This document shows, one piece after another, positions 1 through 64,000 of a stretch of DNA of 64,000 bases. The stretch lies in contig CAIMEL010000004.1 of assembly GCA_903840015.1 (NCBI GenBank), positions 30,671-94,670 of the forward strand, read 5' to 3'. Position 1 is the first letter of the stretch. The number at the start of each line of letters is the position of its first letter. The notes under the pieces are model-generated. The model saw only the letters and a program-made list of their open reading frames with translations. It had not been told where the DNA came from and searched no databases. The position numbers and the translations under genes were made by a program. Source of the DNA: an uncultured bacterium. Its GTDB lineage: Bacteria > Patescibacteriota > Dojkabacteria > SC72.

Positions 1-269
1 GTCATAGAGTTAGGTCGAGAGAAAGATTGATTAGTAAATCGTTCATATGTTCCGATATCCATATCTGTTTCAAATCCATCATCAAGAACAAAGGTTTCTC
101 CATGTTCTAAGGGATTCATAGTTCCTGCATCAACATTGAGATATGGATCTGCCTTAATCATAGTTATTTTCTTACCATATGACTTAAGAATGAAGCCCAG
201 AGAGGCAGCTGTGATACCTTTTCCAATTCCAGAAATGACGCCTCCCGAGATGAATATGTATTTGGACAT
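1..269 (-). CDS. pyrG: CTP synthase, N-terminal 89 codons; gene continues beyond window start
   Basis: Minus-strand translation from ATG (rc of 267-269) gives [25 protein letters not shown]...[29 protein letters not shown], the canonical PyrG N-terminus; open to position 1. Confidence 0.9.
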
Positions 270-327
270 GTAATTATTTATTAGAGGTTATTCGATAATC
301 TATAGGAACTAAACAGTACTGTCAACC

Positions 328-765
328 TTAATATATTTTTCCTTTTTTAATAGTAAATTCAGTATACAACTCTTTGCAACTTTTTCTTTCTATTTGTTTC
401 TCAGTATAATTTTTACTGTTACCACTCATCTCATCAAACCCTATGCTCTTAGCATCAGCATAAGTGCAGCCGTAATATACTTTTGATATTTTCGCCCATT
501 TCAAAGCTGCTTTACACATAGGGCAGGGACGCCCTGTTGTATAGAGTATACAACCATTTAGGTTAAAGCTTCTTAAAGTCTTACTTGCATCTCTGATTGC
601 CTGAATCTCTGCATGACATGTAGCATCATTCTCCTTAACTACAGTATTATGTCCCCTACCGACTATTCGGCCTTTTTTAACAATTACTGCCCCAAATGGA
701 CCTCCATGTGCATTCTTGATACCCATCTCAGCCTCTTTGATAGCTTCCTGCATAAATTTGTTCAT
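328..765 (-). CDS. CMP/dCMP-type zinc deaminase, guanine-deaminase (B. subtilis GuaD)-like
   Basis: 145 aa; HAE(I) zinc/catalytic motif and PCPMC motif; N-terminal GGPFGAVIV..G...G.N strongly resembles GuaD-type CDA-fold deaminases. Confidence 0.75.
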   Translation of the reverse strand: MNKFMQEAIKEAEMGIKNAHGGPFGAVIVKKGRIVGRGHNTVVKENDATCHAEIQAIRDASKTLRSFNLNGCILYTTGRPCPMCKAALKWAKISKVYYGCTYADAKSIGFDEMSGNSKNYTEKQIERKSCKELYTEFTIKKGKIY

Positions 766-1616
766 TAGAATTTCCTATTGAAATTAATACCCTCTGCATC
801 TATCTTCTTTCCACTTCTACCAAGATCCTTTTCATATCTCCTTGCAAATTCTCTGTACTCGAGAACCTTCTTTCTTCTCTCAGAAACAGATGTAGTAGCA
901 AGCATTCCAGGTCCATTGATACAGCCACCTTTACAATTTAAAACATCTAGGAATTTGTAATGCTTGTAAACACCATCCTTAAACCCTTCAAAAACCTTCA
1001 TCAAGTCATTCAGGCCCTCCATTACAAGTATTTCGCTTTCTTTAAAAAGATTTGAATAGTTTAAAGTTGCAGACAATCCTCCTGATATGGGGTATATCTT
1101 AGTGTAGTCATTGTAAAACTTGTCAAAGGAAATCCAGTATTTACTTTCTTCTACCTTGTCCGGAATGTTTCTCTCTTTGAATAGGGTTTCTAACTCTTTG
1201 AAAGTTAAAACCTCATCTATTGTACCTACCTCTTTTGCTTCGAGTTTCTTTGTCATACAAGGTCCAACAAATACTACCTTGTATTCAGGATACAGTTTCC
1301 TGCAAATCAATCCCATACAACCCATAGGCGAGTGCACAGGGACTAAATTAGGTATTAATTCTGGATACTTTACTTTAATATAGTTGACTATTGTTGGGCA
1401 GGGAGACGCTATCCATGTCTTCTTTTCACCCTTATCTATACTATCTTTTAATACAGAGTAGTAAGTCATATTGGTCATTTTTGCACCAAAGGTCACTTCC
1501 ATGACCTTGTCAAAACCCAACATTCTTAAACGGTATACTATCTCAGGATATTCGAATTCAGTAACAAATGATGGTGCTAACAGACAGATATACTTTTCCC
1601 CATTTTTGAATTCCAT
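765..1616 (-). CDS. [FeFe]-hydrogenase H-cluster-domain-like protein (minimal, 283 aa)
   Basis: Contains H-cluster-like motifs L2 (GPCMTKKLEAKE ~ MPCxxKxxE) and L3 (LNCKGGCINGPG ~ CxxGGCxxGGG); L1-like SPCP has a single Cys instead of SCCP. ATGA overlap with the downstream deaminase gene. Confidence 0.55.
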   Translation of the reverse strand: MEFKNGEKYICLLAPSFVTEFEYPEIVYRLRMLGFDKVMEVTFGAKMTNMTYYSVLKDSIDKGEKKTWIASPCPTIVNYIKVKYPELIPNLVPVHSPMGCMGLICRKLYPEYKVVFVGPCMTKKLEAKEVGTIDEVLTFKELETLFKERNIPDKVEESKYWISFDKFYNDYTKIYPISGGLSATLNYSNLFKESEILVMEGLNDLMKVFEGFKDGVYKHYKFLDVLNCKGGCINGPGMLATTSVSERRKKVLEYREFARRYEKDLGRSGKKIDAEGINFNRKF

Positions 1617-1667
1617 ATTTCAATATACCGTAATTGAGAAATTTTAGAAATATATGTAAGATATATT

Positions 1668-2189
1668 ATGCAATTAGAAGAGAAAACAGAAGTAAAAGCT
1701 TTTTCAATATTAACAAACAGATACATTCAACTTTCACTCCTGTATCTTTTGCTTTTCTCTATGCCTTTCATACTCAAGTCACCTCAATTGTTAATTGGCT
1801 CTGTAATCAATTTCCTTTTAATAGTGGGGATTACCCAATTTAAAGCCAAAGAGATTTTACCAGCACTGTTTCTTCCATCGATATCAACATATATATATGG
1901 AACTCTCTTTGGAGGCGCAACTACCTTTCTAATATATCTAGTTCCACTAATTGGTCTCGCTAATATGCTCTTTGTCTTGTCATACAGGTATTTGAAGATT
2001 GAGCATTTGAATATCGTTGTCGCAGCAATTCTTAAAACTGTTTTCCTCTTTACAATTACCTACATACTTTTCAAAGCCTCTGTACTTCCTCAAATTTTTC
2101 TAACAACAATGGGTATTTCTCAACTGTTTACTGCAATTATTGGTGGTGTTTCAGCACATCTTTTCGTAAAGTCTTTAAAGAAAATATAA
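1668..2189 (+). CDS. polytopic membrane protein, function unknown (possibly ECF-type transporter S component)
   Basis: 173 aa, about 5-6 predicted hydrophobic helices; no diagnostic motif recognised. Confidence 0.4.
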   Translation: MQLEEKTEVKAFSILTNRYIQLSLLYLLLFSMPFILKSPQLLIGSVINFLLIVGITQFKAKEILPALFLPSISTYIYGTLFGGATTFLIYLVPLIGLANMLFVLSYRYLKIEHLNIVVAAILKTVFLFTITYILFKASVLPQIFLTTMGISQLFTAIIGGVSAHLFVKSLKKI

Positions 2190-2206
2190 TTTCATACTAC
2201 TGATAT

Positions 2207-2884
2207 ATGTATATAGATCCTTTTTATTGGTATTTTGCTCTTCCAGGAATTATTTTGACTATTTTGGCGCAAATCTATGTCAAAATTGTTTTCTCAAAAT
2301 ATTCGAAGAAAGATTCAGGACGAGGAATTACAGGATTGGAAACTGCTCAGCTACTGGCTGAAAGAGAAGATTTCCCAGTTACAATAACTACAAACCAAGG
2401 TGACTTGAATGATCATTTTGACCCCATTAGAGATATTGTTGGTATATCCAGAAGTAATACTACAAGTAACTCTATCTCAAATATAGCTGTAGTTGCTCAC
2501 GAGTTTGGTCATGTTGAACAAAAGTTCTCAGATTCCCTAATATACAAAATTAGGAGAGTAATTGTTCCTGTCACAGAATTTGGAACAAAGATAGGGTATG
2601 TTCTTTTTGTCATAGGAATCATAATATCAGCTCTAAGACTCTCTGAGATTGGATTAATATTCTTCTCCACTAGTGTGCTTTTTTCTTTGATAACACTACC
2701 ATTAGAATTTGATGCAAGCAAAAGAGCGGTGATCTTCATAGAGAAGTATGATTTAATTGCACCACAAGAAAGAGGGGGAGCTAAGAGCGTACTAAATGCT
2801 GCTGCCCTTACATATGTAGCAGGTCTGCTAACCTCCATCTTAAACCTGATGTACTACATCAGTATTCTAAACAGGAGAAGATAG
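2207..2884 (+). CDS. YugP-family membrane zinc metallopeptidase
   Basis: 225 aa; HEFGH (HExxH) motif; N- and C-terminal TM helices; architecture typical of the YugP putative neutral zinc metallopeptidase family. Confidence 0.7.
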   Translation: MYIDPFYWYFALPGIILTILAQIYVKIVFSKYSKKDSGRGITGLETAQLLAEREDFPVTITTNQGDLNDHFDPIRDIVGISRSNTTSNSISNIAVVAHEFGHVEQKFSDSLIYKIRRVIVPVTEFGTKIGYVLFVIGIIISALRLSEIGLIFFSTSVLFSLITLPLEFDASKRAVIFIEKYDLIAPQERGGAKSVLNAAALTYVAGLLTSILNLMYYISILNRRR

Positions 2885-2886
2885 TT

Positions 2887-3065
2887 TAATCGACAGGTTC
2901 AAAAGTAATCTCTTCCTCTGTTAAGGAAATTCTTGTCATAACAGGTTGCCCATTTTCATCTTCCTGAAGTAGGTAGGGAACTCCATCTCGTCTAAAGTAG
3001 ACATTTGAAGGATCTATCTCATCTGTACCGTTTAAATATCTAGTTTCTTTGAATTCGTTTACCAT
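2887..3065 (-). CDS. small acidic hypothetical protein (59 aa), not in ORF track
   Basis: Minus-strand ATG..TAA ORF (MVNEFKETRYLNGTDEIDPSNVYFRRDGVPYLLQEDENGQPVMTRISLTEEEITFEPVD) exactly filling the gap between flanking genes; no SD. Confidence 0.3.
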
Positions 3066-3080
3066 AGTGAATGATTCAAT

Positions 3081-3782
3081 TTAAGATTTCAACATATACT
3101 TTAATCTTTCCTCTTTGTCAAACTTCTCAATTGCATATCTAAGCATAGTTCTGGGCATAACTTTACAGTTTTCATTTAAAAAAGCTCTTAATGTTGGAAT
3201 ATCTCGCTTCCCAACCTCTCGTAACATCCATCCTACAGCTTTGTGAATCAAATCGTGGTTATGACTTAACAGGAGCTTGCTAATTTCTAATATATCAACA
3301 AAATCGCCCTCTCTTATGAATGTAAATGTTGCCAAGACAGCTATTCTTACCTCCCAAATTGATTTACTTTTAACCAGTTTGTATAAAATCGTACGATCAT
3401 TATTCAGAAGAAATCTCCCAACAATATTTGGTGCTGTGAGATCAACTAGATCCCAGTTGTTAATATATTTTGTGTTTTTTAAATAATATTTGTAGATATT
3501 CAATCTCTCAGTATCGTTACCTTTCTCGAATTGTTTTACCAATACAAGCAAAGCGAAAAGCCTGTATTCGTGAATTTCAGAATGAAGAAAATATTCAATA
3601 TCAGTCAAAGAAATTTCTTTGTAGTATTCTTCACAAATCTTTCTAATATTTGGAACAACAACACCCAAGAAAACATCACCTTCACCATACTGTCCTTTAC
3701 CTGTTTTGAAAAATCTTTGTAGTATTCCTGCCTTTTCTTGAGATGCGTACGATTTAAAAGCTTCGACTATTTCTTCTCTCAT
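3081..3782 (-). CDS. DNA alkylation repair protein (AlkD/AlkC-like HEAT-repeat glycosylase family)
   Basis: 233 aa; overall similarity to the DNA_alkylation (PF08713) family (W..D.VD......G, REVGKR-like segment). Confidence 0.65.
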   Translation of the reverse strand: MREEIVEAFKSYASQEKAGILQRFFKTGKGQYGEGDVFLGVVVPNIRKICEEYYKEISLTDIEYFLHSEIHEYRLFALLVLVKQFEKGNDTERLNIYKYYLKNTKYINNWDLVDLTAPNIVGRFLLNNDRTILYKLVKSKSIWEVRIAVLATFTFIREGDFVDILEISKLLLSHNHDLIHKAVGWMLREVGKRDIPTLRAFLNENCKVMPRTMLRYAIEKFDKEERLKYMLKS

Positions 3783-4541
3783 CTACTGCCTTACAGCCAT
3801 CTTATTATATTCAGCCACATACACACCTAGTTTCATTTTGTCTTTCAGATTCTCTACTGTTACTTCCACATCACTAGTTAGAGGTAGAAGAGTAGGAGTA
3901 TCTGCTGTTCTTACAAGGATATGTAATTTGTCAGTAACCAAACCTGTCATAATTGCTCCAGATCCAATCAATGACTTAATATCTTGAAGTGAGAAATAGC
4001 TAAAACTTGTTAAACCACTACTATCTACATACTTTGGGTGAGTATGCATATTGAAAAGATATTCTACCGATATACTCTTAGGAGCATTCTTGTAATATAT
4101 GTCGACCTGCTTGATGGTCTTACCACTTAAAATTACCTCTTTGCGGTAGTAACCCTGTTTGACAGGGTGTGGAATATATCTAACAGAAATATTTTCATTT
4201 GTTGTTACAGATGATTCATCTCCTTTTACAACAGAAGTTACTATCAATTCACCATCAGCCCAGAATACTGAAATGGCTCTTTCTTTTCCATCACCCAATG
4301 TCAATTTGTGAATATTAATAACATCTTTCCAAAAATCAGAGGGAAAAGATATTGCTTCTGGGAGATTGGAAGGATATGGATACAATTTAGATGATTTCCA
4401 TTGAACCATCTTGTGATGGAAATCAAAGAAAGAGACTGAGTAGATTTTGTTACTAGAGAAGAATTCAGATAGCCAAGAAAACATATTTTTAAAAATCAAA
4501 TTTACTACTAATACTATACAGTAGCATTGACCTTTCTTCAA
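3783..4541 (-). CDS. hypothetical protein (contains HTHP...S..D segment, weak JAB/MPN-like resemblance)
   Basis: 252 aa ORF; N-terminus hydrophobic; no confident family assignment. True start may be downstream (MFSW.. or MVQW..). Confidence 0.4.
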   Translation of the reverse strand: MKKGQCYCIVLVVNLIFKNMFSWLSEFFSSNKIYSVSFFDFHHKMVQWKSSKLYPYPSNLPEAISFPSDFWKDVINIHKLTLGDGKERAISVFWADGELIVTSVVKGDESSVTTNENISVRYIPHPVKQGYYRKEVILSGKTIKQVDIYYKNAPKSISVEYLFNMHTHPKYVDSSGLTSFSYFSLQDIKSLIGSGAIMTGLVTDKLHILVRTADTPTLLPLTSDVEVTVENLKDKMKLGVYVAEYNKMAVRQ

Positions 4542-4569
4542 AACCTAGTAACATATATTAGGGTATTTA

Positions 4570-4722
4570 ACATTAAAGCGTATGGGCAATTAAGGAAATT
4601 GCAACGAGGTGAGAGTTATCGAAATATCAGCGGGTGCTCTCAGGCTATATTGTTAGCCTAAAGATTAATACAAATCTACAAAGATTAATCATCAATCCCT
4701 AACAATCTAAATTCATGCTACA
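4570..4722 (+). ncRNA. glmS ribozyme: glmS ribozyme (glucosamine-6-phosphate-sensing self-cleaving riboswitch) in the glmS 5' leader
   Basis: Immediately upstream of glmS. Core matches the B. subtilis glmS ribozyme: A|AGCG cleavage-site region, P1 hairpin GCAATTAAGGAAATTGC, AACGAGG, GTTATCGAA..T.TC.GCGG.TGC.CTC and GGCTATATTGTTAGCC (P3/P4 counterparts). Confidence 0.8.
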
Positions 4723-4727
4723 CAACT

Positions 4728-6506
4728 ATGTGCGGTATTTTTGGATACATTGGGAAAAGAGATGCGAAAAGAATAATTGTAGAAGGTCTTAAGAGATTAG
4801 AGTACAGAGGATATGATTCTTGGGGTATTGCACTTTTAGAAAAAGGGAAAATACATCAATACAGAGATATTAGCGAAATTAGTACAAACAAGAGGATACT
4901 AGATTTGCCTTGCTCGAATATTGGGATTGGACATACTCGATGGGCAACACATGGAGGAGTTTCAAAGAAGAATGCACATCCACACATATCCCTAACAAAG
5001 GATTTTACTCTAGTACAGAATGGTATTGTTGAGAACTTTGAAGATCTAAAAAAAGATTTAATAGCTAAACACGTCACTATTAAATCTGAAACGGATACGG
5101 AAATCATAGTCAGATTAATTGAAGAAGCAAGAAACAAAGAGAAGAATCTCAAAGAAAGTATCATATCTGTTTTTGAGAGATTAAAAGGGAGAAATACAAT
5201 TGCAGTCTTAGATTCAAAAAATGGGAAAATATATGCCATTAGAAATGGCTCTCCTTTGATACTCGGAATAGGGAAAGAAGAGATTTTCCTTGCGTCAGAT
5301 ACACTTTCCTTCTCTCCATACTGTAAGAATATTGTTGTGGTAGATAACTTAGAGATGGTCGAGATTGAACATAATAGTTTTAAAGTCACGGATTTAACCA
5401 ATTCAAAAGTCAAAAATGTTACTGTTACAAAATTAAAGTACCTGTACGAAGATATCGATAAAGGGGAGTATAAACACTATATGTTGAAGGAAATAGTCGA
5501 GCAATCAAACACCTTTATTAACGCCATAGCATACTCAGAAAAAGATCTTCAATCATTAAGTAAATCCATTAAACAGAGTAGTCGAGTATATATCATAGGC
5601 GCTGGTACAGCAGGGTTTGCTGCTGGTCAAATAGCATATTTCCTTCGAAATATAGGAGGGATAGATGCTCAAGATCTGAGAAGTTATGAATTTGCTAGCT
5701 ATCTACCAATCGTAAAACCAACAGACCTAATCGTAGCTTTATCTCAAAGTGGTGAGACGGCAGACACCATAGAGGCTTTGGAAGAGCTTAAGAAAAAAGG
5801 ATGTAAGATTGCAAGCCTTGTTAATATGTTGGGAACTACAATCAGTAGACTCTCTGACTATCAATTCTTCTCAAATGCAGGACCAGAGATATGTGTAGCT
5901 TCTACTAAGGTTTTCACTTCACAATGTGTATGGGGATATATATTAGCTAAGAACATTGTAGGAGATTTAAAAGGAGGTAAGCGGGAGATTCTCACACTTG
6001 CAAAAGAATTAAAAACTTTCTTCTCTTCTAAAAATCTTAGCAGTATCGACGAGATATCTAAGAAGCTTGTAAAGCAGGAACATATGTTCATTTTAGGAAA
6101 AGGACAAAATTTCAATATCGCACTAGAAGGTTCTTTGAAGATAAAAGAGATTTCCTACAAACATGTAGAAGGATTTGCTGCAGGGGAGTTAAAACATGGT
6201 GTAATAGCTTTAATTGAGAAAGGTACTGTTGTATTTGGAATTCTTTCGAATGATAGAGATAGTAAAGATATATTAAGTGCAATGGAGCAAGTAAAAGCCA
6301 GGGGAGCGTTTACTATCGGAATAGGGGACAAAAAATTCAAGAAAAAGGATGTATTTGATAGATATATTGTTACCCCAGGAAGAGACATAGCTAGTAGTAT
6401 TACAAATGTAATACCATTTCAATTAATCTCCTACTATCTTTCTGTTAGGTTGGGAAATAATATAGATAAACCTAGGAATCTAGCAAAATCTGTTACTGTT
6501 AAATAG
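4728..6506 (+). CDS. glmS: glutamine--fructose-6-phosphate aminotransferase (isomerizing)
   Basis: 592 aa; MCGIFGY N-terminal nucleophile Cys2, GATase-2 domain plus two SIS domains, C-terminal ..KPRNLAKSVTVK. Confidence 0.95.
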   Translation: MCGIFGYIGKRDAKRIIVEGLKRLEYRGYDSWGIALLEKGKIHQYRDISEISTNKRILDLPCSNIGIGHTRWATHGGVSKKNAHPHISLTKDFTLVQNGIVENFEDLKKDLIAKHVTIKSETDTEIIVRLIEEARNKEKNLKESIISVFERLKGRNTIAVLDSKNGKIYAIRNGSPLILGIGKEEIFLASDTLSFSPYCKNIVVVDNLEMVEIEHNSFKVTDLTNSKVKNVTVTKLKYLYEDIDKGEYKHYMLKEIVEQSNTFINAIAYSEKDLQSLSKSIKQSSRVYIIGAGTAGFAAGQIAYFLRNIGGIDAQDLRSYEFASYLPIVKPTDLIVALSQSGETADTIEALEELKKKGCKIASLVNMLGTTISRLSDYQFFSNAGPEICVASTKVFTSQCVWGYILAKNIVGDLKGGKREILTLAKELKTFFSSKNLSSIDEISKKLVKQEHMFILGKGQNFNIALEGSLKIKEISYKHVEGFAAGELKHGVIALIEKGTVVFGILSNDRDSKDILSAMEQVKARGAFTIGIGDKKFKKKDVFDRYIVTPGRDIASSITNVIPFQLISYYLSVRLGNNIDKPRNLAKSVTVK

Positions 6507-6514
6507 TACGATTT

Positions 6515-7111
6515 TTGTTTACAATATATATATCTAAATTCATATCTGCCATTATGGATACAGGAAGAGGTAAATCAATAGTACTTTTTGTGCTTTTAGG
6601 AGTGTTTTTTGTTGGAGGTATAGTATTTGCTTTCTTAATTTTACCTAATATGAATAGGACATTAGGAAACACTGATCTTAAAGTTGGATTTCCACTAGAT
6701 ATGACAGATTTAAGAGTATTGGATGATGGAGTAGGACTGTTTTGTAAAAACAAAGCTAAAACAATGACATTTGAAGTTAGGGAAGGTTCAAGGGTAATGG
6801 CAGTTAAAGATGGAACAGTATCATTTGTGGGAGATGGTACTGTGAAGATTGAATTAGATACAAATATGGAGGTTGAGTACTCGTCACTTTCAAGAATATC
6901 TGTTCAAGAGAGTGAGTATGTACTCCTAGGAGATACTATTGGTTATGCGGATAGTGGAGAGGTTTCTTTTGGAATTACCGATACAAAGGAGAGAGTGTAT
7001 TTGTGTCCATATGTTTACTTTAATGATGAAGGTAAGGAGATAGTGAATAGGGAATTGGATAAGATTGATTATTTTGACTCTATTTGTTTGTGTGATAATT
7101 TAAATTTTTAA
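6515..7111 (+). CDS. membrane-anchored LytM/M23-like domain protein, apparently non-catalytic (no His ligands)
   Basis: 198 aa; N-terminal TM; central beta-rich segment (MAVKDGTVSFVGDG...VEYSSLSRISVQESEYVLLGDTIGYA) resembles the M23 fold but lacks HxxxD/HxH motifs. Confidence 0.4.
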   Translation: MFTIYISKFISAIMDTGRGKSIVLFVLLGVFFVGGIVFAFLILPNMNRTLGNTDLKVGFPLDMTDLRVLDDGVGLFCKNKAKTMTFEVREGSRVMAVKDGTVSFVGDGTVKIELDTNMEVEYSSLSRISVQESEYVLLGDTIGYADSGEVSFGITDTKERVYLCPYVYFNDEGKEIVNRELDKIDYFDSICLCDNLNF

Positions 7112-7123
7112 AAACTATATATT

Positions 7124-7405
7124 ATGCCTGAGTATGCATACAGCATCATATTAGTTGTTTTGATTGTAACCATAATGGTTTGGTGGGTAGCAAAGAAAAA
7201 GAAAGAGGTATGGAAAGGAGAATTGATTAAGAAGAGTTGGAATCCAGGAGATATGGATAATACTCCTAGCTATACAATGATTTTTAAGACAGAGGAGGGT
7301 AAGAAGAAGAGATTTAATACTCCTGATCAGAGATATTATGATCAGTGGGAGGTAGGGGATAGGGCAGAGAAGGTTAAGGGTGATTTCTTTCCTAAGAAGG
7401 TGTAA
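7124..7405 (+). CDS. small membrane protein, hypothetical
   Basis: 93 aa; single N-terminal TM (IILVVLIVTIMVWWVA) followed by a charged soluble region. Confidence 0.45.
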   Translation: MPEYAYSIILVVLIVTIMVWWVAKKKKEVWKGELIKKSWNPGDMDNTPSYTMIFKTEEGKKKRFNTPDQRYYDQWEVGDRAEKVKGDFFPKKV

Positions 7406-7434
7406 GTATAGTATAATCGTATTCTGATAGTTAT

Positions 7435-7512
7435 GGTGGATGTAGCTCAATTGGTTAGAGCATCGGTTTGTGGAACCGAGGGTTGTGGGTTCAAATCCCA
7501 TCTTCCACCCCA
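7435..7512 (+). tRNA. tRNA-His: tRNA-His (anticodon GTG) with genomically encoded G-1 and 3' CCA
   Basis: Cloverleaf: acceptor GTGGATG/CTTCCAC (one U-U mismatch), D arm GCTC..GAGC, anticodon stem TCGGT/ACCGA with loop TTGTGGA (GTG), T arm GTGGG-TTCAAAT-CCCAT. Extra 5' G pairs with discriminator C73; CCA encoded. Confidence 0.85.
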
Positions 7513-7598
7513 GGAAATTTCTATTTGCTGCTAAATATTAAAAATACTTTTTAATTAACACCATTGGTCTTCTTTTATATTAATGGTATCCTTTTGGT

Positions 7599-8084
7599 AT
7601 GAAAAGGAATATTTTGATAACCATATTATTAATTATAATTGCTATTTTTGTTTATTATCTTGTCCGCCAATACATTCCATCTATTCAACCAATCGGTATA
7701 CTATCAACTCAAACAGAATTGGATTTAAGTGGTCAAGGATTAACAAAAGTTCCTGATTATGTATTTGAGCAAGTCAATTTAAAAGTATTAAATTTATCTA
7801 ATAATAATCTCACAGGTGCTATACCTGGAGAAATCAGATTTTTAACTAAACTTACGTCTTTAGACCTAAGCAATAATAAAATGACTGGGATTCCAGCTGA
7901 AATTGGTCAATTGAACAATCTAATTGTATTGAATCTTTCAAATAATGAATTAACTGGATTACCAAATGAACTTAGGAATCTAAAAAAACTCGAAACCTTT
8001 AACATCTCAGGGAATAACTATTCACAACATGATTTAGAAATTATTATTGGTGAATTAGATCCAGAAGTGTTAATTATTAAGTAA
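7599..8084 (+). CDS. leucine-rich-repeat (LRR) protein with N-terminal membrane anchor
   Basis: 161 aa; N-terminal TM; about 4-5 tandem LxxLxLSNNxLTGIP LRR units. Confidence 0.8.
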   Translation: MKRNILITILLIIIAIFVYYLVRQYIPSIQPIGILSTQTELDLSGQGLTKVPDYVFEQVNLKVLNLSNNNLTGAIPGEIRFLTKLTSLDLSNNKMTGIPAEIGQLNNLIVLNLSNNELTGLPNELRNLKKLETFNISGNNYSQHDLEIIIGELDPEVLIIK

Positions 8085-8220
8085 ATCTGAAGATATTCAC
8101 ATACAATATTATTGTATTTTTTATAACCCAAGAATTTAACCATTCCCCAAAATATGTGACATAATCTGATATATATGTATAAACATATTAGATTCTATTT
8201 CTTAATCTACTTTTCATCAG

Positions 8221-8751
8221 ATGGAAGAGCTCGTTAATAAATATATTAAGGAAAGAAAAAAAGAAGATTTTGCATTAATCTACAGACTCTCTTTTGACAA
8301 CCTCTACAGATTCATACTATCCAAAACAAACAGTAAAGAGATTACAGATGAAGTTGTAAGTGATACATATTTCCTTCTAATTGATTTAATTGATCATTAT
8401 GATTCTACAAAATCTAAATTCTCTACATTTCTTTTCGGTATAGCATTAAACAAACTAAGACAAAAATGGAGTAATCAAAAAGCTAACAAGACATTCTCTT
8501 TAAATGAAGATATCTACATTGATCAAAATAACTACAAACCATCTTCAAGAAGAAAAGAGTTAATCAAGAAAATAGAGGATGCTTTACCACAACTATCTAC
8601 TAAATACAGAAAAATATTAGAAAAAAGATTCTTTGAATCTAAAACCATTAAAACAGTATCTGAAGAATTAAATCTATCGATATCTAATGTAACAACAATA
8701 CAGAATAGGGCACTGAATAAATTAAGAGCAATTATTAATGAGAAAATATGA
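8221..8751 (+). CDS. RNA polymerase sigma-70 family (ECF-type) sigma factor
   Basis: 176 aa; region-2-like segment (FSTFLFGIALNKLRQ) and C-terminal region-4 HTH (LSISNVTTIQNRALNKLR). Confidence 0.7.
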   Translation: MEELVNKYIKERKKEDFALIYRLSFDNLYRFILSKTNSKEITDEVVSDTYFLLIDLIDHYDSTKSKFSTFLFGIALNKLRQKWSNQKANKTFSLNEDIYIDQNNYKPSSRRKELIKKIEDALPQLSTKYRKILEKRFFESKTIKTVSEELNLSISNVTTIQNRALNKLRAIINEKI

Positions 8752-9172
8752 TTTAGTTGAAACAATAATTTTAGAGAAGAGTAAGATAGACAGTAATTTT
8801 AAAAACTCTCTTGAGTTAAAACTAACTGAAAAGTTAGAAAACAAAAATAAATTTATTCTATTTAATACAATGAGAAAGATATTAATAATATCTCTTGTAC
8901 TATTCCTGGTCGTATGTGGAGGATACATAGGTTATGGATTACTCCAAGAGAAGAATACTCCAGAACCAATAGAGAGTGATCATCAAGAGGAGGAAACAAA
9001 TAATATTGGTATAGCAAATCCCGCATCAACTAACTGTATTGAAAAGGGAGGAAAAGTAATAATCGAAGAGGAGAGTGAGGGACAGGTTGGATACTGTGTT
9101 TTTGATGATAGCAGCAAATGTGAAGAATGGTCATTTTACAGAGGAGAGTGTAAAAAGGGTGATATGAAGTAG
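8738..9172 (+). CDS. membrane-anchored DUF333 (putative-hemolysin-like) domain protein; candidate anti-sigma factor
   Basis: 144 aa; overlaps the sigma factor gene by 14 nt; central TM; C-terminal Cys-containing NPASTNC..GG......GYC..DD.S.CEEW.F.RGEC matches the DUF333 pattern. Confidence 0.55.
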   Translation: MRKYDLVETIILEKSKIDSNFKNSLELKLTEKLENKNKFILFNTMRKILIISLVLFLVVCGGYIGYGLLQEKNTPEPIESDHQEEETNNIGIANPASTNCIEKGGKVIIEEESEGQVGYCVFDDSSKCEEWSFYRGECKKGDMK

Positions 9173-9394
9173 CTAATTACTGGCGGCCCATAGTATTTGC
9201 ACCTCTTTTTTGATATAATATTGTATATAAATATAACTGCTCTTTATATATTAAAACATTTGAAACAATTTAATTCGTTTCAAATATTTTCGAGTAAAGC
9301 TATAAGGGTTCAACATAATAGAAAACAATCTATTGCTTTTTACTAAGTTGGACTCTTACCAAAGAGATAACACAGACCCCACAAGGAGTACATC

Positions 9395-9511
9395 ATGACC
9401 CCAGCTTTACTCGAACTCGTTTGCTATGTTGTTATAGGCATCATTGCCTTAATTCTCCTCGGAGGAATAGCTGTCTTCATTGCAGCAAACATACCAGGAA
9501 AAAAAGAATAA
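9395..9511 (+). CDS. small membrane peptide (38 aa), not in ORF track
   Basis: ATG preceded by AAGGAG SD at 7-nt spacing; MTPALLELVCYVVIGIIALILLGGIAVFIAANIPGKKE is a single TM helix with a charged C-terminus. Confidence 0.4.
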   Translation: MTPALLELVCYVVIGIIALILLGGIAVFIAANIPGKKE

Positions 9512-9520
9512 CAGCAGGCA

Positions 9521-9580
9521 CCCGAAGGGATGTAATATATTTGGACTTCATAGTCTACAATATCTCTTTCATCCCTTCGG
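9521..9580. terminator. 11-bp inverted repeat (CCGAAGGGATG...CATCCCTTCGG) between convergent genes; possible terminator/RNA-stability hairpin (no clear U-tract)
   Basis: Perfect 11-bp stem with 37-nt loop containing a smaller GACT..AGTC hairpin; lies between the small peptide gene (+) and the helicase gene (-). Confidence 0.35.
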
Positions 9581-9587
9581 TAAATCT

Positions 9588-10781
9588 CTAAACAAACGTT
9601 AAAGCAAAACCTTTCTTTCCAGCTCTTCCTGTTCTACCTATACGGTGAATATAATCATCATAAGTCTGAGGCATATCATAATTGATAACATGTGAGATAT
9701 TATTTACATCTAAGCCTCTAGAAGCTACATCAGTAGCTATTAGGACATCAATAAAACCCTTCTTAAACTTATCAATAATCTTTGTTCTCTGATTCTGCCT
9801 CTTGTCACCATGTAATGCTTCTACATAAATATGTTTCTCTAATAATCTCTTACAAAGCCTATCTGCCTCTCTCTTAGTAGATGTAAATATCAAAACCTTC
9901 TTTAATTCCTCATGTGTAAGTAATTCTAACAAAACATCCCCTTTGTTCTGATCTTTTTCTAATCTAACAACATCTTGATCAACATTCTTACCAGGACCTT
10001 GAACTTCAACTTCGACTTTAATAGGGTTGAGGAGTAATGTATTAGCTATCTCTTCAGACTTTCTATCCATAGTTGCAGAAAAAAACAGAGATTGTCTATT
10101 TTTATTTAACTTCTGAATAATGAATCTAATATCAGCGATAAAGCCCATATCTAACATTCTATCTACCTCATCCAATACAACATTATTTATGTATGAAAGA
10201 TCTAGATACCCTCTCTCTGTTAAATCCTTAAGTCTTCCAGGAGTACATATGACGAACTCTGGATCAGTTCTCAAAACATTTATTTGAGTCTTCATACTAT
10301 TTCCACCCATAATTAGAACACTCTTCAGACCTGTGTTCCTAGACAAACTTCTAAATTCGTCTTGAATCTGTATTGCAAGCTCTCTAGTAGGCTCTACAAT
10401 AAGGCACTTGTCATATCTATTCTTCATGATCTTGTTAATCATTGGAATTAAGAAAGCAGCTGTCTTCCCAGAGCCGGTACTTGCAATTCCTAATATATCT
10501 TTACCTTTCAAAATCTCAGGAATAGCCTGATACTGTATCTTAGTAGGGTTACTATACCCTTTAGAATATATATTGTTCTTAAGTATCGTATGTATATCAA
10601 ATTGAGAGTAGTTATAGTCATCTACGAACATATTAACTGGTTCGGTATCTACAGCTTTTGCTATCAATTTATCAATACTAATTGTACTTGATCTTTGAGA
10701 AAATCTAGACCCTCTATTCCTGGATCCCGAATATCCTCTATGTGAGCGGTATCCGCTCTTGTTTGTGTGATTGTATCTCAC
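9588..10781 (-). CDS. DEAD-box ATP-dependent RNA helicase
   Basis: 397 aa; Q-motif region, Walker A GSGKT, DEVD (DEAD-box variant), SAT, HRIGRTGR motifs; N-terminal R/S/G-rich tail. Confidence 0.9.
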   Translation of the reverse strand: MRYNHTNKSGYRSHRGYSGSRNRGSRFSQRSSTISIDKLIAKAVDTEPVNMFVDDYNYSQFDIHTILKNNIYSKGYSNPTKIQYQAIPEILKGKDILGIASTGSGKTAAFLIPMINKIMKNRYDKCLIVEPTRELAIQIQDEFRSLSRNTGLKSVLIMGGNSMKTQINVLRTDPEFVICTPGRLKDLTERGYLDLSYINNVVLDEVDRMLDMGFIADIRFIIQKLNKNRQSLFFSATMDRKSEEIANTLLLNPIKVEVEVQGPGKNVDQDVVRLEKDQNKGDVLLELLTHEELKKVLIFTSTKREADRLCKRLLEKHIYVEALHGDKRQNQRTKIIDKFKKGFIDVLIATDVASRGLDVNNISHVINYDMPQTYDDYIHRIGRTGRAGKKGFALTFV

Positions 10782-10930
10782 GGTTGTATTTATTTATTTT
10801 ATTTTCTGTTCGTATAGAAACCGAAAATAAAATTTAAACCGTTAGGTGCTTATCTCGAAGAATCTACATTAAACGAAGACAGAGTATACCATGATATGTA
10901 AAATTAGTATATACAAGATAAAAAAAACAT

Positions 10931-11075
10931 TTGACATCTATTTCTAAAGGTAGTAACATGTCGATTACCCAATCACTACGGTGGTGATTGACAGAATTAG
11001 GAAGCAGAAACCTAACCAGTTTCAACTATTCAATTAGTAAGTGCTTCCTTTTTCGCTTTTTCAGACGATACCAAC
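10931..11075 (+). promoter_or_regulatory. sigma70-like promoter (TTGACA-17-TAACAT), then two hairpins and a U-tract; candidate sRNA or attenuating leader of the downstream ATP-grasp gene
   Basis: TTGACA at 10931-10936, 17-nt spacer, TAACAT; downstream hairpin CAATCAC-TACGGTG-GTGATTG; nested hairpin GGAAGCA...TGCTTCC followed by TTTTTCGCTTTTTC. Confidence 0.35.
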
Positions 11076-11175
11076 AATTCGCTTTCCCATACACTTTCAA
11101 GTATAATGTAAATATAGAAGAGCAAATTCCTCATCTCAATTTCTTTTTCTAGATCGATATATTATCAACCTTACT

Positions 11176-12048
11176 ATGAAGAAGAATTCAAAAGAAATGG
11201 AGATATTAGTCTTACCTCCCACAGAAAACATACAGGCCATAATAAAGAATTTGCCTGTTAAGTTAACTACAGCGTACTACTACTCTTTGCAATTTCAATT
11301 AAAAAACAACAATACACAAATCCTTCTAAATGGAAGAGATATTAAAGAATTCTCTTTTGTATGGCTTTCTTCCTCGTGGAATACAAGAGATTTAGCTACT
11401 GCAGTAAAAATATACTTAGAGGAGTCCTCAACCCCTCATAGCTTTGTAGAGCAGAATACTTCAAAGATAACGGACAGTATGACATTTGTATTAAACGATA
11501 TTCCATATCCCAATACATACTTTGTTGAAAGTATGAAGACTATGGATCATCTAAAACAGATAGAGAAAACCTGTGGGTATCCTTTGATTATGAAGGATTC
11601 AAAAGGTTTCGGAGGAAATGATATGTCATATATCTCCTGTGAAGAAGAGTTAAAGAAAGTAATATCAAAAAATCATCAAAACAAAAAATATATATTCCAA
11701 CAATATATTCCAAACAACTATGATTGGGGAGTGTTAGTTTCGAACAACAGAATAGTCTCTGCGGAAAGAAGCTACCCAAAACCCGGTGAATTTAGAAACA
11801 ACTGCTCAGCAGGTGCCACAGAGATCTTTGATGATATTAAGAACATACCAGCAGGAGTAAAAGCAATAGCATTAAAAGCTAGTACACTTCTCGGCCTACA
11901 ATGGTCAAGATCAGACATTATCATAGACAAAATATCAAACAAACCATATTTACTAGAAGTAAACAGATTCCCAGGAATCACTCTTGATAGTACAGAGGTA
12001 GTAGGGGCAAACAGTTTTCTCAGAAGTTGTCTTGCAGAGATAGGGTAA
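11176..12048 (+). CDS. ATP-grasp fold protein, RimK/glutathione-synthetase-like
   Basis: 290 aa; C-terminal half has the ATP-grasp pattern (..QQYIP...D.GV......V.....R.....EFR.N...G......D......A..A...LGL....SDII.D......LEVN..PG). Confidence 0.65.
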   Translation: MKKNSKEMEILVLPPTENIQAIIKNLPVKLTTAYYYSLQFQLKNNNTQILLNGRDIKEFSFVWLSSSWNTRDLATAVKIYLEESSTPHSFVEQNTSKITDSMTFVLNDIPYPNTYFVESMKTMDHLKQIEKTCGYPLIMKDSKGFGGNDMSYISCEEELKKVISKNHQNKKYIFQQYIPNNYDWGVLVSNNRIVSAERSYPKPGEFRNNCSAGATEIFDDIKNIPAGVKAIALKASTLLGLQWSRSDIIIDKISNKPYLLEVNRFPGITLDSTEVVGANSFLRSCLAEIG

Positions 12049-12101
12049 ATAAAAAAGAGAAGATACAAGTACCTTCTCTTTGATATAACACAAGTAGTAA
12101 A

Positions 12102-12308
12102 TTACTCTACTAATTTAATGTTAACAGCATTCAATCCTTTTGGTGTCTCTTCAACTTCATAAGTGACAACATCACCTACTTTTAGCTTTCGAGTTGCTAA
12201 TTCACCCTCTAAAGAGTTCTCATGAAAGAAAATGTCTCTCTCTGATCCTTCCTTACTGATGAAACCAAAACCTTTGTCAGTAACTGTTTTTACTGTACCT
12301 TGTTCCAT
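12102..12308 (-). CDS. cspA: cold-shock protein (CspA family)
   Basis: 68 aa; GTVKTVTDKGFGFI..EGSERDIFFH RNP1/RNP2 cold-shock domain motifs. Confidence 0.9.
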   Translation of the reverse strand: MEQGTVKTVTDKGFGFISKEGSERDIFFHENSLEGELATRKLKVGDVVTYEVEETPKGLNAVNIKLVE

Positions 12309-12469
12309 AATATTGTGGAATAAAATTAAAGCTTTGGATCTCTTTTGAAAATTTCTTTAAAATCGTCTTAATACTTCCTCTACTGTATAGACATCATAAC
12401 ACGAAACAGTACAGATGTCTTAACATTCAGAAAATCAAAATAGCAATACTTTCTTGATATAATAGCCTC

Positions 12470-13912
12470 ATGATTGTTGGACATAACATAACAAAAGCTT
12501 TTGATTCCAGAATTCTGTTTACAAATGTAAGCTTCAAGATCACTGGTAGAAAGAAAATAGGGTTAGTAGGTAAAAATGGATGTGGTAAATCTACTCTGTT
12601 TAAAATAATAAATGGAGAGGAAGAAAGTACAGATGGAAGTATAGATATTGTAAATGAAAAGATTGGATATATACCTCAGGAGTTTTCATTCCCAGATGAG
12701 TTAGTCGGAATATATTTAGAAGAACAGTTAGAAAGTACTTGGGACTATTACAAGATTGAGAAATTAGCTTCCCAATTAAATTTCGTAAACTTCGACCCAT
12801 ATCAAAGTCTTTCAACCTTAAGTGAGGGGCAAAAAATGAAAGTTAAACTGATAGAGATGATGCTCCATGAACCTACAACACTCTTCATCGATGAACCTAC
12901 AAATCACCTAGATATGGAAGGTATAGAATGGTTTGAAAAATACATTAAAAGCTTGAATATCTCAGTCATTATGATCTCACATGACAGAACATTTTTGAAT
13001 AATGTTGTAGATGAGATTTGGGAGATTGAACGTAAGGGTATAATTCGTTATGTAGGTAACTATGATAACTACAAAGAGGAGAAGCTCAATTTGATAGATA
13101 AATGGAATGATGAATTTAAGGCTCAAGAAAGAAAACGTGCACAACTTGAAAAACTACTTGAGAATGTGAAGAAGATAGGAGATGGGAAGAAGCGTAGTAG
13201 GGCAGTTAGTGCAGCAAAGACAAGAATCAGTAGGTTAGATAAAGACAAGAAATATAGCTATGTTTCTGAAACTGTTAAGAGTATAAAGATAGATACAGAA
13301 GTACATAAATCAAAGTTAATGCTACGATTCTCCGATGTGTCTAAGAGTTATGACAAAAATACTGTTTTCCAGAATCTAAATCTTGAACTTAGAGGAGGAG
13401 AGAAAGTTTGGTTATTTGGACCTAATGGAGCAGGCAAATCAACTATCGTTAAAATAATTACTGGATTGGAAAGTATTGATTCAGGAGATGTTAAGTTAGG
13501 AGAGAATATACGTTTAGGATATTTCTCACAAATTCAGAAGAAGATAGATAGCAAGAATAGTATTCTTGATGAATTTACTAAGAGAACTGGTTGCTACTTT
13601 GCTCATGCATACGGATATTTAGACAAATTTCTTTTTAAAAAGGAGGATGTAACTAAGAGTATCTCCTTGTTAAGTCCTGGAGAAAGAGCTAGATTTGAAT
13701 TCGCAATATTTAGTTACTATGACTATGATATGTTGATACTGGATGAGCCAGATAACCACTTGGATATTGAGACTAAAGAGGTGTTAGAAGAGAGTCTTCG
13801 TGCATACAAAGGAACTATGCTGCTAGTATCACATGATAGATATTTTGTTGGAAATAGTGGTATTACAAAAGTTTTGAATTTAAAGAATGGGATTCTTAAA
13901 GATATACTCTAA
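12470..13912 (+). CDS. ABC-F family ATPase (tandem nucleotide-binding domains; translation-factor type)
   Basis: 480 aa; two Walker A motifs (GKNGCGKST, GPNGAGKST), two ABC signature motifs (LSEGQKMKVKL, LSPGERARFEFA), charged inter-domain linker, no TM domain. Confidence 0.85.
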   Translation: MIVGHNITKAFDSRILFTNVSFKITGRKKIGLVGKNGCGKSTLFKIINGEEESTDGSIDIVNEKIGYIPQEFSFPDELVGIYLEEQLESTWDYYKIEKLASQLNFVNFDPYQSLSTLSEGQKMKVKLIEMMLHEPTTLFIDEPTNHLDMEGIEWFEKYIKSLNISVIMISHDRTFLNNVVDEIWEIERKGIIRYVGNYDNYKEEKLNLIDKWNDEFKAQERKRAQLEKLLENVKKIGDGKKRSRAVSAAKTRISRLDKDKKYSYVSETVKSIKIDTEVHKSKLMLRFSDVSKSYDKNTVFQNLNLELRGGEKVWLFGPNGAGKSTIVKIITGLESIDSGDVKLGENIRLGYFSQIQKKIDSKNSILDEFTKRTGCYFAHAYGYLDKFLFKKEDVTKSISLLSPGERARFEFAIFSYYDYDMLILDEPDNHLDIETKEVLEESLRAYKGTMLLVSHDRYFVGNSGITKVLNLKNGILKDIL

Positions 13913-14052
13913 TCATCTCTATTTACTTCTTTCTTTGGAATGATATATAATTCCAAATTATGGAAATAGTAAACCATTTTAATACAATTAAGTCATATTC
14001 ACTTATCCCATCTATGTGTTGGGCTACACTTGTTGAGCCTACACACTGTACT

Positions 14053-14120
14053 GGAGGTTTTCTATATCATTAATCAAAGCAAATTGTTAGTGAAAAACCT
14101 CCAAATACGGAGGTTTTTTT
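14053..14120 (+). promoter_or_regulatory. intrinsic terminator (AAAACCTCC-AAATAC-GGAGGTTTT + T-tract) with mutually exclusive upstream pairing (GGAGGTTTTC:GAAAAACCTCC); attenuator/riboswitch-like expression platform
   Basis: The segment AACCTCC (14095-14101) can pair either with GGAGGTTTTC at 14053-14062 (antiterminator) or with GGAGGTT at 14109-14115 (terminator followed by TTTTTTTATTTT). Lies ~180 nt after the ABC-F stop and ~100 nt before the MFS start. Confidence 0.45.
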
Positions 14121-14217
14121 ATTTTCCACGACTAAAGTATTTGGAAGTTTAACACCCTCAAGTTGAGAGATTTGAGAGGTGCTCATTAACAAATACTAAA
14201 TAAAAAGGAGAATAGAA

Positions 14218-15393
14218 ATGAAAAACACTTTTAAATGGCCTAAAGAGATTTATGTGTATTGGCTTGTAGAATTCATCCATGGTATTGAGCTCATAGGGGC
14301 CGTCCTTTTAATCTTTTTCAAAGATTGGGGAGGTCTAAATCAGGCTCATACCCAAATGCTTCAGAGTTGGTTTACCCTATGGATATTTATCTTAGAGATT
14401 CCTACTGGAGTATATGGAGATGTCTACGGAAAAAAGAAGTCTGTAATAACGGGATTGATATTCCACACGCTGGGAATTGTAGTGTATACAATTGCCCCCA
14501 ATATATGGCTATTTCTACTTGGTGAATTCATATTCGCACTAGGAGTAGCATTCATATCAGGAGCTCAGGAGGCTTGGATATATGATACAACGAAAAAACT
14601 CGGAATTGAGAAGAGGTACAGAGATGTTTCCATAACTGGTAGTAATTTGCATATGATAGGGATGATTGTAGCATCTTTAATATATATACCTTTAAGTAGG
14701 TACTTTTCCGTGGATAATCTGTTTCGTTTGGGTATAGTTCCAAACGTACTATCAATAATTCTCTTTACATTGTTCATAAAGGGGACTGATAGTCAGAACG
14801 GATTGAAACCTGATTACATCGGGATAGTAAAAAAAGGTATGGCAGCAATTACGAAAAATGCTAATCTTAAGAGATTAACTGTGTTTGTCTCTGTAGTTGC
14901 AACCGCCAGCTATTTCGTCATATGGCTTTACCAAGAGTCTCTTAGAGTCTCAAATACACCAGAACCTGAATGGGGTGTATACCGAACAGTACTGTTGATT
15001 TCACAGATAATTCTTGTTCGGATATTAGGAAAGGTATTCAAGAAGTCAAAGCGATTTGCATATTTCGTGATAACACTTCTGGTATCTGCTGGGTTCCTAA
15101 TTGGAGGGATATCGCAAAGTAACATCGGGCTGATTGTCTTACTTGTTCTATCAGGAGGTATAGGCTTGCAAGTAAATACAATTCTCTCAAAGGAGATAAA
15201 TGAGGAGATCGACTCTGAACAAAGAGCCACAGTACTCTCATTTATCGGAATGCTGAAGAGATTAATGCTCACAGTATTTAATCCGGTGATAGGATATCTT
15301 GTAGATTTGAAAGGGGTATATGTCGCTTTCATAATCTTGGGATTATTTACTCTGCTCGCACTGTGGTTTAAGCCCAAAATTAAATTAAAATAG
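14218..15393 (+). CDS. MFS-family transporter
   Basis: 391 aa; about 12 predicted TM helices; AAGGAG SD 8 nt upstream of ATG. Confidence 0.75.
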   Translation: MKNTFKWPKEIYVYWLVEFIHGIELIGAVLLIFFKDWGGLNQAHTQMLQSWFTLWIFILEIPTGVYGDVYGKKKSVITGLIFHTLGIVVYTIAPNIWLFLLGEFIFALGVAFISGAQEAWIYDTTKKLGIEKRYRDVSITGSNLHMIGMIVASLIYIPLSRYFSVDNLFRLGIVPNVLSIILFTLFIKGTDSQNGLKPDYIGIVKKGMAAITKNANLKRLTVFVSVVATASYFVIWLYQESLRVSNTPEPEWGVYRTVLLISQIILVRILGKVFKKSKRFAYFVITLLVSAGFLIGGISQSNIGLIVLLVLSGGIGLQVNTILSKEINEEIDSEQRATVLSFIGMLKRLMLTVFNPVIGYLVDLKGVYVAFIILGLFTLLALWFKPKIKLK

Positions 15394-15475
15394 TATTTGT
15401 GAAATGAGTTTGGGTGTCTGAACATATATCAATTATTGATATACTAGTAGGACACCCTAAATTCTGCTGATATCC

Positions 15476-17356
15476 CTACCTTTTCCAACTCTTCCTAATT
15501 ATTCTGAAAAGAAAGATATCGAGCAAAGCTATCCAAATGAATGTTGCAGAAATACGTAAACTGTTATTTATAAGGAATGGTATTCCAAAGACTTTCCCGG
15601 CATAAAGATAGTTACCAAATTTCTTCGCTGCGATATCATCTTTTGATACTACAATAATCTTCTCACAATCTATCTTCTCCTTCATAGTACATTTCAAATA
15701 TCCAACTTCACTTCCCGAATCAACAGAACCACCTAACGCACCACTTGAAATATAATTCGTGCCACCTATCAGATACTCACCCATGACATGGGAATGACCC
15801 GATATGAAAGCAGATACATTATGTTTCTTCATCAACTCCATTAGATACTCACTCTCTGCCTTGCTATACATAGTATGCCTTAACTCTTCATCTATTTGAT
15901 TGGACTCATCAAAAAGTCCTGTCACAGTATTAACAGGAGACATATGTGAGAAAACAATGATGTTTTTCTGAATGGCTTCTTCTAAAAGTCTCTCCAACCA
16001 GTCCATTTGAACAGTACCAATTACAGAGCCGGAAGTATCTAAGAAAACATATAGCGTATCTCTTAGAACAAAAGAGTAATACCTTGGTCCAAAATATTTA
16101 TCATACATTTTTCCTCCATCATTCCAGACATCATGATTACCAATGGTAGTATATATACCAACGGGAAGAGACTTGGCTATGGAAGATGCAATCATATATT
16201 CAGTAGGATATCCCCAGTTAACAATATCACCATTCCATATAATGAAATCTGGTTTTTCCTTCAGAGTCTTCTTTACCTCCGGTATATATGTTGAGTAACC
16301 CGAATGAAGATCAGACATCACATAGAAGGTTGTTTCATCTCTCTCTGAGAACTCGCGTGCAGTAGAAATGGTATATTTCTTACCTTTCTCTACCTTAATA
16401 TCTCTCCAATACCCTTTGTCAGTAAAAAAATATGAACTACTTTGAACAGAGGTTATCAAATTCTCATTATCAATACTTTCCTTCTCCCAATATTCAGCTA
16501 CAGGACTCTTTTTAAACTCACTCTCTCTACCATTGATATAGAAGAAGGAGTTACTTAGTGAATTTAGAATTCTTACCCTTACAGTTTGTGTAGAACTACT
16601 TTCAATCGACACCTTGAGTTGAGGATCATTCATTGCTATCACTATCTCTCCATCTAAGCCAATCCTTGGATCTAACATTTCAATTTCCCAAGGAAGATTT
16701 TCTGTAAAATCATAATCTATCAACTTGTAATCAGTATAGTCATAAATATACCCACCCTCTACGAGTACTTGTATTTTTGGAAAAGAATTATTTTCTGAAT
16801 AGAAAGGAAGTCCCTCACCCCTTGGAGTATTGAATAATCCAAGGTACTCTTCCCATTTAAAGGACCATATCAAAGTAAAGAACAGTAGAAAAACAAGGAA
16901 GAATATCTTAGTTACCCAATCAAATTTAATATATTTACCATCTAACCAACTCACATTATCTTTAATCATACTTTTAATGATGTCGAGCCTACTTAAGAAA
17001 AAGAGGAAGGAAAATATGACGAGAAGAAAAAGAGCAGGAGAAATGAGTTGATTATTTATCAAACCATAGTAGAAAACATAAAGGAGAGCAGAGTAATACT
17101 GATACTTTAACAAAATACGACCTTCTTCTTTGAAAAAGAAGAGTAGAGCGCCTCCTGCAATTCCACAGAGTCCATTTATGATTCCAATTGAAACTAAAAG
17201 AAAATGAACTTCACCTCTTGAATATGAATCTGTTACTGTTAGAAGTAAAAGTAATCCTAATACAGAAGCCAAAACTGCAACTGTTCTAGTTAACACAAAA
17301 CTTGTTTTAAGAGTTTTCATATTATTCAGTATATATATATTGAGAAAGAAATTCAC
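15476..17356 (-). CDS. membrane-anchored calcineurin-like metallophosphoesterase (purple-acid-phosphatase-like)
   Basis: 626 aa; about 6 N-terminal TM helices; phosphoesterase motifs D..H (DLHSG), GDIVNWG, GNHD, GHSH; C-terminal TM. Confidence 0.7.
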   Translation of the reverse strand: MNFFLNIYILNNMKTLKTSFVLTRTVAVLASVLGLLLLLTVTDSYSRGEVHFLLVSIGIINGLCGIAGGALLFFFKEEGRILLKYQYYSALLYVFYYGLINNQLISPALFLLVIFSFLFFLSRLDIIKSMIKDNVSWLDGKYIKFDWVTKIFFLVFLLFFTLIWSFKWEEYLGLFNTPRGEGLPFYSENNSFPKIQVLVEGGYIYDYTDYKLIDYDFTENLPWEIEMLDPRIGLDGEIVIAMNDPQLKVSIESSSTQTVRVRILNSLSNSFFYINGRESEFKKSPVAEYWEKESIDNENLITSVQSSSYFFTDKGYWRDIKVEKGKKYTISTAREFSERDETTFYVMSDLHSGYSTYIPEVKKTLKEKPDFIIWNGDIVNWGYPTEYMIASSIAKSLPVGIYTTIGNHDVWNDGGKMYDKYFGPRYYSFVLRDTLYVFLDTSGSVIGTVQMDWLERLLEEAIQKNIIVFSHMSPVNTVTGLFDESNQIDEELRHTMYSKAESEYLMELMKKHNVSAFISGHSHVMGEYLIGGTNYISSGALGGSVDSGSEVGYLKCTMKEKIDCEKIIVVSKDDIAAKKFGNYLYAGKVFGIPFLINNSLRISATFIWIALLDIFLFRIIRKSWKR

Positions 17357-17391
17357 TATAATAGGTGTAATAAAATTATTACAAGTAAGCT

Positions 17392-18162
17392 ATGCTTCTC
17401 AATCTACTTTATGTTTTCCTCTTTATCCTACTTTTACAAGTACTGTTCTTCATATATGCAGTTATTAATAAAACAGATAAAGTAACAGACCTCTCATACG
17501 GTCTTACCTTCGTATTTGGAGGTGCTTTTGCTCTCTTGCTTAATTGGGGAAATATATCTCTATTCAAAATCCTACTGTTTTCACTCATAGCTATATGGGG
17601 ATTGAGATTAGCCATATATCTGTTCATCAGAATACTAAGAACTGGTAAAGACAAACGTTTTGATGGAATTAGAGAAGAGTGGAAGAGATTTGGATCTTTT
17701 TGGCTCTTACAAGCAGTATCTGTATTCATAATTTTACTTCCAGCCACATATATATTTCTTTATCCCTACGAGACTTCATTGAATACCATTTCGGTTTTGG
17801 GCTTCATTGTTGCCTTCATTGGGATATTAATAGAAGGTATTGCAGATTATCAGAAATTTGTTTTTAAAAATAAAACAGAAAACAAAAACAAATGGATAGC
17901 AACAGGACTATGGAAATATTCTAGACACCCTAATTACTTGGGAGAAATAATGATGTGGAAAGGTGTTTTTGTATATGCCCTTGTTTACTTGAACGATCCA
18001 GCTCTTCTTACAATAATTTCTCCATTATTCATAACATATCTTCTAACAAAGGTAAGTGGTATTCCTACTTTAGAAAAAGAGTATGAGAAGAGATATGCAG
18101 ATGATCGTACATATCAAGAGTACAAAGAGAAAACAGGAATACTATTTCCTAAGATAATTTAA
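17392..18162 (+). CDS. DUF1295/steroid-5-alpha-reductase/ICMT-like polytopic membrane protein
   Basis: 256 aa; multi-TM; YSRHPNYLGE motif characteristic of the DUF1295/ICMT-like superfamily. Confidence 0.55.
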   Translation: MLLNLLYVFLFILLLQVLFFIYAVINKTDKVTDLSYGLTFVFGGAFALLLNWGNISLFKILLFSLIAIWGLRLAIYLFIRILRTGKDKRFDGIREEWKRFGSFWLLQAVSVFIILLPATYIFLYPYETSLNTISVLGFIVAFIGILIEGIADYQKFVFKNKTENKNKWIATGLWKYSRHPNYLGEIMMWKGVFVYALVYLNDPALLTIISPLFITYLLTKVSGIPTLEKEYEKRYADDRTYQEYKEKTGILFPKII

Positions 18163-18229
18163 CAAATTGACCCTAATACTGAAATGATCTACACTATACT
18201 GTATGGTGTAATCTTTTATTCATGGTGAT

Positions 18230-20647
18230 TTGAGAAAATTTAAAACATTAAAACCATTACTACTTTTTTCTCTTGGAGCTTTGTTAACTGGAATTGTTTT
18301 AACTTTTGTCTATGACTCCATCATTATAGATTCACCAATGGTTATGGGGGAGTTTGATGAAGATGCCACTCCACCAGTACTAACAGAATTTCAATACAAT
18401 TCTTCAACAATTAATACTGAAACTACAGCAGACACAGTATATCTAACAATGAGAATTACTGATGATCTCTCTGGAGTTGGACAAGTTTATGTAAGAATCG
18501 CTCCTCTTAATCTGAATGCTCCTATGTATTATCTAGATTTTGAATTAATTTCAGGCGATGAATTTGATGGAGTATATCAAGGTACAAAGCTATTACCGAA
18601 AGGTACAAAGAAAGGCTTGTGGAGAACAGAATCAGTAGTAATATATGATGGGATTGGAAATATTGTAGAGATGAATGAAGATGTTTTGGAAGGTATGTTT
18701 GGTACAGATTCTGGGAATTTTACAAATCTAGCAACTGTTGATGATTCTACAGCCCCCACACTTACATCTTTCACTATTCCTAGTGAATATCAAAATATCA
18801 ATACAGAGAATGATGAGGCTGAAGTCATAGTAAATTTCTCAGTTACGGATAATATGTCTGGAGTAAATGAAGTCTACTTGATAACTGTAACGAACCCATA
18901 TATTGGTCAGCGCCACTATATGAATATCACAGAAGAATCTCGAGATGGTATGCAGGTAAACTATCAAGGCTCTGTGATCTTGCCCAGAGGAAGTAGGAAT
19001 GGATACTGGGAAATAGAGGCATTGACTTTAATAGATAGTGTTGGGAATCAAAGGGAGTATGATAATCAAGGGATCATAAATATAGCAGGACTTAATAACT
19101 CAAGATACTATAACTCTGCAACAGTATATGATATTACACATCCTCAGATAACATCATTTACAATAACTCCAACAGAATTTAACACTAGCCTCGGACCAAT
19201 TCTGCTAACTCTTGATATGACCGTAACAGATGATCTTTCAGGCTTTAGTGATGAACATGAACCTACTGTTCGAATAGCTCCAATCATAGGGTCACAAATT
19301 AGAGATTTTGTATATGATGATGTTCAAATTATTAGTGATTTAGAGAGAAGATATATTGGGACAGTCACAATCCCTCAGTTTAGTAAAGTAGGTATTTGGC
19401 AGCCATATATCGGTGTACAGGACAAGGTTGGTAACATAACTCTCCAAGCTCTTTCTTCCAATTATCTTAATCAAAATGTCCCAGATGCTTCCGGAGCAAC
19501 TCTTGTAAACACTGCACTTGAGAATCAGGTTGTGATTGAACGTTCTTGGACTTTAGCTTCTGAAAATATCACAATAACTTTTCCAATTAATACTACTGTA
19601 ACAAAACAATCAGGAGGAAGTTTTGCTTTCTATCGCATGCTTAGTACAGCATACGATTTAACAGAATTTGAAAATATTCAAGCTATGGTTCAGACAGTAA
19701 ATACAGCCGAACCAACAATTTTAGAAGAATGTACTGAAGAAGAGGAGTGTGCACTTTCACAGATTGTTACAAGTGGTTTGGTAGGGGAACCACAAGGTTT
19801 TGTCAGAGCAGGAATACCTGGCCTTAATCTTCTTTTTAACAAACCTGTTCAGGTATCACTTAAAGTAAATAGTGCATATAACGGGTGGAGATTTACAATT
19901 CAATCTTTCCAAGAGGGAGGGACTAGTTGGGCAACCGATACTACGTGTGTTGTCACAAATGGGTACTGTACATTTAACACAACTCACGCTTCATTCTTCT
20001 CTGCGAACAAAGTAAATGACAATGCACTACCAAGAGGATCAATTAAGATTAACAGTAATGCAAATGTCACAACTTCTAATATAGTGAATTTAACACTTGC
20101 AGCGACGGATGATATATCAGGAGTTAGATATATGAGATTCTCGAATGATGGGAAGAAATGGACCGGATGGAAGACATTTGCAACAACTTACAACGGATGG
20201 AATATTAAAAGTACAACATATGGAGGAAATAGTAATGAAGGGACAAGATATGTCTATGTTCAATACAAGGATAGGGCAGGTAGAATTTCTACGATTTACA
20301 GCAACAGAATAATATACAATCCTAGAAAAGTTACACCAATAACTTTCTACAGAGGGAAGAAGTCAGGTACTGGGAATAGTGAATATGTAATAATTAGAAA
20401 TAATTTAAGAGGAAGTATAAATCTGCGTAATTGGACAGTAAGGAATGCAAAAGGTACCTCATATACAATTCCCAATGTTAGTATCGGAGCATACAGATAC
20501 AAAACAATATATACAGGAAAAGGAACAAACAGTTTGTATAGAATATACCTAGGAAAAACATCTAAGACTAATCTCTGGAACAGTACAAAAGATACTTTCA
20601 ACCTATATACAGATAAAGCACTAAGACTGTATAGGAAAAGTTTCTAG
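18230..20647 (+). CDS. large secreted/cell-surface protein with four internal ~120-aa repeats and a C-terminal lamin-tail domain (LTD)
   Basis: 805 aa; N-terminal signal/anchor. Repeated T-D-D/N-(L/M/I)-SGV modules (TDDLSGVGQVYVRIAP; TDNMSGVNEVYLITV; TDDLSGFSDEHEPTVRIAP; TDDISGVRYMRF). C-terminus EYVIIRNN..GSINLRNWTV..AKGTSYTIP...IGAYRYKTIYTGKG...LWNS..DT..LY fits the LTD pattern. Confidence 0.6.
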   Translation: MRKFKTLKPLLLFSLGALLTGIVLTFVYDSIIIDSPMVMGEFDEDATPPVLTEFQYNSSTINTETTADTVYLTMRITDDLSGVGQVYVRIAPLNLNAPMYYLDFELISGDEFDGVYQGTKLLPKGTKKGLWRTESVVIYDGIGNIVEMNEDVLEGMFGTDSGNFTNLATVDDSTAPTLTSFTIPSEYQNINTENDEAEVIVNFSVTDNMSGVNEVYLITVTNPYIGQRHYMNITEESRDGMQVNYQGSVILPRGSRNGYWEIEALTLIDSVGNQREYDNQGIINIAGLNNSRYYNSATVYDITHPQITSFTITPTEFNTSLGPILLTLDMTVTDDLSGFSDEHEPTVRIAPIIGSQIRDFVYDDVQIISDLERRYIGTVTIPQFSKVGIWQPYIGVQDKVGNITLQALSSNYLNQNVPDASGATLVNTALENQVVIERSWTLASENITITFPINTTVTKQSGGSFAFYRMLSTAYDLTEFENIQAMVQTVNTAEPTILEECTEEEECALSQIVTSGLVGEPQGFVRAGIPGLNLLFNKPVQVSLKVNSAYNGWRFTIQSFQEGGTSWATDTTCVVTNGYCTFNTTHASFFSANKVNDNALPRGSIKINSNANVTTSNIVNLTLAATDDISGVRYMRFSNDGKKWTGWKTFATTYNGWNIKSTTYGGNSNEGTRYVYVQYKDRAGRISTIYSNRIIYNPRKVTPITFYRGKKSGTGNSEYVIIRNNLRGSINLRNWTVRNAKGTSYTIPNVSIGAYRYKTIYTGKGTNSLYRIYLGKTSKTNLWNSTKDTFNLYTDKALRLYRKSF

Positions 20648-20989
20648 GTAAAGAGCTATAGTGTTAAAGCCAACCGCACGATTTTGCTGTAGAAGCAAAC
20701 CCTCTTGTGATTTTTGGAGTTACAATAATATCCGATAATATACAGATAAGCTAAAGCTATTGACAAACGTATCTCCTATTTCTAGGATGTATTATTAGGA
20801 TCTTAAAGTCCTAGCAAGTTGGTACCAGGCTTGTTATAGAACCAGTTTTTCTATAGCATCGCTCTTGCGGATTTTAAGGATATGTTGATGATTCGAACAT
20901 TAACAGCTGACGGCTATAGTTTAGACAAAATCTATTCTTTAGTTGCTCAGTTCCAACATGTGTGTAGAAATACATACTCTCCTAGCGTT

Positions 20990-21025
20990 GGGCGGGCACA
21001 TGCTGGTGTACCCGTTCTTTTTTTT
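20990..21025 (+). terminator. rho-independent terminator (GC-rich hairpin GGGCGGGCAC..GTGTACCCG + 8 T) closing a ~380-nt unannotated plus-strand region
   Basis: Hairpin at ~20992-21014 followed by TTTTTTTT (21018-21025); the T-tract overlaps the stop codon of the convergent ddl gene. Confidence 0.6.
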
Positions 21026-22019
21026 ATGACACTCCCTTACTATTTTCTATTATATAATCAAGAAGATTACTGTAAGTCACACCAATATATTCACACTCCT
21101 TTGGTAATAACGAAGTAGCTGTTAATCCTGGTAAAGTGTTTGTCTCTAAATAGTATATCTTTCCGTCTTTATACAAAAAATCCGATCTTGAATATACTTT
21201 ACAACCCAATTTCCTATGTATATCTCTTGCCAATCTAGAGATATCTGAAGATATCTCTTCTGGAATAGAAATTGGTGGTACAATTTCATTCGCTCCATCT
21301 TCAGTATACTTCGAATCATAATCAAAAAAATCAGATTTCTTTGGTTTAATCTCAATTGGTGGTAAAAGTGTAAACTCTTCATCCACTGATTCCAAAACTC
21401 CACAACTTAATTCAACATTATCTTGGATAGCCTTCTGCACAATGAATTCTGTGTTGAGAGAAAATTCCTTAGAAATAGTCCGCCGTGCAGTTTCAAATTC
21501 TTCATGATTTTTAACAAAGTACAATCCAACACTAGAACCTAATCTATTTGGCTTCAAAACACAAGGGAATTCGACATCATCCATACTCAAATCTTTTGCA
21601 AGAACTAATTTCATTTCGGGAACAACAAGGGAGTCAAATCCAGCAACTATTTTTGAAGACTCATACTTGTTCATACACAATCTACTAGCACCAGAACCAG
21701 AACCTGTAAATCTAACATTATGTTCTTCCAATATCTCTTGCAATTCACCATCCTCCCCAAATTCCCCATGCATAGCTATGAATATCAATGATTCTGCACC
21801 AAGCGAATTAAAAACTTCAGAGAATGGATTTGTACATATTGGACAGAACCTGTAGCTATCCGTCAACGGATCGATAGAATAGTACATTTCCTTGTTGAGA
21901 TAGAGCATATAGATATCATATTTTTCTCTATCTAGATTTTTTACAACATTTCGTGCAGTATTAACTGAAACATCATGCTCAGAAGATGGACCTCCATACA
22001 TTATGTAAACTTTTTGCAT
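21024..22019 (-). CDS. ddl: D-alanine--D-alanine ligase
   Basis: 331 aa; MQKVYIMYGGPSSEHDVS N-terminus and ATP-grasp C-terminal domain typical of Ddl. Confidence 0.85.
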   Translation of the reverse strand: MQKVYIMYGGPSSEHDVSVNTARNVVKNLDREKYDIYMLYLNKEMYYSIDPLTDSYRFCPICTNPFSEVFNSLGAESLIFIAMHGEFGEDGELQEILEEHNVRFTGSGSGASRLCMNKYESSKIVAGFDSLVVPEMKLVLAKDLSMDDVEFPCVLKPNRLGSSVGLYFVKNHEEFETARRTISKEFSLNTEFIVQKAIQDNVELSCGVLESVDEEFTLLPPIEIKPKKSDFFDYDSKYTEDGANEIVPPISIPEEISSDISRLARDIHRKLGCKVYSRSDFLYKDGKIYYLETNTLPGLTATSLLPKECEYIGVTYSNLLDYIIENSKGVS

Positions 22020-22043
22020 AAATAGTAACCAAAGTAGCTGAAT

Positions 22044-22871
22044 TTAGAGTCCCTTTGTTAATGCCTTCTTAAATCTCTCCATATCACTATATACATGAAC
22101 CCTAGAGAGATAGAATCTTCTCGAATATCGATGAGTTATTGTCCTACCACATGAGAAACCAAGTAAATAATCATTCTTTTTAATCATTTCAAAAGATCTC
22201 TTGTCTGCAACACATCCAGGATAAGCAATTGAAACTATTTTCTGACCTGTTGTCTTTTCTAATTTCTCTTTGCTATCTACTAATTGAAATTTAAAATTCT
22301 TTGTTCCCTGTAATTTCTTTAAGTCCCTATGTGTACTAGTATGCGAATCAACTATCATTCCATTCTTTACCATCTCTTTTAATTCTGATTTCTTAATTGG
22401 AGATCTATCAGCAATAATGTAAAAAGTAGCAGTCATTTTGTACTTCTTCAAAACCGGATATGCATATTTGTACTGACCTCTACTTCCATCATCAAAAGTT
22501 ATAAGGACAGATTTTTTATGAGGGTTCTTACCACTCTTTAATATGTCATAAAATTCTTGTGGTGTTAAAGTCTTGTATCCATTCTCTTTCAAATACTTCA
22601 TTTGCTTTTCGAACATACTTGGAGAAACAAAAAGTCCCCTGTAATTAACAGAACCAGTACGAGGAACTGGAGCAATATTATGATACATAAGGACAGGAAT
22701 CTTTACTGTAGGTTCTGTATTCTCACCTAAAACATCAGGCTCATTAACTTCCAAATATTCATATGGGGTTGGTGTAAAATGATCTCTAGTTGAGGACCAG
22801 AAAAGGAATCCAAGGTACAGAGGGGTTAGGATAAAGAAAATGGATAATAGAACTTGATATGATTTTCTCAC
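22044..22871 (-). CDS. polysaccharide deacetylase (NodB-homology domain), membrane-anchored
   Basis: 275 aa; N-terminal TM; VLMYHNI, LITFDDG, H.S.TH motifs of NodB-type deacetylases; C-terminus paralogous to that of 45999..47795. Confidence 0.85.
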   Translation of the reverse strand: MRKSYQVLLSIFFILTPLYLGFLFWSSTRDHFTPTPYEYLEVNEPDVLGENTEPTVKIPVLMYHNIAPVPRTGSVNYRGLFVSPSMFEKQMKYLKENGYKTLTPQEFYDILKSGKNPHKKSVLITFDDGSRGQYKYAYPVLKKYKMTATFYIIADRSPIKKSELKEMVKNGMIVDSHTSTHRDLKKLQGTKNFKFQLVDSKEKLEKTTGQKIVSIAYPGCVADKRSFEMIKKNDYLLGFSCGRTITHRYSRRFYLSRVHVYSDMERFKKALTKGL

Positions 22872-22942
22872 ATATTCACACTACCAAATACCACCTACCA
22901 TTTCAAGGTCAAATTTTCTTTCGAAACAAATGATATAATATA

Positions 22943-23563
22943 TTGTTTACACAAATAAATTGTAAATTAACTGCCATGAAAGATTTCCGGTATCAAATTT
23001 CTCCTTTACCATATGATTACTCTGCACTGGAGCCAATCATTTCCAAAGAGATTTTAGAACTACATCATGACAAACATCATCAAGCATATGTCGATGGTGC
23101 AAACAAAGCATTAGAACTTCTGGAAAAGAGTAGAGAAGGGTTAGAAATTAATTACAAGGCTGTAATGCGTGATTTAAGCTTTAATCTTAATGGACATCTT
23201 TTACATGAACTTTACTGGCAAAATATGCAACCTAAACAGGAATCTAATAAGCCAAGTGAGAAAGTTATTAAGATATTAAATGACAACTTTGGTAGTTACG
23301 AAGCATTTAAGAAGGAATTTACTGAAGCTGGGAAAAGTGTAGAAGGAGCAGGTTGGGTAGCTTTGATGAAAGATACTTCAGGGAAATTAATCATCACACA
23401 GATACAAAACCATAACCTTCTTGGAATAAATGGTTTTATTCCGATATTAGTAAACGATGTGTGGGAACATTCCTATTATCTAGATTACAAGAATGATCGA
23501 GCAACATACTTAACAAATTGGTGGGACATTGTAAATTGGAATGATATAGAGAAAAGAATTTAA
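22943..23563 (+). CDS. sodA: Fe/Mn superoxide dismutase
   Basis: 206 aa; HH.KHH..YV, DVWEHSYY metal-binding motifs. Confidence 0.95.
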   Translation: MFTQINCKLTAMKDFRYQISPLPYDYSALEPIISKEILELHHDKHHQAYVDGANKALELLEKSREGLEINYKAVMRDLSFNLNGHLLHELYWQNMQPKQESNKPSEKVIKILNDNFGSYEAFKKEFTEAGKSVEGAGWVALMKDTSGKLIITQIQNHNLLGINGFIPILVNDVWEHSYYLDYKNDRATYLTNWWDIVNWNDIEKRI

Positions 23564-23579
23564 TTTTATTCCTTAATAT

Positions 23580-23807
23580 ATGAGAAAGCTTCTTCTTGCT
23601 GAGTTCATAGTATTACTTGGTGGTACAGTATTTGCTTGGTATAACTTTACTCTCGAATTTATCAATTGGACAAATGGCAAAGTATGTACAACTGGTTGTT
23701 CTGTAGATATAACAAATCCCTTTTTAAGCAAATGTTTCATTGGCGCAATATTCTTTACAATTGCTTTGATAATTAGTGCTATCACATTGAGAAGAAAAAC
23801 AGATTAA
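23580..23807 (+). CDS. small 2-TM membrane protein, hypothetical
   Basis: 75 aa; two hydrophobic helices; overlaps an antisense 70-aa ORF (23573..23785), so strand choice is uncertain. Confidence 0.3.
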   Translation: MRKLLLAEFIVLLGGTVFAWYNFTLEFINWTNGKVCTTGCSVDITNPFLSKCFIGAIFFTIALIISAITLRRKTD

Positions 23808-23810
23808 GAA

Positions 23811-24605
23811 TTACTCCTTAATCTGTAAGGAAGACACTATAGAATCAACAGTACCTACATAGTCAATAATTTGTTCTTTCCCTCCTGAATATTTTGCATT
23901 CACTTCAGCTATCCAGACTGTATGAGGAATTCCTTGGTCAGCGAAAGATCTATTAAAGACAATAAAATCATCAACTATATGTGATTTTTCCGTGTTATCA
24001 ATTGGATTAGCAACTTCCTGTACATATTTAAAATTCTTGTCATCCTCTGTTTCTCGATATATTGATACTAGTTGCTCTCCATTTTGAGAATCTATGGAAT
24101 AGCTATCTAGACACTTCTTAGTTATCTCTTGTTTGAAAATTGTTTCTACAGCAAGAACACTCGAGACATTACTCACAGTAGATGGTTTTATAGTTAGAAC
24201 CATTTTATTATCAGGACTTGTAATTTCATATATCTTATTAGAGAGGATTTGTGAATCTTTCTGATTCTTGTCCTCTATAATATGGAAATACCAAGAATGA
24301 GGGTAAGTAATACTGTTCTGCACAACAATTTCTTGCCCTTTGGAATCTAAATAATTAATTAGAAACTTTCTTTCTATAGTTTCCATGGAAACATCATGGT
24401 CATACAAATACTCATTAACATTTAAGAACTCTCGCAAAGTATTGCTAGCAATCCCTGAATCTTCATTCACAGCAACATTGAATCCCCATACAAAGGTTAA
24501 TATTGGAATACAAAGATATATGAAGATAGCGAAAAGAATGTATGTTAATCTTTTGCCATTCGATATGATTTTACCTTGATCCAGATGATTAGACATTACA
24601 ATCAA
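23811..24605 (-). CDS. membrane-anchored hypothetical protein (extracytoplasmic domain)
   Basis: 264 aa; one N-terminal TM (LTYILFAIFIYLCIPILTFVWGF), remainder hydrophilic; no recognised family. Confidence 0.5.
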   Translation of the reverse strand: MIVMSNHLDQGKIISNGKRLTYILFAIFIYLCIPILTFVWGFNVAVNEDSGIASNTLREFLNVNEYLYDHDVSMETIERKFLINYLDSKGQEIVVQNSITYPHSWYFHIIEDKNQKDSQILSNKIYEITSPDNKMVLTIKPSTVSNVSSVLAVETIFKQEITKKCLDSYSIDSQNGEQLVSIYRETEDDKNFKYVQEVANPIDNTEKSHIVDDFIVFNRSFADQGIPHTVWIAEVNAKYSGGKEQIIDYVGTVDSIVSSLQIKE

Positions 24606-24633
24606 GAAATTTAATTAAAGTTCCTAATTAAGA

Positions 24634-25026
24634 CTACTCTGCATGCTCTGCTTCCTCTGCAAGCATAGCCTCTTCCTTCGTAGCATGAGTTGTGCCCTCT
24701 GGATGGTTAGCAGGAGAATAGATGGTATATAGCTTCAGATCCTCAGTAGAAGAATTGTTAATTACATTGTGTAAAGAACCTGCTGGAACAATAGCAACCA
24801 TATCCTCTTTTACTAGACTCTCAACTCCATCAATAACGAATTTGGCTTCTCCTTTCTCAATTCTAAAGAATTGATCAACTGTATCATGAACCTCTTCTCC
24901 AATATCTTCCCCTGGTTTCAATGACATCACAACCAACTGCATATGTTTACCGGTATAGAGAACCTTTCTGAAATTACTGTTTCCTAATGTTTTCTCCTCA
25001 ATATTATCTATATATCCCATATTCAT
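24634..25026 (-). CDS. cupin-domain protein
   Basis: 130 aa; cupin motifs G..H.H....E..Y...G and ..PAGSLHN..N. Confidence 0.75.
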   Translation of the reverse strand: MNMGYIDNIEEKTLGNSNFRKVLYTGKHMQLVVMSLKPGEDIGEEVHDTVDQFFRIEKGEAKFVIDGVESLVKEDMVAIVPAGSLHNVINNSSTEDLKLYTIYSPANHPEGTTHATKEEAMLAEEAEHAE

Positions 25027-25142
25027 TGTTGATTAATTTAGCTATATATCTCATTGTAACATATTAAAATATTTTGAAAAGTATATACTTCCATAACCAA
25101 GATATAGTAAGATAATAGAATAAACTAATACATTTTAAACAT

Positions 25143-25667
25143 ATGTTTCTTTCAAACGAGGCGATTAGAAAACACATTGAAGATGGTAAGATCAAAATTA
25201 CAGGAGATCTAACGATAGAAAGTATGGGAATAGGAATAAATCTTGGGAAAGAATTACTCATACCCGTAGAAAACCAAACAGTTGGTTTATCACTCCCTTC
25301 ACAACCTCAATACACCTCTCACAACCTCCTAGAGGCCCCATATACGCTCAAACCAAACGAATTTGTGCTTGGAGCCACAGAGCAGTTAATCTACACATCC
25401 AAGGACATAGCAACAATGCTGGATGGAAGAAGTACACTTGCAAGACTCGGCCTCACGATCCACCTCTCTGCAATGGTTCTAGATGGCGTGCCCTTTAGCA
25501 ATGAAAGTTCAGTACTTGAGATAAAGAATTTGGGAAATTTCAATATAGTTTTAAACTACAAGGATAGAGTAGGGACATATATCTTCGCCCAACTTACAGA
25601 CCCAATTACCGGAGAAAAAGATACAGTATATGCGAATCAAAACGGAGTTACTCCTCCAATTATTTAA
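25143..25667 (+). CDS. dcd: dCTP deaminase (dUTPase superfamily)
   Basis: 174 aa; MFLSNEAIRKHIEDGKIKI N-terminus and GRSTLARLGL core typical of Dcd. Confidence 0.7.
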   Translation: MFLSNEAIRKHIEDGKIKITGDLTIESMGIGINLGKELLIPVENQTVGLSLPSQPQYTSHNLLEAPYTLKPNEFVLGATEQLIYTSKDIATMLDGRSTLARLGLTIHLSAMVLDGVPFSNESSVLEIKNLGNFNIVLNYKDRVGTYIFAQLTDPITGEKDTVYANQNGVTPPII

Positions 25668-25685
25668 ATTAAATATATATTAGTT

Positions 25686-25892
25686 ATGGAAGAATTAGAC
25701 TTATTAACCCAGTATGTACCTTGGATACTTCTACTATCTGTTTGGGAAAGTGTTTGGAAAGCCATCGCACTATGGAAAGCAGCTAGAAATAATCAACTTA
25801 CATGGTATGTATGTATCCTAGTATTCAATACCGTTGGTATCTTACCTATTCTTTACATCAAATTCTTTCAGAATAAAAAGGTAGCATTCTAA
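25686..25892 (+). CDS. small membrane protein with PLDc_N-like (W-rich two-helix) pattern
   Basis: 68 aa; two TM helices with conserved Trp (WESVWKAIALWKA...ILPILY); stop overlaps next gene start (ATG at 25893). Confidence 0.45.
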   Translation: MEELDLLTQYVPWILLLSVWESVWKAIALWKAARNNQLTWYVCILVFNTVGILPILYIKFFQNKKVAF

Positions 25893-26399
25893 ATGCACAA
25901 AAAGGTTGTTGTAAATGACAAAATGCAGAGTGGGTATATATACTATCTTGTCGAAGCTGTTGGGAAGAATTTTGACCCTGAATTCAAACCAGAGTTAACA
26001 CCAAGAGAAATGTTGGAATTAGGTGTTTTTGGAGGTAAATACCTTACTGATTGTCAAAACGAATTCCCTTCCAAATGGTTTCTTTATGCTAAACTCTCCC
26101 CTGAGAAGAAAGACATTTCTTTAAATTATTTCAAAGTAGACGCAAGTCTACCTTTAAATACCTGGAAAGCAAAAGGGTGGATATACAAAGATGATCCAAG
26201 AGGATGGTTTCAGTGGTACTGCAGATACTATATGGGAAGAAGAATACCTCCAGAAGATGAAAGACAGATTAAAAGATGGAAAGGTATCAAAAGACACTAT
26301 ATGGCAGTCCTAAAGAACTGTACCCCTGGTGATTACAGCTGCAGACCTAAACAGAGACAAGCTTTACTTCATTGGGCATACGACAGTAGAGCTATATAG
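25893..26399 (+). CDS. conserved hypothetical protein (Trp/Tyr/Arg-rich, GWFQWYCRYYMGRR motif)
   Basis: 168 aa; no family recognised from sequence alone; translationally coupled to the upstream small membrane protein gene. Confidence 0.5.
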   Translation: MHKKVVVNDKMQSGYIYYLVEAVGKNFDPEFKPELTPREMLELGVFGGKYLTDCQNEFPSKWFLYAKLSPEKKDISLNYFKVDASLPLNTWKAKGWIYKDDPRGWFQWYCRYYMGRRIPPEDERQIKRWKGIKRHYMAVLKNCTPGDYSCRPKQRQALLHWAYDSRAI

Positions 26400-26400
26400 C

Positions 26401-27576
26401 CTATTCAGCTGTATAGTCGTCAAAATAGCCCTGGATTAAGACAACAGGCGTCCCTTTATCTCCACTTCCACTTGTTAAGTCACATAAACTTCCAAGTAAA
26501 TCAGTTAACTGTCTTGGAGTAGTACCAAAAGATTTCTCAACCTCATAATCCTCATGACCCTTCTCCTTAATCATTCCCTTAACATATTCATTCAAATCTC
26601 CCTCTTTGTTCCAATTCTCTGATACATACTTCAATTTAATCTCCTTCGGTCTTCCACGCAAACCTTCTGTAAAACCAGGAGAGACTACAGGATCAGCAAG
26701 TTCCCAAATTTTACCAACAGGATCTTTAAAAGCACCATCACCATATATCAACACTTCAATATTTTTACCTGTGCTCTTTTTAAGCTTCTTCTGCAATTTT
26801 TCTACGAACTCATTTCCATCTCTAGGAAATAGCTTCAAACGATCTTCTCCTATTTTGTTCGATCCCAACAAACCATACTCCTCATTGTATCCATGCTCCT
26901 TAGATTCCTCATTACAGATATCATCTAAACCAAGAACTTTCTCAGCTCCAGCGTTTGTTAACAATTTCTTTGTTCTAAAACGAGTATGGATATCTGAAAC
27001 TAAGAAATTCTTAGTAAATTTTAGTAGATATGTAGGATCATTTGAAAAATGTATCGTTATATTTCCCTTCCCTAAACTCTTGTAATACTCAACATAGTCA
27101 ACACCGGTAAAGGGATGGACAAAATCATACCCGAAAGTTTCCCTGTACTCTTTCTCCTCAAATGAATCCGAATATGGATTTACACCTAATTCATACATTT
27201 TCTCTTGATCCACTAAGTGATTTCCTACTTCATCCGCAGGAAAACTTAGAAGCAGATGTACATGCTTAAATGCTTTTGCTATACATTCCAGAATCAAAGA
27301 GTATCTATTTCTACTAAGGATAGGGAATACAACACCAATATCATCTGACTTAAATTTATTCTTCAAATCATTTACAACCTCATCCACTGTTACAAAATTA
27401 TTCTGACATATTGCGACTACTGCTTCAGTAATACCAACAACATCTTTTTCTCTGAATTCAAATTTTTCTTCTTTAGAAGCATTTAACAGAGAGTCCTCCA
27501 CCAAGTTAACTAAATCATCTCCCTGTTTGATTATTGGAGTCCTGATACCCCTTACTACTGTTCCAACTCTTCTCAT
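26401..27576 (-). CDS. CofE-like (F420-0:gamma-glutamyl ligase fold) protein
   Basis: 391 aa; N-terminal PIIKQGDDL and C-terminal GTTPRQLTDLLGSLCDLTSGSGDKGTPVVLIQG closely match the CofE/FbiB ligase family signatures. Confidence 0.55.
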   Translation of the reverse strand: MRRVGTVVRGIRTPIIKQGDDLVNLVEDSLLNASKEEKFEFREKDVVGITEAVVAICQNNFVTVDEVVNDLKNKFKSDDIGVVFPILSRNRYSLILECIAKAFKHVHLLLSFPADEVGNHLVDQEKMYELGVNPYSDSFEEKEYRETFGYDFVHPFTGVDYVEYYKSLGKGNITIHFSNDPTYLLKFTKNFLVSDIHTRFRTKKLLTNAGAEKVLGLDDICNEESKEHGYNEEYGLLGSNKIGEDRLKLFPRDGNEFVEKLQKKLKKSTGKNIEVLIYGDGAFKDPVGKIWELADPVVSPGFTEGLRGRPKEIKLKYVSENWNKEGDLNEYVKGMIKEKGHEDYEVEKSFGTTPRQLTDLLGSLCDLTSGSGDKGTPVVLIQGYFDDYTAE

Positions 27577-27744
27577 ACTTTTTTTCCTAACAAATTATCT
27601 ACAAATGCTAACATACTTTACAAACTATTTTCCGTAGGTGATAATAGTAAAATTGGTGTGAAGCCAACCCCAAAGATATCTTCTTCCAAAAGAATTTGTT
27701 AATACTACAGACAAAGATTTTCTCAGTTACTCACTCCAGAGTTA

Positions 27745-28509
27745 TTAGAGTGTTTGAAGATCAAATGTGATTGAATATTCTTTTGTTAATCCCTCTGTAT
27801 CAAGATTCCCAACAAATCGCTTACTGTAGCTCTTTCCATTTTCAAACTCAACAACAATATCGAACTGGAAAGAAGTCTCTAAATCAGAAGGTGTTAAACC
27901 AAGATATTGGAGATATTTACTACCATCAAATACAGAATCTCTTTCCAAAATACTCTCAACATCAACAGTTCCGAGATTTCGAATTAAGATAGAGAAGTTC
28001 GGCATTAAATAGCTATCTTTACGTACCTCATTGTACTTCCCAGGTTCAGATACTACATTGTAGGATATTGTATTACCTCCACTTTTGTAATTTAGGACGT
28101 CATCATTCTTCAACTCAGTAGTCATATCTGTATACAAAAAACTCCTCCCAGCAGTATTAATTGTATAATCAGTAGGATGAACCAATATCAAATCTCCAGC
28201 TTTACTACTACCTTTGAAGTTAGTTAGCTTAAAAGATTTAACCTCTAACTCTGGATCTAAGATTGTCATATTAAGATATGACTGTATTATGATATGTACA
28301 ACATTCTCGCTCTCTGTCTTCTTGGTACCGAAAACCAATGCAGACATCTGCTTCTGTGATATCTCTACTGATTTCTCCATCTCTTCTGTATTTGAAGGAG
28401 CTTTCTTCCCAAAAAAAGAAATTGCTGAATCACCTCTAAAAACCAAGAATACAACTATTCCTATTAAAATTATGATTGGAATCACTATATATATTTTAGG
28501 AAACTTCAT
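27745..28509 (-). CDS. membrane-anchored hypothetical protein
   Basis: 254 aa; N-terminal TM (IYIVIPIIILIGIVVFLVF), hydrophilic remainder; no recognised family. Confidence 0.5.
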   Translation of the reverse strand: MKFPKIYIVIPIIILIGIVVFLVFRGDSAISFFGKKAPSNTEEMEKSVEISQKQMSALVFGTKKTESENVVHIIIQSYLNMTILDPELEVKSFKLTNFKGSSKAGDLILVHPTDYTINTAGRSFLYTDMTTELKNDDVLNYKSGGNTISYNVVSEPGKYNEVRKDSYLMPNFSILIRNLGTVDVESILERDSVFDGSKYLQYLGLTPSDLETSFQFDIVVEFENGKSYSKRFVGNLDTEGLTKEYSITFDLQTL

Positions 28510-28610
28510 ATTTTCTACTCTTAAATTATATTAAACATATTACCAAAAATTCCTTTACAATATTAATTTCTGTAGTATAATCGCTTCCTATTAACATTTT
28601 AATACTCTGT

Positions 28611-29072
28611 ATGTCTATTTTAACCGATTTAAAAGATATTTTAACTCCTGATTGTGAAAAGAAACTTCTTGGATATCTTGAAGGTAAAGACTTTTCTCCA
28701 ATTGAGAAAAGAAAAATACCCGAAAAACAGCGAAGAAGATATTTAGATGCCTTCCGAGTCATAGATTTACATCTCTGTGATGGAGAGTATGATGAAGCCC
28801 AAGGATTGCCATTCCATGATATTTCAATATCCAGCGATCTGAGTAGGCTAGCTTGTATCTTAGCTACATACAGAGGATATATACCAATGGTGTTAGATTT
28901 TGAACCAGAGTTACAAGCTGTCGATACTCGAAAGATTGAATTTCATTGCCAAGAAAGAGAAGCAGATATAGTTGCATACAACCCAGGAACTTCCACATAT
29001 CTTGCATATATATCAGAGGAAACAGAAACTGGAACTATGACACAGATTCCTTTTACCGTTACCAGACTTTAG
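28611..29072 (+). CDS. hypothetical protein
   Basis: 153 aa soluble ORF; no recognised motif. Confidence 0.45.
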   Translation: MSILTDLKDILTPDCEKKLLGYLEGKDFSPIEKRKIPEKQRRRYLDAFRVIDLHLCDGEYDEAQGLPFHDISISSDLSRLACILATYRGYIPMVLDFEPELQAVDTRKIEFHCQEREADIVAYNPGTSTYLAYISEETETGTMTQIPFTVTRL

Positions 29073-29130
29073 CTATTCCATTTTTATACTAATTACGATA
29101 GTATTTAGTATAAATTGTATATATGCATAA

Positions 29131-30258
29131 TTGGTTAGTAGAAGATCAAGAATAATAACTATCATTATCCTCTCAATATCTTTTCTTTCCATCGTCTCGT
29201 ATTTCCTCTTCACATATAATGCTAAGAACAAGGCGAATATTGATACTTTAAATCAAAATTCTGTAGTACAAGATTCTAAGGAAGATTTTTTAGATATTAC
29301 ACTTGAAGAAAAAGTTGGTCAGTTATTCATCTTCGGCTTTTGGGGTACGGAACCCGACTACTATATCACCAAAATGATTAGTGAAAGGTATATAGGTGGA
29401 GTAATACTCTTAGGATACAATCTTGAGAGTCCAAAACAGATTAGAAAACTTACATCTGATTTACAATCTTTAAGTAAAACACCTCTTTTCATATCAATAG
29501 ACCAAGAGGGAGGTACAGTGTCTCGTCTTAAGCCTCCAATTGTTTCTGATGATACAGCACAGAAGGATATTAAAGATGAGGCGGAGGCATATAATGTGGC
29601 ATATACTCGTGGGACAGAGTTAAAAGTTCTTGGTATCAATATGAATTTCTCCCCTGTAGTTGAGAGTATTAATAACGAAAATTCATTTCTCTATGACAGA
29701 GTGTTTAGAGATTATATTACTCTGTTAGCGAATGGTATGGTTAATGGATATGCTGATGCAAAGGTAATACCCGTAATTAAACATTTCCCTGGACATGGCA
29801 ATGAATCTAAAGATCCACACGATGTACTTTCTGTCGTTAATCTGGAGAGAAAAGATTTGGAATCATATCTTAAAGATTTTAAAGTAGTCTTTGAAAACAG
29901 AAATTCCCATGCTGTAATGATTGGACATATTTTAGCCCCCAAAATATCTTCAGATCCTGCTTCTCTTTCGAAGATTTTTGTTACTGATATCCTAAGAAAT
30001 AACCTGAAATTTAAAGGCATATCAATTACAGATGATATACAGATGAAAGCTTTAACGAAATCATACAGCATTAAAGAAGCTACTTTAAAAGCGATACTGG
30101 CTGGGAATGATATTCTGATGTTTACGGGAGTTCCAAAACAACAGGCTGAAGCATATGAGGCAGTATTGAATGGAGTGAGGGATGGAAGTATTTCAGAAGA
30201 GTTCATAGATGAGAAAGTTCGAAGAATTCTGGAATTGAAATCTCTATTTGAGCTTTAA
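29131..30258 (+). CDS. nagZ: glycoside hydrolase family 3 beta-N-acetylhexosaminidase (NagZ-like), membrane-anchored
   Basis: 375 aa; N-terminal TM; GH3 motifs ISIDQEGG.V.RL and KHFPGHG. Confidence 0.8.
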   Translation: MVSRRSRIITIIILSISFLSIVSYFLFTYNAKNKANIDTLNQNSVVQDSKEDFLDITLEEKVGQLFIFGFWGTEPDYYITKMISERYIGGVILLGYNLESPKQIRKLTSDLQSLSKTPLFISIDQEGGTVSRLKPPIVSDDTAQKDIKDEAEAYNVAYTRGTELKVLGINMNFSPVVESINNENSFLYDRVFRDYITLLANGMVNGYADAKVIPVIKHFPGHGNESKDPHDVLSVVNLERKDLESYLKDFKVVFENRNSHAVMIGHILAPKISSDPASLSKIFVTDILRNNLKFKGISITDDIQMKALTKSYSIKEATLKAILAGNDILMFTGVPKQQAEAYEAVLNGVRDGSISEEFIDEKVRRILELKSLFEL

Positions 30259-31017
30259 TATTTCCTGTATATTTTTTACAACTACTATTTCTACATCAGA
30301 AGGAATTTCTACGCCTTTTGGTATACCAGTACCATAGTAATCAATCCATACCAAATGTTTACAACCAGCATGAATTGCTGGGAGGATATCTGAGGTAAAA
30401 CTATCTCCAATGACTAGAGTTTTACTAATATCACGATCAATTAACTGAAGAGCTCGCAACCAACTTGAAGAATCTTTTTCTTCTGTTATATCTGTTGCTA
30501 AATATGGAAGAGTAAATCCTACTGCAAAGCTTAGATCTTCAGCTTTTATTCTTGTCCATTCTTCTTGAGCATGAGAATGAAGAACTATCTCTGCTCCCAA
30601 ACTTTTTATGACTTGAAGCACATGAGGAGTAGCTTCATATCTTTGAGGAGATGTTGTGTAGAAATCTTCTAGAAGATCATTAACAATTTGTAAAAGATTT
30701 GGATCTAATGAATCACCAAAATGTCTTCTTAAAGCTGATTCACACTGCTCCTCCATTAATATTGGTCTGTAATTTCCTCGTTTGTATTCATCAAGAACTA
30801 TTTGAATAAATTCGGTGGCAATATCTTCTGCTCGCCTAGAAGTAGTATTTCGTTCAGCTACATCCATACCAATTTCATAGAGAGCTTGTCTGTAATATTC
30901 ATGGGTAGCTAAGAGTGTATTATCAATATCAAAGGCTACTGTATCTATATCTCTTTCTTTAAGAAAATTTTCTAAAGATGGGGCAGAGTCCTTTTCAAAC
31001 TCTGTATACATAATCAC
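30244..31017 (-). CDS. HAD-superfamily hydrolase
   Basis: 257 aa; motif I FDIDNTL near the N-terminus; C-terminal GDS..D motif. Confidence 0.7.
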   Translation of the reverse strand: MIMYTEFEKDSAPSLENFLKERDIDTVAFDIDNTLLATHEYYRQALYEIGMDVAERNTTSRRAEDIATEFIQIVLDEYKRGNYRPILMEEQCESALRRHFGDSLDPNLLQIVNDLLEDFYTTSPQRYEATPHVLQVIKSLGAEIVLHSHAQEEWTRIKAEDLSFAVGFTLPYLATDITEEKDSSSWLRALQLIDRDISKTLVIGDSFTSDILPAIHAGCKHLVWIDYYGTGIPKGVEIPSDVEIVVVKNIQEILKLK

Positions 31018-31033
31018 GCATTATATCACACCT

Positions 31034-31708
31034 TTATTTACCTTTAACTATATCCCATCCACTTACTAAACGTCTGTCTCCATATCTTTCTAAACATGTT
31101 GAGATTACAAGATCAGAGTAGGGGACTGTTGAATTTTTAAGAACTTCTGTATCTCTCTCCCATACTGCCTCTAATGTGACATCTCCAACAAGGATTTGCG
31201 TACCCACCAAATTATCTTCAGAATGGTATCTGTCTAGTAGGTCACCCAGAAGAAAAAATCTATTAGCTTTTGTAAAACTGTTATGTGTATGTAATTGGTA
31301 TGTGCCATCTTTTGCAAGAATGATACCTCCCATTACAATGTTACCTTCTGGATCTAGTTGTTTTTGCCATTTGTATTCACCTACTAGAAGATTATCAAGT
31401 TTTTTAGCTGTATTGTCATCATATTCTCCAATGTATGTATATTTGAAATATATTTTTTTGTCTAACCATTTCTTTGGTAAATCTCTGTTCAAAACGGATG
31501 CCTCTAGTACAACAACTTTCTCCTTTTTCATACCAAGGAGTTGTTCTAGAGTTTTTTCTTCTTTAACTTCTACTGGTTTCTCTTCTTGCTGTATTTCTAT
31601 GTTTACAACTTCATATGGTTTTATGGTAGGAATGAATACATATATTGTGAAGAGGATTGTAGTAAGTAAGAAGGTTAATGGGATTATGAGGAAGATTTGT
31701 TTTTTCAT
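31034..31708 (-). CDS. sortase-family transpeptidase (class E/F-like), N-terminal membrane anchor
   Basis: 224 aa; N-terminal TM; conserved His (QLHTHNS), FFLLGDL, catalytic LVISTC (TLxTC) and downstream RRLV Arg. Immediately downstream of a LAETG-bearing substrate gene. Confidence 0.7.
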   Translation of the reverse strand: MKKQIFLIIPLTFLLTTILFTIYVFIPTIKPYEVVNIEIQQEEKPVEVKEEKTLEQLLGMKKEKVVVLEASVLNRDLPKKWLDKKIYFKYTYIGEYDDNTAKKLDNLLVGEYKWQKQLDPEGNIVMGGIILAKDGTYQLHTHNSFTKANRFFLLGDLLDRYHSEDNLVGTQILVGDVTLEAVWERDTEVLKNSTVPYSDLVISTCLERYGDRRLVSGWDIVKGK

Positions 31709-31725
31709 CCCTTGATTATATCTTT

Positions 31726-31763
31726 TAGAAAAGAAAAAAGCAGTACTCTTTCGAATACTGCTT
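31726..31763 (-). terminator. rho-independent terminator between sortase-substrate gene and sortase gene
   Basis: Minus-strand transcript forms AAGCAGTA-loop-TACTGCTT (8-bp stem), immediately followed by UUUUUCUUUUC. Confidence 0.55.
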
Positions 31764-31790
31764 CTTCTTAACTAATATCGAATATATTAA

Positions 31791-32777
31791 TTAAAGCATA
31801 TACTTTTTAACAAATATTGCAGAGGATACTAAGGTACCCAATACTAATATCATTTGTACAAAGTATACTAAGGTTGTATCTGATGCTCCTGTTTCAGCTA
31901 AGACTACATCTGTAGTACCTTTAACTTCACCTTTGTCTTCATCTGTAATACCATCAACCTCACCATCATCATCTTCTTCCTCCTCTTCATCATCGTCAGG
32001 ACATGCTGCGGTTGCAGGACATACTTTATATCCACCTTCACCATCTGCTACCTCTCCTCCAAGGTATCCACATGCGGTTGGACAATCCTGCTCACATGCA
32101 ATCATATCTGTACTACAAGCTACTTCTCTTGTAGTGGAAGATGCTTCGAATCTACAGTTAGTTTTAACAGCATCTCGAATATGCTCTGGTAAATTAGGAT
32201 CTGTATTGAAATCACTCATAGCCCATGAAGGAATGCCTAAACTCACACCAGTAGGCCTATGACACTTATTTGGGTCAGATGATTTAAGACCATATACAAC
32301 ATCGACAGGACCAAACGTTTCTATTTTGTAACAGTCATCAGGTCCACTTTTCTCTTCATATGTATACCCAGCAGGACAAGCATGTGCGTTGATAACTGAT
32401 CTTGTCTGCTTTTTATAGTTGTTTCCACTACATTTTTCATCTTGACAGAGACCTGCATTTTCATCCTGTTGATTGCATTTGTTACTATTACTGCATGAAC
32501 TCCAAGTACTCCAAGAGCTATATACAACAAAATCTTCTGCATAGATCTTATGATCTGCTGTGAAGGATTTTGTTGGGCAACCCTCATCACAAACTTCTAC
32601 AAAGAGAGTTTGAATTTTTGTTCCCTCTGTTGTTCCACACTGAGCAACACATTCAGAAGAATCTCTCCAATCTTCGGAAGGTATTAAAGAAACTCCTTAG
32701 ACACCTAATGGACTTCCTAGGAGGAACAAGAAAAGGAATAAAGGCAGAATTAGAAAGGCTAATAACTTTCCTTTCAT
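31791..32777 (-). CDS. secreted cysteine-rich surface protein with LAETG sortase signal, interrupted by one in-frame TAA (plus-strand 32697-32699). ORF track reports only the 3' part (31791..32246).
   Basis: Minus-strand ATG at 32777 encodes signal peptide MKGKLLAFLILPLFLFLFLLGSPLGV, then TAA. The same frame stays open for ~300 codons: Cys-rich segments (CVAQCGTTEG, CDEGCPTKSF, SSWSTWSSCSNSNKCNQQDENAGLCQDEKCSGNNY, ACEQDCPTACGY), a D/E linker (DDDEEEEEDDDGEVDG), then LAETG + hydrophobic helix + KKYML. Confidence 0.6.
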
Positions 32778-32965
32778 ATATATTAAAATAATAATTTAAA
32801 TTATTATTCCTACGACAAAAATATTAAAAGTTCATTGTCATAGATAACTATGCAAATTATACTCCTTTTCATCATTCATAGTCAACTACTATGAGTCCAA
32901 TTATTCCTTTGTACAAAAGCACATCCAAAGGGTAAGATATAGAAATTAATTAAACCCAATTATCA

Positions 32966-33976
32966 ATGATTTCAAAAAACTCCATCTCCATACTTGCCTG
33001 TCAATCTGGTAAACCACTTGCAAAGAAAATTGTAAAAAAACTCTCTCCTAAAACAAAAAACGGTATCAATCTCATAGATTCAACACAGACAATATTTGCT
33101 AACACTGAAATAAAGAATGTTGTAAATGAAAGCATTAGAGGAAGAGACGTATACATCATTCAAGATGTAGAAAATCACAGTGATGGCCTATCCGTTGATG
33201 AAAACCTTCGTTCACTTTACACAACCATAGATGCCTGTAGAAGATGTGATGCTGGAAGAATAACTATTGTAATACCATCATACCCATATGCAAGACAAGA
33301 CAAACAAGATGGAAGAGACGGAATAACTGCAGCAAGAGTTGCTTGGGAGTTAGAGGGAGAGATGGGTGCTGATCATATCATTACAATGGATTTACACAAC
33401 TCCGCTATTCAAGGATTTTTCAGAAGAGCAAAGATAGATAATATTAGAGGAGGGTTTGTATTAATTCCTCATCTAAGAAAACTCATTACAAATCCTGCAG
33501 AAACAGTCATTATGCCTACTGACTTGGGAGGAGCAAAAAGAGCTAACTATTTTGCCCAATCACTCTGTACAGGTATAGCATTTGCTTACAAAGAGAGAAA
33601 TTACAGTAAAGCCAATTGTGTAGAAAGTATTCAGATACTTGGTGATATTAAAGACAAAGATGTATTCATCATAGATGACATGATTGATACAGGTGGAACT
33701 CTAATGCGAGCTGTTTTACGAGCTAAAGAAATGGGTGCTAAGAATATATATGCAGTATGTACTCTAGCTCTTCTGAATGGTAATGCCATACAAGATTTCT
33801 CAAAGCTATACAATGACAAAATCATAGATACAGTCATTGGTACTGATGCAACATATCACTCCAAAGAGTTTCTGAAAGAAAACAAATGGTTTAAAGAGCT
33901 TTCAATTGCTGAATATATTGCAGAGATAATATTTCGTATTCACAAGGGCAAATCAATTGGTGATTTGTTAAAATAG
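32966..33976 (+). CDS. prs: ribose-phosphate pyrophosphokinase (PRPP synthetase)
   Basis: 336 aa; DLHNSAIQGFF and PRPP-binding IIDDMIDTGGTL motifs. Confidence 0.85.
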   Translation: MISKNSISILACQSGKPLAKKIVKKLSPKTKNGINLIDSTQTIFANTEIKNVVNESIRGRDVYIIQDVENHSDGLSVDENLRSLYTTIDACRRCDAGRITIVIPSYPYARQDKQDGRDGITAARVAWELEGEMGADHIITMDLHNSAIQGFFRRAKIDNIRGGFVLIPHLRKLITNPAETVIMPTDLGGAKRANYFAQSLCTGIAFAYKERNYSKANCVESIQILGDIKDKDVFIIDDMIDTGGTLMRAVLRAKEMGAKNIYAVCTLALLNGNAIQDFSKLYNDKIIDTVIGTDATYHSKEFLKENKWFKELSIAEYIAEIIFRIHKGKSIGDLLK

Positions 33977-33987
33977 ATCATAGGGAT

Positions 33988-35067
33988 ATGAAAATAGAGG
34001 AGAATTACTCATTAAAAAATCACAACACCTTCAATGTAGATGTTAAAGCAAAGCTGTATACAGAAGTAAGCTCGGTCATAGATTGTTTGAATATATTAAA
34101 AACATATCCCAAAGAGAAGATATTAGTACTTGGAGATGGAAGTAATACTCTTCTCATAAAGGATTGGGAGGGGATAGTAATAAGACCAATTATAAAAACG
34201 ATTCGTAAAGTAAAAGAAGACGAACAATTCATATACATTGAAAGTGGAAGTGGAACAAATTGGGATCATTTTGTTAGATACTGTGTAGCAAAAAACTATG
34301 CAGGTATTGAAAACCTCGTAATGATTCCAGGAACAGTAGGGGGAGCTGTCGCACAAAACATAGCCGCATATGGTCAGAATATAACGGATACACTTGTTTC
34401 CGTTCGAGCCGTAGATATTAAAAGTAAGAAAAAGGTAATGTTACTACCAGAAGAGTGTGGATATGAATATCGTAGGAGTAATTTTAAAAACAAATGGAGA
34501 TACAGATATATAATAACTTCTGCTGTTTTCAAATTAAGGAAAAATACCAAAGAGTTTGAATTAAGTTACCATGAAAGGGCAGGGCGATATGGATCAATAC
34601 TAGAAGAACTAAACTCTTTTGCGAAAGAACCATACACCATACAAGATGTTATGCAAGCTGTAATAAATCAAAGGGCCAAAAGATTACCATCAGTAGATGA
34701 GTATGGTACCTGTGGCAGTTTTTTTGAGAATCCTGTCGTACCAATAAAGAAATATGAAGAGTTAAGTAAGATGATATCTGAATTACAATGCTATCCTGTT
34801 GAAGATCTTCGGTACCATATAAAAGATTGGGCGGAATATCGCAAAGAAGATTTTGTAAAAATTCCTGCTGGAAGAATACTTGATGAATTGGGATGGAGAG
34901 GGAGATGGATTGGTAATGTTGGAGTAAGCGAGAAGCACGCACTTTGTGTAGTATCGAACAAAGAAGCTACAGGAAAAGAGATTTTGGATTTTGTACATGA
35001 AATGCAAAAAGATGTTAAACTAAAATACGATATAGATTTAATATCCGAAGTTAATATCATTGAGTAA
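33988..35067 (+). CDS. murB: UDP-N-acetylenolpyruvoylglucosamine reductase
   Basis: 359 aa; FAD-binding N-terminal domain (LGDGSNTL, GIENL..IPGTVGGA) and MurB C-terminal domain. Confidence 0.8.
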   Translation: MKIEENYSLKNHNTFNVDVKAKLYTEVSSVIDCLNILKTYPKEKILVLGDGSNTLLIKDWEGIVIRPIIKTIRKVKEDEQFIYIESGSGTNWDHFVRYCVAKNYAGIENLVMIPGTVGGAVAQNIAAYGQNITDTLVSVRAVDIKSKKKVMLLPEECGYEYRRSNFKNKWRYRYIITSAVFKLRKNTKEFELSYHERAGRYGSILEELNSFAKEPYTIQDVMQAVINQRAKRLPSVDEYGTCGSFFENPVVPIKKYEELSKMISELQCYPVEDLRYHIKDWAEYRKEDFVKIPAGRILDELGWRGRWIGNVGVSEKHALCVVSNKEATGKEILDFVHEMQKDVKLKYDIDLISEVNIIE

Positions 35068-35071
35068 TTGA

Positions 35072-35776
35072 ATGGAAAAGATACTTTGCTTTGATCTTGA
35101 TGACACATTGATAGATGATAATTACAAATTTGAAATCACTTTCTGTGAATGTATTAAGGCAATAATCAACTCATTGGAGACAAGATCTCCACAGATTGAT
35201 GATATTCTTAAAAGAGCAAGAGAGATAGAGAACAGGACATGGGATACATGGCCAAAGGAGAGATTGTACAAACCGGAGAGGATTGCAAATGCATGGGTAA
35301 AGACATACGAGAGTTATGCAAAGGAATTAAAACTTCCAATTAGAAAACATACAAAGAATCTAATTGAATCTTTGGTTCTTTCAAACTACGATCCACCTTA
35401 CTTCATAATACCAGGTGTGATTGAAACAATATCGTATTTGAAACAGAAAGGATACAGAACATATGTTGTTACACTTGGGCAATCAAAAATACAGAGGAGG
35501 AAATTAACTGTAACAAAATTGATAAAGTATTTTGATGATGCATTTTACGCAACACATGACAAAAGGATTCCTTTAGCAGAGATTAAGAAAAGACATCCCT
35601 CTGATGATATATATATGATTGGGAATTCAATTAGAACAGATATAAATCCAGCACTGGATCTTAATTTAAAGGCAATCTACATAGAGAGAGGTAACTGGCA
35701 TAGGTTCAAGGCAACACCAAGAAACAATGACTTCACAACTTTAGAAAATATCACAGAATTAGCAACACTCTTTTAA
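35072..35776 (+). CDS. HAD-superfamily hydrolase
   Basis: 234 aa; motif I FDLDDTL at N-terminus; starts 4 nt after murB stop. Confidence 0.65.
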   Translation: MEKILCFDLDDTLIDDNYKFEITFCECIKAIINSLETRSPQIDDILKRAREIENRTWDTWPKERLYKPERIANAWVKTYESYAKELKLPIRKHTKNLIESLVLSNYDPPYFIIPGVIETISYLKQKGYRTYVVTLGQSKIQRRKLTVTKLIKYFDDAFYATHDKRIPLAEIKKRHPSDDIYMIGNSIRTDINPALDLNLKAIYIERGNWHRFKATPRNNDFTTLENITELATLF

Positions 35777-37395
35777 GCTGTTTCCTGCCTGACTTGTTTC
35801 AAAAGGACCTTACGAATATCTCTAACTTTAGAAACAGAGAGTTCGATAATTGATATAGCATCGACAAAAATATTACCATCATACTTAGCATCTATTTCCA
35901 ATCTGTGAACATGAATATCATACTCATTTCGAATCAAAGCATATATCTCTTCCTCAAGAGGTTTTACAGCTAGCAATCCTTTCTCATTCGGTTCCTTTAT
36001 CATCTCCTCTATACTTCTAAATAGCTCAATCAATTTGTTATGTATTGTTGTAAGCTTCTCAATATCGACCTCCTCCTTATTAACCCCAAGCGAATGTATT
36101 TTAGAAAACACTTTTGAGAAATCATCACCTAAATCTCCAAGTTGCTCTATAGTATTGGAGACCTTAACCAGAGTCACAGTCTGTCCTGCAACATCTTTAG
36201 AAAGTATCGATTTGGAAAGCTCCAAGATGCTTGAAGAGATCTCATCATCCAAATAGTCGTTTAGTGTTTCTAATTTTTGAATTTCCATCGGTATTACACC
36301 GGAATCATTGTAAAAGATACTAATCGATTTTTGAAATATCTTAATCATATTTTCAACTGAGTATGCCAACTCATTTCTAATATCCTCCATCCTCTCTGCA
36401 ACCTTCTTTTCTACTGTCATATCAATATGTTTTGTTTTGAAAAGAATCTCTTCTTCATCTCCCTTAATTAAACTTTTAACCAATTTTTCAAATGGTGTGA
36501 GCAGTATTAAGAAGACAACTGTATTAACAAGATTGAAAAGCAGGTGAGCAAATGCCACTTGGAAAGCAGGATCATCTACAAGAAACACCATTACCCTGAT
36601 GAAGACATTCAGGAAAATCATAAAGAAGACAGAACCAAGAAGATTGAAGAGGAAGTTTGCAAATCCTGCTCTTCTGGCATACAAGGATAGTCTGGCAGAA
36701 GCTAGTAATGCAGTAATGCTCGAACCGATGTTTGCACCTAAAATCATAGCGATACCAACCTCAACAGGAATTAATCCTCCCTGTGCTAATATTACAGTAA
36801 TACCGGAAGTTATTGAGCTCGAGTGTATTAGCATTGTGAAAAGCATAGCGACTAAGTATGCGACAAAGGGATTGGACAAATGAGAGAAGAAATTCATAAT
36901 ATTTGGATCTCCTCTCAATGGCTCAATACTAGAAGAGAGAATGTTCAAGGCAAAAAGAATTAAACCAAGAAAGAAGATTGGTTTACTGACAATCTTTATC
37001 TTCTTACCTAAAAAGCGGGAGACAAAACCAAGAATGATGAGGATTGGAGCTATTGCATCGGATTGTATTAAGGCAAGCTGTGCTGTAATTGTAGTACCTA
37101 TATTACTACCGAAAATTACTCCTAGACTATTACGGAAGGAAATAATCCCAGTATTCACTAGTACTACCGTTAATACTGTGATTGCAGAGCTAGACTGTAT
37201 CGCTGCAGTTGAAAATGCACCAACTAATGTCCCTACGAATCTGTTCTTAACTAGTTTTGCGATAATACTTCTGAACCTCTCAGCAGCTAACTCTTGAATT
37301 TCATTACTAAGGTTTTCTATTGCAAAGAGGAAAAGAATAAGTGCAGAGATTAAGAAAAGAATAATTTGAAAGAAACTGTAATCACCTAAATCCAT
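35773..37395 (-). CDS. Na+/phosphate cotransporter family protein (NptA-like) with C-terminal PhoU-like domains
   Basis: 540 aa; duplicated Na/Pi-cotransporter repeats (QSSSA, GANIGSSITAL motifs) followed by helical PhoU-like C-terminal region. Confidence 0.8.
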   Translation of the reverse strand: MDLGDYSFFQIILFLISALILFLFAIENLSNEIQELAAERFRSIIAKLVKNRFVGTLVGAFSTAAIQSSSAITVLTVVLVNTGIISFRNSLGVIFGSNIGTTITAQLALIQSDAIAPILIILGFVSRFLGKKIKIVSKPIFFLGLILFALNILSSSIEPLRGDPNIMNFFSHLSNPFVAYLVAMLFTMLIHSSSITSGITVILAQGGLIPVEVGIAMILGANIGSSITALLASARLSLYARRAGFANFLFNLLGSVFFMIFLNVFIRVMVFLVDDPAFQVAFAHLLFNLVNTVVFLILLTPFEKLVKSLIKGDEEEILFKTKHIDMTVEKKVAERMEDIRNELAYSVENMIKIFQKSISIFYNDSGVIPMEIQKLETLNDYLDDEISSSILELSKSILSKDVAGQTVTLVKVSNTIEQLGDLGDDFSKVFSKIHSLGVNKEEVDIEKLTTIHNKLIELFRSIEEMIKEPNEKGLLAVKPLEEEIYALIRNEYDIHVHRLEIDAKYDGNIFVDAISIIELSVSKVRDIRKVLLKQVRQETA

Positions 37396-37447
37396 ATCAC
37401 CAATTTAACATATTGATAATTGAATTCCAATATAGTAACGTTAGAAG

Positions 37448-38056
37448 ATGGTTAACAAATATCTTAAGAAGTTAAACAAGGTCGTAATTCTTCTTACTCT
37501 TTCCGATATTTTTGCTTGGGGACCATTCTTAATAATAACTGCAATATCTGCCGTATATCTTTCACATAGACTAGGAGAAGATATCGTGCAATTTGTTGGA
37601 ATAGGAACAGCAATATATTTTCTCACACGATCGATATTACAAATGCCAATTGGCCTACTTACTGACAAAATCAAGAGAGACAGAGATGAGATCTTAATCC
37701 TCTCGATAGGTGTTATTCTAATGGGGTTGCCATATGTTTTCTATCCTCAAATCACAGAACCTTGGCATTATTACGTATTGCAGTTTATTTTTGGTATGGG
37801 TGTGTCATTAAACTTAACAAGCTGGAGGAAGCTTTTTGCAACAAATGTAGACAAAGGACGAGAAGGTTTTCAATATGCCGCATACGAAACTGCTATCAGT
37901 ATAGCGACAGCTTTGTTAAGTACTTTGATTGGTAGTATTGCAAGCCTAGGAGATGTATATTTCGATCTAGTTATGATTAGTGCAGGAGTAGTTATGATGT
38001 TTGGTAGTATTTGGATAATCCTCATATACAAAGTAGAGAAAAGGAAAACACAGTAA
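37448..38056 (+). CDS. 6-TM MFS-like membrane protein (half-size)
   Basis: 202 aa; 6 predicted TM helices with MFS-like loop G.L.DK..R...; no partner half detected nearby. Confidence 0.4.
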   Translation: MVNKYLKKLNKVVILLTLSDIFAWGPFLIITAISAVYLSHRLGEDIVQFVGIGTAIYFLTRSILQMPIGLLTDKIKRDRDEILILSIGVILMGLPYVFYPQITEPWHYYVLQFIFGMGVSLNLTSWRKLFATNVDKGREGFQYAAYETAISIATALLSTLIGSIASLGDVYFDLVMISAGVVMMFGSIWIILIYKVEKRKTQ

Positions 38057-38077
38057 TTAAATTTTAAACATATCAAG

Positions 38078-38479
38078 ATGGAAAGAAAAGGAATCATAGG
38101 TCTAGCTGTTTTACTCTTACTTCTAGTTGTAATCGGTGCTGTTGTGTATCAAGTTGTTCTTGGCGATAATACAAAAAAAGATGACGACACATCTCTAGGA
38201 GAACCACATACACTTACTGAAGAAAACTTTGTGTTTGAATATACATATAAAGGGGATAATTTATGGTCATATACAGTAAAAGGTAATTTGCCAACTCCCT
38301 GTTACTCCATCAATACAGATGCTGTCGTTATGGAGAGCTTCCCTGAGCAAGTTATTGTAACATCACGGATTACTCCCCCTGCAAAGGATGTTATGTGTGC
38401 CCAAGTTATACAAGAAGTTAACGAGGTTGGAGAATTTAATGCGAGTGAGAAAGCAACTGTTAGCTTTAATGTTGAATAA
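38078..38479 (+). CDS. membrane-anchored hypothetical protein
   Basis: 133 aa; N-terminal TM (IIGLAVLLLLLVVIGAVVY), then a soluble domain with 2 Cys. Confidence 0.45.
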   Translation: MERKGIIGLAVLLLLLVVIGAVVYQVVLGDNTKKDDDTSLGEPHTLTEENFVFEYTYKGDNLWSYTVKGNLPTPCYSINTDAVVMESFPEQVIVTSRITPPAKDVMCAQVIQEVNEVGEFNASEKATVSFNVE

Positions 38480-38536
38480 ATCCTTGACATTCTTTTTGTA
38501 AATGCTACCATATACCCACACCTGAGGTAGGGGTAT

Positions 38537-38938
38537 ATGAAAAACAAACTTCTAACAATTGGAGCTATCGTAGTAAGCATCTTACTCATTGTTGCGGTGA
38601 TAATACTTAAGCAGCAATCTTCGGAAGAAGATGCATCTGGTTTAAAAATATCTCAGAATGTGAGTATCGTAGACGGTACTCAAATCATCGATATTGATGT
38701 CCGAAGTGGTTACTACGCTCCTAGACTCACATATGCAAACAAAGATTTGCCAACAAAACTTAGGATGAACTCTGTTGATTCATACGGATGTGAAAGAGCA
38801 TTCAGAATTCCAAGCTTAAATATTTCTTCAGAATTACCCCCAGATGGTTTAACAGAATTTGAACTTGGCACTCCTACAAAATCCATACTTGGGACATGCA
38901 GTATGGGAATGTATACCTTTTTAATCAAATTCATATGA
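38537..38938 (+). CDS. membrane-anchored cupredoxin-like domain protein (copper-operon associated)
   Basis: 133 aa; N-terminal TM; C-terminal C....C/M pattern (GCERAF...GTCSMGMYTFLIKF) resembling cupredoxin_1-type domains that accompany CopA; stop overlaps copA start (ATGA). Confidence 0.5.
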   Translation: MKNKLLTIGAIVVSILLIVAVIILKQQSSEEDASGLKISQNVSIVDGTQIIDIDVRSGYYAPRLTYANKDLPTKLRMNSVDSYGCERAFRIPSLNISSELPPDGLTEFELGTPTKSILGTCSMGMYTFLIKFI

Positions 38939-41103
38939 GCACAATTAAATACGAAGCAAAAATAGGCGGAATGCATTGTACTGCTTGCGCACTTAATATA
39001 GAGGATCAATTACAAGCGTTGGAAGGGATACAAAAGGTATCTGTAAATTACGCCTCAAGCAAACTGCATTTAGAATATGATGATAGCTTAGTAAATCTCT
39101 CAGATATCAAAAAGAGAGTAGAGCAAACTGGGTATTCCATAGTAGATAAAGATTCTGAAGAAAACAAATCGGAGAAATCAAAGTTAATATTTATACTCCC
39201 CATTTCTTTCGGGCTCTTCTTCCTGATGCTACTAGAACTTCTTTTGGGTCATATTGAAATTATGTATATGGAAGGATTGTTATTCATCTTTTCTACGATT
39301 ACCATGTTTTGGATTGGACAACCCTTTCTAAAAGGCATTTGGCGATTCTTAACAGGGAAAGGTGCAGATATGGACACATTAGTTGGGATTGGGACATTAA
39401 CAGCATATCTTTACAGTACAGTTATACTTTTAATCGAAACTTTACAAATAGAACTACCTCTTGAAAGTGCACTTTACTACGAAGCCCTAATTGTAGTTAT
39501 TGGCTTTGTAATCCTTGGGAAGCATCTTGAAAGTAATTCCCGAAAGAACACAGGCGATGCTATTCAAAGTCTCATAAAATTACAAGCCAAAAGTGCAATA
39601 GTGGAGAGAGACGGGCAAGAGATAGAGATAGCAACAGAAGATATTGCACTGGGGGATATTCTAATCATAAAACCTGGTTCACAGATTCCAACAGATGGAA
39701 TCATTACAGAAGGGGAGGCAGTGATAGATGAATCTATGATTACAGGAGAGTATCTACCTGTGCCTAAGAGCGTAAGTGAAGAAGTCATTGGAGGCACTAT
39801 CAATCAACAAGGATATCTTAAAATACAAGCAACAAAGGTTGGCAGAGAAACAATGCTATATCGGATCATACAACTTGTTGAGGAAGCTCAAAGTTCCAAA
39901 GCTCCAATCCAGAAACTGGTTGACAAAATCTCCCGAGTATTTGTTCCTACAGTTCTGTCACTAGCCGTCCTATCTTTCTTAATATGGGCAATAAGTGGAA
40001 ACATACCATATGGCATTTCATCCTTTGTTGCTACACTCGTTATAGCATGCCCCTGCGCATTAGGATTAGCTACCCCCACAGCAATAATTGTTGGTGTTGG
40101 CAAGGCAGCGAAGTTGGGAATTTTGATAAAAGATGCAGAGAAATTACAGAAACTAAGTTCGGTTTCTTGTGTCGTTTTTGATAAGACAGGAACTCTAACT
40201 TTAGGGAAACCGACAATTTCAGATATCTCCTCGAAAGGAGATGAAAACAAAATGTTACAAATAGCCTATTCATTAGCAAGCAAATCACAACATCCATTAA
40301 GCCTCGCAATTGCAAATGAAGCTGAGCAGAAAAAGCTAACCAAGCTCATGGTACAAGACTTTGTTAATGTTGATGGGAAAGGGCTTACAGGGAAGATTAA
40401 CAAGAAGAGATATTACCTCGGGAGTGAAAACTATATGAAAGACTTGAATATCAAATCGTCTTTTCAGATAAAAAGCAGCAATAGCTCTACAGTAATGTTA
40501 AGTGATGAGCAGGAGGTTCTAGGAGTAATGTATATATCAGATGAATTGAAGAGTGAAGCTCTCATCACAATTAAGAAATTGCAAGATCTTAATATACAGA
40601 CAGTATTACTTTCTGGAGATACGAAGAGAAATGTCGAAGATATTGCTAAGAGATTAAATATTAAGAAAATATATTCAGGGATACTACCAACAGACAAAGC
40701 TAAAATAATCGGAGATCTCAAGAAAACACATAAAGTAGCAATGGTCGGAGATGGAATCAATGATGCCCCTGCATTAGCATTGGCAGATGTAGGGATAGCG
40801 ATGGCAACAGGTACAGAAATTGCAATTAAAACATCAGATATTACACTTCTTGGCGGGAATATCTCCAAGATTCCTTCTGCAATAATACTCTCAAAACAAA
40901 TTATCAAAACAATAAGGGAGAATCTTTTCTGGGCATTCATATACAATACTCTCGGCATTCCAATCGCAATGGGAGTTCTTTTTCCAATATGGGGCATTTT
41001 GTTAAATCCAGCCTTTGCTGGTATTGCAATGTCGTTGAGCAGTATATCTGTGGTGCTTAACTCTCTAAGACTTAAGATTAGTAGAATCTCAGATGAAATC
41101 TAA
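38935..41103 (+). CDS. copA: copper-translocating P1B-type ATPase
   Basis: N-terminal HMA domain GMHCTACA; CPC ion-transduction motif (ACPCALGLATP); DKTGTLT phosphorylation site; GDGINDAP hinge. Start taken at ATG 38935 (MSTIKYEAKIGG), downstream of the ORF-track start 38896. Confidence 0.9.
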   Translation: MSTIKYEAKIGGMHCTACALNIEDQLQALEGIQKVSVNYASSKLHLEYDDSLVNLSDIKKRVEQTGYSIVDKDSEENKSEKSKLIFILPISFGLFFLMLLELLLGHIEIMYMEGLLFIFSTITMFWIGQPFLKGIWRFLTGKGADMDTLVGIGTLTAYLYSTVILLIETLQIELPLESALYYEALIVVIGFVILGKHLESNSRKNTGDAIQSLIKLQAKSAIVERDGQEIEIATEDIALGDILIIKPGSQIPTDGIITEGEAVIDESMITGEYLPVPKSVSEEVIGGTINQQGYLKIQATKVGRETMLYRIIQLVEEAQSSKAPIQKLVDKISRVFVPTVLSLAVLSFLIWAISGNIPYGISSFVATLVIACPCALGLATPTAIIVGVGKAAKLGILIKDAEKLQKLSSVSCVVFDKTGTLTLGKPTISDISSKGDENKMLQIAYSLASKSQHPLSLAIANEAEQKKLTKLMVQDFVNVDGKGLTGKINKKRYYLGSENYMKDLNIKSSFQIKSSNSSTVMLSDEQEVLGVMYISDELKSEALITIKKLQDLNIQTVLLSGDTKRNVEDIAKRLNIKKIYSGILPTDKAKIIGDLKKTHKVAMVGDGINDAPALALADVGIAMATGTEIAIKTSDITLLGGNISKIPSAIILSKQIIKTIRENLFWAFIYNTLGIPIAMGVLFPIWGILLNPAFAGIAMSLSSISVVLNSLRLKISRISDEI

Positions 41104-42070
41104 AAAAATATATATAAAAGGAATGCATTGTCCATCATGCGAAATATATATTGAGAAAGAATTAAAAAATATTCCAGAAATTAAAGCTATTAAAAGTAAC
41201 CACATTGAACAAAGTGTTACTTTCGAATCTGAAATAGCAGAGCATACAGTAATTGACCGAATCAATCCAATGATAAAGGGAAATGGGTATTTTGCTCAAA
41301 CTGATGCTCCAAAGAAAAGTGTAAACATAAGAGAGTTGGCATTTTCTTTTTTAATAGCATTGGGAATTTTCTTACTCTTCATTCTTCTACAAAAAGCACG
41401 AATCCTTCCTGAAGTCACAATGAAACAAAATACACTAGGAATGGCATTTACACTAGGTCTTACTGCTTCGATATCATCATGTATGGTAGTAGTAGGAGGA
41501 TTGATACTTTCGCTTTCAGCCACTTACAAAAAAGTTTCTTCCCTCGCATATTTTCATTTTGCCAGAATCATATCGTTCTTCCTCCTTGGAGGAGTGTTAG
41601 GACTTGTAGGACAAATATTCACATTTGGGAAAAGTTTTAACTTCATCACTGGCATAATACTCTTTGTAGTTATGACACTAATGGGAATGAATCTATTGGA
41701 AATATTTCCCATATTCAAGAAGATACAGATAAAGCTTCCGAAGACACTTGTCGGAGAGAAAATGACAAATGTTTCCTCACCAATATTACTTGGGATTTTG
41801 ACTTTCTTTCTACCTTGCGGGTTCACCCAATCAATGCAAATAGTTGCTATGAGTACTGCCAATTTTAAGGATGCTGCACTCATTATGTTGATATTCTCTC
41901 TTGGAACTTTCCCTGTACTGGCTCTTCTTTCATTTGGAGTAAAGTCTATTCGCAACAGGTTCAAATCTGCTCTTTTCCTTAAAACTGTCGGATTCTTGGT
42001 ATTAATGTTTGCAGTATACAACCTAGTGTCATTATTGATTTCTGTTGGTATAATTACTTTTATATATTAA
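41093..42070 (+). CDS. HMA-domain fused to polytopic permease-like membrane domain (DsbD_2/TauE-SafE-like); probable metal-handling membrane protein
   Basis: 325 aa; N-terminal GMHCPSCE heavy-metal-associated domain; about 7 TM helices with FLPCG motif; overlaps copA stop by 11 nt. Confidence 0.5.
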   Translation: MKSKKIYIKGMHCPSCEIYIEKELKNIPEIKAIKSNHIEQSVTFESEIAEHTVIDRINPMIKGNGYFAQTDAPKKSVNIRELAFSFLIALGIFLLFILLQKARILPEVTMKQNTLGMAFTLGLTASISSCMVVVGGLILSLSATYKKVSSLAYFHFARIISFFLLGGVLGLVGQIFTFGKSFNFITGIILFVVMTLMGMNLLEIFPIFKKIQIKLPKTLVGEKMTNVSSPILLGILTFFLPCGFTQSMQIVAMSTANFKDAALIMLIFSLGTFPVLALLSFGVKSIRNRFKSALFLKTVGFLVLMFAVYNLVSLLISVGIITFIY

Positions 42071-42081
42071 CCCCTTTAAAT

Positions 42082-42348
42082 ATGGATAAAAGCACAGCTT
42101 TAACAAATTTTAAGAAAGTTCGAACTCTTCTCGACAAAGTAATCGACATGGTTGAGAAGGACGGATATTGTATTGATATAATGCAACAAAACTTAGCTGC
42201 AATAGGGATGTTGAAATCTGCTCATCAATCCTTGATGGAGGGCCATCTTCATCATTGCTTTACGAAAGCAATAACATCAAAACAAGAGAAAAGGAAGAAG
42301 GAGATGATCGAAGAGATTTTGAAGGTAACTAAACTAGCAAACAAGTAG
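42082..42348 (+). CDS. csoR: CsoR/RcnR-family metal-sensing transcriptional repressor
   Basis: 88 aa; YCIDI....Q..A......H....HHC signature matching copper-sensing CsoR (Cys-His-Cys ligand set). Confidence 0.8.
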
Positions 42349-42349
42349 A

Positions 42350-43516
42350 ATGGAAAAGATTGTTTTCTTTGACAATTCAGCAACAACCCCAATATCAGAG
42401 AAGGTGCTAGAGGCTATGATGCCTTACCTTACATCTAGTTATGGGAATGCATCAAGTATCTACTCATTGGGAAGGGATAGTCGCAAAGCTATAGACAAGG
42501 CAAGAGACCAAGTTGCGAAAGCTCTTAATGGTGATTCAAAAGAAATATATTTTACGAATTCTGGTACAGAATCTGACAACTGGGCAATTAAAGGTGTGGC
42601 ATATGCAAACAAAGACAAGGGAAAACATATAATAACCTCAAGTATTGAGCATCATGCAGTGTTGCATACCTGTAAACATCTTGAGAAGCAGGGTTTTGAG
42701 GTTACATATTTACCAGTTAACAAAAATGGACTGGTTGAAATAAAAGATTTAATTGAAGCTATTAGACCAGACACTATCTTAATTTCCATAATGTATGCAA
42801 ATAATGAGATTGGTACAGTACAACCAATTGAAGAGATAGGTGAAATTGCAAAAGAAAAAAATATATATTTTCATACAGATGCTGTTCAGGCAATAGGTAA
42901 TATCGATATTGATCTTCAGAAACTTAATATTGATCTGCTATCCCTCTCTGGCCACAAATTTAATGGACCAAAAGGAATAGGGGCTTTGTATATTAAGAAT
43001 GGAACAAAGGTAGAAAATCTGCTACATGGTGGAAGTCAAGAGAAAGGTAAGAGACCTAGTACAGAAAATGTTGCTGGGATTGTTGGTCTTGGGAAAGCAA
43101 TTGAGCTCGCAACTAAAGATATAGCAAAGAAAGAAAAGTATCTAAAGAATCTTAGGGAGTATGCAATTGAAAATCTCTTAAAGATTCCACATACTATTCT
43201 GAATGGTGACAGAGAAAGGCGATTACCTGGGAATGTAAATGTATGTTTCGAATACATTGAAGGAGAATCGATTCTTCTAATGTTAGATCAACACAATATT
43301 TGTGCTTCAAGTGGTTCTGCATGCACTTCAGGATCCTTAGATCCTTCTCATGTACTCTTAGCAATTGGCTTACCTCACGAGATAGCTCATGGGTCTTTAA
43401 GGCTTACTTTTTCAGAAAGAAACACAAAAGAAGAGATAGATTATCTCCTCAATCTTTTGCCAGCTATAATTCAAAGATTAAGAGATATGTCCCCTTTATA
43501 TAACCAAGCAAAATAA
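42350..43516 (+). CDS. iscS: cysteine desulfurase (NifS/IscS type, class V aminotransferase)
   Basis: 388 aa; PLP-lysine motif [17 protein letters not shown]; active-site Cys loop [10 protein letters not shown]. Confidence 0.9.
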
Positions 43517-43518
43517 TT

Positions 43519-43896
43519 ATGGAAGAATACAGTAAGAAAGTAATGGAGCATTTCATGAATCCTAAGAATGTTGGGATTTTAGAAGACGCTAATGGGGTAG
43601 GAGAAGTAGGGAATCCAAGATGTGGAGACATAATGAGGATGTATATAAAAGTTGAGGAGAATATAATTAAAGATATTCGATTTCAAACTTTCGGGTGTGG
43701 AGCAGCAGTGGCAACCAGCAGTATGGTGACAGAGATGGTTAAAGGAAAAACAATAGAAGAGGCATTAGAGATTACCAACAAACAGGTAGCGGAAGCCCTG
43801 GATGGTCTCCCTCCTCTAAAGATGCACTGTTCAAACTTGGCAGAATCTGGAATAAAAGCTGCTATTGAGGATTACAAAAAGAAAAATGGACAGTAA
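43519..43896 (+). CDS. iscU: Fe-S cluster assembly scaffold (NifU/IscU N-terminal domain type)
   Basis: 125 aa; three conserved Cys (GNPRCGD, FGCGAAVATSS, KMHCS). Confidence 0.9.
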   Translation: MEEYSKKVMEHFMNPKNVGILEDANGVGEVGNPRCGDIMRMYIKVEENIIKDIRFQTFGCGAAVATSSMVTEMVKGKTIEEALEITNKQVAEALDGLPPLKMHCSNLAESGIKAAIEDYKKKNGQ

Positions 43897-44965
43897 CAAG
43901 AAAAAAAAAGTAATGATTGGAATGAGTGGTGGAGTAGATAGTTCTGTAGCAGCATATATATTGAAACAGAAAGGTTACGATGTAACTGGTGTGACTATGC
44001 AGATATGGCAGGAAGACAAAGAGCAAGAGGGTAGCTGTTGCTCACTGACGGCTGTAGAGGATGCTAGAAGAGTTGCTACTAAACTAGATATTCCTTACTA
44101 TGTTATCAATTTCAAAAAAGTTTTTGACGAAAAAGTCATTCAATATTTCATCAAAGAGTATTTGGCAGGCAGGACACCAAACCCCTGTATAGCTTGTAAC
44201 CGATATGTAAAATTTGAAGAGTTTTTAAACAAGGCAATATCAATGGATATGGATTATGTTGCAACTGGTCACTATGCGAAAGTAGATTACAAAGATGGAA
44301 GATATTTGTTAATGAAATCTGCGAGTAAAAAGAAAGATCAAACATATGTTCTCTACAATCTTACCCAGGAGCAACTCAGCAAAACTCTTTTTCCACTAGA
44401 AGACATAACGAAAGAAGAGGTTAGAGCAATAGCAAAAGAATTGAAATTAAATGTAGCTTCGAAACCCGATAGTCAAGAAATTTGTTTTGTAGAAGATAAT
44501 AACTACGGGAAATTCTTAGAAGAGAACAGTACCCTTAAAACAAAACCAGGTGACATAATCGATACGAAAGGTAAGCTATTAGGTAGACACAATGGAATAT
44601 ATAACTATACGATTGGACAGAGAAAAGGCTTAAGTATATCTTCAAACAAACCTTTGTTCGTTATCGATATAGACCCGATTAACAATCAAATAGTCGTGGG
44701 TGATGATTCTGAAGGTTTTGGAAAAACTTTGATTGCAGAAGATATTAATTTAATTGCTATTGAAAAATTAACAGAGGAGAGAAGGGTATCTGCAAAGATA
44801 AGATATGCTGCACAAGAATCTCTAGCGTTAATTAAACCTCTCGAAGACGACAAGATTCTCGTAAAATTCGACACTCCTCAAAGAGCTATTACACCTGGAC
44901 AAGCAGTAGTATTCTATGACGGAGATATTGTTCTCGGAGGAGGAACTATTGTGAAGAAGGATTGA
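43865..44965 (+). CDS. mnmA: tRNA-specific 2-thiouridylase
   Basis: PP-loop IGMSGGVDSSVAAYIL and catalytic Cys (PNPCIACN; ..QEICF) motifs; alternative start at ATG 43886 (MDSNKKKKVMIGMSGG) is equally plausible. Confidence 0.9.
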   Translation: MRITKRKMDSNKKKKVMIGMSGGVDSSVAAYILKQKGYDVTGVTMQIWQEDKEQEGSCCSLTAVEDARRVATKLDIPYYVINFKKVFDEKVIQYFIKEYLAGRTPNPCIACNRYVKFEEFLNKAISMDMDYVATGHYAKVDYKDGRYLLMKSASKKKDQTYVLYNLTQEQLSKTLFPLEDITKEEVRAIAKELKLNVASKPDSQEICFVEDNNYGKFLEENSTLKTKPGDIIDTKGKLLGRHNGIYNYTIGQRKGLSISSNKPLFVIDIDPINNQIVVGDDSEGFGKTLIAEDINLIAIEKLTEERRVSAKIRYAAQESLALIKPLEDDKILVKFDTPQRAITPGQAVVFYDGDIVLGGGTIVKKD

Positions 44966-44989
44966 TGAAAATATTCTAGTTTGTATAAT
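44962..44989 (+). promoter_or_regulatory. sigma70-like promoter: TTGATG-16-(TG)TATAAT (extended -10)
   Basis: TTGATG at 44962-44967; TGTATAAT at 44982-44989; located just after the mnmA stop and upstream of a strong SD. Confidence 0.45.
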
Positions 44990-45022
44990 GAGATAGTGGC
45001 ACCTTTGAAAGGAGGTGATTTC

Positions 45023-45112
45023 TTGCCTACCAAGAAAGAAAAAAAAGACAAGGAAAGGAGAACCCAAAAACCAACAAAAGGGAATTCTACAAACGGTAAG
45101 AATGGACATTAA
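45023..45112 (+). CDS. candidate 29-codon highly basic micro-protein (TTG start), not in ORF track
   Basis: Strong SD AAAGGAGGTGA (45008-45018) 4 nt before TTG; ORF LPTKKEKKDKERRTQKPTKGNSTNGKNGH then TAA; followed by a 13-16-bp perfect hairpin. Confidence 0.3.
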   Translation: MPTKKEKKDKERRTQKPTKGNSTNGKNGH

Positions 45113-45127
45113 GTAGGCAACCCACCA

Positions 45128-45167
45128 GTGGGCTTAATATGATTTTTATCACATATATTAAGCCCAC
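45128..45167 (+). other. strong 13-16-bp hairpin (GTGGGCTTAATAT..ATATTAAGCCCAC) with overlapping alternative CCCAC-CA-GTGGG hairpin; no U-tract
   Basis: Near-perfect inverted repeat directly after the micro-ORF and ~55 nt before the next gene; the GTGGG element is shared between two mutually exclusive stems. Confidence 0.4.
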
Positions 45168-45223
45168 TAACTCCCCCTTGAAAAGGTAGAGAAAGGGCTA
45201 TACAATGTACAATCATATTTTAC

Positions 45224-45985
45224 TTGCATAACAAAATGAAGAATAGAATTTTAAAAATAGTTATATTTATATCTGTATTGATTACCATCTTAGTAAATGC
45301 TTTAGCAAACATTTTACCTATTAATGGTTACAATACCGGAGAAATCTCTGATGATATCTCAATATATTTTGTTCCAGCAGGGTATGTTTTTGCAATATGG
45401 GGACTAATATATCTTGCATTAATGTTTTACGCTGTATATACATTTTTTGATTACGACAAGAAAGATAAGGAGATAGCTCCATATGTAATAGTTGCAGGGC
45501 TTGCTAATATTTCATGGATATTCCTTTGGCATTACAAACTAATAAGCTTCAGTGTAATACCAATGCTAATATTACTAGGTACACTCTTAATAATTTACCT
45601 CAAAACATCTAACAACCATTACTCTCCACTAAAAAGAATACCGTTTCAAATATATTTAGGCTGGATTTCGGTTGCCTCAATTGCGAATATTGCGGGAGCT
45701 CTTTATCTCTCAAATTGGACAGCTTTCAACTTAAAACCAGAGCTATGGTCAGCAATAATGATTGGAGTTGCCACAATTCTTGGTATATTGATGACGAATG
45801 GAAAGAAGGATTTCATCTATCCACTTGTTTTAATCTGGGCAGTAGTAGGTATCTTCGTAAGATTTTATGAGACTTCAGATCTCGTTGTCGGAGCTTCTAC
45901 AGTATCAGTTTTGGCACTACTAGGAAACTATATCTCAAATATATATAATTGTAGGTATAGGAAAGAAGAAAAAGAAACAAAATAA
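45224..45985 (+). CDS. polytopic membrane protein, TspO/MBR-like (tryptophan-rich sensory protein family) by motif
   Basis: 253 aa; about 6-7 TM helices; YFVPAGYVFAIWGLIYLALMFY resembles the TspO F.P..W.F..VW..LY pattern. Confidence 0.45.
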   Translation: MHNKMKNRILKIVIFISVLITILVNALANILPINGYNTGEISDDISIYFVPAGYVFAIWGLIYLALMFYAVYTFFDYDKKDKEIAPYVIVAGLANISWIFLWHYKLISFSVIPMLILLGTLLIIYLKTSNNHYSPLKRIPFQIYLGWISVASIANIAGALYLSNWTAFNLKPELWSAIMIGVATILGILMTNGKKDFIYPLVLIWAVVGIFVRFYETSDLVVGASTVSVLALLGNYISNIYNCRYRKEEKETK

Positions 45986-45998
45986 ATATCTTCTTGTA

Positions 45999-47795
45999 TT
46001 GATATCATTTGTGATTCTTGGATATGCCATCTGCCTCTCTTTGGCCTTAAAAGAAATTGTTTCCTTTCCCGAGTATACCTTTACATTAAACGGAACAGAG
46101 CAAGAGATTACCCTCCCTCATGAGAAATATACCTCCAACGAATTAGAAAGATTTCCATCTAACTACGATGAAGTTATACAAATAAATAATCTCTCCGTAG
46201 ATCAAAGAAATCGAATTGAGTTACTAAGATTTGGTAAAAGTGAGATAGATGAGAAAGGTTTGGACTATGCTTTCCTTTTAAAAAAATCCACACCTCTCTT
46301 ACTAACCTCCCAAATGTTACAGCTATATGTAGAGTATGAAATGATACATAGCAAGGAAAGGATAATAGAAAGTAACCTAATTTCGCAGTTGGGAAGTACA
46401 CTTACAAAGTTAAACATATACATTAATATTCTAGACAAATTACCACTATTCCCAAATCAAAAAATGAACGAAATCAAAAATACTTTGAAAGAATCCCTTC
46501 AGCTCCTGCAAAATAAAAAGTATGTTGATACTATTGCTTCACTTAACTCACTCCCAGATTCTATTACTAAGAATATTTCTAAATTTCTTTTCAAATTTAA
46601 ACTCAATGATGAGATAGAAGAGATAAATCAGATACATGCTGTTCTTGGACTACCTCAATTATTTACAAAACAAGATCTTGTAGAATCTAATTCTGAATAT
46701 ATCTTTTCCTTAGAGGGAAATTCTTGGGAAGAGTTACCTACCATATATGTAGAGAATGATACAGAATTCTACAATAATGTAGTTCCATATCTAAAATACA
46801 AAACTGAGATACTCTCACAACTTAATATCTCAAATGAAGATACATATACAACCCTTAAAGATATCTTAACTATTGAAGAGAAATCTAGTGGCATAACTGT
46901 AGAGCCTAATAAATTGGAGCAGACATATCGACGGATTCTCACAGTACTAAGCAAATTAGACTATCCTAGTACTCAAAGATTAACAACCCTTATCAAGACA
47001 ATAGAAAATAATGAGAAGAGGATTCTTACTGTTTCTCCATATATAAACAATTTAGAAGAGGAAATCGAAATAGAGGATGCAAATTTTGATCAAGATCTTG
47101 GTATTCAAGAAATTACACAACCAAAAGGTACTGTTCGTATACCCGTATTAATGTATCATCAAATTGCAGTAGCGCCAAAAGGGAGCAGTAAATTTGTTAA
47201 AGGGCTATATGTCTCTCCTGATGATTTTGAAGAACAGATAGCATATCTAACTAGAAACAATATAAAGACGCTGTCTTCCAAGGAATTCGCTGAGCTCCTA
47301 GCTACAGGAAAAAATCCCAAACAAAAAAGTGTCATGTTAACATTTGATGATGGACATCCGACCCATTATGCAGCAGCATACCCCATACTTAAGCGATATG
47401 GGCAAACAGGAGTATTTTTTGTGGTTTCTTCTAGAACTTCACTGTCATCTAATCAACTTAGAGAAATGGCACAGAACGGAATGAGTATTGATTCTCATTC
47501 TGCAACACATCCAAATTTGCAAAAAACAGATGAGTTAACGAAACTGTATTCAGAAATAGCAGGAAGTAAAGCTGCCTTACAAGCCAGAACAGGGAAAAGA
47601 GTCTATGCCATAGCTTACCCTGGTTGCGTCGCCGACACCGAGACCTATTCAGTAGTAGCCAACAGTGGATATAGTTTAGGATTCTCCTGTGGAAGAAAGA
47701 TTGATCATTACCCTTCGAACTCTCTATCTATCTCACGTGTACATGTTTTCACTGAGATGGAAAGATTCCTCAAGGCATTAGCAGGAAAACTTTAA
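45999..47795 (+). CDS. polysaccharide deacetylase (NodB-homology) with long N-terminal helical extracellular region
   Basis: 598 aa; N-terminal TM, ~370-aa repeat-poor region, C-terminal NodB domain (VLMYHQI, MLTFDDGH, DSHSATH). C-terminal 60 aa paralogous to 22044..22871. Confidence 0.8.
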   Translation: MISFVILGYAICLSLALKEIVSFPEYTFTLNGTEQEITLPHEKYTSNELERFPSNYDEVIQINNLSVDQRNRIELLRFGKSEIDEKGLDYAFLLKKSTPLLLTSQMLQLYVEYEMIHSKERIIESNLISQLGSTLTKLNIYINILDKLPLFPNQKMNEIKNTLKESLQLLQNKKYVDTIASLNSLPDSITKNISKFLFKFKLNDEIEEINQIHAVLGLPQLFTKQDLVESNSEYIFSLEGNSWEELPTIYVENDTEFYNNVVPYLKYKTEILSQLNISNEDTYTTLKDILTIEEKSSGITVEPNKLEQTYRRILTVLSKLDYPSTQRLTTLIKTIENNEKRILTVSPYINNLEEEIEIEDANFDQDLGIQEITQPKGTVRIPVLMYHQIAVAPKGSSKFVKGLYVSPDDFEEQIAYLTRNNIKTLSSKEFAELLATGKNPKQKSVMLTFDDGHPTHYAAAYPILKRYGQTGVFFVVSSRTSLSSNQLREMAQNGMSIDSHSATHPNLQKTDELTKLYSEIAGSKAALQARTGKRVYAIAYPGCVADTETYSVVANSGYSLGFSCGRKIDHYPSNSLSISRVHVFTEMERFLKALAGKL

Positions 47796-47859
47796 AAACA
47801 TATTTACAAAAGCAATATTCTCGATATACAATACAGAAATAAAATAATATTACAAAAAC

Positions 47860-48168
47860 ATGCAAAAGAAACTATATAGATCCGAGAAAAACAAGATAAT
47901 CGGTGGCGTATGTGGTGGTTTAGCTGAATATTTTGATATAGATCCTTCCATAGTGAGAATCGTTTTTGCTTTAGCTTTTTTTACAGAAGGATTTGGACTC
48001 TTACTTTACATAATACTTTGGATAATACTTCCTACCTCTTCTAGTATTGAAAAAGAATCAGGTGAGATCATAGAAGAAAACAAGGAAGAGATAAAGACAA
48101 AAGTAACAGAAGTAGCACGAAATATAAAAACAGAAGTGAAGACAGATACTAAGAGTAAGAAGAAATAA
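47860..48168 (+). CDS. pspC: PspC-domain (phage-shock protein C-like) membrane protein
   Basis: 102 aa; diagnostic LYRS..NK.I.GVCGGLAEYF.IDP..VRI.F PspC motif followed by a TM helix. Confidence 0.85.
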   Translation: MQKKLYRSEKNKIIGGVCGGLAEYFDIDPSIVRIVFALAFFTEGFGLLLYIILWIILPTSSSIEKESGEIIEENKEEIKTKVTEVARNIKTEVKTDTKSKKK

Positions 48169-48184
48169 ATTAATCTATATTAAA

Positions 48185-49174
48185 ATGAAAAGTAATAAAG
48201 ATTTCGGAGGAGCTGTTTTCCTAATATTTTTAGGAACTATCTTCCTTTTAAATACAACAGGAACAGTTGGATGGGGCATATGGGAGTATATCCTAGCCTT
48301 TTGGCCAATATTAATAGTTCTGATGGGATTGAAATTAATAATAGGGGAAAGTTTAATTGCAAGAATAATCCTAGGAATAATTTCTTTAATTGTATATACC
48401 TCTATTGGATTCATATCTTTCTATTCATATTCAAAAACAAACTCAGAGGTATTTCCATATGACATAATCAGAAATGTGGGAAAACACTATGACTTTAATG
48501 TTAATCGAGATTACAAAGAGGAAGAAACTATCATTAAAGAAGTTGACCACTTAGGAATTGAGAAAAGGAATCTCAATATAGATGTTGGTGCTTCCAAATT
48601 TACACTAGTGGAAGATAAAGAACTCTCTGACTATTTAAAACTGCAATCAAAATATGTACCTGGATACATTGAACCAAATTTGACAGCCAATGATTCTGAA
48701 AAAGAACTCACCATCTCTTTCAGAACTGAAACTCAAAGAAAAATGTTCCGATTTTGGAATGACATATCATCAACCTTTGATTTGACGATTGGGTTACCAA
48801 ATATTTTAACATCTTTAGATATAGACCTTGGAGCTGGAGAGGGAGACATAACTTTGAACAGAACACTCTTAGATACTGTTACTGTAAAGGTAGGCGCTGG
48901 AGACTTAGATATCTCACTTTTAGATTTCTCTGTGCCAAAGACAATTGACTTAAGCATAGGAGCAGCAAGTGTAAATCTTACAATCCCCAAAGATATTGGA
49001 TATGAGTTAACATACACCTTAGGAGTTGGTGATATTACAGAAAATGGGAAATCCATAGCTTCCTTTGTATCCAAAGAGGACACTTACAAATCTTCAAACT
49101 ATGATTCTGCCAAAAAGAAACTTTCAATAACTACAGATGTAGGTGTTGGTTCTTTAAATATTGTAACTAAATAA
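48185..49174 (+). CDS. LiaF-like membrane protein (cell-envelope stress module; DUF2154/DUF4097-like C-terminal beta-helix)
   Basis: 329 aa; N-terminal multi-TM W-rich region paralogous to the next gene; C-terminal repeats ..DIDLGAGEGDITL...VKVGAGDLDISL...VGVGSLNIV. Confidence 0.55.
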   Translation: MKSNKDFGGAVFLIFLGTIFLLNTTGTVGWGIWEYILAFWPILIVLMGLKLIIGESLIARIILGIISLIVYTSIGFISFYSYSKTNSEVFPYDIIRNVGKHYDFNVNRDYKEEETIIKEVDHLGIEKRNLNIDVGASKFTLVEDKELSDYLKLQSKYVPGYIEPNLTANDSEKELTISFRTETQRKMFRFWNDISSTFDLTIGLPNILTSLDIDLGAGEGDITLNRTLLDTVTVKVGAGDLDISLLDFSVPKTIDLSIGAASVNLTIPKDIGYELTYTLGVGDITENGKSIASFVSKEDTYKSSNYDSAKKKLSITTDVGVGSLNIVTK

Positions 49175-49190
49175 ATTTAATACAAATATT

Positions 49191-49859
49191 ATGAAAGTAT
49201 CAAATAAAATGATTTTTGGGGTAATACTAGTAGTCATTGGACTCTTACTCTTCATTGATCGAACCGGAGTATTGACCTTTAACTTTTGGTCCTCCATCTG
49301 GACCTTTTGGCCATTAATACTAGTATTCTTAGGTATAAAACTTTTCTTTGAGAACAAGATCCCAGGAGCAATTATCTTAACTACTTTAGGTACTGTTCTT
49401 TTCTTAACAAATGTCTTTGATTGGAATTTCTTTGCAATACTTTGGCCATTAGCCATTATTGCAATTGGTATATCAGTACTATTTAAAGAAGAAGACTTTA
49501 AGGTTAATAACTCTAGTACCAAAGGCAATGAAGAGAAGATTGACGATACAGCAATATTCTGGGGTGTAGAAAAGAAGAATATTTCCAAAGATTTCAAGGG
49601 AGGCGAAGTAAATGCAATTTTTGGTGGATATGAATTAGATCTACGAGAAAGCAAAGTAAGTAAAGAGGGAGCAAAATTATCAGTCAATGCGATATTTGGT
49701 GGAGTAGAGGTTTCTGTCCCAAAGGATTGCAGAGTTATTACAAACGGAACGGGAATTCTTGGAGGATGGAGTTCTACCGTAAAACCTAATGATTTAAAAA
49801 CTCCCGTATTAGAGATAACTGGAAGTGCAATTTTTGGTGGAGTTGAGATAAAAGAATAG
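49191..49859 (+). CDS. LiaF-like membrane protein (paralog of upstream gene)
   Basis: 222 aa; N-terminal 4-TM region; C-terminal repeated AIFGG.E(L/V) pattern typical of the LiaF C-terminal domain. Confidence 0.6.
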   Translation: MKVSNKMIFGVILVVIGLLLFIDRTGVLTFNFWSSIWTFWPLILVFLGIKLFFENKIPGAIILTTLGTVLFLTNVFDWNFFAILWPLAIIAIGISVLFKEEDFKVNNSSTKGNEEKIDDTAIFWGVEKKNISKDFKGGEVNAIFGGYELDLRESKVSKEGAKLSVNAIFGGVEVSVPKDCRVITNGTGILGGWSSTVKPNDLKTPVLEITGSAIFGGVEIKE

Positions 49860-49906
49860 TAAAATCAAATATGATATATTGTATATAATTAACTTGTATA
49901 CAATTT

Positions 49907-51379
49907 GTGATGCAAAAAGAATATCTTTTTCTTGGTGATGATAGTGTAAATAATGGCAGATATATGCTTGCGGTATATAGAATTATTCCTGCCGATGGAT
50001 TGACCTTAGAAGATGTTGCAACTGAGGTTGCTGCAGAATCTTCTACAGGAACAAGTATAAAGGTTGGTTCTGCAACAGAGTTTTCTCTCAGTAATAATGC
50101 AAAGGTCTACAAGATAGATGAAGAAAAAAATCTCGTATGGATTGCTTACCCATGGGAGATTTTCGATACAGGAGGTAACATACAAAATATTCTAACCTAT
50201 GTTGCAGGTAATATTTTAGGAGTAAGCGAAGTTAAAGCATGCAAACTACTTGATGTTCACTTTCCTCCAGAGATGCTAGTTAGATACGATGGACCAAGCT
50301 ATACCATCGACGATATGAGAGCATACTTAAATGTTTGGGATTCTCCAATACTAGGTTCCATCATAAAACCAAAGATTGGTTTAACTCCTGCGCAGTATGC
50401 TGAACTAGCATACGATTTCTGGGTAGGTGGAGGACACTTTGTGAAGAATGATGAACCTCAATCCGATCAATCTTTCTGTAACTATGAATTAATGGTCAAA
50501 TCAATTAGGATTGCTATGGACAGAGCAGAACAGGAAACAGGTCATACTAAAGTACATTCCTTTAACGTTTCAGCAGCTGATTTTGACACCATGCTCCACA
50601 GAGCAGACTTTGTAGCTGCAAATATGAAGCCTGGAAGCTATGCATATTTAATAGATGGTATAACTGCTGGTTGGATGGCGGTACAAACACTAAGAAGAAG
50701 ATATCCAAATACATTCATACATTTCCACAGAGCAGGACACGGCGCATACACAAGAATGGAAAACCCAATAGGGTACACAGTTGAAACTCTTACAAAATTT
50801 GCCCGTCTAGCAGGTGCCTCTGGTATACATACAGGTACTGCAGGTGTTGGGAAAATGTCAGGAGACTCTAGGACAGATATAACGGCAGCTCATCATGGAC
50901 TAAGATTAAAATCATCTGGAGAATTTTTCGATCAGGCTTGGAGTAAAATCTCTGAGAAAGATGCAGATATTGCCAGTATGATTCAGAAAGAGGAAGAGAA
51001 ATGGGATGGAGATTGTAGAGGATTCTTGGAAGAGAGAGTAGCGAAGAAGGCTGAATTCACATACAAATCTGATACTTCAAGAGTCATACTAAAAACTGCA
51101 CCAATTATTTCAGGTGGCCTAAACCCAACACTCTTAGACGACTTCCTCAATGTTATGGGCACAATTGATTTCATAACTACAATGGGAGCAGGAGTACACT
51201 CACATCCAATGGGAACCAAGGCAGGTGCGAAGGCAGTATTACAAGCATACGAAGCATGGAAGAAGGGTGTTACTATCCAAGAGTATTCGAAAGATTTCCA
51301 GGAATTAGCTATTGCTATAGATTTCTTTGAGAAAAACAAAACCAATACACACAAACTAAAAGGTTACGAACAGGTTTAG
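49907..51379 (+). CDS. rbcL: ribulose-1,5-bisphosphate carboxylase/oxygenase large-subunit homolog (form II/III or III type)
   Basis: 490 aa; RuBisCO active-site motifs KPKIGL, GGHFVKNDE (carbamylated Lys region), HFHRAGHG, GGL..; no small-subunit gene adjacent. Confidence 0.9.
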   Translation: MMQKEYLFLGDDSVNNGRYMLAVYRIIPADGLTLEDVATEVAAESSTGTSIKVGSATEFSLSNNAKVYKIDEEKNLVWIAYPWEIFDTGGNIQNILTYVAGNILGVSEVKACKLLDVHFPPEMLVRYDGPSYTIDDMRAYLNVWDSPILGSIIKPKIGLTPAQYAELAYDFWVGGGHFVKNDEPQSDQSFCNYELMVKSIRIAMDRAEQETGHTKVHSFNVSAADFDTMLHRADFVAANMKPGSYAYLIDGITAGWMAVQTLRRRYPNTFIHFHRAGHGAYTRMENPIGYTVETLTKFARLAGASGIHTGTAGVGKMSGDSRTDITAAHHGLRLKSSGEFFDQAWSKISEKDADIASMIQKEEEKWDGDCRGFLEERVAKKAEFTYKSDTSRVILKTAPIISGGLNPTLLDDFLNVMGTIDFITTMGAGVHSHPMGTKAGAKAVLQAYEAWKKGVTIQEYSKDFQELAIAIDFFEKNKTNTHKLKGYEQV

Positions 51380-51434
51380 TAGAAAAAGAATCCTACTTTT
51401 ATTACTTCTTTTGTGATAGAATGGTCCCCTGTAT

Positions 51435-53330
51435 ATGTCTAATTCCCAAGTAGAACAACAAAACTTAAGAAATATCGCCATTATTGCCCATGTTGACCAC
51501 GGTAAAACAACCTTGGTTGATGCTTTCATGAAACAGACCAATCTTTTCAGAGAGAATCAAGATGAAATGAATCAAGAAAGAATTCTTGATGTTGGAGAAT
51601 TAGAGAAAGAGAAAGGAATCACTATTAATGCGAAGAATATCTCCATAAGGTACAAGGGTGTAAAGATAAATATCATAGATACTCCCGGACACGCTGATTT
51701 TGGTGGAGAAGTTGAAAGAACTTTAAATATGGCGGATAGCTGTTTGCTTCTAGTGGATGCAAAAGAAGGAACAATGCCACAAACAAAGTTTGTTCTCAAA
51801 AAGGCTTTGGAGCTAGGCTTAAAACCAGTTGTAGTAGTAAACAAAATAGACAAAAAATTAGCAAATATTAAGAAAACCATATCAAAGATTCAAGATCTTT
51901 TCTTAGCACTTGCAACAGACACCTCTCAATTAGACTTCCCTATATTCTATGGAATCTCACGAGAAGGGAAAATATGGAAAGAAATACCACAAGGTGATCT
52001 AACTATACCTAACAGTACAGAGGGAGATCTTCTCCCAATACTTGATGAAATAGTAGAGAACTTGCCATCTCCGAAGGGAGATCCGAATGGACCATTCCAA
52101 ATGCAAATAACATCGGTGGAATACAATGAACATCTTGGGAGATATCTCATCGGAAAAATCTCACGCGGAACTTTAAAAGTAGATGATCCAATCATCTTAC
52201 TTTCAGAGAAAGAAGGATTTGAAAAGAAACAGGGTAGAGTAAGGGAAATTTTCTTGAAAGAAGGACTTCAGTGGGAGAAACAAAATTCAGCTAGTGTTGG
52301 TGAAATAATTGCTCTTACAGGTATAGATTCTACAGATATCGGAGCAACAATATGTGGATTAGAGAACCCTGAAGCATTACCTGAGATCAAAATTACACCT
52401 CCTTCAGTTAGAGTAAAGTTTTCTGCTAACACATCACCATTTGTTGGGAAGGAAGGTAAGTTAGTTACTGCAAAGCAATTACAACAAAGATTGGAACAAG
52501 AAAAAAATTTGAATATTAGTCTTAAAATTACAAATACAGGTAGTAACAATTATTATGTCTCAGGAAGGGGAGAGCTTCAACTTGCGATATTGATTGAGCA
52601 ATTACGCAGAGAGGGATATGAGTTTGAACTTGGTAAACCAGAGGTTATTCTACAGGAAAGAGAAGGGAAAAGGTGTGAACCATTAGAAGAGCTTACTATT
52701 GATGCTCCAGATGAATATATGAGCACTATCACACAAGAAGTTAACGAAAGAAAAGGTAAACTGATTAATATTGAAACGGAGGAAGGACAAACAAGATTTA
52801 CTTTCAATATACTTACCAGAAATCTCATAGGTCTTCATCGAGTATTAATGAATGCTACAAAAGGGACAGCAATTATAAATAGCTTCATTGTCGACTATAT
52901 TCCTTACGAGAAAAGTGATGAGCTTTTCCGAAAAGGAGTAATAATATCATCTGAGACAGGTACTGCCCTAGCATACTCATTAATGAGCATACAAGACAGA
53001 GGAAGACTATTTATTGAAGGATCCACTGCTGTATATGAAGGAATGATAATTGGAATTAATAATCATGAGAGTGACTTAGAGGTTAATCCTTGTAAAGCAA
53101 GACACAAAACGAATGTGAGGATGTCACATGCCGAAGTAACTGAGATTGCCCTTAAGGCACCAATACAGCTAACCATAGAATATGCTCTTTCTTTCATCAG
53201 AAGTGATGAATTGATTGAGGTTACACCTAAGAATGTCAGACTAAGAAAGAAGCTTTTAACAGCAACACAGAGGACTTGGTCAAAGAGAAAAAATCTGACA
53301 GAGTACGCAAAGGAACACTTGGAGGGATAA
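51435..53330 (+). CDS. typA: translational GTPase TypA/BipA
   Basis: 631 aa; G-domain AHVDHGKTTLVD, DTPGHADF, NKID; EF-G-like domains and BipA C-terminal domain. Confidence 0.9.
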   Translation: MSNSQVEQQNLRNIAIIAHVDHGKTTLVDAFMKQTNLFRENQDEMNQERILDVGELEKEKGITINAKNISIRYKGVKINIIDTPGHADFGGEVERTLNMADSCLLLVDAKEGTMPQTKFVLKKALELGLKPVVVVNKIDKKLANIKKTISKIQDLFLALATDTSQLDFPIFYGISREGKIWKEIPQGDLTIPNSTEGDLLPILDEIVENLPSPKGDPNGPFQMQITSVEYNEHLGRYLIGKISRGTLKVDDPIILLSEKEGFEKKQGRVREIFLKEGLQWEKQNSASVGEIIALTGIDSTDIGATICGLENPEALPEIKITPPSVRVKFSANTSPFVGKEGKLVTAKQLQQRLEQEKNLNISLKITNTGSNNYYVSGRGELQLAILIEQLRREGYEFELGKPEVILQEREGKRCEPLEELTIDAPDEYMSTITQEVNERKGKLINIETEEGQTRFTFNILTRNLIGLHRVLMNATKGTAIINSFIVDYIPYEKSDELFRKGVIISSETGTALAYSLMSIQDRGRLFIEGSTAVYEGMIIGINNHESDLEVNPCKARHKTNVRMSHAEVTEIALKAPIQLTIEYALSFIRSDELIEVTPKNVRLRKKLLTATQRTWSKRKNLTEYAKEHLEG

Positions 53331-53355
53331 TCCTTAAGTCTATATAAAAAGAAAA

Positions 53356-53378
53356 GGGAGTACTTAGTACTCCCTTTT
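53356..53378. terminator. bidirectional rho-independent terminator (GGGAGTAC-TTA-GTACTCCC flanked by A-tract and T-tract)
   Basis: 8-bp perfect stem with TTTT downstream on plus and AAAAAGAAAAG upstream; sits between convergent typA (+) and RRM gene (-). Confidence 0.7.
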
Positions 53379-53398
53379 AATTAACAAAATACTATTGA

Positions 53399-53698
53399 TT
53401 ATCTATCAAAGCTTCTTCTGTTATCACCACCAAATGATCCTCGGTCTCGAGATTCCTCTCTTGCTTCGGAAACATTGATAGCTCTTCCATCGACTTCTTT
53501 GCCATTAAGCTCAGAAATTGCATTCTGTGCTTCCTCTTCTGTGGACATAGTAACAAAACCAAATCCTTTGGATCTGTTCTTGATTCTATCCATAATTACT
53601 ACTGCTTCTTCAACAGTACCTACGGCACCAAAAATCTCCTTGAGTTGCTCGTCTCTGACATCCCAACTAAGGTTACCTATAAATAATTTTTTACCCAT
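53399..53698 (-). CDS. RRM-domain RNA-binding protein with C-terminal R/G/D-rich tail
   Basis: 99 aa; RNP2 (LFIGNL) and RNP1 (KGFGFVTM) motifs. Confidence 0.85.
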   Translation of the reverse strand: MGKKLFIGNLSWDVRDEQLKEIFGAVGTVEEAVVIMDRIKNRSKGFGFVTMSTEEEAQNAISELNGKEVDGRAINVSEAREESRDRGSFGGDNRRSFDR

Positions 53699-53831
53699 TA
53701 TTTATAAAAAATAAAAAAATTAAATTCGCTACACCACAAAAATGGGAGATTTACACTCTAAGCAGTCTGTTTGAAGAAAGCTTCCATAGCTACCCATATT
53801 ATATCATACTATTCATTTAAAAAGATAGAGA

Positions 53832-55163
53832 CTAGACCATACCCTTTGCAGCCATAATACCTGTGACTGCAGCACCTGTTATAGAGCCTGATAAACCAGC
53901 ACCATCCCCAGCTACATATAGGTTTTGAATACTAGTCTGCATACTTGTATCAGTAGATATTTTCGAAGATCGGAATTTTACCTCGGGTGCATAGAGTAGT
54001 GTAGATCCAGAATTAATACCAGGCATCACCTTATCTAATATCTCTAAGCCTTCAATGATATTAACCACTATTCGATATGGCAAAGCCATAGAAATATCAC
54101 CTGGTGTAACATCAGTAAGAGATGGAGTAACAAAAGATTTTTCTAAACGACTCTCTGTACTTCTCCTACCGAATCTCAAATCCTCGAGACTTTGCAATAT
54201 CGGCTTACCTCCACCTATTGTTGAAGCAACTTCGGCTATAGATTTGGCATAGGCTATTGAATTTTCAACCGGTTTTGTTAAGTTTACCTCACAAAGAAAT
54301 GCAAAATTAGAGTTCCTAGAATCATGATCTGAGTTCGAATGACCATTTACACAAACATACCCATCATACTTCTCTGTGGCAACCAAACCTCTTGGGCAAC
54401 TACAAAAAGTCCTAACAATATCATGATATGTTTTTGTTCTTACCCTATACACAGTCTCATACAGCACCTCTGCTTGGCGTTTCATAATGGAGTATGGAAA
54501 CTCTACACGAACACCAACCTCAACCTTGTCATATACATATTCAATTCCGTACTGTCCTGCTAGATTCTGCATCCATTTGGCATTTACTCTCCCAGGTGCT
54601 AGAAGTACTTTCTTCCCAAGTATCTCCCCTTTATCTGTCATGACACCACAAACTTTGTTTTCCTTAATTATCAAATCAACAACCTTAGTCTCATCCAAAA
54701 ATTCGACACCTTTTTCTAAGAGGTACTGTTGGAAATTCAACATAACACTTTTCAATTTATCAGTTCCAACGTGTCGTGCCTTTCTAACTACCAATTCAAT
54801 ATCGGATCTTTCAGCCTCAGATATTAATTCCTCCAATCTAGAATCTTCTTTAGGGAAATATTCAGAGTCAACACCAAAGTCAGTAAGAGTTTCATCAACG
54901 TAATCAAGAATTTTTTGATATTTACTCTTTGCCAAGAGATGAAATGCTTTCTCATGAGAAAGATTGGCAGTAAGTGTAAGTTTACCATCTGAAAAGGTTC
55001 CTGCTCCACCAAAACCTGACATTATCTCACTTTCCTTCCTCTTACCGAGTCTCTTACCCATATCAATTAACAAGATTTTTCTTTTCTTCTTACCTTTGAG
55101 AAGTTCATAACAAGCAAAAACACCAGCGGGTCCTGCACCAACTACAATAACATCGTATTTCAT
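53832..55163 (-). CDS. FAD-dependent oxidoreductase (COG2509-like NAD(FAD)-utilizing dehydrogenase)
   Basis: 443 aa; N-terminal dinucleotide-binding VIVVGAGPAG; second GxGxxG near C-terminus (YVAGDGAG). Confidence 0.65.
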   Translation of the reverse strand: MKYDVIVVGAGPAGVFACYELLKGKKKRKILLIDMGKRLGKRKESEIMSGFGGAGTFSDGKLTLTANLSHEKAFHLLAKSKYQKILDYVDETLTDFGVDSEYFPKEDSRLEELISEAERSDIELVVRKARHVGTDKLKSVMLNFQQYLLEKGVEFLDETKVVDLIIKENKVCGVMTDKGEILGKKVLLAPGRVNAKWMQNLAGQYGIEYVYDKVEVGVRVEFPYSIMKRQAEVLYETVYRVRTKTYHDIVRTFCSCPRGLVATEKYDGYVCVNGHSNSDHDSRNSNFAFLCEVNLTKPVENSIAYAKSIAEVASTIGGGKPILQSLEDLRFGRRSTESRLEKSFVTPSLTDVTPGDISMALPYRIVVNIIEGLEILDKVMPGINSGSTLLYAPEVKFRSSKISTDTSMQTSIQNLYVAGDGAGLSGSITGAAVTGIMAAKGMV

Positions 55164-55237
55164 GAATTTAAGACTTATGTTAACAAATCATTTTAATATA
55201 TTTTTTACTATTCTTACATACTTTAATATAATACGGT

Positions 55238-55774
55238 ATGGGAAAGGATATATTAATACATACCTGTTGTGCAGATTGCTTTTTAAACGCTACTGCATAT
55301 CTGTTAGAGAAGAATATTATAGATATAAATACAAATGTGGAGAGTTATTTTTTTAACCCTAATATACATCCCCGTTCTGAATATCAAGCCAGATTAGGTG
55401 CTTTGAAAAAAACTATCTCAACATTAGAGAAGATCTCCATAAAGCTTGTAGTACCTGATTACAAACCTGCTATATATATGGATCTAGTTAAGGAGAATTT
55501 GAATTCTCGTTGTAAAATCTGCTGGAGACTAAGATTAGAAGAATCTTTTAAATACGCAGCAGAGAACAACATTAAGGATATTACATCAACAATGCTAACG
55601 AGCAATTATCTCAATAGAGAAGCTATTTTAAAAATTGCAAATGAACTAAAAACTGAATACAAAATAAATTTCATAGCATTGGATAACCAGTGTAATTGTC
55701 TTCATCACGGATTCTACAAACAGAACTACTGCGGCTGTTGTTTCTCCTTAACAGAGAGAATGATATGTAAATAG
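55238..55774 (+). CDS. queH: epoxyqueuosine reductase QueH (DUF208)
   Basis: 178 aa; LIHTCCADC motif (QueH CCxxC) plus additional conserved Cys pairs (CKICW, CNC, CGCC). Confidence 0.75.
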   Translation: MGKDILIHTCCADCFLNATAYLLEKNIIDINTNVESYFFNPNIHPRSEYQARLGALKKTISTLEKISIKLVVPDYKPAIYMDLVKENLNSRCKICWRLRLEESFKYAAENNIKDITSTMLTSNYLNREAILKIANELKTEYKINFIALDNQCNCLHHGFYKQNYCGCCFSLTERMICK

Positions 55775-55877
55775 TGCAAGATTGCTACAAGCCTTTTATT
55801 ACTTTCCTTTTCTGAAACATATGTGATAGATTGGAACTTCCTTTTCAAAAAATACTTAAAATATCAGATCAACCATC

Positions 55878-55970
55878 ATGTTAACAAAGATTCTTGAACT
55901 AGTTATGTACATCACTATAATTTCTTTGGTACTAGGAGTGATAGCAGTCATAAATACAATTATGGTATAA
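55878..55970 (+). CDS. candidate 30-aa hydrophobic micro-peptide, not in ORF track
   Basis: ATG..TAA: MLTKILELVMYITIISLVLGVIAVINTIMV; single predicted TM helix; no SD. Confidence 0.3.
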   Translation: MLTKILELVMYITIISLVLGVIAVINTIMV

Positions 55971-55976
55971 GTAGAT

Positions 55977-56102
55977 ATGAACTACCTAATTATTTTAATA
56001 GGTGTTTTTGTACTTACTCTTCTCATACTAATAGGATTAATATTTCTAATACCGGCATCAGATAACAACGGAAACGAGGAGGAAGAGGAGAGTGAAGAGT
56101 AG
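55977..56102 (+). CDS. candidate 41-aa hydrophobic micro-peptide with acidic C-terminal tail, not in ORF track
   Basis: ATG..TAG: MNYLIILIGVFVLTLLILIGLIFLIPASDNNGNEEEEESEE; starts 7 nt after the previous micro-ORF stop. Confidence 0.3.
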   Translation: MNYLIILIGVFVLTLLILIGLIFLIPASDNNGNEEEEESEE

Positions 56103-56103
56103 T

Positions 56104-57393
56104 TTACTCGTATCTCAAAGCATTCACAGGATCTAACTTTGAAGCCTTCCTAGCAGGATAGATTCCAGCCAAGACGCCAACTAAGATACTTCCAAGAGTA
56201 ATATACAATGCATTAAGAGGTTGGAAATTGAAAAACTGCTCTATCCCTGAGAACCCTTGCTCATTTAGTACATCTACAATGAAGGGATCGGCAAGCTTCA
56301 TCATCGCGAAAGTCACAATCAAACCTAATGCTCCTCCAATAAATCCAATCATTCCAGATTGTATTAGGAAGATAATTAAAACTTGAGCATTTGAAGCACC
56401 CATAGCTTTAATGATACCGATCTCCTTAGTTTGCTCATAAATACTCATGACCATTGTATTAATAATTCCAATAGATGCTACGAGAGCGGAAATCGACCCA
56501 AAGAGAACTAACGCTATTGTCAAACCAGAGGTCAGGGTATCAATGAAGCTAAGAATGGTGTCTGACGATATTACAAATAATTCCATATCTTCCGTTATGT
56601 ACTTTTCAATATCTTTTGTCTTTCCCTCTTCTGTAAGAAGAAATAGCTGAAAATAACCAGCATTTGTCAAATAATCCTCATGATCTTCATATCCCCCTAA
56701 ATCTACCAAGATATCTAAAGCAGAGTTTGTACTAATCCAAAATGCATCATTGCCTGTTTCCACAACCCCTACAACTACAAACTCATACTCTTTGTTAACC
56801 ATGCTCTTGGATGTAAAGGAGAAAAACGAACCACTGGAGGAGCTCTTTGCTGTAATTGTTTTTCCAATTATTTCTTCCTTGGACATTTCAAAAAAGCTTG
56901 CAACAAAATCACTTACAAATATCTCTCCAGTATCAAGGTTCTCCTTCTCACCATAGAGACTTTTAAAGATCCTATGTGTTCCTGGTAGATCCGAACCTGC
57001 AATGAGCTTCAGAGGATAAGGTGTTTTGTCTCCTTCCAGGTACATATCTAGACCATTGATAGAGAGTAGGGGTTCGACTTCTACAACACCATCGATATCA
57101 GAGATTTGAGAAAGAATCTCTCCTGTTAGAATCTTTTCTTCTTTCGTATCGCTACTCTTGGTTGGTGCTTGTGCAAAACCACCGAAAGACATATTGTCCT
57201 TGCCTGAGACATACAGATCTAGAGGATTAAACCTTGTTGTAAATTCGCTCAAGATTGCGCTTTTCAAATCAGTCATACCGAAAAGAATAAAGGTCATTAA
57301 CATTACAGCGATGGTAATTCCCAAACTTGTTAGAAATGTTCTTAGTTTTCTTCTAAATATTAAATCTAGTGCGTATTTAAACATTTTTACCAT
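56104..57393 (-). CDS. ABC transporter permease, FtsX/MacB-type (4 TM + large periplasmic domain)
   Basis: 429 aa; N-terminal TM, ~230-aa extracytoplasmic domain, C-terminal 3-TM FtsX domain. Confidence 0.85.
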   Translation of the reverse strand: MVKMFKYALDLIFRRKLRTFLTSLGITIAVMLMTFILFGMTDLKSAILSEFTTRFNPLDLYVSGKDNMSFGGFAQAPTKSSDTKEEKILTGEILSQISDIDGVVEVEPLLSINGLDMYLEGDKTPYPLKLIAGSDLPGTHRIFKSLYGEKENLDTGEIFVSDFVASFFEMSKEEIIGKTITAKSSSSGSFFSFTSKSMVNKEYEFVVVGVVETGNDAFWISTNSALDILVDLGGYEDHEDYLTNAGYFQLFLLTEEGKTKDIEKYITEDMELFVISSDTILSFIDTLTSGLTIALVLFGSISALVASIGIINTMVMSIYEQTKEIGIIKAMGASNAQVLIIFLIQSGMIGFIGGALGLIVTFAMMKLADPFIVDVLNEQGFSGIEQFFNFQPLNALYITLGSILVGVLAGIYPARKASKLDPVNALRYE

Positions 57394-58045
57394 CCACTAA
57401 GGTTATCGTTTTCTCCGTCTCTTTTGAAATGGCTATATCGTGAGTAACAATTATCATTGTTGTACCTTCCGATTTATTTAAAGATTTCAATAGGTTTAGA
57501 ATTGCCTTGCCTGTTTTACTATCCAAATTACCAGTCGGCTCATCAGCAAGTACAATTTCAGGAGAATCAATCAAAGCCCTTGCTATTGCAACTCTTTGAG
57601 CTTGACCACCAGAAAGTTCTTTCGGATAATGCTTTCTTCTGTTGGTAAGACCTGTTTCCTTCAACAAATATTCTAATCTTTCATTCAAATCTATTTCCTT
57701 AATATTTTTCTGAAATTTGGTTGGAAGAAGAATATTCTCCTCAACAGTAAGGGAAGGAATAAGGTAGAATTGTTGAAATATTGTTCCAACTATATGTCGT
57801 CTGTAATAGTTTTGATCATATTCCCGAATATCTTTCCCATTTATCAATATATGTCCCGAGTAATTCCAATCTAATCCACCCAAGATATTAAGAAAAGTAG
57901 ATTTCCCTGAACCAGAGCTTCCAATTACAGAAACAAAGGATCCCTTTTCAAATGCAAAAGACAGCCCATCTAAAGCTCTAACTTCGACCAATTTACTTGG
58001 TTTGTATATTCGTTTGAGATTTTCTACTTTAATGTAATCTGTCAT
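57377..58045 (-). CDS. ABC transporter ATP-binding protein (MacB/LolD-type)
   Basis: 222 aa; Walker A GSSGSGKST, signature LSGGQAQR, Walker B ILADEPTGNLD; overlaps the permease gene by 17 nt. Confidence 0.9.
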   Translation of the reverse strand: MTDYIKVENLKRIYKPSKLVEVRALDGLSFAFEKGSFVSVIGSSGSGKSTFLNILGGLDWNYSGHILINGKDIREYDQNYYRRHIVGTIFQQFYLIPSLTVEENILLPTKFQKNIKEIDLNERLEYLLKETGLTNRRKHYPKELSGGQAQRVAIARALIDSPEIVLADEPTGNLDSKTGKAILNLLKSLNKSEGTTMIIVTHDIAISKETEKTITLVDGKNV

Positions 58046-58100
58046 GACTGTAGATAATATCAGATAAAGAACAGGGTTTCTATATGATATACTAGAGAAT

Positions 58101-58580
58101 ATGAAACCATTAAGGATATTAACAATAGAAGATAAAAAAGAGGAAGCTATTTTGAGACAGAAGAGTTTAGCTGTAAAACCTGAGGAATTATCAAAAAAAG
58201 ATCTTAAAGATTTTCTTGATGCCCTGTTACATAGTGCTAAAAATAGTGAAGAACCTGCAGGTGGAATTGCAGCTCCCCAAGTTGGGGTGCATAAGAGAAT
58301 TTTCTACATACTAAACTATGATACAAATAAATGGGAGCTATTCATAAATCCAGAAATAGAGCCAATAGGATATACAAAGAAAGCAATCCCTGAAGCCTGT
58401 CTAAGTGTTCCAAATAGGGAAGAAAAAGTGCTAAGATATTACAAGATCAAAGTGAAATTTCTGGATAAAAATGGTAAGAGAAAAGTAAAGAAGTATGAGG
58501 ATTTGAATTCGATAAGCATACAACACGAATATGATCATTTGGAAGGTGTTCTCTTTATAGACAAAATATTAAAAGAATAA
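58101..58580 (+). CDS. def: peptide deformylase
   Basis: 159 aa; motifs GIAAPQVG, EACLSVP (EGCLS), HEYDHLEG (HExxH). Confidence 0.9.
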   Translation: MKPLRILTIEDKKEEAILRQKSLAVKPEELSKKDLKDFLDALLHSAKNSEEPAGGIAAPQVGVHKRIFYILNYDTNKWELFINPEIEPIGYTKKAIPEACLSVPNREEKVLRYYKIKVKFLDKNGKRKVKKYEDLNSISIQHEYDHLEGVLFIDKILKE

Positions 58581-58601
58581 ATTAAGTAAAACTGTCCATC
58601 A

Positions 58602-59711
58602 ATGAAATTAAAAAATATTCTTCTCTCAACTCTCTTCCTGCTATTTTCCTTCTCCATAGTCTATGGAGAAGAGACAAAACTTTCAGATGTACTGGGACAA
58701 AATGTCGAGGAAACTAGTACAGCAGAGCTAGAGGAGAAGGAGATTGAGAGAGAGGAGAATTTTCTCAATCAGCTATTACTTAAAATCCCACTACAAACAG
58801 ATAATCCCAATCATACAATCACTTTCATAGATCCTTCTGAAGACAAAAAAGGTATACAGCTAGAAATCGATGGAAAAAGCTTTCAGAGTATAAAGAGTCC
58901 ATACTCATTACCATCTTTGAGCATCGGCAAACATATTCTTCGATTTAAATTTGTGGATAAATATGGAGCTACACAAATCCTAGAGAGAGAGTTAATTGTG
59001 GTCCCACGTCCACCAATAGTAAATTCTCCAGCACAGAGTGAGAATGGTCTAAAAATATCTGGGACGGGATTAGCAAACTCAGAATTGATACTAATACTTT
59101 CTTCAAGTAGCAATATCTTAACAAAGACAACAACTATTTCAGCAGATGGGAATTGGGAGATTACGATAACAGATGAATTAGTTGCAGGGATATACACATT
59201 TACAGGCTACACAAGAAGATATGGATATGCAGGGGATCTTGCAGAACCTGTGACACTAGAGTACGGTGGATACTCTAATACGAAGAACGAGAATAATGGG
59301 AATAAGAAAGATATTCATTTCGCTTTCAAGGATATACCAGTTAATAGTATAGGGGAGGTTCTTGTTAACAACCCAGATCTCATTCTTCTCTTAATCACAA
59401 CCTTTTTGGCAGGGGTTCTTACAGCTACTTTTGTAGGGAATCTACTAAAGAAAAAGAATGAAGAGGTTGTAATAAAAAGTTTTAAGAAACAGATAGATCC
59501 GAAGCCACAAGATTCTCTTACAATATTGGAGAAATTGAACGGAAAAGAAAAGAAGGTGGAGGCGAAAGAGGAAGCAAAGCCGGAGGAAAAGATTGTTACT
59601 AAAATAGATTTCTTAAAGGATTACAAGAAATTTGATCCAGATACAGAGGCAAAAGAGGAACCTGAGAACAAAACACCCAAGATAAAGGTCTCGCTAACAT
59701 CTAAAGATTAG
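58602..59711 (+). CDS. surface protein with Ig-like domains, single-pass TM and K/E-rich cytoplasmic tail
   Basis: 369 aa; signal peptide (LLSTLFLLFSFSIVYG), beta-rich region, TM helix (LILLLITTFLAGVLTATFVGNLL), then ~100-aa lysine/glutamate-rich tail. Confidence 0.55.
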   Translation: MKLKNILLSTLFLLFSFSIVYGEETKLSDVLGQNVEETSTAELEEKEIEREENFLNQLLLKIPLQTDNPNHTITFIDPSEDKKGIQLEIDGKSFQSIKSPYSLPSLSIGKHILRFKFVDKYGATQILERELIVVPRPPIVNSPAQSENGLKISGTGLANSELILILSSSSNILTKTTTISADGNWEITITDELVAGIYTFTGYTRRYGYAGDLAEPVTLEYGGYSNTKNENNGNKKDIHFAFKDIPVNSIGEVLVNNPDLILLLITTFLAGVLTATFVGNLLKKKNEEVVIKSFKKQIDPKPQDSLTILEKLNGKEKKVEAKEEAKPEEKIVTKIDFLKDYKKFDPDTEAKEEPENKTPKIKVSLTSKD

Positions 59712-59743
59712 ATTTTCGTGGTAAAATACTCATAATCAAATCC

Positions 59744-59826
59744 GCCAGGATGGTGAAATGGCAGACACGCTACGTTCAGAACGTAGTCCTAGCAATAGGG
59801 TGGGGGTTCAACTCCCCCTCTTGGCA
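59744..59826 (+). tRNA. tRNA-Leu: tRNA-Leu (anticodon CAG), class II long variable arm; CCA not encoded
   Basis: Acceptor GCCAGGA/TCTTGGC, 3-bp D stem, anticodon stem CTACG/CGTAG with loop TTCAGAA, long variable arm, T arm GGGGG-TTCAACT-CCCCC, discriminator A. Confidence 0.85.
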
Positions 59827-59827
59827 A

Positions 59828-61606
59828 TTATTTCCAATACCATTGATGAACATTGTGGAATCTCTCATAGGAGTACTTAATATTCTCGATATCAAGACCA
59901 ACTAAATCTGATTTTACAAAGTACACGAAGGATGGATTGTACAAGAATATGGCAGGAGAGTCTGCTAAGAGATATTTTTGGAACAGCTCATACTTCTCCT
60001 TTCTTAACTCCTGTTTGAAACTCTTTCTACCATCTTCGAGTAATATATCAACCCTCTCGTAGGCATAACCAGACAGATTCAAATCAGGATAATTACTCTT
60101 TAAGGAATGCCATAGGTTATACTGATCTGGATCTACTGTAACTTCAACTTCATAGAGTAAAAGTTCAAAATCTCTTGTTGCAATAATTTCTTGGGTAATC
60201 TGATTGTAATTCAGCTTCTCTGTTTTTAATATAACTCCCTCTTTCTCAAACAAGTCAACTAACAATAAGACTAATCTTTCATTTGTACTACTTTCAAAAT
60301 AGCTCAAAGTCAAGGTTAAGATCTCTTGGTTCTTAGATTCGTAGTATCCACTTTCTGGATTCTTAACATATCCTACCGATTTAAGTAAAGAGGCTGCCTT
60401 TGCTGGATCATATTGATATGTTGGATATTTTTCTGTAAAAGCCCAAGAATTTTCAGAGTAGGGACCTTGCAGTGAATATCCACCGACACCAGACTCAGTT
60501 AATAATTTCTCCTTATCTAGCAAATGGGTGACAGCTTCTCTAAGTTCTTTCCTTTTAAGAAACTCTTTTCTCATATTAAAAAATATATTTTTGACTCGAA
60601 AATCTTCCCTCTTTACATATTTAGTCACATTTGGGTATTCCCCTAAGAAAGTAAATAATTCTTGATCCCATCCTCCCAATCCATCCAATGCTCCAATCCT
60701 GAAAGCTGTTTCCAAGCTTTCTTTGTCTGGGTAGATCTTCAGAACAATCTCTTTAATCGCTGGGGAATATTTATCATATTCGTTATCTTGTAAGAAAACT
60801 GCATTCTGCTCCGTTCTAGTAACCTTGTACTTCCCGCTACCTATTGGATACTTAGCAAACATATCGAAGGGCATCTGTTCAAGATCTACAGCTTCCAATC
60901 TCATCTTCGGTACTATTGATATCGATATAGCCTCCCAGAAAGAGGGGGTAACTTCAGACAGAACAAATTTTAAATTATGCTCACCTGTTCGCTCTATCTT
61001 TAAGCCACTCAATGCAGCTCCTACCGAGTCATACCCATAATCTTTATGCAAAGATATTGCAGTTTCAAAAGTGAAAATCACATCATCTACAGTTAGTTTT
61101 TCACCCGTTTGCCAATATATATCTGAAGCTATTTCAAAATCATATGTCAATCTATCATTCGAGACATTCCATTTGACAGCAATTTCAGGTAAAGGATTAC
61201 CTTTTTTATCTATATTTACAAATCTTTCAAATACTAATTCCTCAACAGCCCTGTCAACATAGTTATTCGAAAGAAAAAGAGGATTAAACGAACTTATAGC
61301 TCCAACACTACCTTCAGTATAAATATTCTTCTTGCTCTCTGTATCAAAAAGTTTTGCAACTATTTCGGACTGTAAAAAGAGTGATAATAAAACTCCACAG
61401 ATTAAAAAAACTACTATATAGCTAAAGGGAACAAACAACTTGAAAAGCTTAGAAAAATACAACGGATAGTTCCAAACAACATCTCTCAAAGATAATCTCT
61501 CTCTCTTTTCTTGAACTTCCTCAATATCTACACCTATATCCTCAAGAACACTTCGCATTGTATTTATTGAGGTTGGTCTATCTTTGGAGGTTTCTTTATC
61601 TTTCAT
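59828..61606 (-). CDS. ABC transporter substrate-binding protein, family 5 (peptide/nickel type), membrane-anchored
   Basis: 592 aa; N-terminal TM anchor after ~50-aa cytoplasmic segment; overall SBP_bac_5 architecture; no cognate permease genes adjacent. Confidence 0.65.
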   Translation of the reverse strand: MKDKETSKDRPTSINTMRSVLEDIGVDIEEVQEKRERLSLRDVVWNYPLYFSKLFKLFVPFSYIVVFLICGVLLSLFLQSEIVAKLFDTESKKNIYTEGSVGAISSFNPLFLSNNYVDRAVEELVFERFVNIDKKGNPLPEIAVKWNVSNDRLTYDFEIASDIYWQTGEKLTVDDVIFTFETAISLHKDYGYDSVGAALSGLKIERTGEHNLKFVLSEVTPSFWEAISISIVPKMRLEAVDLEQMPFDMFAKYPIGSGKYKVTRTEQNAVFLQDNEYDKYSPAIKEIVLKIYPDKESLETAFRIGALDGLGGWDQELFTFLGEYPNVTKYVKREDFRVKNIFFNMRKEFLKRKELREAVTHLLDKEKLLTESGVGGYSLQGPYSENSWAFTEKYPTYQYDPAKAASLLKSVGYVKNPESGYYESKNQEILTLTLSYFESSTNERLVLLLVDLFEKEGVILKTEKLNYNQITQEIIATRDFELLLYEVEVTVDPDQYNLWHSLKSNYPDLNLSGYAYERVDILLEDGRKSFKQELRKEKYELFQKYLLADSPAIFLYNPSFVYFVKSDLVGLDIENIKYSYERFHNVHQWYWK

Positions 61607-61621
61607 CCTTTGGGTTATCCC

Positions 61622-61852
61622 TTAAGAATATTTTAATATAATTAAGGACATCACAACTAACACAGCAATCAAAGCTATTGTGAAGTAATAGAGGAATTTC
61701 TCTAATCCTCTTTTTGTTCTAAATACCTCACCACCACCTCCAAACATTTTACCCAAACCTTCAGCTCTGTTCTGCAGCAGAACAGATACAGTCAACAAAA
61801 CACATACGACAATTTGAGAAATCAGAAGAATTTGCATTATATTATTTTCCAT
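61622..61852 (-). CDS. secG: preprotein translocase subunit SecG
   Basis: 76 aa; two TM helices separated by LLQNRAEGLGKMFGGGGEVFRTKRG, the SecG signature loop. Confidence 0.8.
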   Translation of the reverse strand: MENNIMQILLISQIVVCVLLTVSVLLQNRAEGLGKMFGGGGEVFRTKRGLEKFLYYFTIALIAVLVVMSLIILKYS

Positions 61853-61873
61853 ATCGGTTATTATACTATGAAT

Positions 61874-62281
61874 CTACTCAACATCCAATTCTCTATATAT
61901 ACCTGCTATCAAGGAGATTGAAACAGATGTTGCAATAATTGTAATCAAAGGGGTAACTACAAAGTCCTTTACAACCAATGTACCTATCTCCATTCCCTCA
62001 AACATAAATTCTTCGAGATAGAAATCTGTCATGAAGATTTTTAAGAGATAGAAGACACCGGTAAGAAGTAAAGAGCTCATTAAGAAGAATGTCGGGAATT
62101 TACATTTAATGGTTAAGAAGTTCAATACAGGGCAGGCTATCATTATAGTGAGAGCTAGTAAAAAGATCGTTGCTGCAAGATATAAACCTGAGCTTGGTAG
62201 TTTGATTCCTTCTCCGAAAATATTCAGAAACATAAATATTATCAATACATATACTAAGAGAGATTTAATACCTACTTTCAT
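61874..62281 (-). CDS. polytopic membrane protein, hypothetical
   Basis: 135 aa; 4 predicted TM helices. Confidence 0.5.
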   Translation of the reverse strand: MKVGIKSLLVYVLIIFMFLNIFGEGIKLPSSGLYLAATIFLLALTIMIACPVLNFLTIKCKFPTFFLMSSLLLTGVFYLLKIFMTDFYLEEFMFEGMEIGTLVVKDFVVTPLITIIATSVSISLIAGIYRELDVE

Positions 62282-62386
62282 AGTTAAGAATTAACACTTT
62301 ATATACTTATACAGAATACTATTTCCTAAAGAAAAATACAAAATACTTTGAATTTCTTGTATACTGTAGGATCAAGTACTGCCCAT

Positions 62387-63781
62387 ATGAATAACCTTGC
62401 AAAAACAAAGATTGTAGCAACAATAGGACCATCCTCTTGGGATGAAACTGTCCTAAGAAATATGCATCGTAATGGTATGCAACTAGCACGTATTAATGCT
62501 TCATTTGCAGATTTTGAAGAATTAGATAGAGTCGCATCCCTTATTCGAAAAATATCACCCCGTATATCTTTAATCCTAGACACACAAGGGACTAAGATAC
62601 GAGTAAAAGCATTAGAGAAGGAGATTGAGGTAAAGGACAGCTTAGTTATATCTTCGAATGAGCAAAGCCAAGGTATCAAAATTACATACCCGAATCTACA
62701 TAAACACCTTAATATTGGAAATCAAATTCTACTCGATGATGGCAATATAGAGCTTAAGGTTACCGCTATAGAAGGTGAGGATATAGTATGTGAAGTTATA
62801 CAGGGAGGAATCCTAAAACCTAATAAAACAGTAAACATACCCTCAATGAATTTGGTTTTCCCAACTTTAACAGAGAAAGACAAAGAAGACATTGGCAATG
62901 CAATGAAACTAGGGTATGACTTTGTATGTCTTTCCTTTGTAAGAGATAAGAATGACGTCCTTGCAGTAAAGGAGCTTCTAGAGGATTCTTCCATAAAGAT
63001 AATTTCTAAAATCGAGAATCAACTTGGATTAGATTCCTTTGATGAGATATTAAAGGTCAGTGATGCCATTATGATTGCACGAGGTGATCTTGGAGTAGAG
63101 ACACCTTTAGAAGATGTACCCATACTACAAAAAAGAATGATCTATCAATGTCGTGCAGCAGGGAAACCAGTGATTGTTGCTACACAAATGTTAGAATCCA
63201 TGAGAGAAACTATTCGACCCACAAGGGCAGAGGTTTCGGATGTTGCTAATGCAGTTATGGATGGTGCAGATGCATTAATGCTTTCAGCAGAAACATCTAC
63301 AGGTAAAAACCCAGTACAAGCGGTAGAGTATATGAACAGAATTGCTTTAAAAGCTGAGAGTGTCATGCAATTATCACCAATATATGGAAATACTGAGGCC
63401 GGGATAGAAAGCGATGCTATTGCGAAAAATGCTTGCTTCCTTACACAAAATCTAGATATTAACAGCATCATTGTACTCTCTGAATCTAGTGCAACTGTAG
63501 GGAGTGTAACAAGACATAGACCAAACGTGCCTATATATTCTGTAAGTTCTTCAATCAAGAAAGTTAAACAACATAATCTTTACAAAGGCGTTAAGACTTT
63601 CTATATTGAACAATTAGCAGATGACAGAGATCAAGCAATAGCCCAAGCTGTTGAAACAATCTATACGCATGGGGAGTTGGATTTACGTGATAAAATTGCT
63701 ATTATTACCGGTAGTTCAATCAAAGATTGTACCTCTGACAGTATACTAGAGATAGTAACAGTTAAAGACATTCTAGATTAA
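62387..63781 (+). CDS. pyk: pyruvate kinase
   Basis: Start at ATG 62387 (MNNLAKTKIVATIGPS) gives the canonical PK N-terminus; ORF track's upstream start (62348) adds 13 non-conserved residues; GDLGVE, MLSAETS..GK motifs present. Confidence 0.9.
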   Translation: MNNLAKTKIVATIGPSSWDETVLRNMHRNGMQLARINASFADFEELDRVASLIRKISPRISLILDTQGTKIRVKALEKEIEVKDSLVISSNEQSQGIKITYPNLHKHLNIGNQILLDDGNIELKVTAIEGEDIVCEVIQGGILKPNKTVNIPSMNLVFPTLTEKDKEDIGNAMKLGYDFVCLSFVRDKNDVLAVKELLEDSSIKIISKIENQLGLDSFDEILKVSDAIMIARGDLGVETPLEDVPILQKRMIYQCRAAGKPVIVATQMLESMRETIRPTRAEVSDVANAVMDGADALMLSAETSTGKNPVQAVEYMNRIALKAESVMQLSPIYGNTEAGIESDAIAKNACFLTQNLDINSIIVLSESSATVGSVTRHRPNVPIYSVSSSIKKVKQHNLYKGVKTFYIEQLADDRDQAIAQAVETIYTHGELDLRDKIAIITGSSIKDCTSDSILEIVTVKDILD

Positions 63782-63784
63782 ACC

Positions 63785-63860
63785 GGTGACGTAGCCAAGT
63801 TGGTTAAGGCCGTGGTCTGCAAAACCACTATCACGGGTTCGAATCCCGTCGTCACCTCCA
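63785..63860 (+). tRNA. tRNA-Cys: tRNA-Cys (anticodon GCA), CCA encoded
   Basis: Acceptor GGTGACG/CGTCACC, anticodon stem GTGGT/ACCAC with loop CTGCAAA, T arm ACGGG-TTCGAAT-CCCGT, discriminator U, CCA. Confidence 0.85.
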
Positions 63861-63902
63861 TTGAAAAAACTTAGAGTAAAGATTAAAATACTCAATTAAC
63901 AA

Positions 63903-63986
63903 GCCGGGATGGCGGAACAGGCAGACGCGCGGGACTTAAAATCCCGTTCTAGAAATAGAGTGAGGGTTCGATTCCCTCTTCCGGCA
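63903..63986 (+). tRNA. tRNA-Leu: tRNA-Leu (anticodon TAA), class II; CCA not encoded
   Basis: Acceptor GCCGGGA/TTCCGGC, anticodon stem CGGGA/TCCCG with loop CTTAAAA, long variable arm, T arm GAGGG-TTCGATT-CCCTC, discriminator A. Confidence 0.85.
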
Positions 63987-64000
63987 AGTTATTCAGCATC

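Follow-up and report, generated by a model that had tools for sequence, protein, structure and literature searches.

Canonical glmS ribozymes (Rfam family RF00234), such as those of Bacillus subtilis, Bacillus anthracis and Thermoanaerobacter tengcongensis, lie in the 5' untranslated region (UTR) of glmS, carry their cleavage site in an A/GCG context (the slash marks the scissile bond) and fold around a double-pseudoknot core of helices P1, P2, P2.1 and P2.2 with invariant ACGAGG, UCG and GCGG segments, accompanied by a P3/P3.1 pseudoknot, a P4 helix and the A-rich strands of IL4. Helix P4.1 and the GNRA-type L4 tetraloop that caps it and docks on P1 are likewise typical of the glmS consensus, and are dispensable for catalysis. 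McCown, Roth and Breaker (RNA, 2011) are said to have described rare structural variants of the family in Deinococcus-Thermus, with stems added within the core and a remodelled periphery, and reportedly predicted more; their survey predates the genomes of the candidate phyla radiation (CPR).

Experimental work bears on three parts of this architecture. Work on the 66-nt T. tengcongensis core showed that P1-P2.2 is catalytically competent by itself and that a bulge nearer the helix centre is tolerated in P2.2; variants of P2.2 with the bulge displaced in this way keep far more activity than mismatched ones, and the 5-53 pair is poorly conserved (PMC7125110). The P4 domain of the B. subtilis ribozyme is held at one end by the P3 pseudoknot and at the other by docking of L4 on P1, through residues that are described as substitution-intolerant in that species (PMC11602151). 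After cleavage in Bacillus, RNase J1 degrades the 3' fragment, which begins with a 5'-OH (PMC5473149, PMC10810187).

Here we describe a compact member of this family upstream of glmS in a 64,000-nucleotide (64-kb) stretch of DNA, referred to below as the window, from an uncultured bacterium of the Dojkabacteria. The element shares with the canonical ribozymes every feature of location, cleavage context, core and pseudoknotted periphery listed in our opening sentence; the only family-typical feature that was examined and is absent is P4.1/L4. Compared with the canonical form, IL4 forms a terminal loop of 14 nt, P1 is a short hairpin of 6 bp around five loop nucleotides, J1/2 lacks one nucleotide of the Rfam consensus 'uGACGAGG', P2.2 pairs A53 with U6 and carries its bulge at position 4 or 5 rather than 6, and a candidate helix (P0) joins the leader to the tail; the ribozyme occurs in a CPR bacterium instead of a Firmicute, in a genome where most genes have no Shine-Dalgarno motif. 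The Deinococcus-Thermus variants, as reported, resemble the Dojkabacteria form in lying outside the Firmicutes and in having altered supporting substructures around a retained core, whereas the Dojkabacteria form is a reduction (loss of P4.1) and occurs in a different phylum. Engineered minimal cores (PMC7125110) are laboratory truncations without P3-P4; the Dojkabacteria form is natural, is conserved across its clade and keeps P3, P3.1, P4 and IL4, and the shifted P2.2 bulge occurs in it naturally. What we report extends a known family, by a compact periphery shared throughout the clade, a P2.2 with a displaced bulge, a candidate P0 and a new phylum-level host, and is not a new kind of RNA.

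A glmS ribozyme family member in Dojkabacteria

The whole 64-kb window was scanned against all 4227 Rfam families. Five matches reached the gathering score, of which four were tRNAs, and the sole non-tRNA match was RF00234, at positions 4566-4700 of the forward strand. It spans all 167 positions of the model and scores 60.6 bits (E = 1.7e-11), where the gathering score is 37. The match ends 28 nt before the ATG of glmS, on the same strand, which places it in the 5' UTR of that gene; the ORF-free gap upstream of glmS measures 186 nt (4542-4727). An earlier note on this DNA, made from the letters alone, had recognised core glmS-ribozyme elements in this gap, and each sequence element that it listed is present at the place it gave; the covariance-model (CM) comparison with RF00234 that it proposed as a check yields the score above, well beyond the gathering score. 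Its element ran to 4722, which is too far: the functional RNA would stop at about 4696, with P3.1, or, should P0 exist, at 4700. The coordinates of all features are collected in Table 1.

Table 1. Features of the glmS leader and gene, in window coordinates
Feature	Position	Strand	Basis
Predicted sigma-70-type promoter: -35 TTGACC (4527-4532), 16-nt spacer, -10 TAACAT (4549-4554)	4527-4554	+	consensus scan
AGGG: predicted first mRNA nucleotides and 5' strand of candidate P0	4560-4563	+	conservation, folding
Predicted self-cleavage site, A(-1) 4577 / G(+1) 4578	4577-4578	+	aligned to A/GCG of the RF00234 consensus
P2.2 5' strand CGUAUG, A4582 bulged; partner CAGCG at 4628-4632	4579-4584	+	pairing scheme of PMC7125110
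P1 hairpin GCAAUU-AAGGA-AAUUGC (4586-4591/4597-4602)	4586-4602	+	CM alignment
J1/2 and P2.1 5' strand, AACGAGG	4603-4609	+	ACGAGG invariant in relatives
P2 helix, GAGAG (4611-4615) / CUCUC (4637-4641)	4611-4641	+	100% of cells paired
P3 hairpin GGCUA-UAUUGU-UAGCC (4643-4647/4654-4658)	4643-4658	+	94.9% paired; both-side changes at 3/5 pairs
P3.1 pseudoknot, AUUG (P3 loop) with CAAU	4649-4652 with 4693-4696	+	covarying types in relatives
P4 hairpin, GAUUAAU (4663-4669) / AUUAAUC (4684-4690), 14-nt loop ACAAAUCUACAAAG (4670-4683)	4663-4690	+	CM alignment, covariation
CCCU: 3' strand of candidate P0, abutting P3.1	4697-4700	+	CCC invariant, flanks covary with leader
glmS CDS (glutamine--fructose-6-phosphate transaminase, 592 aa)	4728-6506	+	NF001484 607.9 bits and TIGR01135 583 bits, both above cutoffs

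The earlier note had remarked that the finding would extend the distribution of the family if the genome were CPR-like, and the homologues of TypA and GlmS do assign it to Dojkabacteria/WS6. All named homologues of the TypA encoded at 51435-53330 (72-87% identity) belong to Candidatus Dojkabacteria or candidate division WS6, and unnamed near-identical copies (99-100%) occur in public assemblies; the best named GlmS homologue, at 67% identity, is likewise from Candidatus Dojkabacteria, a group placed among the bacterial candidate phyla in the NCBI taxonomy. GC content is 32-36%, and a RuBisCO passing NF010002 is encoded in the window, which fits a CPR genome.

Eleven clade loci were fetched through their GlmS homologues, independently of any RNA pattern. 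Ten of these were scanned with Rfam (the remaining locus, L083, has the same leader sequence as L082), and all ten contain RF00234, at 38.9-60.3 bits, with the same compact shape and the segments UCAGCGG and AGCG(UA or GC)UGGG. Metagenome contigs scanned with a sequence pattern yielded 78 loci, made up of roughly 60 compact elements, four full-size glmS ribozymes (L097, L119, L142 and L158, with P4.1/L4 kept in L097, L119 and L158) and about ten GC-rich chance matches. Eleven diverse compact representatives from the metagenomes score 49-70 bits against RF00234; compact forms thus score above threshold, and routine Rfam annotation would find the clade. The element stands upstream of glmS in all related loci, among relatives with a GlmS protein identity of only 56-67%. 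It is not universal in the CPR, since the GlmS loci of a Peribacteria (L002) and a Levyibacteriota (L005) representative contain no RF00234 match at the gathering score; a Roizmanbacteria locus (L004), with only 121 nt of upstream sequence, is uninformative.

Family membership, gene context and conservation across the clade are direct observations, as are the capacity to form every core helix and the covariation of the helices set out below. We consider it very probable, judging from the sequences, that the element is a functional glmS ribozyme-riboswitch in Dojkabacteria, with cofactor-dependent cleavage as predicted for the family.

Covariation of the helices and the catalytic core

A raw MAFFT alignment of the leaders of 56 distinct relatives misaligned the GGG, P1, P4 and tail columns and was left out of the structure counts. 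Covariation was counted on gap-free segments of fixed length, cut at anchors that were chosen regardless of pairing (56 sequences, 39 distinct rows). By this count 92.1% of cells are paired (80.7% in shuffles) and 116 cells show changes on both sides of a pair (35 in shuffles); none of 500 shuffles reached the observed values, and slid controls remained at or below 48% paired. Compensatory changes were found in P1, P2 and P3 by the formal count, and in P3.1 and P4 in per-sequence tables (an automatic parser of P4 and P3.1 with a loop-length limit left three of the 56 sequences, L088, L111 and L129, unparsed). These counts indicate that the helices are maintained by evolution.

Within the core, the outer pairs of P1 are 95.5% paired over the 39 distinct rows and change on both sides at two of four pairs, with one pair occurring as CG (23) or UA (16) and another as AU (29), CG (6), UA (3) or UG (1). 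P2 changes on both sides at four of its five pairs, and its loop carries the 3' strands of both P2.1 (UCG, 4619-4621) and P2.2 (CAGCG). The P2/P2.1 double pseudoknot, the formation of which the earlier note had made a test of its reading, can be drawn: both P2.1 and P2.2 fit the crystallography-derived pairing scheme (PMC7125110, PMC11602151). In P2.1 the possible pairs on that scheme are C4605-G4621, G4606-C4620 and A4607-U4619; the relatives show little or no variation at any of these six positions, and without covariation the pairing is to be read as possible only.

P2.2 can form the pairs C4579-G4632, G4580-C4631, U4581.G4630, U4583-A4629 and G4584-C4628, that is, five pairs and one bulge, the bulge being displaced from its consensus position. 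The only combinations seen in the clade at positions 4-5 after the cleavage site are GC (29), UA (14) and AC (13), each of which offers one partner, and no more than one, for G54; no covariation can be read from the 3' strand of P2.2, because its invariance is partly due to the search pattern. This natural P2.2 (U6-A53, G7-C52, bulge at 4 or 5) matches the type of rearrangement that is tolerated experimentally (PMC7125110).

The residues that published structures place in the active site and cofactor pocket, namely A-1, G1, C2, ACGAGG, UCG and GCGG, do not vary in any of the 56 relatives. The core deviates from the consensus in having UA for C4C5, A for G53 and U at position 6; in addition, position 4634 is G, where the consensus has a lower-case a (CGGaUG; A68 in B. 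subtilis), a position at which an A68U change slows the B. subtilis ribozyme (PMC11602151). With regard to the cleavage site, the earlier note had located the right region but had drawn the bond between the two A residues of AAGCG; the alignment places the predicted scissile bond at A4577/G4578 (AAA/GCG), one nucleotide further 3'.

A reduced periphery

Two features of the 3' domain must be read differently from the earlier note. The segment GGCTATATTGTTAGCC, which had been labelled P3/P4, is P3 alone (4643-4658), with the 5' strand of P3.1 in its loop. The supposed duplication of AAAGATTAAT (4660-4669 and 4680-4689) consists of the two strands of P4 with flanking A-rich junctions, the first copy comprising J3/4 and the P4 5' strand and the second the IL4 3' strand and the P4 3' strand; the resemblance of the copies stems from ATTAAT being palindromic.

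Both P3.1 and P4 vary in concert among the relatives. The types AUUG/CAAU, ACUG/CAGU, GCUG/CAGC, AUAUGC/GCAUAU, AUUACU/AGUAAU, AUGUAU/AUACAU and AGUAU/AUACU occur in P3.1. A comparison of the longest match of each P3.1 strand with its own and with foreign partners (4.8 against 3.8 nt) is a weak test in sequences that are related and AU-rich, and the argument for P3.1 therefore rests on these explicit covarying types. The P4 strands covary as GAGAGAUU/AAUCUCUC, GGUUAAAA/UUUUAACC and UAGGAUAU/AUAUCCUA. The P4 loop is formed by the conserved IL4 strands ACAAAU and ACAAAG, joined by CU; 33 of the 54 relatives parsed share its length of 14 nt, and the IL4 motifs ACAAA...ACAAAG are kept.

Neither P4.1 nor the L4 tetraloop is present: the CM has to delete 18 consensus positions to align the window, and does the same for all aligned members of the clade. 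The L4-P1 tetraloop-receptor clamp therefore cannot exist here, and activity or affinity for glucosamine 6-phosphate (GlcN6P) could differ as a result. The earlier note had overlooked this absence.

A candidate helix joining leader and tail

A predicted sigma-70-type promoter precedes the element (Table 1), with a TTGAC(C) box and a (TG)TAAYAT/TATAAT box that recur at the same place in related loci, and the predicted start of the mRNA lies at about A4560/G4561. In 53 of 56 relatives a conserved GGG follows 6-8 nt after the end of the -10 hexamer; the idea that this distance is fixed was considered and rejected, as it varies over this range.

This GGG (4561-4563) probably pairs with CCC (4697-4699), which follows directly on P3.1, in a helix, P0, that would enclose the ribozyme and stack on P3.1. 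Of the 39 distinct anchored rows, 38 have the leader GGG; the tail CCC is invariant throughout, and both the minimum free energy (MFE) and the centroid folds of 4560-4702 contain P0 (4560-4563 with 4697-4700) along with P1-P4. The main competing explanation is that GGG and CCC are unpaired, with GGG kept as the initiating nucleotides (for example, for GTP-sensitive initiation) and CCC kept for a tertiary contact, a protein or a ribosome standby site; we judge it the less probable of the two, while granting it an appreciable chance of being correct. The place of GGG, at the predicted start and 6-8 nt after the -10 box, is in its favor, whereas the other promoter-like sites in the window have no GGG after them.

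The nucleotides that flank GGG and CCC bear more directly on pairing. These flanks change together, giving GGGAA/UUCCC, GGGUA/UACCC and GGGUG/CACCC, with pair types AU, UA and UG on one side and AU, UA and GC on the other, and GGGG leaders are accompanied by CCCC in four of four cases, all of which argues against unpaired segments. On the other side, the first pair beside GGG/CCC is impossible in about a third of the distinct sequences (15 of 39 outward, 11 of 39 inward), and the UAU leader class, which includes the window, has a P0 without inward extension and with only one outward A-U pair (A4560-U4700 in the window), as might be expected if the two segments did not pair.

A second line of evidence is the spacer between P3.1 and CCC: in 31 of 43 distinct combinations it has exactly as many nucleotides as P0 has inward pairs, whereas permutations give a mean of 11.3 such cases and 0 of 10,000 reach 31. 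Given this equality, P0 would abut P3.1 without a gap. Moreover, the full-size ribozymes L097 and L119, which belong to another lineage, show complementarity between leader and tail at equivalent places (AAGGAG or GGGAGU with ACUCCUU); this complementarity uses a different sequence, GGAG/CUCC, which again speaks for pairing.

The statistics for P0 taken on its own are modest and lend some weight to the unpaired alternative. In the P0-only count, 80.8% of cells are paired, compared with 76.8% in shuffles, and two to three of 500 shuffles reach the observed value; the control slid by -1 has a covariation score of 0.121, against 0.114 for the P0 structure itself. The covariation in P0 comes from few independent events, and kinship alone can yield such numbers. 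Unanchored duplex energies did not distinguish the pairing of leaders with their own tails from pairing with foreign tails (means of -8.5 and -8.4 kcal/mol), a comparison that is uninformative in AT-rich sequence such as this and that was replaced by the anchored pair counts.

Proposed mechanism

The element would act in the manner described for the family. Transcription would begin at about A4560/G4561, and the leader would fold into the double-pseudoknot core of P1, P2, P2.1 and P2.2, supported by the reduced periphery (P3, P3.1 and the P4 hairpin), with the P4 loop keeping the IL4 purines available for docking on P2.1. As GlcN6P, the product of GlmS, accumulates, it would bind as the cofactor and the RNA would cleave itself between A4577 and G4578, detaching the triphosphorylated 5' end and leaving the coding part with a 5'-OH. 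Degradation of this fragment would then lower GlmS synthesis, closing a negative feedback loop. The dependence on GlcN6P, the position of cleavage and the decay of the 3' fragment are here taken over from the behavior of the family in Bacillus (PMC5473149, PMC10810187), the decay step by analogy; a scan of the window ORFs of 250 aa or more, and of a few smaller ones near glmS, revealed no gene for an RNase J-like or other 5'-end-dependent nuclease.

The genome setting is consistent with this mode of control. Ddl and MurB are encoded in the window, indicating that the cell makes peptidoglycan and therefore needs GlcN6P. A Shine-Dalgarno-like motif, even a weak one, precedes only five of 30 large ORFs, and glmS, like most genes of the genome, has none; given this near-lack of Shine-Dalgarno motifs, self-cleavage of the mRNA suits the genome better than masking of a ribosome-binding site would. 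Transcription attenuation is without support because the glmS leader, searched for an intrinsic terminator, yielded none.

A derived RNA with changed behavior (constitutive cleavage, response to another amino-sugar phosphate, or a role as a mere structured stabilizer of the 5' end) is improbable. Such a change might be suspected from the loss of P4.1/L4, the shortened J1/2 and the non-consensus positions 4, 5 and 53, and a few active-site mutations suffice to remove the GlcN6P requirement, according to earlier work cited in PMC11602151. The active-site and cofactor-pocket residues, however, are precisely those that are invariant in all 56 relatives; the altered P2.2 keeps the five pairs and one bulge of a configuration shown to retain activity (PMC7125110); and the constant position upstream of glmS is the arrangement expected for feedback. 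More improbable still, to the point of being negligible, is a decaying relic that retains similarity to the ribozyme without its function: a small AT-rich genome, the reduced regulatory content expected for CPR and a weak single-sequence fold z-score (-1.79 for the leader RNA) would be compatible with decay, but the element is conserved among relatives whose GlmS proteins have diverged to the identities given above, shows compensatory changes in P1, P2, P3, P3.1 and P4, and keeps an invariant core within an otherwise AT-rich intergenic region.

Returning to the functional, GlcN6P-responsive ribozyme that we prefer, a more specific role for P0 can be put forward tentatively, and it is on balance unlikely to hold in full. 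In Dojkabacteria and at least one other uncultured lineage (that of L097 and L119), the 5' end may be locked to the 3' boundary of the ribozyme by stacking of P0 on P3.1. Within the compact clade, P0 may in this way take the place of the lost L4-P1 clamp in keeping the periphery against the core, and may shield the triphosphate end of the intact mRNA, and self-cleavage would remove the stem and the triphosphate together.

Significance

A full-text literature search combining glmS-ribozyme terms with CPR, Patescibacteria or WS6 found no paper linking them. WS6 sequences are likely to be present already in Rfam's own full list for RF00234, because the scores are high. The findings are unsurprising in kind and should be of use for research on ribozyme folding and on riboswitch distribution. 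The natural, clade-wide loss of P4.1/L4 offers a minimal periphery that can be compared with the Bacillus and Thermoanaerobacter models, and the naturally shifted P2.2 bulge matches rearrangements hitherto seen only in mutational scans.

If the proposal for P0 is true, this helix would be a natural minimal design that couples ribozyme folding, ligand sensing and protection of the 5' end; and if P0 is real, cleavage would, we speculate, strip a base-paired triphosphate end in one step and so sharpen the difference in stability between intact and cleaved mRNA. For the family as a whole, a well-studied metabolite-dependent ribozyme is now placed in the candidate phyla radiation, and its distribution and range of shapes become modestly wider.

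Leader-tail pairing and the P1 loop

The compact glmS ribozyme of the window has a candidate closing helix, P0, formed between a leader GGG and a CCC tail directly 3' of P3.1, and sequence complementarity predicts that ribozymes not belonging to the compact clade can form a similar pairing. In two full-size ribozymes from another uncultured lineage (L097 and L119; see the table), the ACUCCUU directly 3' of P3.1 is complementary to the leader (AAGGAG / GGGAGU). In both loci, a large inverted-repeat insertion, GTCATTCTGAACGTAGTGAAGAATC ... TTCGCTAATCACTCAGGATGAC, also separates the ribozyme from the ATG of glmS.

The P1 loop (window 4592-4596) reads AAGGA, AAAGG or UAGGAA in roughly half of the ribozymes with the compact form; these carriers mostly have the leader GGGUAU or GGGAUA, and the remaining members are without the loop motif. 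The motif could make a tertiary contact, or else could serve as an alternative partner of the CCCU tail. One relative (L132, metagenome contig Ga0076324_102) has a cut-off ribozyme, which ends after the 5' strand of P4 and is fused directly to the start codon of glmS (...GATTAATCAATGTGTGGGG), the result of a natural deletion or of faulty assembly.

Translation starts

Shine-Dalgarno motifs are nearly absent from this genome: among 30 large ORFs of the window, only five have even a weak AGGA, AAGG or GGA at -22 to -4 relative to the start, and the same region of the glmS start contains no such Shine-Dalgarno-like sequence. A CUACAC located about 5-10 nt 5' of the glmS AUG is common to many relatives.

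Genomic context

The order of glmS and a downstream tRNA with anticodon GUG, separated by zero to two small genes, is conserved, because the window shares it with five related loci (L003, L082, L085, L086 and L088). The GlmS proteins of L001 and of L003, which shares this downstream tRNA, are 56-64% identical to that of the window, and both loci have the compact ribozyme too; the two MAGs are labelled 'uncultured Candidatus Saccharibacteria', and they may be mislabelled Dojkabacteria relatives.

Features in the window and in two related glmS loci
Feature	Position	Strand	Remarks
Full-size glmS ribozyme, L097	1807-1985		73 bits; P4.1 present
Full-size glmS ribozyme, L119	2515-2685		73 bits; P4.1 present
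tRNA, anticodon GUG	window 7436-7509	+	3' of glmS
D-Ala-D-Ala ligase	window 21024-22019	-	
Polysaccharide deacetylase-domain protein	window 22044-22871	-	
MurB	window 33988-35067	+	
Promoter-like TTGACA...TACCAT, then directly inverted repeat ATACCCACACCTGAGGTAGGGGTAT	window 38484-38536	+	
CopA-type copper P-type ATPase	window 38896-41103		~360 nt downstream of promoter/inverted repeat
Polysaccharide deacetylase-domain protein	window 45999-47795	+	
Ribulose-bisphosphate carboxylase homologue	window 49907-51379	+	490 aa; NF010002 (PRK13475) 528.7 bits

Elsewhere in the window, the ribulose-bisphosphate carboxylase homologue exceeds the NF010002 cutoff of 489 bits; form II/III-type enzymes of this kind occur in CPR bacteria, where they have a role in nucleotide salvage. 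The inverted repeat 5' of the CopA-type ATPase gene looks like a metal-repressor operator. The cell-wall genes (D-Ala-D-Ala ligase, MurB and two polysaccharide deacetylase-domain proteins) are dispersed across the window, and their presence is consistent with a requirement for precursors derived from GlcN6P, the product of GlmS.

Follow-up and report, generated by a model that had tools for sequence, protein, structure and literature searches.

Two neighboring genes lie on the minus strand of the window (the whole 64-kb stretch of DNA that we analyzed), and the coordinates given below for features of this locus are on that strand. The upstream frame extends from an ATG at 32777 to a TAA at 31793..31791, a span of 328 codons interrupted by an internal TAA, and in translation encodes a signal-peptide-like N terminus, a Cys-rich region, a D/E-rich stalk, and a C terminus laid out as a sorting signal. 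The downstream gene (31034..31708), delimited by its open reading frame (ORF), an alignment, and a predicted model, encodes a sortase-like protein of 224 amino acids whose family has previously been annotated as "hypothetical protein" only and has no Pfam domain. For brevity, we refer to the two as the substrate and the enzyme.

Ahead of the substrate gene is a promoter-like site (32856..32885; TTGACT and TATAAT separated by 18 nt), recognized by consensus match alone at 11 of 12 positions and unchanged in an alignment of strains L010, L011, and L013. The first 26 codons (32700..32777) specify a putative signal-peptide segment, MKGKLLAFLILPLFLFLFLLGSPLGV, with a basic start, a hydrophobic core, and small residues at its end; homologs have a like N terminus ending in SPSGVSA or similar. 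The Cys-rich product downstream of codon 27 has 18 Cys in 301 amino acids and includes a four-Cys module (CPTACGYLGGEVADGEGGYKVCPATAAC; 32001..32084), whose copy number in homologs ranges from 0 to 2 or more. An acidic, low-complexity stalk follows (31902..32000) and ends in KGTTDVV, with the GTTxVV stretch before the sorting motif being kept across loci.

The sorting motif itself, LAETG (31887..31901), was located by translation and motif scan, and the final segment (31791..31871) consists of a hydrophobic helix (31871..31809, modeled as residues 274 to 300 of the 301-aa product), the KKYML tail (31808..31794), and the TAA stop (31793..31791). The C terminus thus reads LAETG-ASDTT-LVYFVQMILVLGTLVSSAIFV-KKYML-stop, with a pentapeptide, a hydrophobic segment, and a basic tail at the extreme end, as in sorting signals. 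As had been supposed, LAETG is not within a folded domain but in a predicted disordered segment ahead of the terminal helix (pLDDT of <50 for residues 235 to 273 in the AlphaFold model), and the full layout first described, from signal peptide through Cys-rich ectodomain, acidic stalk, and LAETG to the hydrophobic helix and KKYML tail, is present in intact homologs. The substrate does not match the NCBIfam LPXTG-anchor model. A candidate LAETG-type peptide for an enzyme assay is Abz-GTTDVVLAETGASD-Dnp.

The original prediction treated the substrate frame as continuous from 32777 to 31791, when in fact a nonsense codon, the in-frame TAA at codon 27 (32697..32699), separates codons 1 to 26 from the rest directly after the signal-peptide segment. 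Beyond it the frame stays open for 301 codons, in which the first in-frame start is a GTG at 32246 that gives an ORF of 151 amino acids. ORF finders return only this 151-aa fragment because of the stop codon and the absence of any start between it and the GTG, and not for the reason first given. Assembly error can be ruled out as the source of the TAA, since five other assemblies, representing at least two samples, carry the identical allele, without a single mismatch over 987 nt. Stop-codon reassignment is likewise ruled out, since TAA is the main stop codon of the window, ending 37 of its 60 long ORFs and, among them, the two module genes. The frame is unbroken in homologs (P0055, P0056, P0057, P0063, and others), and the closest allele (L013/P0055, 89% identical) has AAA (Lys) at codon 27, such that a one-base change from AAA to TAA accounts for the present codon. 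Substrate dN/dS against L013 is 0.18, and the gene was therefore under constraint until recently. Given that the same TAA recurs in five assemblies, the sequences indicate that the substrate gene has most likely undergone recent inactivation here, and because the substrate gene is broken, the biological weight of this particular window is lower.

Several of these observations would also fit a substrate that is still expressed, through read-through of the TAA or some other recoding, so that the whole module still works, albeit perhaps weakly or under regulation: the 328-codon frame is otherwise intact, its dN/dS against L013 is 0.18, the TAA allele is common to five assemblies, and the enzyme gene is undamaged. 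We consider this quite unlikely, however, in that TAA is the dominant genuine stop and terminates both module genes, no recoding signal was seen in the sequence, and a single-base change suffices to produce codon 27. Moreover, the ectodomain has been lost independently in another lineage, where locus L020 retains a 90-aa remnant, and loss alleles therefore do arise at the substrate locus.

Between the two genes, as was originally proposed, is an element resembling an intrinsic terminator (31724..31767), in which a hairpin with a 15-bp stem and a GAAA loop (31767..31734, as identified by folding) begins about 23 nt past the substrate stop codon and is followed by a T-run, as in an intrinsic (factor-independent) terminator. 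The hairpin is real by the measure of folding, with the 87-nt spacer having a minimum free energy of -25.9 kcal/mol (z = -5.5 versus shuffles), and it is conserved within the subclade of this strain: L006, L008, L010, and L013 have matching hairpins and U-runs that differ in stem and loop sequence, and the hairpin is absent from clades whose two genes abut or overlap. Read directly from the sequence, a TATAAT box (31715..31720) lies 6 nt ahead of the enzyme ATG and is kept at 6 to 7 nt from this start codon in the same four loci; it is possible that this box is the enzyme gene's own promoter and yields a leaderless mRNA.

The enzyme is modeled as an N-terminal transmembrane helix (aa 3 to 29), a disordered acidic linker (aa 30 to 50), and a β-barrel domain (aa ~60 to 222); the anchor and linker are conserved in the family, and the domain is probably extracytoplasmic. 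Its candidate catalytic triad, chosen by invariance and position in the model, consists of H142 (31285..31283), C205 (31096..31094), and R213 (31072..31070). These three residues, together with H140, are invariant in 22 sequences down to 43% identity, and C205 is the sole Cys of the enzyme. Around the nucleophile, the family consensus is D-L-[IV]-[IVM]-S-T-C, which keeps the Thr at -1 and a hydrophobic residue at -3 but has V/I at -4 rather than the T of TLxTC (V-I-S-T-C in the window enzyme versus T-L-x-T-C). The predicted order of elements, β1-β2-helix-β3-β4-helix-β5-β6-β7-β8, is that of an eight-stranded β-barrel sortase fold, in which H142 falls just past β4, C205 just past β7, and R212/R213 at the opening of β8. 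As a measure of selection, the enzyme gene has a dN/dS of 0.05 to 0.07 against close strains.

The hallmarks attributed to this gene are accordingly present (a membrane anchor, one invariant Cys within ISTC, a His and an Arg that do not vary, and a predicted fold like that of sortases), yet the sortase-profile search that had been named as capable of refuting the assignment went against it: PF04203 matches neither the enzyme nor any of its 22 family members, even at an E value of ≤10. The enzyme matches no Pfam family at an E value of ≤1 and no NCBIfam sortase model, searching PDB sequences with the family profile gives no match at an E value of ≤10, and a HMMER search of 1.84 billion representatives retrieves the enzyme family alone and no canonical sortase. 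Such results could mean that the resemblance is misleading, the product of fold convergence or a model artifact, and that the 224-aa protein is a lineage-specific membrane protein, such as one that chaperones the surface protein or acts as its partner. Its sequence is not significantly similar to that of any sortase, and hhalign E values against sortases range from 0.05 to 0.3. But structural matches obtained by two search methods are exclusively to sortases, the best Foldseek matches being class A enzymes (7s56; E value, 8e-5), albeit at ~8 to 17% identity over the structural alignments; the candidate triad of unvarying His, sole Cys, and Arg falls, in the predicted model and in alignment, where catalytic residues are expected in sortases and with the usual spacing; and the enzyme is obligately linked to a protein bearing a sortase-type sorting signal. 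We therefore hold a misleading resemblance to be very unlikely and, on the strength of the model, regard the enzyme as a member of a very divergent sortase-like family.

In alignment by hhalign with Streptococcus pyogenes SrtA, which is not significant alone, H142, C205, and R213 are collinear with His142, Cys208, and Arg216 and have equal Cys-to-Arg spacing. A search with Staphylococcus aureus SrtA for a diverse sortase profile gave only staphylococcal SrtA at ≥67% identity, making the profile-profile test a weak one. The hhalign comparison with S. aureus SrtA sets the canonical His opposite I129, but we reject a relocated catalytic His on the strand count in the model and on the S. pyogenes alignments, which place H142 canonically, with Cys and Arg collinear.

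The pairing of the two genes extends well beyond this window. A gene with a sorting signal of the form [L/M/Y]-A-x-T-[G/A] lies directly upstream of the enzyme in all 25 loci with upstream DNA, and, conversely, the enzyme gene lies directly downstream in each of seven metagenome matches to the sorting-signal DNA pattern, such that the claim of a dedicated substrate and enzyme holds up, the two genes forming a conserved and apparently dedicated pair. The linked substrates carry LAETG, LADTG, LAKTG, or MAETG, with LAxTA in a sister clade, and whether the final residue is G or A follows the enzyme clade. Within the window, LAETG is the only C-terminal sorting signal in a six-frame translation of all 64 kb; motif scans of the window detected neither a second sortase nor a second substrate. 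With its neighbor inactivated, the enzyme is left with no known substrate within the 64 kb searched, a point against the sortase reading.

A sortase beside its own substrate is also the usual layout of pilus loci, and two loci (L006 and L016) have two substrates in tandem, as might be expected if the enzyme were a pilus-type (class C-like) polymerase joining copies of its neighbor into a fiber. Most loci, however, have a single substrate, and class C sortases carry a second, C-terminal membrane anchor that is absent from this enzyme, the sole hydrophobic helix of the model being N-terminal; a role in pilus assembly is thus highly improbable.

Considering the gene structure, stop codon, conservation, predicted fold, and synteny together, we think it likely that these two genes constitute a surface-display module of a tiny-genome "Candidatus Dojkabacteria" (candidate phyla radiation, CPR) bacterium, made up of a divergent sortase-fold transpeptidase and a dedicated LAETG surface protein, the latter broken in this strain. 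The downstream gene would produce a membrane-anchored, extracytoplasmic cysteine transpeptidase whose sortase fold is beyond the reach of sequence profiles. While the C-terminal helix and basic tail keep the substrate in the membrane, Cys205, assisted by His142 and Arg213, would attack the Thr-Gly bond of LAETG, and the amine of a cell-wall precursor would resolve the acyl-enzyme, so that the Cys-rich ectodomain, on its acidic stalk, becomes fixed to the cell surface. Genes for MurB and a GH3 enzyme are also present in the window and fit an organism that has peptidoglycan. Enzyme and substrate would act as a dedicated pair; their genes adjoin in all genomes examined and, in the subclade of this strain, are divided by a terminator hairpin, with the enzyme gene having its own TATAAT. 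The AAA-to-TAA change at codon 27 appears to be recent in this strain, whose enzyme gene is intact, so that the module is most likely off at the level of the substrate.

An alternative role for the enzyme is that of a processing or release protease with a sortase fold, which cuts LAxT|G and either frees the Cys-rich protein or passes it to an acceptor other than peptidoglycan, for instance a lipid or a component of an S-layer. In favor of this, the family is so distant from every characterized sortase that its acceptor may differ from theirs, the motif ends in G or A depending on the enzyme clade, and the envelope chemistry of Dojkabacteria is little characterized. Against this, the substrate has the complete sorting-signal layout of motif, helix, and basic tail together with a long acidic stalk typical of wall-anchored proteins, and the enzyme retains Arg213, a residue that belongs to the transpeptidation apparatus of known sortases (PMC5148588). 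A protease of this kind is unlikely, and we continue to favor a transpeptidase that attaches its substrate to the cell wall.

The substrate is hypervariable, its ectodomain differing sharply among close strains. By blastn of the window, the flanks are 94 to 95% identical to those of L010, L011, and L012, and no homology remains from 32747 to 32092; this segment (32092..32747) is a variable cassette in which the ectodomain is swapped for unrelated sequence, the proteins at the locus in close strains (P0057 and P0063) having unrelated ectodomains. Kept among strains are the promoter, the start of the signal peptide, and the C-terminal anchor, while the exposed domain is exchanged and null alleles occur. 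Mosaic surface proteins such as those of the pneumococcal PspA/PspC-type loci, which are strain-variable with conserved export and anchor ends, similarly combine these fixed ends with a variable exposed domain, although the Dojkabacteria locus differs in organism and fold.

The strict pairing of one enzyme with one neighbor, taken with the exchange and loss of ectodomains among strains whose flanks are 94 to 95% identical, suggests that strong diversifying pressure acts on a single surface protein in Dojkabacteria. A bolder proposal, which we put forward only tentatively and consider doubtful, is that Dojkabacteria, in place of ordinary sortases or in addition to them, possess an extremely diverged sortase lineage of their own whose sole client is one hypervariable surface protein, its exposed domain being exchanged, rearranged, or lost among strains that are otherwise nearly identical; in that case the locus would be what chiefly decides, at the strain level, to which host cell these episymbionts attach or which phage attacks them, and the TAA allele would be one "off" state.

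How ultrasmall CPR bacteria recognize and hold partner cells is largely unexplained, and this locus is a testable candidate; the host- or cell-attachment role first suggested for it is hypothetical. Sortase-dependent surface display is well known, yet neither Pfam nor NCBIfam nor HMMER reveals this family as sortases, and censuses of CPR sortases would miss it; a search of the literature found no description of a Dojkabacteria-specific sortase. The enzyme clades that pair with motifs ending in T-G or T-A would constitute a natural specificity switch, of possible use to sortase-based protein ligation.

Across the CPR at large, Meheust et al. described in 2019 a sortase family, fam000526, with sortases reported from over half of the genomes (PMC6744442), which fits a Gram-positive-like envelope. 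That family is recognizable by ordinary annotation, in contrast to the present one, which is without a Pfam domain and confined to Dojkabacteria.

The enzyme was originally called class-E-like on the basis of LAxTG alone, and the structural matches do not favor class E over other classes, with class E structures scoring no better than those of class B, C, or D. Class E enzymes (Streptomyces coelicolor SrtE1 and SrtE2, Actinomyces oris SrtA, and Thermobifida fusca SrtE, with LAXTG substrates such as the chaplins) resemble it in that Ala stands second in the motif of the associated substrates, as in LAETG and LADTG here, and in being membrane-anchored, single-domain proteins. The class E order of His after β4 (immediately so in SrtE1), Cys after β7, and Arg in β8 is matched by the candidate triad in the predicted model as well, with the Cys and Arg 8 residues apart rather than the 9 of SrtE1 (PMC5148588). 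Sequence similarity between class E and the Dojkabacteria enzyme was not detected, and several features set them apart: β3 and β4 are joined by a 2-residue turn instead of the 16-residue loop with the class E Tyr of SrtE1 (PMC5148588), although a nearly invariant Tyr, Y137, follows the turn; the pre-Cys motif is VISTC, unlike that of class E; a sister clade pairs with LAxTA, not LAXTG; and class E enzymes serve many substrates as housekeeping sortases, in contrast to the one or two neighbors to which the Dojkabacteria enzyme is tied.

The class A enzymes of S. aureus and S. pyogenes are alike in their eight-stranded barrel, N-terminal anchor, and triad positions, as far as the predicted model indicates, and there is a local motif match between VMGG...Y-x-L-x-x-H-x-x-F and VMGGENNYSLASHHIF of S. 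pyogenes SrtA. From class A, the Dojkabacteria enzyme differs in matching no profile, in pairing with LAxTG/A instead of LPXTG, and in forming a dedicated gene pair with its substrate.

The predicted 224-amino-acid (aa) enzyme ORF is present as described (31034..31708, minus strand), and upstream of it lies a substrate frame that runs on the same strand from an ATG at 32777 to a TAA at 31793..31791. Its translation begins with a signal-peptide-like segment and a Cys-rich region (18 Cys in 301 residues), continues with a four-Cys module (CPTACGY...CPATAAC) and a D/E-rich stalk, and ends with the sorting motif LAETG (31901..31887), a hydrophobic segment of 21 residues, and a KKYML tail. This frame had been read as continuous, but codon 27, directly past the signal peptide, is a TAA (32699..32697). 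The 301 codons 3' of it are open, and ORF callers give a 151-aa fragment because the first start codon past the TAA is a GTG at 32246. Five other assemblies, derived from two or more samples, carry the interrupted allele without a mismatch over 987 nt, whereas the closest intact allele (P0055, at L013, 89% identical) reads AAA (Lys) at codon 27. The window and L013 substrates differ with a dN/dS of 0.18, indicating that the gene was under constraint until recently, and we conclude from these sequence comparisons that the TAA is a genuine, recent nonsense mutation. Read-through of this codon, which would keep the substrate expressed in the window strain, is unlikely and nothing supports it; TAA ends 37 of the window's 60 long ORFs, more than any other stop, and is likewise the stop codon of the enzyme and substrate genes. 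Within the interrupted gene, one public assembly annotates an 88-aa gene in another frame (the nearest alternative-frame ORF in the window, 32321..32590 on the minus strand, has 89 aa), a call that is probably spurious and caused by the nonsense codon.

Three loci whose flanks are 94 to 95% identical to the window (L010, L011, and L012) have its gene order, prs, substrate, enzyme, HAD, and GH3, and share with it the promoter, the first 10 codons, the C-terminal module, the stalk, and the sorting signal. In the segment from 32747 to 32092 on the minus strand (6031..6789 in L010 and 6031..6735 in L011), however, their sequence is unrelated to that of the window, as seen in the substrates P0057 and P0063. 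The L013 substrate P0055 is a mosaic that joins a window-type domain to a module of the other alleles. In L020, the intact enzyme gene adjoins a substrate gene reduced to a 90-aa remnant (5719..5991), in which the signal peptide runs almost straight into the membrane anchor; the ectodomain was lost here a second time, independently of the window TAA. Given the allele swaps, the L020 remnant, and the window TAA, the exposed domain has been repeatedly replaced and lost.

The ends of the substrate are common to the family: 19 homologs have the N-terminal signal peptide and a C-terminal end of the form GTTxVV-[LM]A[ED]TG-ASD, followed by a helix and KKY. AlphaFold2 models the window product with a mean pLDDT of 69.6 and sets LAETG at residues 266 to 270 of 301, inside a stretch where pLDDT stays below 50 (residues 235 to 273); the terminal helix follows directly at residues 274 to 300. 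On this model, as had been proposed, the motif precedes the hydrophobic helix and is not buried in a folded domain.

Linkage of the two genes is consistent: a sorting-signal gene lies directly upstream of the enzyme gene, on the same strand, in 25 of 25 loci with upstream DNA, a set ranging from close strains through species-representative genomes to metagenome contigs. The converse also holds: seven metagenome loci were retrieved with a degenerate DNA pattern of the sorting signal, and in all seven the enzyme gene lies directly downstream. The 64-kb window holds one sorting signal and one TC...R-type signature, with no second copy of either, and two loci (L006, 3153..4913, and L016, 4153..5913) carry two tandem LAETG substrates with different ectodomains, followed by one enzyme gene. 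Linked substrates bear LAETG, LADTG, MAETG, LAKTG, LTETG, GAETG, or YAKTG, and LA[KSAP]TA in a sister clade (L024 to L032, L035 to L037, L039, and L040; 45 to 51% identity) that also has a different tail, GKEYLNRV. Enzymes at least 56% identical to the window protein go with motifs ending in T-G, whereas of the 15 that are at most 51% identical, 14 go with T-A. This split fits enzyme-motif coevolution but may go back to a single evolutionary event.

The anticipated terminator between the genes was recovered as a hairpin (15-bp stem, GAAA loop) that leads into a T-run (31767..31734, minus strand; z = -5.5); it holds the same position in L006, L008, L010, and L013, where stem and loop sequences differ. 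In these loci, as in the window (31715..31720, minus strand), a TATAAT box precedes the enzyme ATG by 6 to 7 nt, suggesting a promoter of its own and a leaderless transcript. In other clades the genes lie 3 to 9 nt apart or overlap by 1 to 11 nt (the latter, with no terminator between, in most of the LAxTA sister-clade loci), which makes the terminator a trait of the subclade rather than of the family as a whole. The substrate gene is preceded by a strong promoter-like site (TTGACT-18 nt-TATAAT) conserved between strains. TATAAT also occurs 5 to 8 nt before the starts at 31011 (minus strand), 12470, and 55238 (both plus strand), and a Shine-Dalgarno-like motif precedes only 8 of the 60 long ORFs, which suggests that some window genes are expressed from leaderless mRNAs. 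Elsewhere in the window, a 592-aa ORF (4728..6506) is preceded, on the plus strand at 4566..4700, by a glmS ribozyme (Rfam RF00234, 60.6 bits).

By sequence profile, the enzyme is not recognizable as a sortase, and failure to match sortase profiles had been named beforehand as a refuting outcome. Pfam returned no family at an E value of ≤1, PF04203 matched none of 22 family members even at E ≤ 10, NCBIfam returned no sortase model, and a family profile searched against PDB sequences found no match at E ≤ 10. In a HMMER run against 1.84 billion representative proteins, that profile found 12, of which 10 belong to the same family (full-length or fragmentary) and 2 are weak, multistretch matches (E values of 3e-7 and 3e-6) in proteins of about 600 aa; no canonical sortase was identified among them.

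Predicted structure and conservation nevertheless favor a sortase identity. The AlphaFold2 model (pLDDT of 82.4) has an N-terminal helix (aa 3 to 29), a disordered acidic linker, and a domain whose eight strands and two helices follow the canonical sortase order, and all of its top 50 Foldseek matches are sortases (best E value of 8e-5), although agreement with the sortase fold definition is only moderate and rests on a predicted model. H140, H142, C205 (the sole Cys), and R213 are invariant in all 22 sequences compared, which reach down to 43% identity, and a dN/dS of 0.05 to 0.07 indicates strong purifying selection on the enzyme gene. An hhalign alignment to Streptococcus pyogenes SrtA (query identical to PDB entry 7t8y) is collinear and places the candidate triad of H142, C205, and R213 opposite His142, Cys208, and Arg216, with E values of 0.05 to 0.09 that are not significant alone. 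An equally insignificant alignment to Staphylococcus aureus SrtA sets the canonical His opposite I129, a placement we rejected from strand count and spacing.

The source genome is a “Candidatus Dojkabacteria” genome (WS6, candidate phyla radiation [CPR]), and all named relatives of both proteins come from Dojkabacteria metagenome-assembled genomes, a few automatically labeled Saccharibacteria and one in a likely contaminated bin. Sortases are common in CPR bacteria (PMC6744442). We found no literature report of this enzyme family, which escapes standard annotation. The original prediction is partly confirmed in its observations and partly supported in its interpretation: we consider it likely that the enzyme is a divergent transpeptidase of the sortase type, that it serves a dedicated substrate, and that the substrate gene is inactivated in the window strain. 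The display mechanism is a familiar one and the window copy is broken, but the private, hypervariable client of the enzyme gives studies of the CPR cell surface a definite starting point. By mechanism, the locus is most readily interpreted as a sortase paired with its sorting signal. Its LAxTG motif is of the class E type, as had been claimed, but the enzyme falls outside the sequence definitions of both the sortase family and class E, and we file it as a lineage-restricted variant of the sortase kind, outside classes A to F. Of the candidate catalytic residues in the model, H142 directly follows b4 (residues 136 to 141), C205 directly follows b7 (residues 200 to 204), and R212 and R213 open b8 (residues 212 to 221); the catalytic His of SrtE1 likewise lies immediately after b4, and this placement of H142, C205, and R212-R213 on the strands is the arrangement described for SrtE1 (PMC5148588).

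Follow-up and report, generated by a model that had tools for sequence, protein, structure and literature searches.

A probable, very recent nonsense mutation in the signal peptide of a hypervariable, predicted sortase-anchored surface protein of a Dojkabacteria-like bacterium

The locus described here lies in a 64,000-nucleotide stretch of DNA, hereafter the window, and occupies positions 31791-32777 of its minus strand. The sequence and its translation revealed 26 codons beginning with an ATG (32777-32775), an in-frame TAA (32699-32697), 301 further open codons and a terminal TAA (31793-31791), so that the disrupted gene comprises 328 codons in total and the internal TAA is codon 27. The start codon and the 26 signal-peptide codons (MKGKLLAFLILPLFLFLFLLGSPLGV) cover 32700-32777, the premature TAA 32697-32699, and the remaining open codons 31794-32696; the latter specify a Cys-rich ectodomain, an acidic linker and a sorting signal, and terminate in ...LAETGASDTTLVYFVQMILVLGTLVSSAIFVKKYML (in the longer form, ...GTTDVVLAETGASDTTLVYFVQMILVLGTLVSSAIFVKKYML). 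In the list of open reading frames, the first in-frame ATG, GTG or TTG past the internal TAA was the GTG at 32246. From this codon runs a 151-aa frame (31791-32246, minus strand), reported by gene callers as a gene of its own, which represents the surviving 3′ part of the disrupted gene and lacks an export signal. The original prediction had described a 328-codon gene split by a TAA after its signal peptide, with no alternative start before GTG 32246, and its coordinates, peptide and lengths were all found to be correct against the sequence, the translation and the list of reading frames.

Upstream of the gene, a sigma-70-type promoter was identified at 32856-32885 (minus strand), with the hexamers TTGACT and TATAAT separated by 18 nt and matching the consensus at 11 of 12 positions; the orthologous loci of two relatives (L001 and L002) have the same two hexamers. 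The leader of about 78 nt between the −10 hexamer and the ATG (32778-32855, minus strand) is AT-rich and highly conserved with L001. On the 3′ side of the gene there is an intrinsic-terminator-like hairpin with a T-run (31734-31767, minus strand), identical in the relative L013. The gene is monocistronic and has its own promoter and its own terminator-like hairpin. Its neighbourhood is conserved: prs lies on one side and is transcribed divergently from it, and on the other side a same-strand gene for a 224-aa protein and a HAD hydrolase gene are followed by a convergent gene for a GH3 glycosidase.

In the protein, a signal peptide is followed by a Cys-rich ectodomain of about 200 residues, one CPTxCGYxGGxVADGxGG unit, an acidic linker, the motif LAETG, a hydrophobic stretch and a tail containing KK. 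The signal peptide starts with MKGK, carries two Lys in its n-region, has a 16-residue hydrophobic core (residues 5-20, mean hydropathy 3.13) and ends in small residues; it was recognised as such from its hydropathy and from its alignment with the V-S-A ends of homologous signal peptides, and the TAA severs it from the rest of the protein. By the same alignment, codon 27 falls at about −2 of the predicted signal-peptidase site. The 301 open codons past the stop contain 18 Cys, with the conserved Cys columns kept. At the C-terminus, the LAETG cell-wall sorting motif (31887-31901, minus strand; LA[ED]TG in most homologues) precedes a hydrophobic membrane-spanning stretch and a positive tail (31794-31886, minus strand; mean hydropathy 2.14, predicted helix), and the whole sorting signal, which reads LAETG, ASDTT, LVYFVQMILVLGTLVSSAIF and VKKYML, is conserved in homologues. 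No Pfam or NCBIfam family matched the surface protein. The AF2 model was mediocre (pLDDT 68, pTM 0.37) and gave no fold match in the PDB. Some other alleles (P0001, P0003, P0007, P0008 and P0012) possess a second CPTxCGYxGGxVxDGxGG unit and, between the two units, an additional module about 80 residues long (CPATNSCSTYRWCYPDEESPTGYLAQAVS...). The window allele and P0002 have neither, and such presence in some alleles and absence in others indicates that the stalk region is modular.

The 224-aa protein is encoded by an intact gene (31034-31708, minus strand) that adjoins the surface-protein gene in every relative seen. No sequence-profile match was obtained for it: none in Pfam, even at E = 10, no relevant one in NCBIfam, and no sequence match in the PDB. 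Its family comprises 54 proteins, the few of which with a source name are all from Dojkabacteria. An AF2 model (pLDDT 80.6, pTM 0.70) predicted an N-terminal membrane helix and a beta-rich domain, and in a Foldseek search of the PDB the top 50 matches of this model were all sortases, spread over classes A-E, with probabilities of 0.9-1.0 and a best E-value of 2.5e-4. H140/H142, C205 (in the motif ISTC) and R213 were invariant across 26 homologues and stand in the order found in sortases. The predicted membrane-anchored, sortase-like fold and this His/Cys/Arg pattern support, at the fold level, a very divergent sortase that would be recognisable by fold alone, a putative Dojkabacteria lineage of the enzyme which current profiles appear to miss. 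The prediction that the disrupted gene encodes a sortase substrate was likewise supported at the fold level, by the LAETG motif, the hydrophobic stretch and the KK tail together with the adjacent sortase-like protein, and we regard the product as a predicted sortase-anchored (LPXTG-type) surface protein.

Class E sortases are reported to prefer LAXTG. The motif of the surface protein, LAETG here and LA[ED]TG in homologues, resembles that of substrates of class E enzymes such as Streptomyces coelicolor SrtE1 and the sortase E of Thermobifida fusca, and sortase E structures (5cuw, 9iok and others) were among the fold matches of the 224-aa protein. Unlike class E sortases, this protein is without a profile match, and its best fold matches were class A and class B enzymes, with TM-scores of only 0.3-0.55. 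Meheust et al. (2019, PMC6744442), dealing with proteins for cell-cell interaction, reported a sortase family in over half of candidate-phyla-radiation genomes, and the pairing of a sortase-like protein with a surface protein at the present locus agrees with this picture. The 224-aa Dojkabacteria family may or may not correspond to the sortase family of that study (fam000526); it escapes the Pfam sortase model (PF04203).

To place codon 27 among homologous genes, the joined 328-residue sequence, with an X at the position of the stop, was used as the query of a homologue search. It returned 18 homologues, many at 100% query coverage, of which one was named Candidatus Dojkabacteria. The 12 close homologues that were aligned all ran uninterrupted across the junction, from an MKGK... 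signal peptide into the Cys-rich domain, and therefore the signal peptide and the downstream frame in the window are not a chance juxtaposition. By exact-sequence look-up, the 151-aa remnant clustered with a 331-aa intact protein, P0020, whose encoding contig is L013. The original prediction had proposed a comparison with orthologues, and in it a sense codon was present, without interruption, in all 12 aligned homologues and in P0020: Lys in the closest homologue (P0001) and in P0020, and other sense residues in the remaining ones.

At the DNA level, the closest intact alleles, L013 and L001, both read AAA at codon 27. In the alignment with L013, no difference from the window was seen over the 120 nt preceding the codon and the 57 nt following it, and within a stretch of 178 nt the mutated base, at window position 32699, was the only one to differ; on the minus strand it is T here and A in the relatives. 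Since both L013 and L001 have AAA and L013 is otherwise identical around the codon, the stop is the derived state. On these alignments, the TAA is best read as having come from a Lys codon, AAA, by a single A-to-T transversion at 32699, and the view that one nucleotide separates an intact 328-codon gene from a fragment is borne out. Relatives are also present in PRJEB14051, a project cited in wastewater-related papers. When the collections of JGI metagenomes and GTDB genomes were scanned with a junction pattern in which the codon was left free, and with a 38-nt pattern that three alleles share unchanged, no match was found, so these collections appear to hold no further alleles of this type.

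Comparison with the relatives L007-L010 uncovered a marked contrast between the gene and its surroundings. The flanks were 93-95.5% identical in DNA, whereas 32093-32746 (minus strand), that is most of the signal peptide and the ectodomain, had no nucleotide similarity: in blastn, similarity ended at 32747, after the first ten codons of the gene, and resumed at 32092. Between the window and L010, amino-acid identity was 95-99% in the flanking genes, 26% in the ectodomain and 85% in the C-terminal part. The hypervariable cassette is bounded by the conserved first ten codons and by the conserved C-terminal anchor. Within it, a mosaic sub-block of 144 nt (codons 84-131; 32385-32528, minus strand) exists in one version in the window and L001 and in another in L013 and L002; outside the block, L013 and the window share about 98% identity. 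This block, common to the window and L001 and replaced in L013 and L002, points to intragenic recombination between allele types. The structure model of the surface protein had low confidence in the same block. The contigs of relatives (L001, L002, L006, L009 and L013-L020) nearly always end inside the surface-protein gene, which suggests that coexisting alleles break the assemblies there; the clean assembly through the TAA allele in the window's population fits a single dominant clone.

Further contigs carrying the TAA were recovered by look-up of the neighbouring 224-aa protein. They come from scaffolds of SAMEA6872876 and SAMEA6872877, an ENA k141 contig (ERZ27313374) and the Logan assembly of run ERR4194174; two more records were without DNA. 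All four contigs (L003-L006) were 100% identical to the window over 1110 nt, the TAA included, and showed 0-5 SNPs against it elsewhere, in prs, murB and the GH3 gene, so they are separate consensus sequences and not copies. They represent at least two samples, and their three contig-naming styles suggest three assembly pipelines. A search of the literature by sample and run accession gave no match. The samples have consecutive accessions and probably belong to one study and site, and it is the libraries and assemblies that are independent, not the populations. An exact protein look-up located the 151-aa product on nine contigs from NCBI, ENA and Logan sources, and in every recovered record, including the two without DNA, the upstream gene had been called with 151 aa. 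The TAA allele is the consensus in every recovered assembly of the window's population.

The age of the lesion was assessed by polarising the differences between the window and L013 with L001 and L002. Outside the mosaic block, the window branch carried the nonsense change, three synonymous changes and two conservative replacements (I158V and D264E). The pairwise dN/dS between the window and L001 was 0.18; in a three-taxon count, the window branch had 9 nonsynonymous and 8 synonymous changes against 10 and 27 on the L001 branch, counts which are too small to interpret. No further stop or frameshift was present in the surface-protein gene, the TAA being its sole disabling lesion, and the promoter, the terminator, the conserved cysteines and the LAETG sorting signal are all intact. 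With only five other lineage changes, none of them disabling, and with these elements intact, the lesion is recent; as far as comparison of sequences can tell, the nonsense mutation is evolutionarily very young and the rest of the gene is without decay. The original prediction had offered a recent nonsense mutation as one explanation, which the ancestral AAA and the short list of other changes uphold, and its argument from the preserved Cys pattern against long-standing pseudogenisation is strengthened by the retained Cys columns, the low dN/dS and the single lesion.

Taking these data together, we consider it probable (about 82%) that the locus holds a real and very recent nonsense mutation in a gene for a signal-peptide- and LAETG-bearing surface protein of a Dojkabacteria-like bacterium of the candidate phyla radiation. 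By this mechanism, the A-to-T change at 32699 would turn Lys codon 27 (AAA) into TAA, translation would end after 26 signal-peptide residues, and the ectodomain would be neither made nor exported, leaving a null allele. The 301 codons downstream would now be untranslated, or at best residually translated, and a protein initiated at the internal GTG (32246) would lack an export signal. The intact sortase gene next door may indicate a continuing need for the substrate, other substrates of the enzyme, or too short a time for decay.

Four other readings were weighed against this nonsense mutation. A sequencing or assembly error, with AAA or another sense codon as the true codon and an intact gene, would account for a difference of a single base, and L013 indeed departs from the window at that base alone within 178 nt; the original prediction had listed it as well. 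It is very unlikely, because four further assemblies, representing at least two samples and three contig-naming styles, have the same TAA, and these contigs are not copies of one sequence, as their 0-5 differences elsewhere attest. In addition, the site lies in no homopolymer or repeat, and none of the six full-length proteins that a single-base reversion would produce was present, by exact look-up, among about 15 billion catalogued proteins. Even less probable is a long-standing, decaying pseudogene: a stop as early as codon 27 would allow nothing useful to be made, but it is the sole disabling lesion, the other lineage-specific changes number five (three synonymous and two conservative), dN/dS against L001 is 0.18, and Cys, LAETG, promoter and terminator have all been retained. 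Functional readthrough or suppression, by a near-cognate Lys, Gln or Tyr tRNA or by a suppressor tRNA encoded elsewhere, would supply a useful though reduced level of the surface protein. Judging from the alignment, the codon sits at about −2 of the predicted cleavage site, in the part that is removed, where any residue would be tolerated; the downstream frame, the sorting signal and the sortase are intact; and a TAA followed by G is rare among the genuine TAA stops of the window (2 of 37, with A or T following in 32 of 37). Against it, the stop is not conserved in orthologues, every homologue having a sense codon, and the downstream sequence is the same as in the AAA allele L013, so that no readthrough-promoting context has evolved. 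TAA is moreover the most used genuine terminator in the window, the four tRNAs found in its 64 kb are all ordinary, with no suppressor among them, and the intact remainder of the gene is equally explained by recency. Basal readthrough of UAA in bacteria amounts to about 1 in 1,000 or less, which also counts against this reading. The suggestion of stop-codon readthrough in the original prediction is therefore unsupported, and we regard it as improbable, only slightly less so than an error. A global reassignment of TAA was ruled out by normal ORF lengths and stop usage: 60 non-overlapping long ORFs of normal length make up 88% of the window, and TAA ends 37 of them, TAG 20 and TGA 3, which makes TGA a rare terminator there. 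Other same-frame ORF pairs parted by one stop proved, when checked against Pfam, to be separate neighbouring genes.

Somewhat less remote than readthrough, but still unlikely, is a standing on/off polymorphism, functionally analogous to phase variation, in which null and intact alleles would be kept side by side in the population and shift in frequency under pressure from phages, hosts or predators. In its favour, close relatives differ in a hypervariable, mosaic ectodomain, the relatives' contigs nearly always break inside the gene as if alleles coexisted, and a near-identical intact allele, L013, exists in another data set. It is opposed by the clean assembly of the locus in the window's population, from which the TAA allele alone was recovered, and by the exact back-mutation or recombination that a return to the intact state would require. 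Nor was any reversible switch found. There is no simple-sequence repeat or homopolymer at codon 27, the site is not flanked by meaningful inverted repeats, and nowhere in the 64-kb window is a segment of the gene duplicated, so that a template repeat of a retroelement is absent as well. Slipped-strand switching, an invertible element and a diversity-generating retroelement are disfavoured on these grounds, the last two being rejected within the window, and the phase-variable antigen that had been considered in the original prediction is left without mechanistic support.

Returning to the recent nonsense mutation, loss of the protein fits a surface molecule under conflict-type selection, since its ectodomain is hypervariable and recombines between close relatives. 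The loss may be selected, for example as an escape from phage or from host defence, or it may be neutral or transient. We tentatively entertain a stronger version, which seems possible but rather doubtful, in which the bacterium is cell-attached, its hypervariable sortase-anchored protein is seen by phages or by the defences of a host bacterium and a clone with the gene switched off has swept the population; in a weaker form of it, residual readthrough within the cleaved signal peptide would keep up a trickle of protein. If such a sweep took place, it would explain the clean assembly here as against the broken contigs in relatives.

A fresh nonsense allele is in itself a routine and known kind of event, and premature stop codons in inlA of Listeria appear to be its closest documented parallel. 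Truncated inlA products are secreted and lack the LPXTG anchor. The passages cited here describe premature stops in the internalin A gene (inlA) of Listeria monocytogenes that are frequent in certain populations and missing from others (PMC12427964, PMC11555985, PMC5131979). As in the present case, these are natural single-base nonsense alleles, and the protein concerned is, according to those passages, sortase-anchored and mediates interaction with other cells. The stops described there give truncated proteins, whereas the stop here lies inside the signal peptide and the ectodomain is expected to be absent; the host also differs, being an uncultivated candidate-phyla-radiation bacterium, and the protein family is unrelated. 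A second likeness is to the hypervariable, recombining surface proteins of Gram-positive bacteria, such as streptococcal PspC/Hic and M proteins, in which, as far as the cited passages describe them, a conserved signal peptide and a C-terminal anchor likewise enclose a divergent, mosaic ectodomain (PMC7814132). Unlike in those proteins, the ectodomain here is small and Cys-rich, and neither its sequence nor its fold is related to theirs.

For annotation, the 151-aa "gene" on nine contigs should be flagged as the tail of a disrupted 328-codon gene. We consider the context to be worth more than the stop codon: a putative, profile-invisible sortase specific to Dojkabacteria is paired with a small, Cys-rich, mosaic LAETG protein. 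The pairing with a sortase, an ectodomain identity of about 26% against 95-99% in the flanks, and the mosaicism make the surface protein a good candidate for a contact or recognition molecule. The natural knock-out would offer a ready-made comparison if the population were followed over time or enriched.

Elsewhere in the window, at 37448-38479 (plus strand), a 202-aa protein was seen whose match to MFS_1 is confined to the first half of that profile (positions 10-175 of 347); a 133-aa ORF without a Pfam match follows it. The same two-gene layout is present in a more distant relative (L011/L012, positions 50-1080), and the arrangement therefore looks conserved and not the result of a recent split.

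Follow-up and report, generated by a model that had tools for sequence, protein, structure and literature searches.

Form II/III RuBisCO is a well-described type of enzyme in CPR bacteria, where nucleotide salvage is its accepted role (Wrighton 2016, PMC5113843; Jaffe 2019, PMC6389311). The genes deoA, for AMP phosphorylase, and e2b2, for the isomerase of ribose-1,5-bisphosphate (R15P), were reported from all RuBisCO-bearing CPR genomes studied, including the closed Dojkabacteria genome WS6-1, and a form II/III RuBisCO from Peregrinibacteria has been demonstrated to be active (Wrighton 2016, PMC5113843). Structures are available for two archaeal enzymes, those of M. burtonii (5MAC; Gunn 2017, PMC5399129) and Ca. 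Methanofastidiosum (8VGS/9B6L), both of which are decameric in crystals or cryo-EM. In the archaeal homolog, an insertion named the Rubisco assembly domain (RAD) joins L2 dimers into a decamer via a Mg2+ lock site (Gunn 2017, PMC5399129). A long variant of the RAD was reported in Dojkabacteria in 2016 (Wrighton 2016, PMC5113843). The best solved relative of the enzyme studied here, 9DYP/9DYR, is of the CPR type and identical in sequence to the RuBisCO of candidate division WS6 bacterium GW2011_GWC2_36_7. A literature search found no describing papers for 9DYP and 8VGS. More distant are the form II enzymes, such as CbbM of Rhodospirillum rubrum and that of R. palustris, which carry no RAD insertion. 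Form II RuBisCO works in the CBB cycle together with PRK, and its gene often forms a cluster with those for PRK and other cbb enzymes. The form III RuBisCO of T. kodakarensis reportedly acts with AMP phosphorylase and R15P isomerase (Sato 2007; Aono 2015).

Here we analysed a stretch of 64,000 nucleotides (the window) that carries a RuBisCO gene. The enzyme is closest in kind to the WS6-1 RuBisCO (genome WS6_GWF2_39_15; locus L012; Wrighton 2016, PMC5113843), which comes from the same phylum-level lineage, belongs to form II/III, has a similar length (486 versus 489 aa) and an insertion at the same position (48 versus 46 aa), and likewise occurs without a small subunit and without CBB context. 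However, the two proteins share 64-66% identity, fall into different long-insert subclades of a neighbour-joining (NJ) tree and have different gene neighbourhoods. The whole is best explained, with a probability of about 80%, by a catalytically competent form II/III RuBisCO that has a RAD in place of a small subunit and would catalyse the last step of an archaeal-type AMP salvage pathway. This agrees in essence with a preliminary description made from the sequence. The finding is real but ordinary and already known: since the biology has been published since 2012-2016, the gene of the window itself changes nothing.

The RuBisCO gene and its host

The following features of the gene are referred to below.

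49910 to 51379, + strand: RuBisCO large subunit, form II/III, 489 aa (open reading frame, Pfam, PDB phmmer and NCBIfam)
50444 to 50446, + strand: codon of K179, by alignment to verified references the carbamylated active-site lysine
50942 to 51100, + strand: form II/III-specific insertion, the RAD, residues 345-397 (alignment and insertion lengths)

An uninterrupted open reading frame spans positions 49907-51379 of the + strand. The preliminary description had assigned to it a product of 490 aa, which a GTG start at 49907 would give. The reading frame is real, but in public gene calls the identical protein begins one codon further, at an ATG at 49910, and has 489 aa. The identical 489-aa product is recorded in NCBI, ENA and Logan, and the reading frame is intact and nearly invariant across at least 11 independent samples. 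Pfam matches to RuBisCO_large (PF00016, 6.4e-83) and RuBisCO_large_N (PF02788, 3.6e-28), together with an AF2 monomer model (pLDDT 88.8), indicate the architecture of the superfamily, with an N-terminal alpha/beta domain and a C-terminal TIM-barrel domain. The top Foldseek matches to this model were 9DYR, 9DYP, 5MAC and 8VGS, with TM values of 0.88-0.90. Judged by sequence, the product of 49910-51379 is a bona fide RuBisCO large subunit, and it would be expected to act as a carboxylase.

Dojkabacteria are the nearest relatives that carry a name, and over a block of 20 kb the window is syntenic with the Dojkabacteria MAG GCA_054814005.1. In a scan of GTDB-representative genomes, the best RuBisCO match had 74% identity. 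By these sequence comparisons, the host is a CPR bacterium of the Dojkabacteria lineage.

Assignment to form II/III

In PDB phmmer searches, the window RuBisCO scored highest against the form II/III structures 9DYP (707 bits), 8VGS (637 bits) and 5MAC (626 bits), compared to ~310 bits for form II, ~215 bits for form III and ~170 bits for form I. A phylogenetic placement against reference forms, which had been proposed as a check, was carried out as an NJ tree. Here, the protein was nested in a form II/III clade of 197 leaves that includes 5MAC, 8VGS, 9DYP and WS6-1, and within this clade it belonged to the bacterial (CPR) subclade. R. rubrum form II was sister to the form II/III clade and T. 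kodakarensis was next outside.

Identities follow the same pattern: ~65% to 9DYP/9DYR, 60-63% to the archaeal enzymes of M. burtonii and Ca. Methanofastidiosum, 39% to form II and 34% to the T. kodakarensis enzyme, which represents a different form. The NCBIfam equivalog NF010002, a model based on form II-type enzymes, was passed with 528.7 bits (cutoff 489). Form II enzymes also pass this model, and they share with the window RuBisCO the fold as well as I at spinach position 173 and M at position 335. The type III model TIGR03326 was not reached (328.7 bits, equivalog cutoff 497.45). The preliminary description had left the choice between form III and form II/III; database scores, tree and insertion support the latter, while the TIGR03326 score speaks against the former. 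On these sequence criteria, the window RuBisCO can be assigned firmly to form II/III and not to form III.

Conservation of the active site

In an alignment to reference sequences, all 21 active-site positions that were checked fit the form II/II-III pattern. The complete catalytic and RuBP-binding set is present, namely (spinach counterparts in brackets) E43 (E60), T48 (T65), N101 (N123), K153 (K175), K155 (K177), K179 (K201), D181 (D203), E182 (E204), H273 (H294), R274 (R295), H277 (H298), H307 (H327), K315 (K334), S401 (S379), G403 (G381) and G426 (G403). The motifs noticed earlier were found again and lie, in the 489-aa numbering, at K153-P154-K155 (KPK), around K179 (VKNDE) and at 271-277 (HFHRAGH). 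K179, which aligns with R. rubrum K191 and M. burtonii K193, is invariant in all 75 homologs that were compared. The same active site is found in 9DYP/9DYR.

Orphan rbcL homologs are in general sometimes RuBisCO-like proteins, and form IV placement with loss of active-site residues had been named as one outcome that would overturn the first assessment. That the gene encodes such a form IV protein, or a decayed copy that no longer carboxylates, draws on nothing beyond this generality and is effectively refuted already. The catalytic and substrate-binding residues are all intact, the intact reading frame is nearly invariant among the independent samples and 110 columns of the alignment of 75 homologs are invariant. 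Models for RuBisCO-like proteins (RLP) gave only 80-156 bits, with cutoffs of 409-700. With its active-site residues in place and RLP scores that fall far short of the cutoffs, the window RuBisCO is not a form IV RuBisCO-like protein.

A long Rubisco assembly domain

The preliminary description had suggested a check for the form II/III-specific insertion. This insertion is present: between helix alpha6 and strand beta7, at the same place as in 5MAC and Ca. Methanofastidiosum, the protein is 46 aa longer than the corresponding R. rubrum segment. The ligands of the Mg2+ lock site are conserved as well. E179, D183, D366 and D368 of M. burtonii, for which the role of lock ligands has been described (Gunn 2017, PMC5399129), correspond to E165, D169, D351 and D353 of the window RuBisCO. 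The first two are located in helix alpha1 and the other two in the RAD. Among the 75 homologs, E165, D169 and D351 are each found in 75 and D353 in 71. The lock-site residues are likewise the same in 9DYP/9DYR and in the two archaeal enzymes. Several contacts of the C-terminal RAD loop of M. burtonii are not conserved: Mb W388 corresponds to S390 of the window RuBisCO, and for Mb D385 and S387 there is no clear counterpart.

In contrast to the window RuBisCO, all solved form II/III structures, including the Dojkabacteria-derived 9DYP, contain a RAD of 29 aa, so the RAD studied here is 17 residues longer. For this RAD, the AF2 model predicts a hairpin made of two helices, 352-366 and 369-382 (block mean pLDDT 83-95), the second of which the 17 residues that 9DYP/9DYR lacks would form. 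A long RAD of 44-49 aa is found in the majority of the bacterial (CPR) form II/III sequences sampled, whereas the solved structures all have 29 aa. Solved relatives are decameric, and substrate-induced joining of L2 dimers into L10 is a trait of form II/III enzymes that the window RuBisCO may share. It is conceivable, though we regard it as a tentative idea based on the model, that the 17-residue extension turns a single-helix RAD into a two-helix hairpin and could thereby alter the quaternary assembly or the trigger of assembly compared to M. burtonii. If so, long-RAD CPR enzymes might, for example, have another ring size or be constitutive oligomers, in contrast to the Mg2+- and substrate-locked decamer of M. 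burtonii.

Gene neighbourhood

The RuBisCO gene lies in a string of genes on the same strand.

47860 to 48168, + strand: PspC-domain protein (Pfam)
48185 to 49174 and 49191 to 49859, + strand: two LiaF-like membrane proteins (Pfam)
51435 to 53330, + strand: TypA/BipA translational GTPase, 55 nt downstream of the RuBisCO gene (Pfam GTP_EFTU and BipA_C)
53352 to 53378, no strand assigned: palindromic GC-rich hairpin with A and T runs on its flanks (match to the terminator consensus only)

Pfam thus bears out the neighbours that had been named, LiaF-like genes upstream and typA downstream. The order pspC-liaF-liaF-rbcL recurs in a relative with 81% identity (L005); typA stays next to RuBisCO only within the lineage to which the window belongs. 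No terminator-like site was seen between the upstream pspC/liaF genes and the RuBisCO gene, and the hairpin at 53352-53378 is the sole terminator-like site after the string pspC-liaF-liaF-rbcL-typA; the counts of such sites are not above the shuffled expectation. Promoter-like sites were no commoner than in shuffled sequence, and no riboswitch or other Rfam element was found near the RuBisCO gene. The PspC and LiaF-like genes may be co-transcribed with RuBisCO, and the absence of an internal terminator only suggests an operon from pspC through typA.

Pfam matched none of the 67 open reading frames of the window to the RuBisCO small subunit, to PRK or to carboxysome proteins. Genes for these, for transketolase or for other cbb enzymes were also not found in the 64 kb plus ~18 kb of flanking sequence. 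The lack of rbcS, cbb, PRK and carboxysome neighbours had been noted before and holds. These results bear on the possibility that a PRK encoded elsewhere in the genome supplies RuBP, be it within a CBB-like cycle, within one that is reductive hexulose-phosphate-like, or simply by feeding from the pentose-phosphate pathway. PRK has been described for a few of the Peregrinibacteria that carry form II/III RuBisCO and, as part of the reductive hexulose-phosphate pathway, for some methanogenic archaea (Jaffe 2019, PMC6389311), and the pass of the form II-type model NF010002 would also fit. However, the protein belongs to form II/III and not to form II, PRK has not been reported from Dojkabacteria (PMC5113843, PMC6389311), and neither PRK nor transketolase nor another cbb gene accompanies the gene over the range searched. 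We therefore consider supply by PRK very improbable.

A probable role in nucleotide salvage

Two further genes of the window are relevant to the metabolic context.

32966 to 33976, + strand: ribose-phosphate diphosphokinase (PRPP synthetase; Pfam; TIGR01251, 277.6 bits, cutoff 113)
62348 to 63781, + strand: pyruvate kinase (Pfam PK and PK_C)

In the proposed AMP salvage pathway, AMP phosphorylase would convert AMP to ribose-1,5-bisphosphate, R15P isomerase would convert this to RuBP, and RuBisCO would catalyse the last step, in which RuBP, CO2 and H2O yield two molecules of 3-PGA. This is the role proposed for the T. kodakarensis form III enzyme. The 3-PGA could then pass through lower glycolysis with pyruvate kinase, followed by pyruvate:ferredoxin oxidoreductase (POR) and ADP-forming acetyl-CoA synthetase, to give ATP and acetate. 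Enzymes that use 3-PGA in lower glycolysis and fermentation are present: the window itself encodes pyruvate kinase, and the genes for POR and ADP-forming acetyl-CoA synthetase lie just beyond its left end; neither enolase nor phosphoglycerate mutase was found in the window and its flanks. Pyruvate kinase would draw ATP from RuBisCO-made 3-PGA. As gene callers give a pyruvate kinase of 474 aa, translation probably begins a few codons further downstream than 62348.

Both partner enzymes would be encoded in other parts of the genome, and carbon is presumed to flow in the direction given. Searches used T. kodakarensis seeds identical to PDB entries (AMP phosphorylase, 4GA5; R15P isomerase, 3A11) as well as provisional seeds for E. 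coli DeoA, PyNP and eIF2B-alpha. Neither enzyme was found in the 67 open reading frames of the window (Pfam) or in the ~10 kb to its left and ~8 kb to its right. Using phmmer and tblastn on 89 loci, neither was found in CPR relatives over the 10 kb around RuBisCO. When the genes next to RuBisCO were clustered without bias, no bacterial AMP phosphorylase or R15P isomerase emerged either. Such genes occur near RuBisCO only in three DPANN loci, R15P isomerase in two of them (L059 and L060). The counterparts of the T. kodakarensis partner enzymes are thus missing from the window, its flanks and the CPR RuBisCO loci. Because there are no partner genes in the window or the ~18 kb of flanks, we infer the salvage role from the literature on the clade. 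On this basis, nucleotide salvage rather than autotrophy is the most likely role.

That no AMP phosphorylase was found in the sequence searched would also fit a different source of RuBP, for example PRPP. RuBisCO would then still serve pentose or nucleotide salvage, with other partner enzymes. In five Dojkabacteria-type loci (L013, L014, L015, L017 and L018), an ortholog of PRPP synthetase adjoins the RuBisCO gene in convergent orientation at ~20 nt, and in the window PRPP synthetase is encoded 16 kb upstream. Against this, the adjacency is limited to one sublineage, PRPP synthetase belongs to the universal housekeeping enzymes, and Pfam revealed no candidate for a nucleoside phosphorylase or ribose-1-phosphate kinase in the window. 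The study that left PRPP possible as a source of RuBP, and that cites the alternative route of Aono 2015, also reports homologs of deoA and e2b2 for every CPR genome with RuBisCO that it examined (Wrighton 2016, PMC5113843). Taken together, a route without AMP phosphorylase seems unlikely, and we favour AMP salvage.

The preliminary description had also drawn support for salvage from three other genes of the window. PRPP synthetase is confirmed by the TIGR01251 score, and it might supply the ribose-phosphate pool upstream. The proposed dCTP deaminase (25143-25667) has a match to Pfam DCD, yet its 80.4 bits do not reach the equivalog cutoff of NCBIfam, 92.8. The gene described as guanine-deaminase-like (328-765, - strand) did not hold up; it encodes a generic CDA-fold deaminase with TadA as its best match, below the cutoff. 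The argument built on the three is weak, since genes of this sort belong to ordinary nucleotide biosynthesis or housekeeping.

Sequence composition

The GC content of the RuBisCO gene is 38%, compared to ~34%. Recent lateral transfer was considered as an explanation, but the neighbouring typA has a raised GC content too, and synteny of the locus extends to the relative with 81% identity, so there is no evidence for such a transfer. TGA is rare among the stop codons of the window (3 of 67 open reading frames). An alternative genetic code was rejected as the reason, as translation with table 11 yields dense full-length open reading frames that match the public gene calls.

Gene, start codon and form assignment

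The reading frame at 49907-51379 (+) is free of interruptions and opens with GTG-ATG. The preliminary description counted 490 residues from the GTG. The frame itself holds, but all public gene calls of the identical product take the ATG at 49910 as their start, and for this reason the numbering of the resulting 489-residue protein is used here. Both Pfam domains were detected (RuBisCO_large_N, 3.6e-28; RuBisCO_large, 6.4e-83). An identical protein is already deposited in public databases, and standard annotation would name the gene correctly. The protein was compared with all PDB chains using phmmer.

Scores of the protein against PDB chains (phmmer)
9DYP: 707 bits
8VGS, Ca. Methanofastidiosum, decameric: 637 bits
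5MAC, Methanococcoides burtonii, founding form II/III structure: 626 bits
Form II, R. palustris and R. rubrum: about 285-311 bits
Form III, T. kodakarensis: about 215 bits
Form I: about 155-180 bits

Among the NCBIfam models, the form II-type equivalog NF010002 was passed (528.7 bits, cutoff 489), the type III model was not reached (328.7 bits, cutoff 497) and the RuBisCO-like-protein models scored far under their cutoffs. An alignment and neighbour-joining tree were built from the window protein, 120 database homologs, 79 RuBisCO ORFs of GTDB representatives, three PDB sequences and three references. The references for R. rubrum (CbbM) and T. kodakarensis (RbcL) are 100% identical to PDB 9RUB and 1GEH; the numbering of the spinach reference recovers all known active-site residues. 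The window protein falls within a 197-leaf form II/III clade, in a bacterial subclade that also contains 9DYP and WS6-1 (Wrighton 2016). Outside the clade lie R. rubrum form II first and T. kodakarensis form III next. Identity to the window protein is 66% for 9DYP and WS6-1 and 60-63% for the archaeal form II/III structures, compared with 39% for form II, 34% for form III and 33% for form I. An AlphaFold2 model was computed from a 75-sequence alignment (mean pLDDT 88.8, pTM 0.90). With this model, a Foldseek search of the PDB was led by 9DYR, 9DYP, 5MAC and 8VGS (TM 0.88-0.90), followed by form II structures. The preliminary description had predicted form III or form II/III and named phylogenetic placement against reference forms as a check; the tree and the PDB scores support form II/III, whereas the type III model score speaks against form III.

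Active site

All 21 positions examined in the alignment fit the form II/II-III pattern, as expected from the earlier reading of the catalytic residues as intact.

Active-site residues and their spinach equivalents
E43, T48, N101: spinach E60, T65, N123
K153, K155: spinach K175, K177
K179, carbamate lysine: spinach K201
D181, E182: spinach D203, E204
H273, R274, H277: spinach H294, R295, H298
H307: spinach H327
K315, loop 6: spinach K334
S401, G402, G403: spinach S379, G380, G381
G426: spinach G403

These positions do not vary across 75 homologs. Loop 6 (311-317) has low confidence in the model, as expected of a mobile loop. A form IV RuBisCO-like protein with lost active-site residues, the outcome that the preliminary description set against its own reading, is ruled out because the residues are all kept and are invariant in the homologs; a non-carboxylating protein is effectively excluded.

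Rubisco assembly domain

The interval W344-P398 holds 53 residues, versus 7 in R. rubrum. The resulting 46-aa insertion sits exactly where M. burtonii has its Rubisco assembly domain (RAD) of 29 aa, so that the form II/III-specific insertion for which the preliminary description proposed to look is present. The M. burtonii RAD lies between L2 dimers, akin to a built-in small subunit, and forms a lock in which RAD residues D366 and D368 bind Mg2+ together with E179 and D183, which the neighbouring dimer contributes from its helix alpha1 (Gunn 2017, PMC5399129). In the alignment these ligands correspond to D351 (75/75 homologs), D353 (71/75), E165 (75/75) and D169 (75/75). R391 (M. burtonii R389) occurs without exception in the 75 homologs. 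By analogy with the family, L2 dimers would be joined via the RAD.

Compared with 29-aa RADs, the window protein carries 17 more residues, placed after the RAD helix. The model predicts helices at 352-366 and 369-382 in the RAD (mean pLDDT of 10-residue blocks 83-95). Such a long insertion has already been published: the enzyme of Wrighton et al. 2016 (PMC5113843) is our locus L012. Insertions of 40-57 aa were found in 96 of the 127 distinct bacterial form II/III sequences sampled, spread over several tree groups, and the insertion is 28-29 aa long in 70/70 sequences of the archaeal-type clade that includes 5MAC and 8VGS. None of the solved structures has the long RAD.

Entries 9DYP/9DYR are titled 'Rubisco from Methanococcoides burtonii' in the structure library. 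Their chain is clearly unlike the M. burtonii structure 5MAC and matches, at 460 of 460 positions, the RuBisCO at L015:5882-7261, a contig from candidate division WS6 bacterium GW2011_GWC2_36_7. It thus appears that the solved structures already include a Dojkabacteria form II/III enzyme whose RAD is 29 aa long.

Host and gene neighbourhood

Pfam confirmed the LiaF-like and typA neighbours described previously and added a PspC-domain protein.

47860-48168: PspC-domain protein
48185-49174 and 49191-49859: two LiaF-like membrane proteins
49910-51379 (+): RuBisCO
51435-53330: TypA/BipA

The gene string pspC-liaF-liaF-rbcL-typA is not interrupted by any terminator-like site; the sole hairpin lies 3' of typA (53352-53378). 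Promoter-like matches were not in excess of the shuffled expectation, so that co-transcription of these genes is no more than a possibility. No Rfam element was detected near the RuBisCO gene.

The nearest named homologs belong to Candidatus Dojkabacteria, Microgenomates and Patescibacteria, and the closest match in a scan of GTDB representatives showed 74% identity. In the Dojkabacteria MAG GCA_054814005.1, a 320-kb contig encodes a protein with 81% identity, P0002, and keeps the gene order for about 20 kb (IscS-IscU-MnmA ... polysaccharide deacetylase-PspC-LiaF-LiaF-RuBisCO-TypA-RRM protein). These homologs and this synteny argue for a CPR host of the Dojkabacteria lineage. The host region has a GC content of about 34%, and at least 11 public samples contain the same species at 96-100% nucleotide identity. 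Occurrence of form II/III RuBisCO in CPR bacteria, including Dojkabacteria, is already published.

The PspC/LiaF/TypA surroundings are restricted to the lineage of the window. In other Dojkabacteria-type loci (L019-L023), NusA and a 517-aa GTPase lie upstream of RuBisCO. In five Dojkabacteria-type loci, a convergent PRPP synthetase gene lies about 20 nt 3' of the RuBisCO stop codon.

L013:11404-12420, PRPP synthetase
L014:11404-12435, PRPP synthetase
L015:7285-8301, PRPP synthetase
L017:11401-12417, PRPP synthetase
L018:4414-5301, PRPP synthetase

Proposed origin and fate of RuBP

This CPR region lacks Calvin-cycle genes and encodes an intact form II/III RuBisCO in which the RAD lock site is conserved. 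A Pfam scan of all 67 non-overlapping window ORFs found no RuBisCO small subunit, phosphoribulokinase (PRK) or carboxysome protein, in agreement with the earlier statement that none is adjacent. PRK was likewise absent from the flanks of about 10 kb (left) and 8 kb (right), which bears against a PRK-dependent supply of RuBP as a rival explanation.

By analogy with the family, AMP phosphorylase and ribose-1,5-bisphosphate (R15P) isomerase would convert AMP to RuBP, which RuBisCO would carboxylate to 3-PGA. Neither partner was found among the 67 window ORFs by Pfam (Glycos_transf_3 family, IF-2B family), nor in either flank. Using the T. kodakarensis proteins as seeds (identical to PDB 4GA5 and 3A11), phmmer and tblastn gave no match in the window or, within 10 kb of RuBisCO, in any CPR locus; matches were confined to three DPANN loci, which belong to archaea with form II/III enzymes.

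L060:1-2735, AMP phosphorylase and R15P isomerase fragments on both sides of RuBisCO
L028:20291-21385, AMP phosphorylase about 9 kb downstream of RuBisCO
L059:7499-8374, R15P isomerase 1.6 kb upstream of RuBisCO

In form III-c, deoA and e2b2 cluster tightly with RuBisCO, yet all RuBisCO-bearing CPR genomes studied encode both partners elsewhere (Wrighton 2016, PMC5113843; Jaffe 2019, PMC6389311). That neither partner gene is linked to RuBisCO here agrees with these findings.

Alternatively, RuBP might be supplied from PRPP, or by a nucleoside phosphorylase and R1P kinase. The window encodes a PRPP synthetase at 32966-33976 (TIGR01251, 278 bits, cutoff 113), an ortholog located 16 kb upstream of RuBisCO. 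The adjacency of the two genes in other loci could point to a link from PRPP to RuBP or be due to chance. Of the nucleotide genes listed previously, PRPP synthetase is confirmed; the dCTP-deaminase-like ORF (25143-25667) scores under the equivalog cutoff, and the supposed guanine deaminase (328-765, -) is just a generic deaminase of the CDA fold, with TadA as its closest match.

Exact-protein look-ups of the left flank (contig in ERZ1426837/ERZ1426820) identified CTP synthase, an ADP-forming acetyl-CoA synthetase (702 aa) and two subunits of pyruvate/2-oxoacid:ferredoxin oxidoreductase, which indicates acetate-forming fermentation yielding ATP. Following the family, 3-PGA would be fermented via pyruvate kinase (in the window) and pyruvate:ferredoxin oxidoreductase, and the acetyl-CoA synthetase would end the pathway with a gain of ATP. 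The right flank encodes a rubredoxin-like protein, FtsW, MurG, MurA, a Mur ligase, MraZ and RsmH. Our data support the salvage-type interpretation, which is already published for such enzymes, and for this genome we infer the salvage role by analogy.

Other features of the window

A glmS ribozyme at 4566-4700 (60.6 bits, gathering score 37) lies directly 5' of glmS (4728-6506). Of the [FeFe]-hydrogenase large subunit, the 283-aa ORF 765-1616 (-) has just the C-terminal H-cluster domain (Fe_hyd_lg_C, 2e-47); the ORF shares one base with the start of the deaminase gene. Its scores lie far under the NCBIfam hydrogenase cutoffs, and it could encode a truncated hydrogenase-like or Nar1-like protein. 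The CofE family (F420-0:gamma-glutamyl ligase) is unexpected in a CPR bacterium. Residues 10-383 of a 391-aa protein (26401-27576, -) span the whole 218-position CofE profile, and the protein would therefore carry a large internal insertion. The 116-aa ORF 7151-7501 (-) overlaps tRNA-His (7436-7512, +) and is probably spurious. Stop codons of the 67 ORFs are TAA (42), TAG (22) and TGA (3); the rare TGA does not seem to be recoded. Three further tRNA genes were found.

59744-59826, tRNA Leu-CAG
63785-63860, tRNA Cys
63903-63986, tRNA Leu-TAA

A 3.9-kb copper-resistance cassette (38456-42360) is missing from the 96-97% identical contig L001 and present in L002. This strain-variable insertion lies between the MFS gene region and iscS and also includes a 133-aa ORF.

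38896-41103, CopA P-type ATPase
41093-42070, HMA+DsbD_2 membrane protein
42082-42348, CsoR-type repressor
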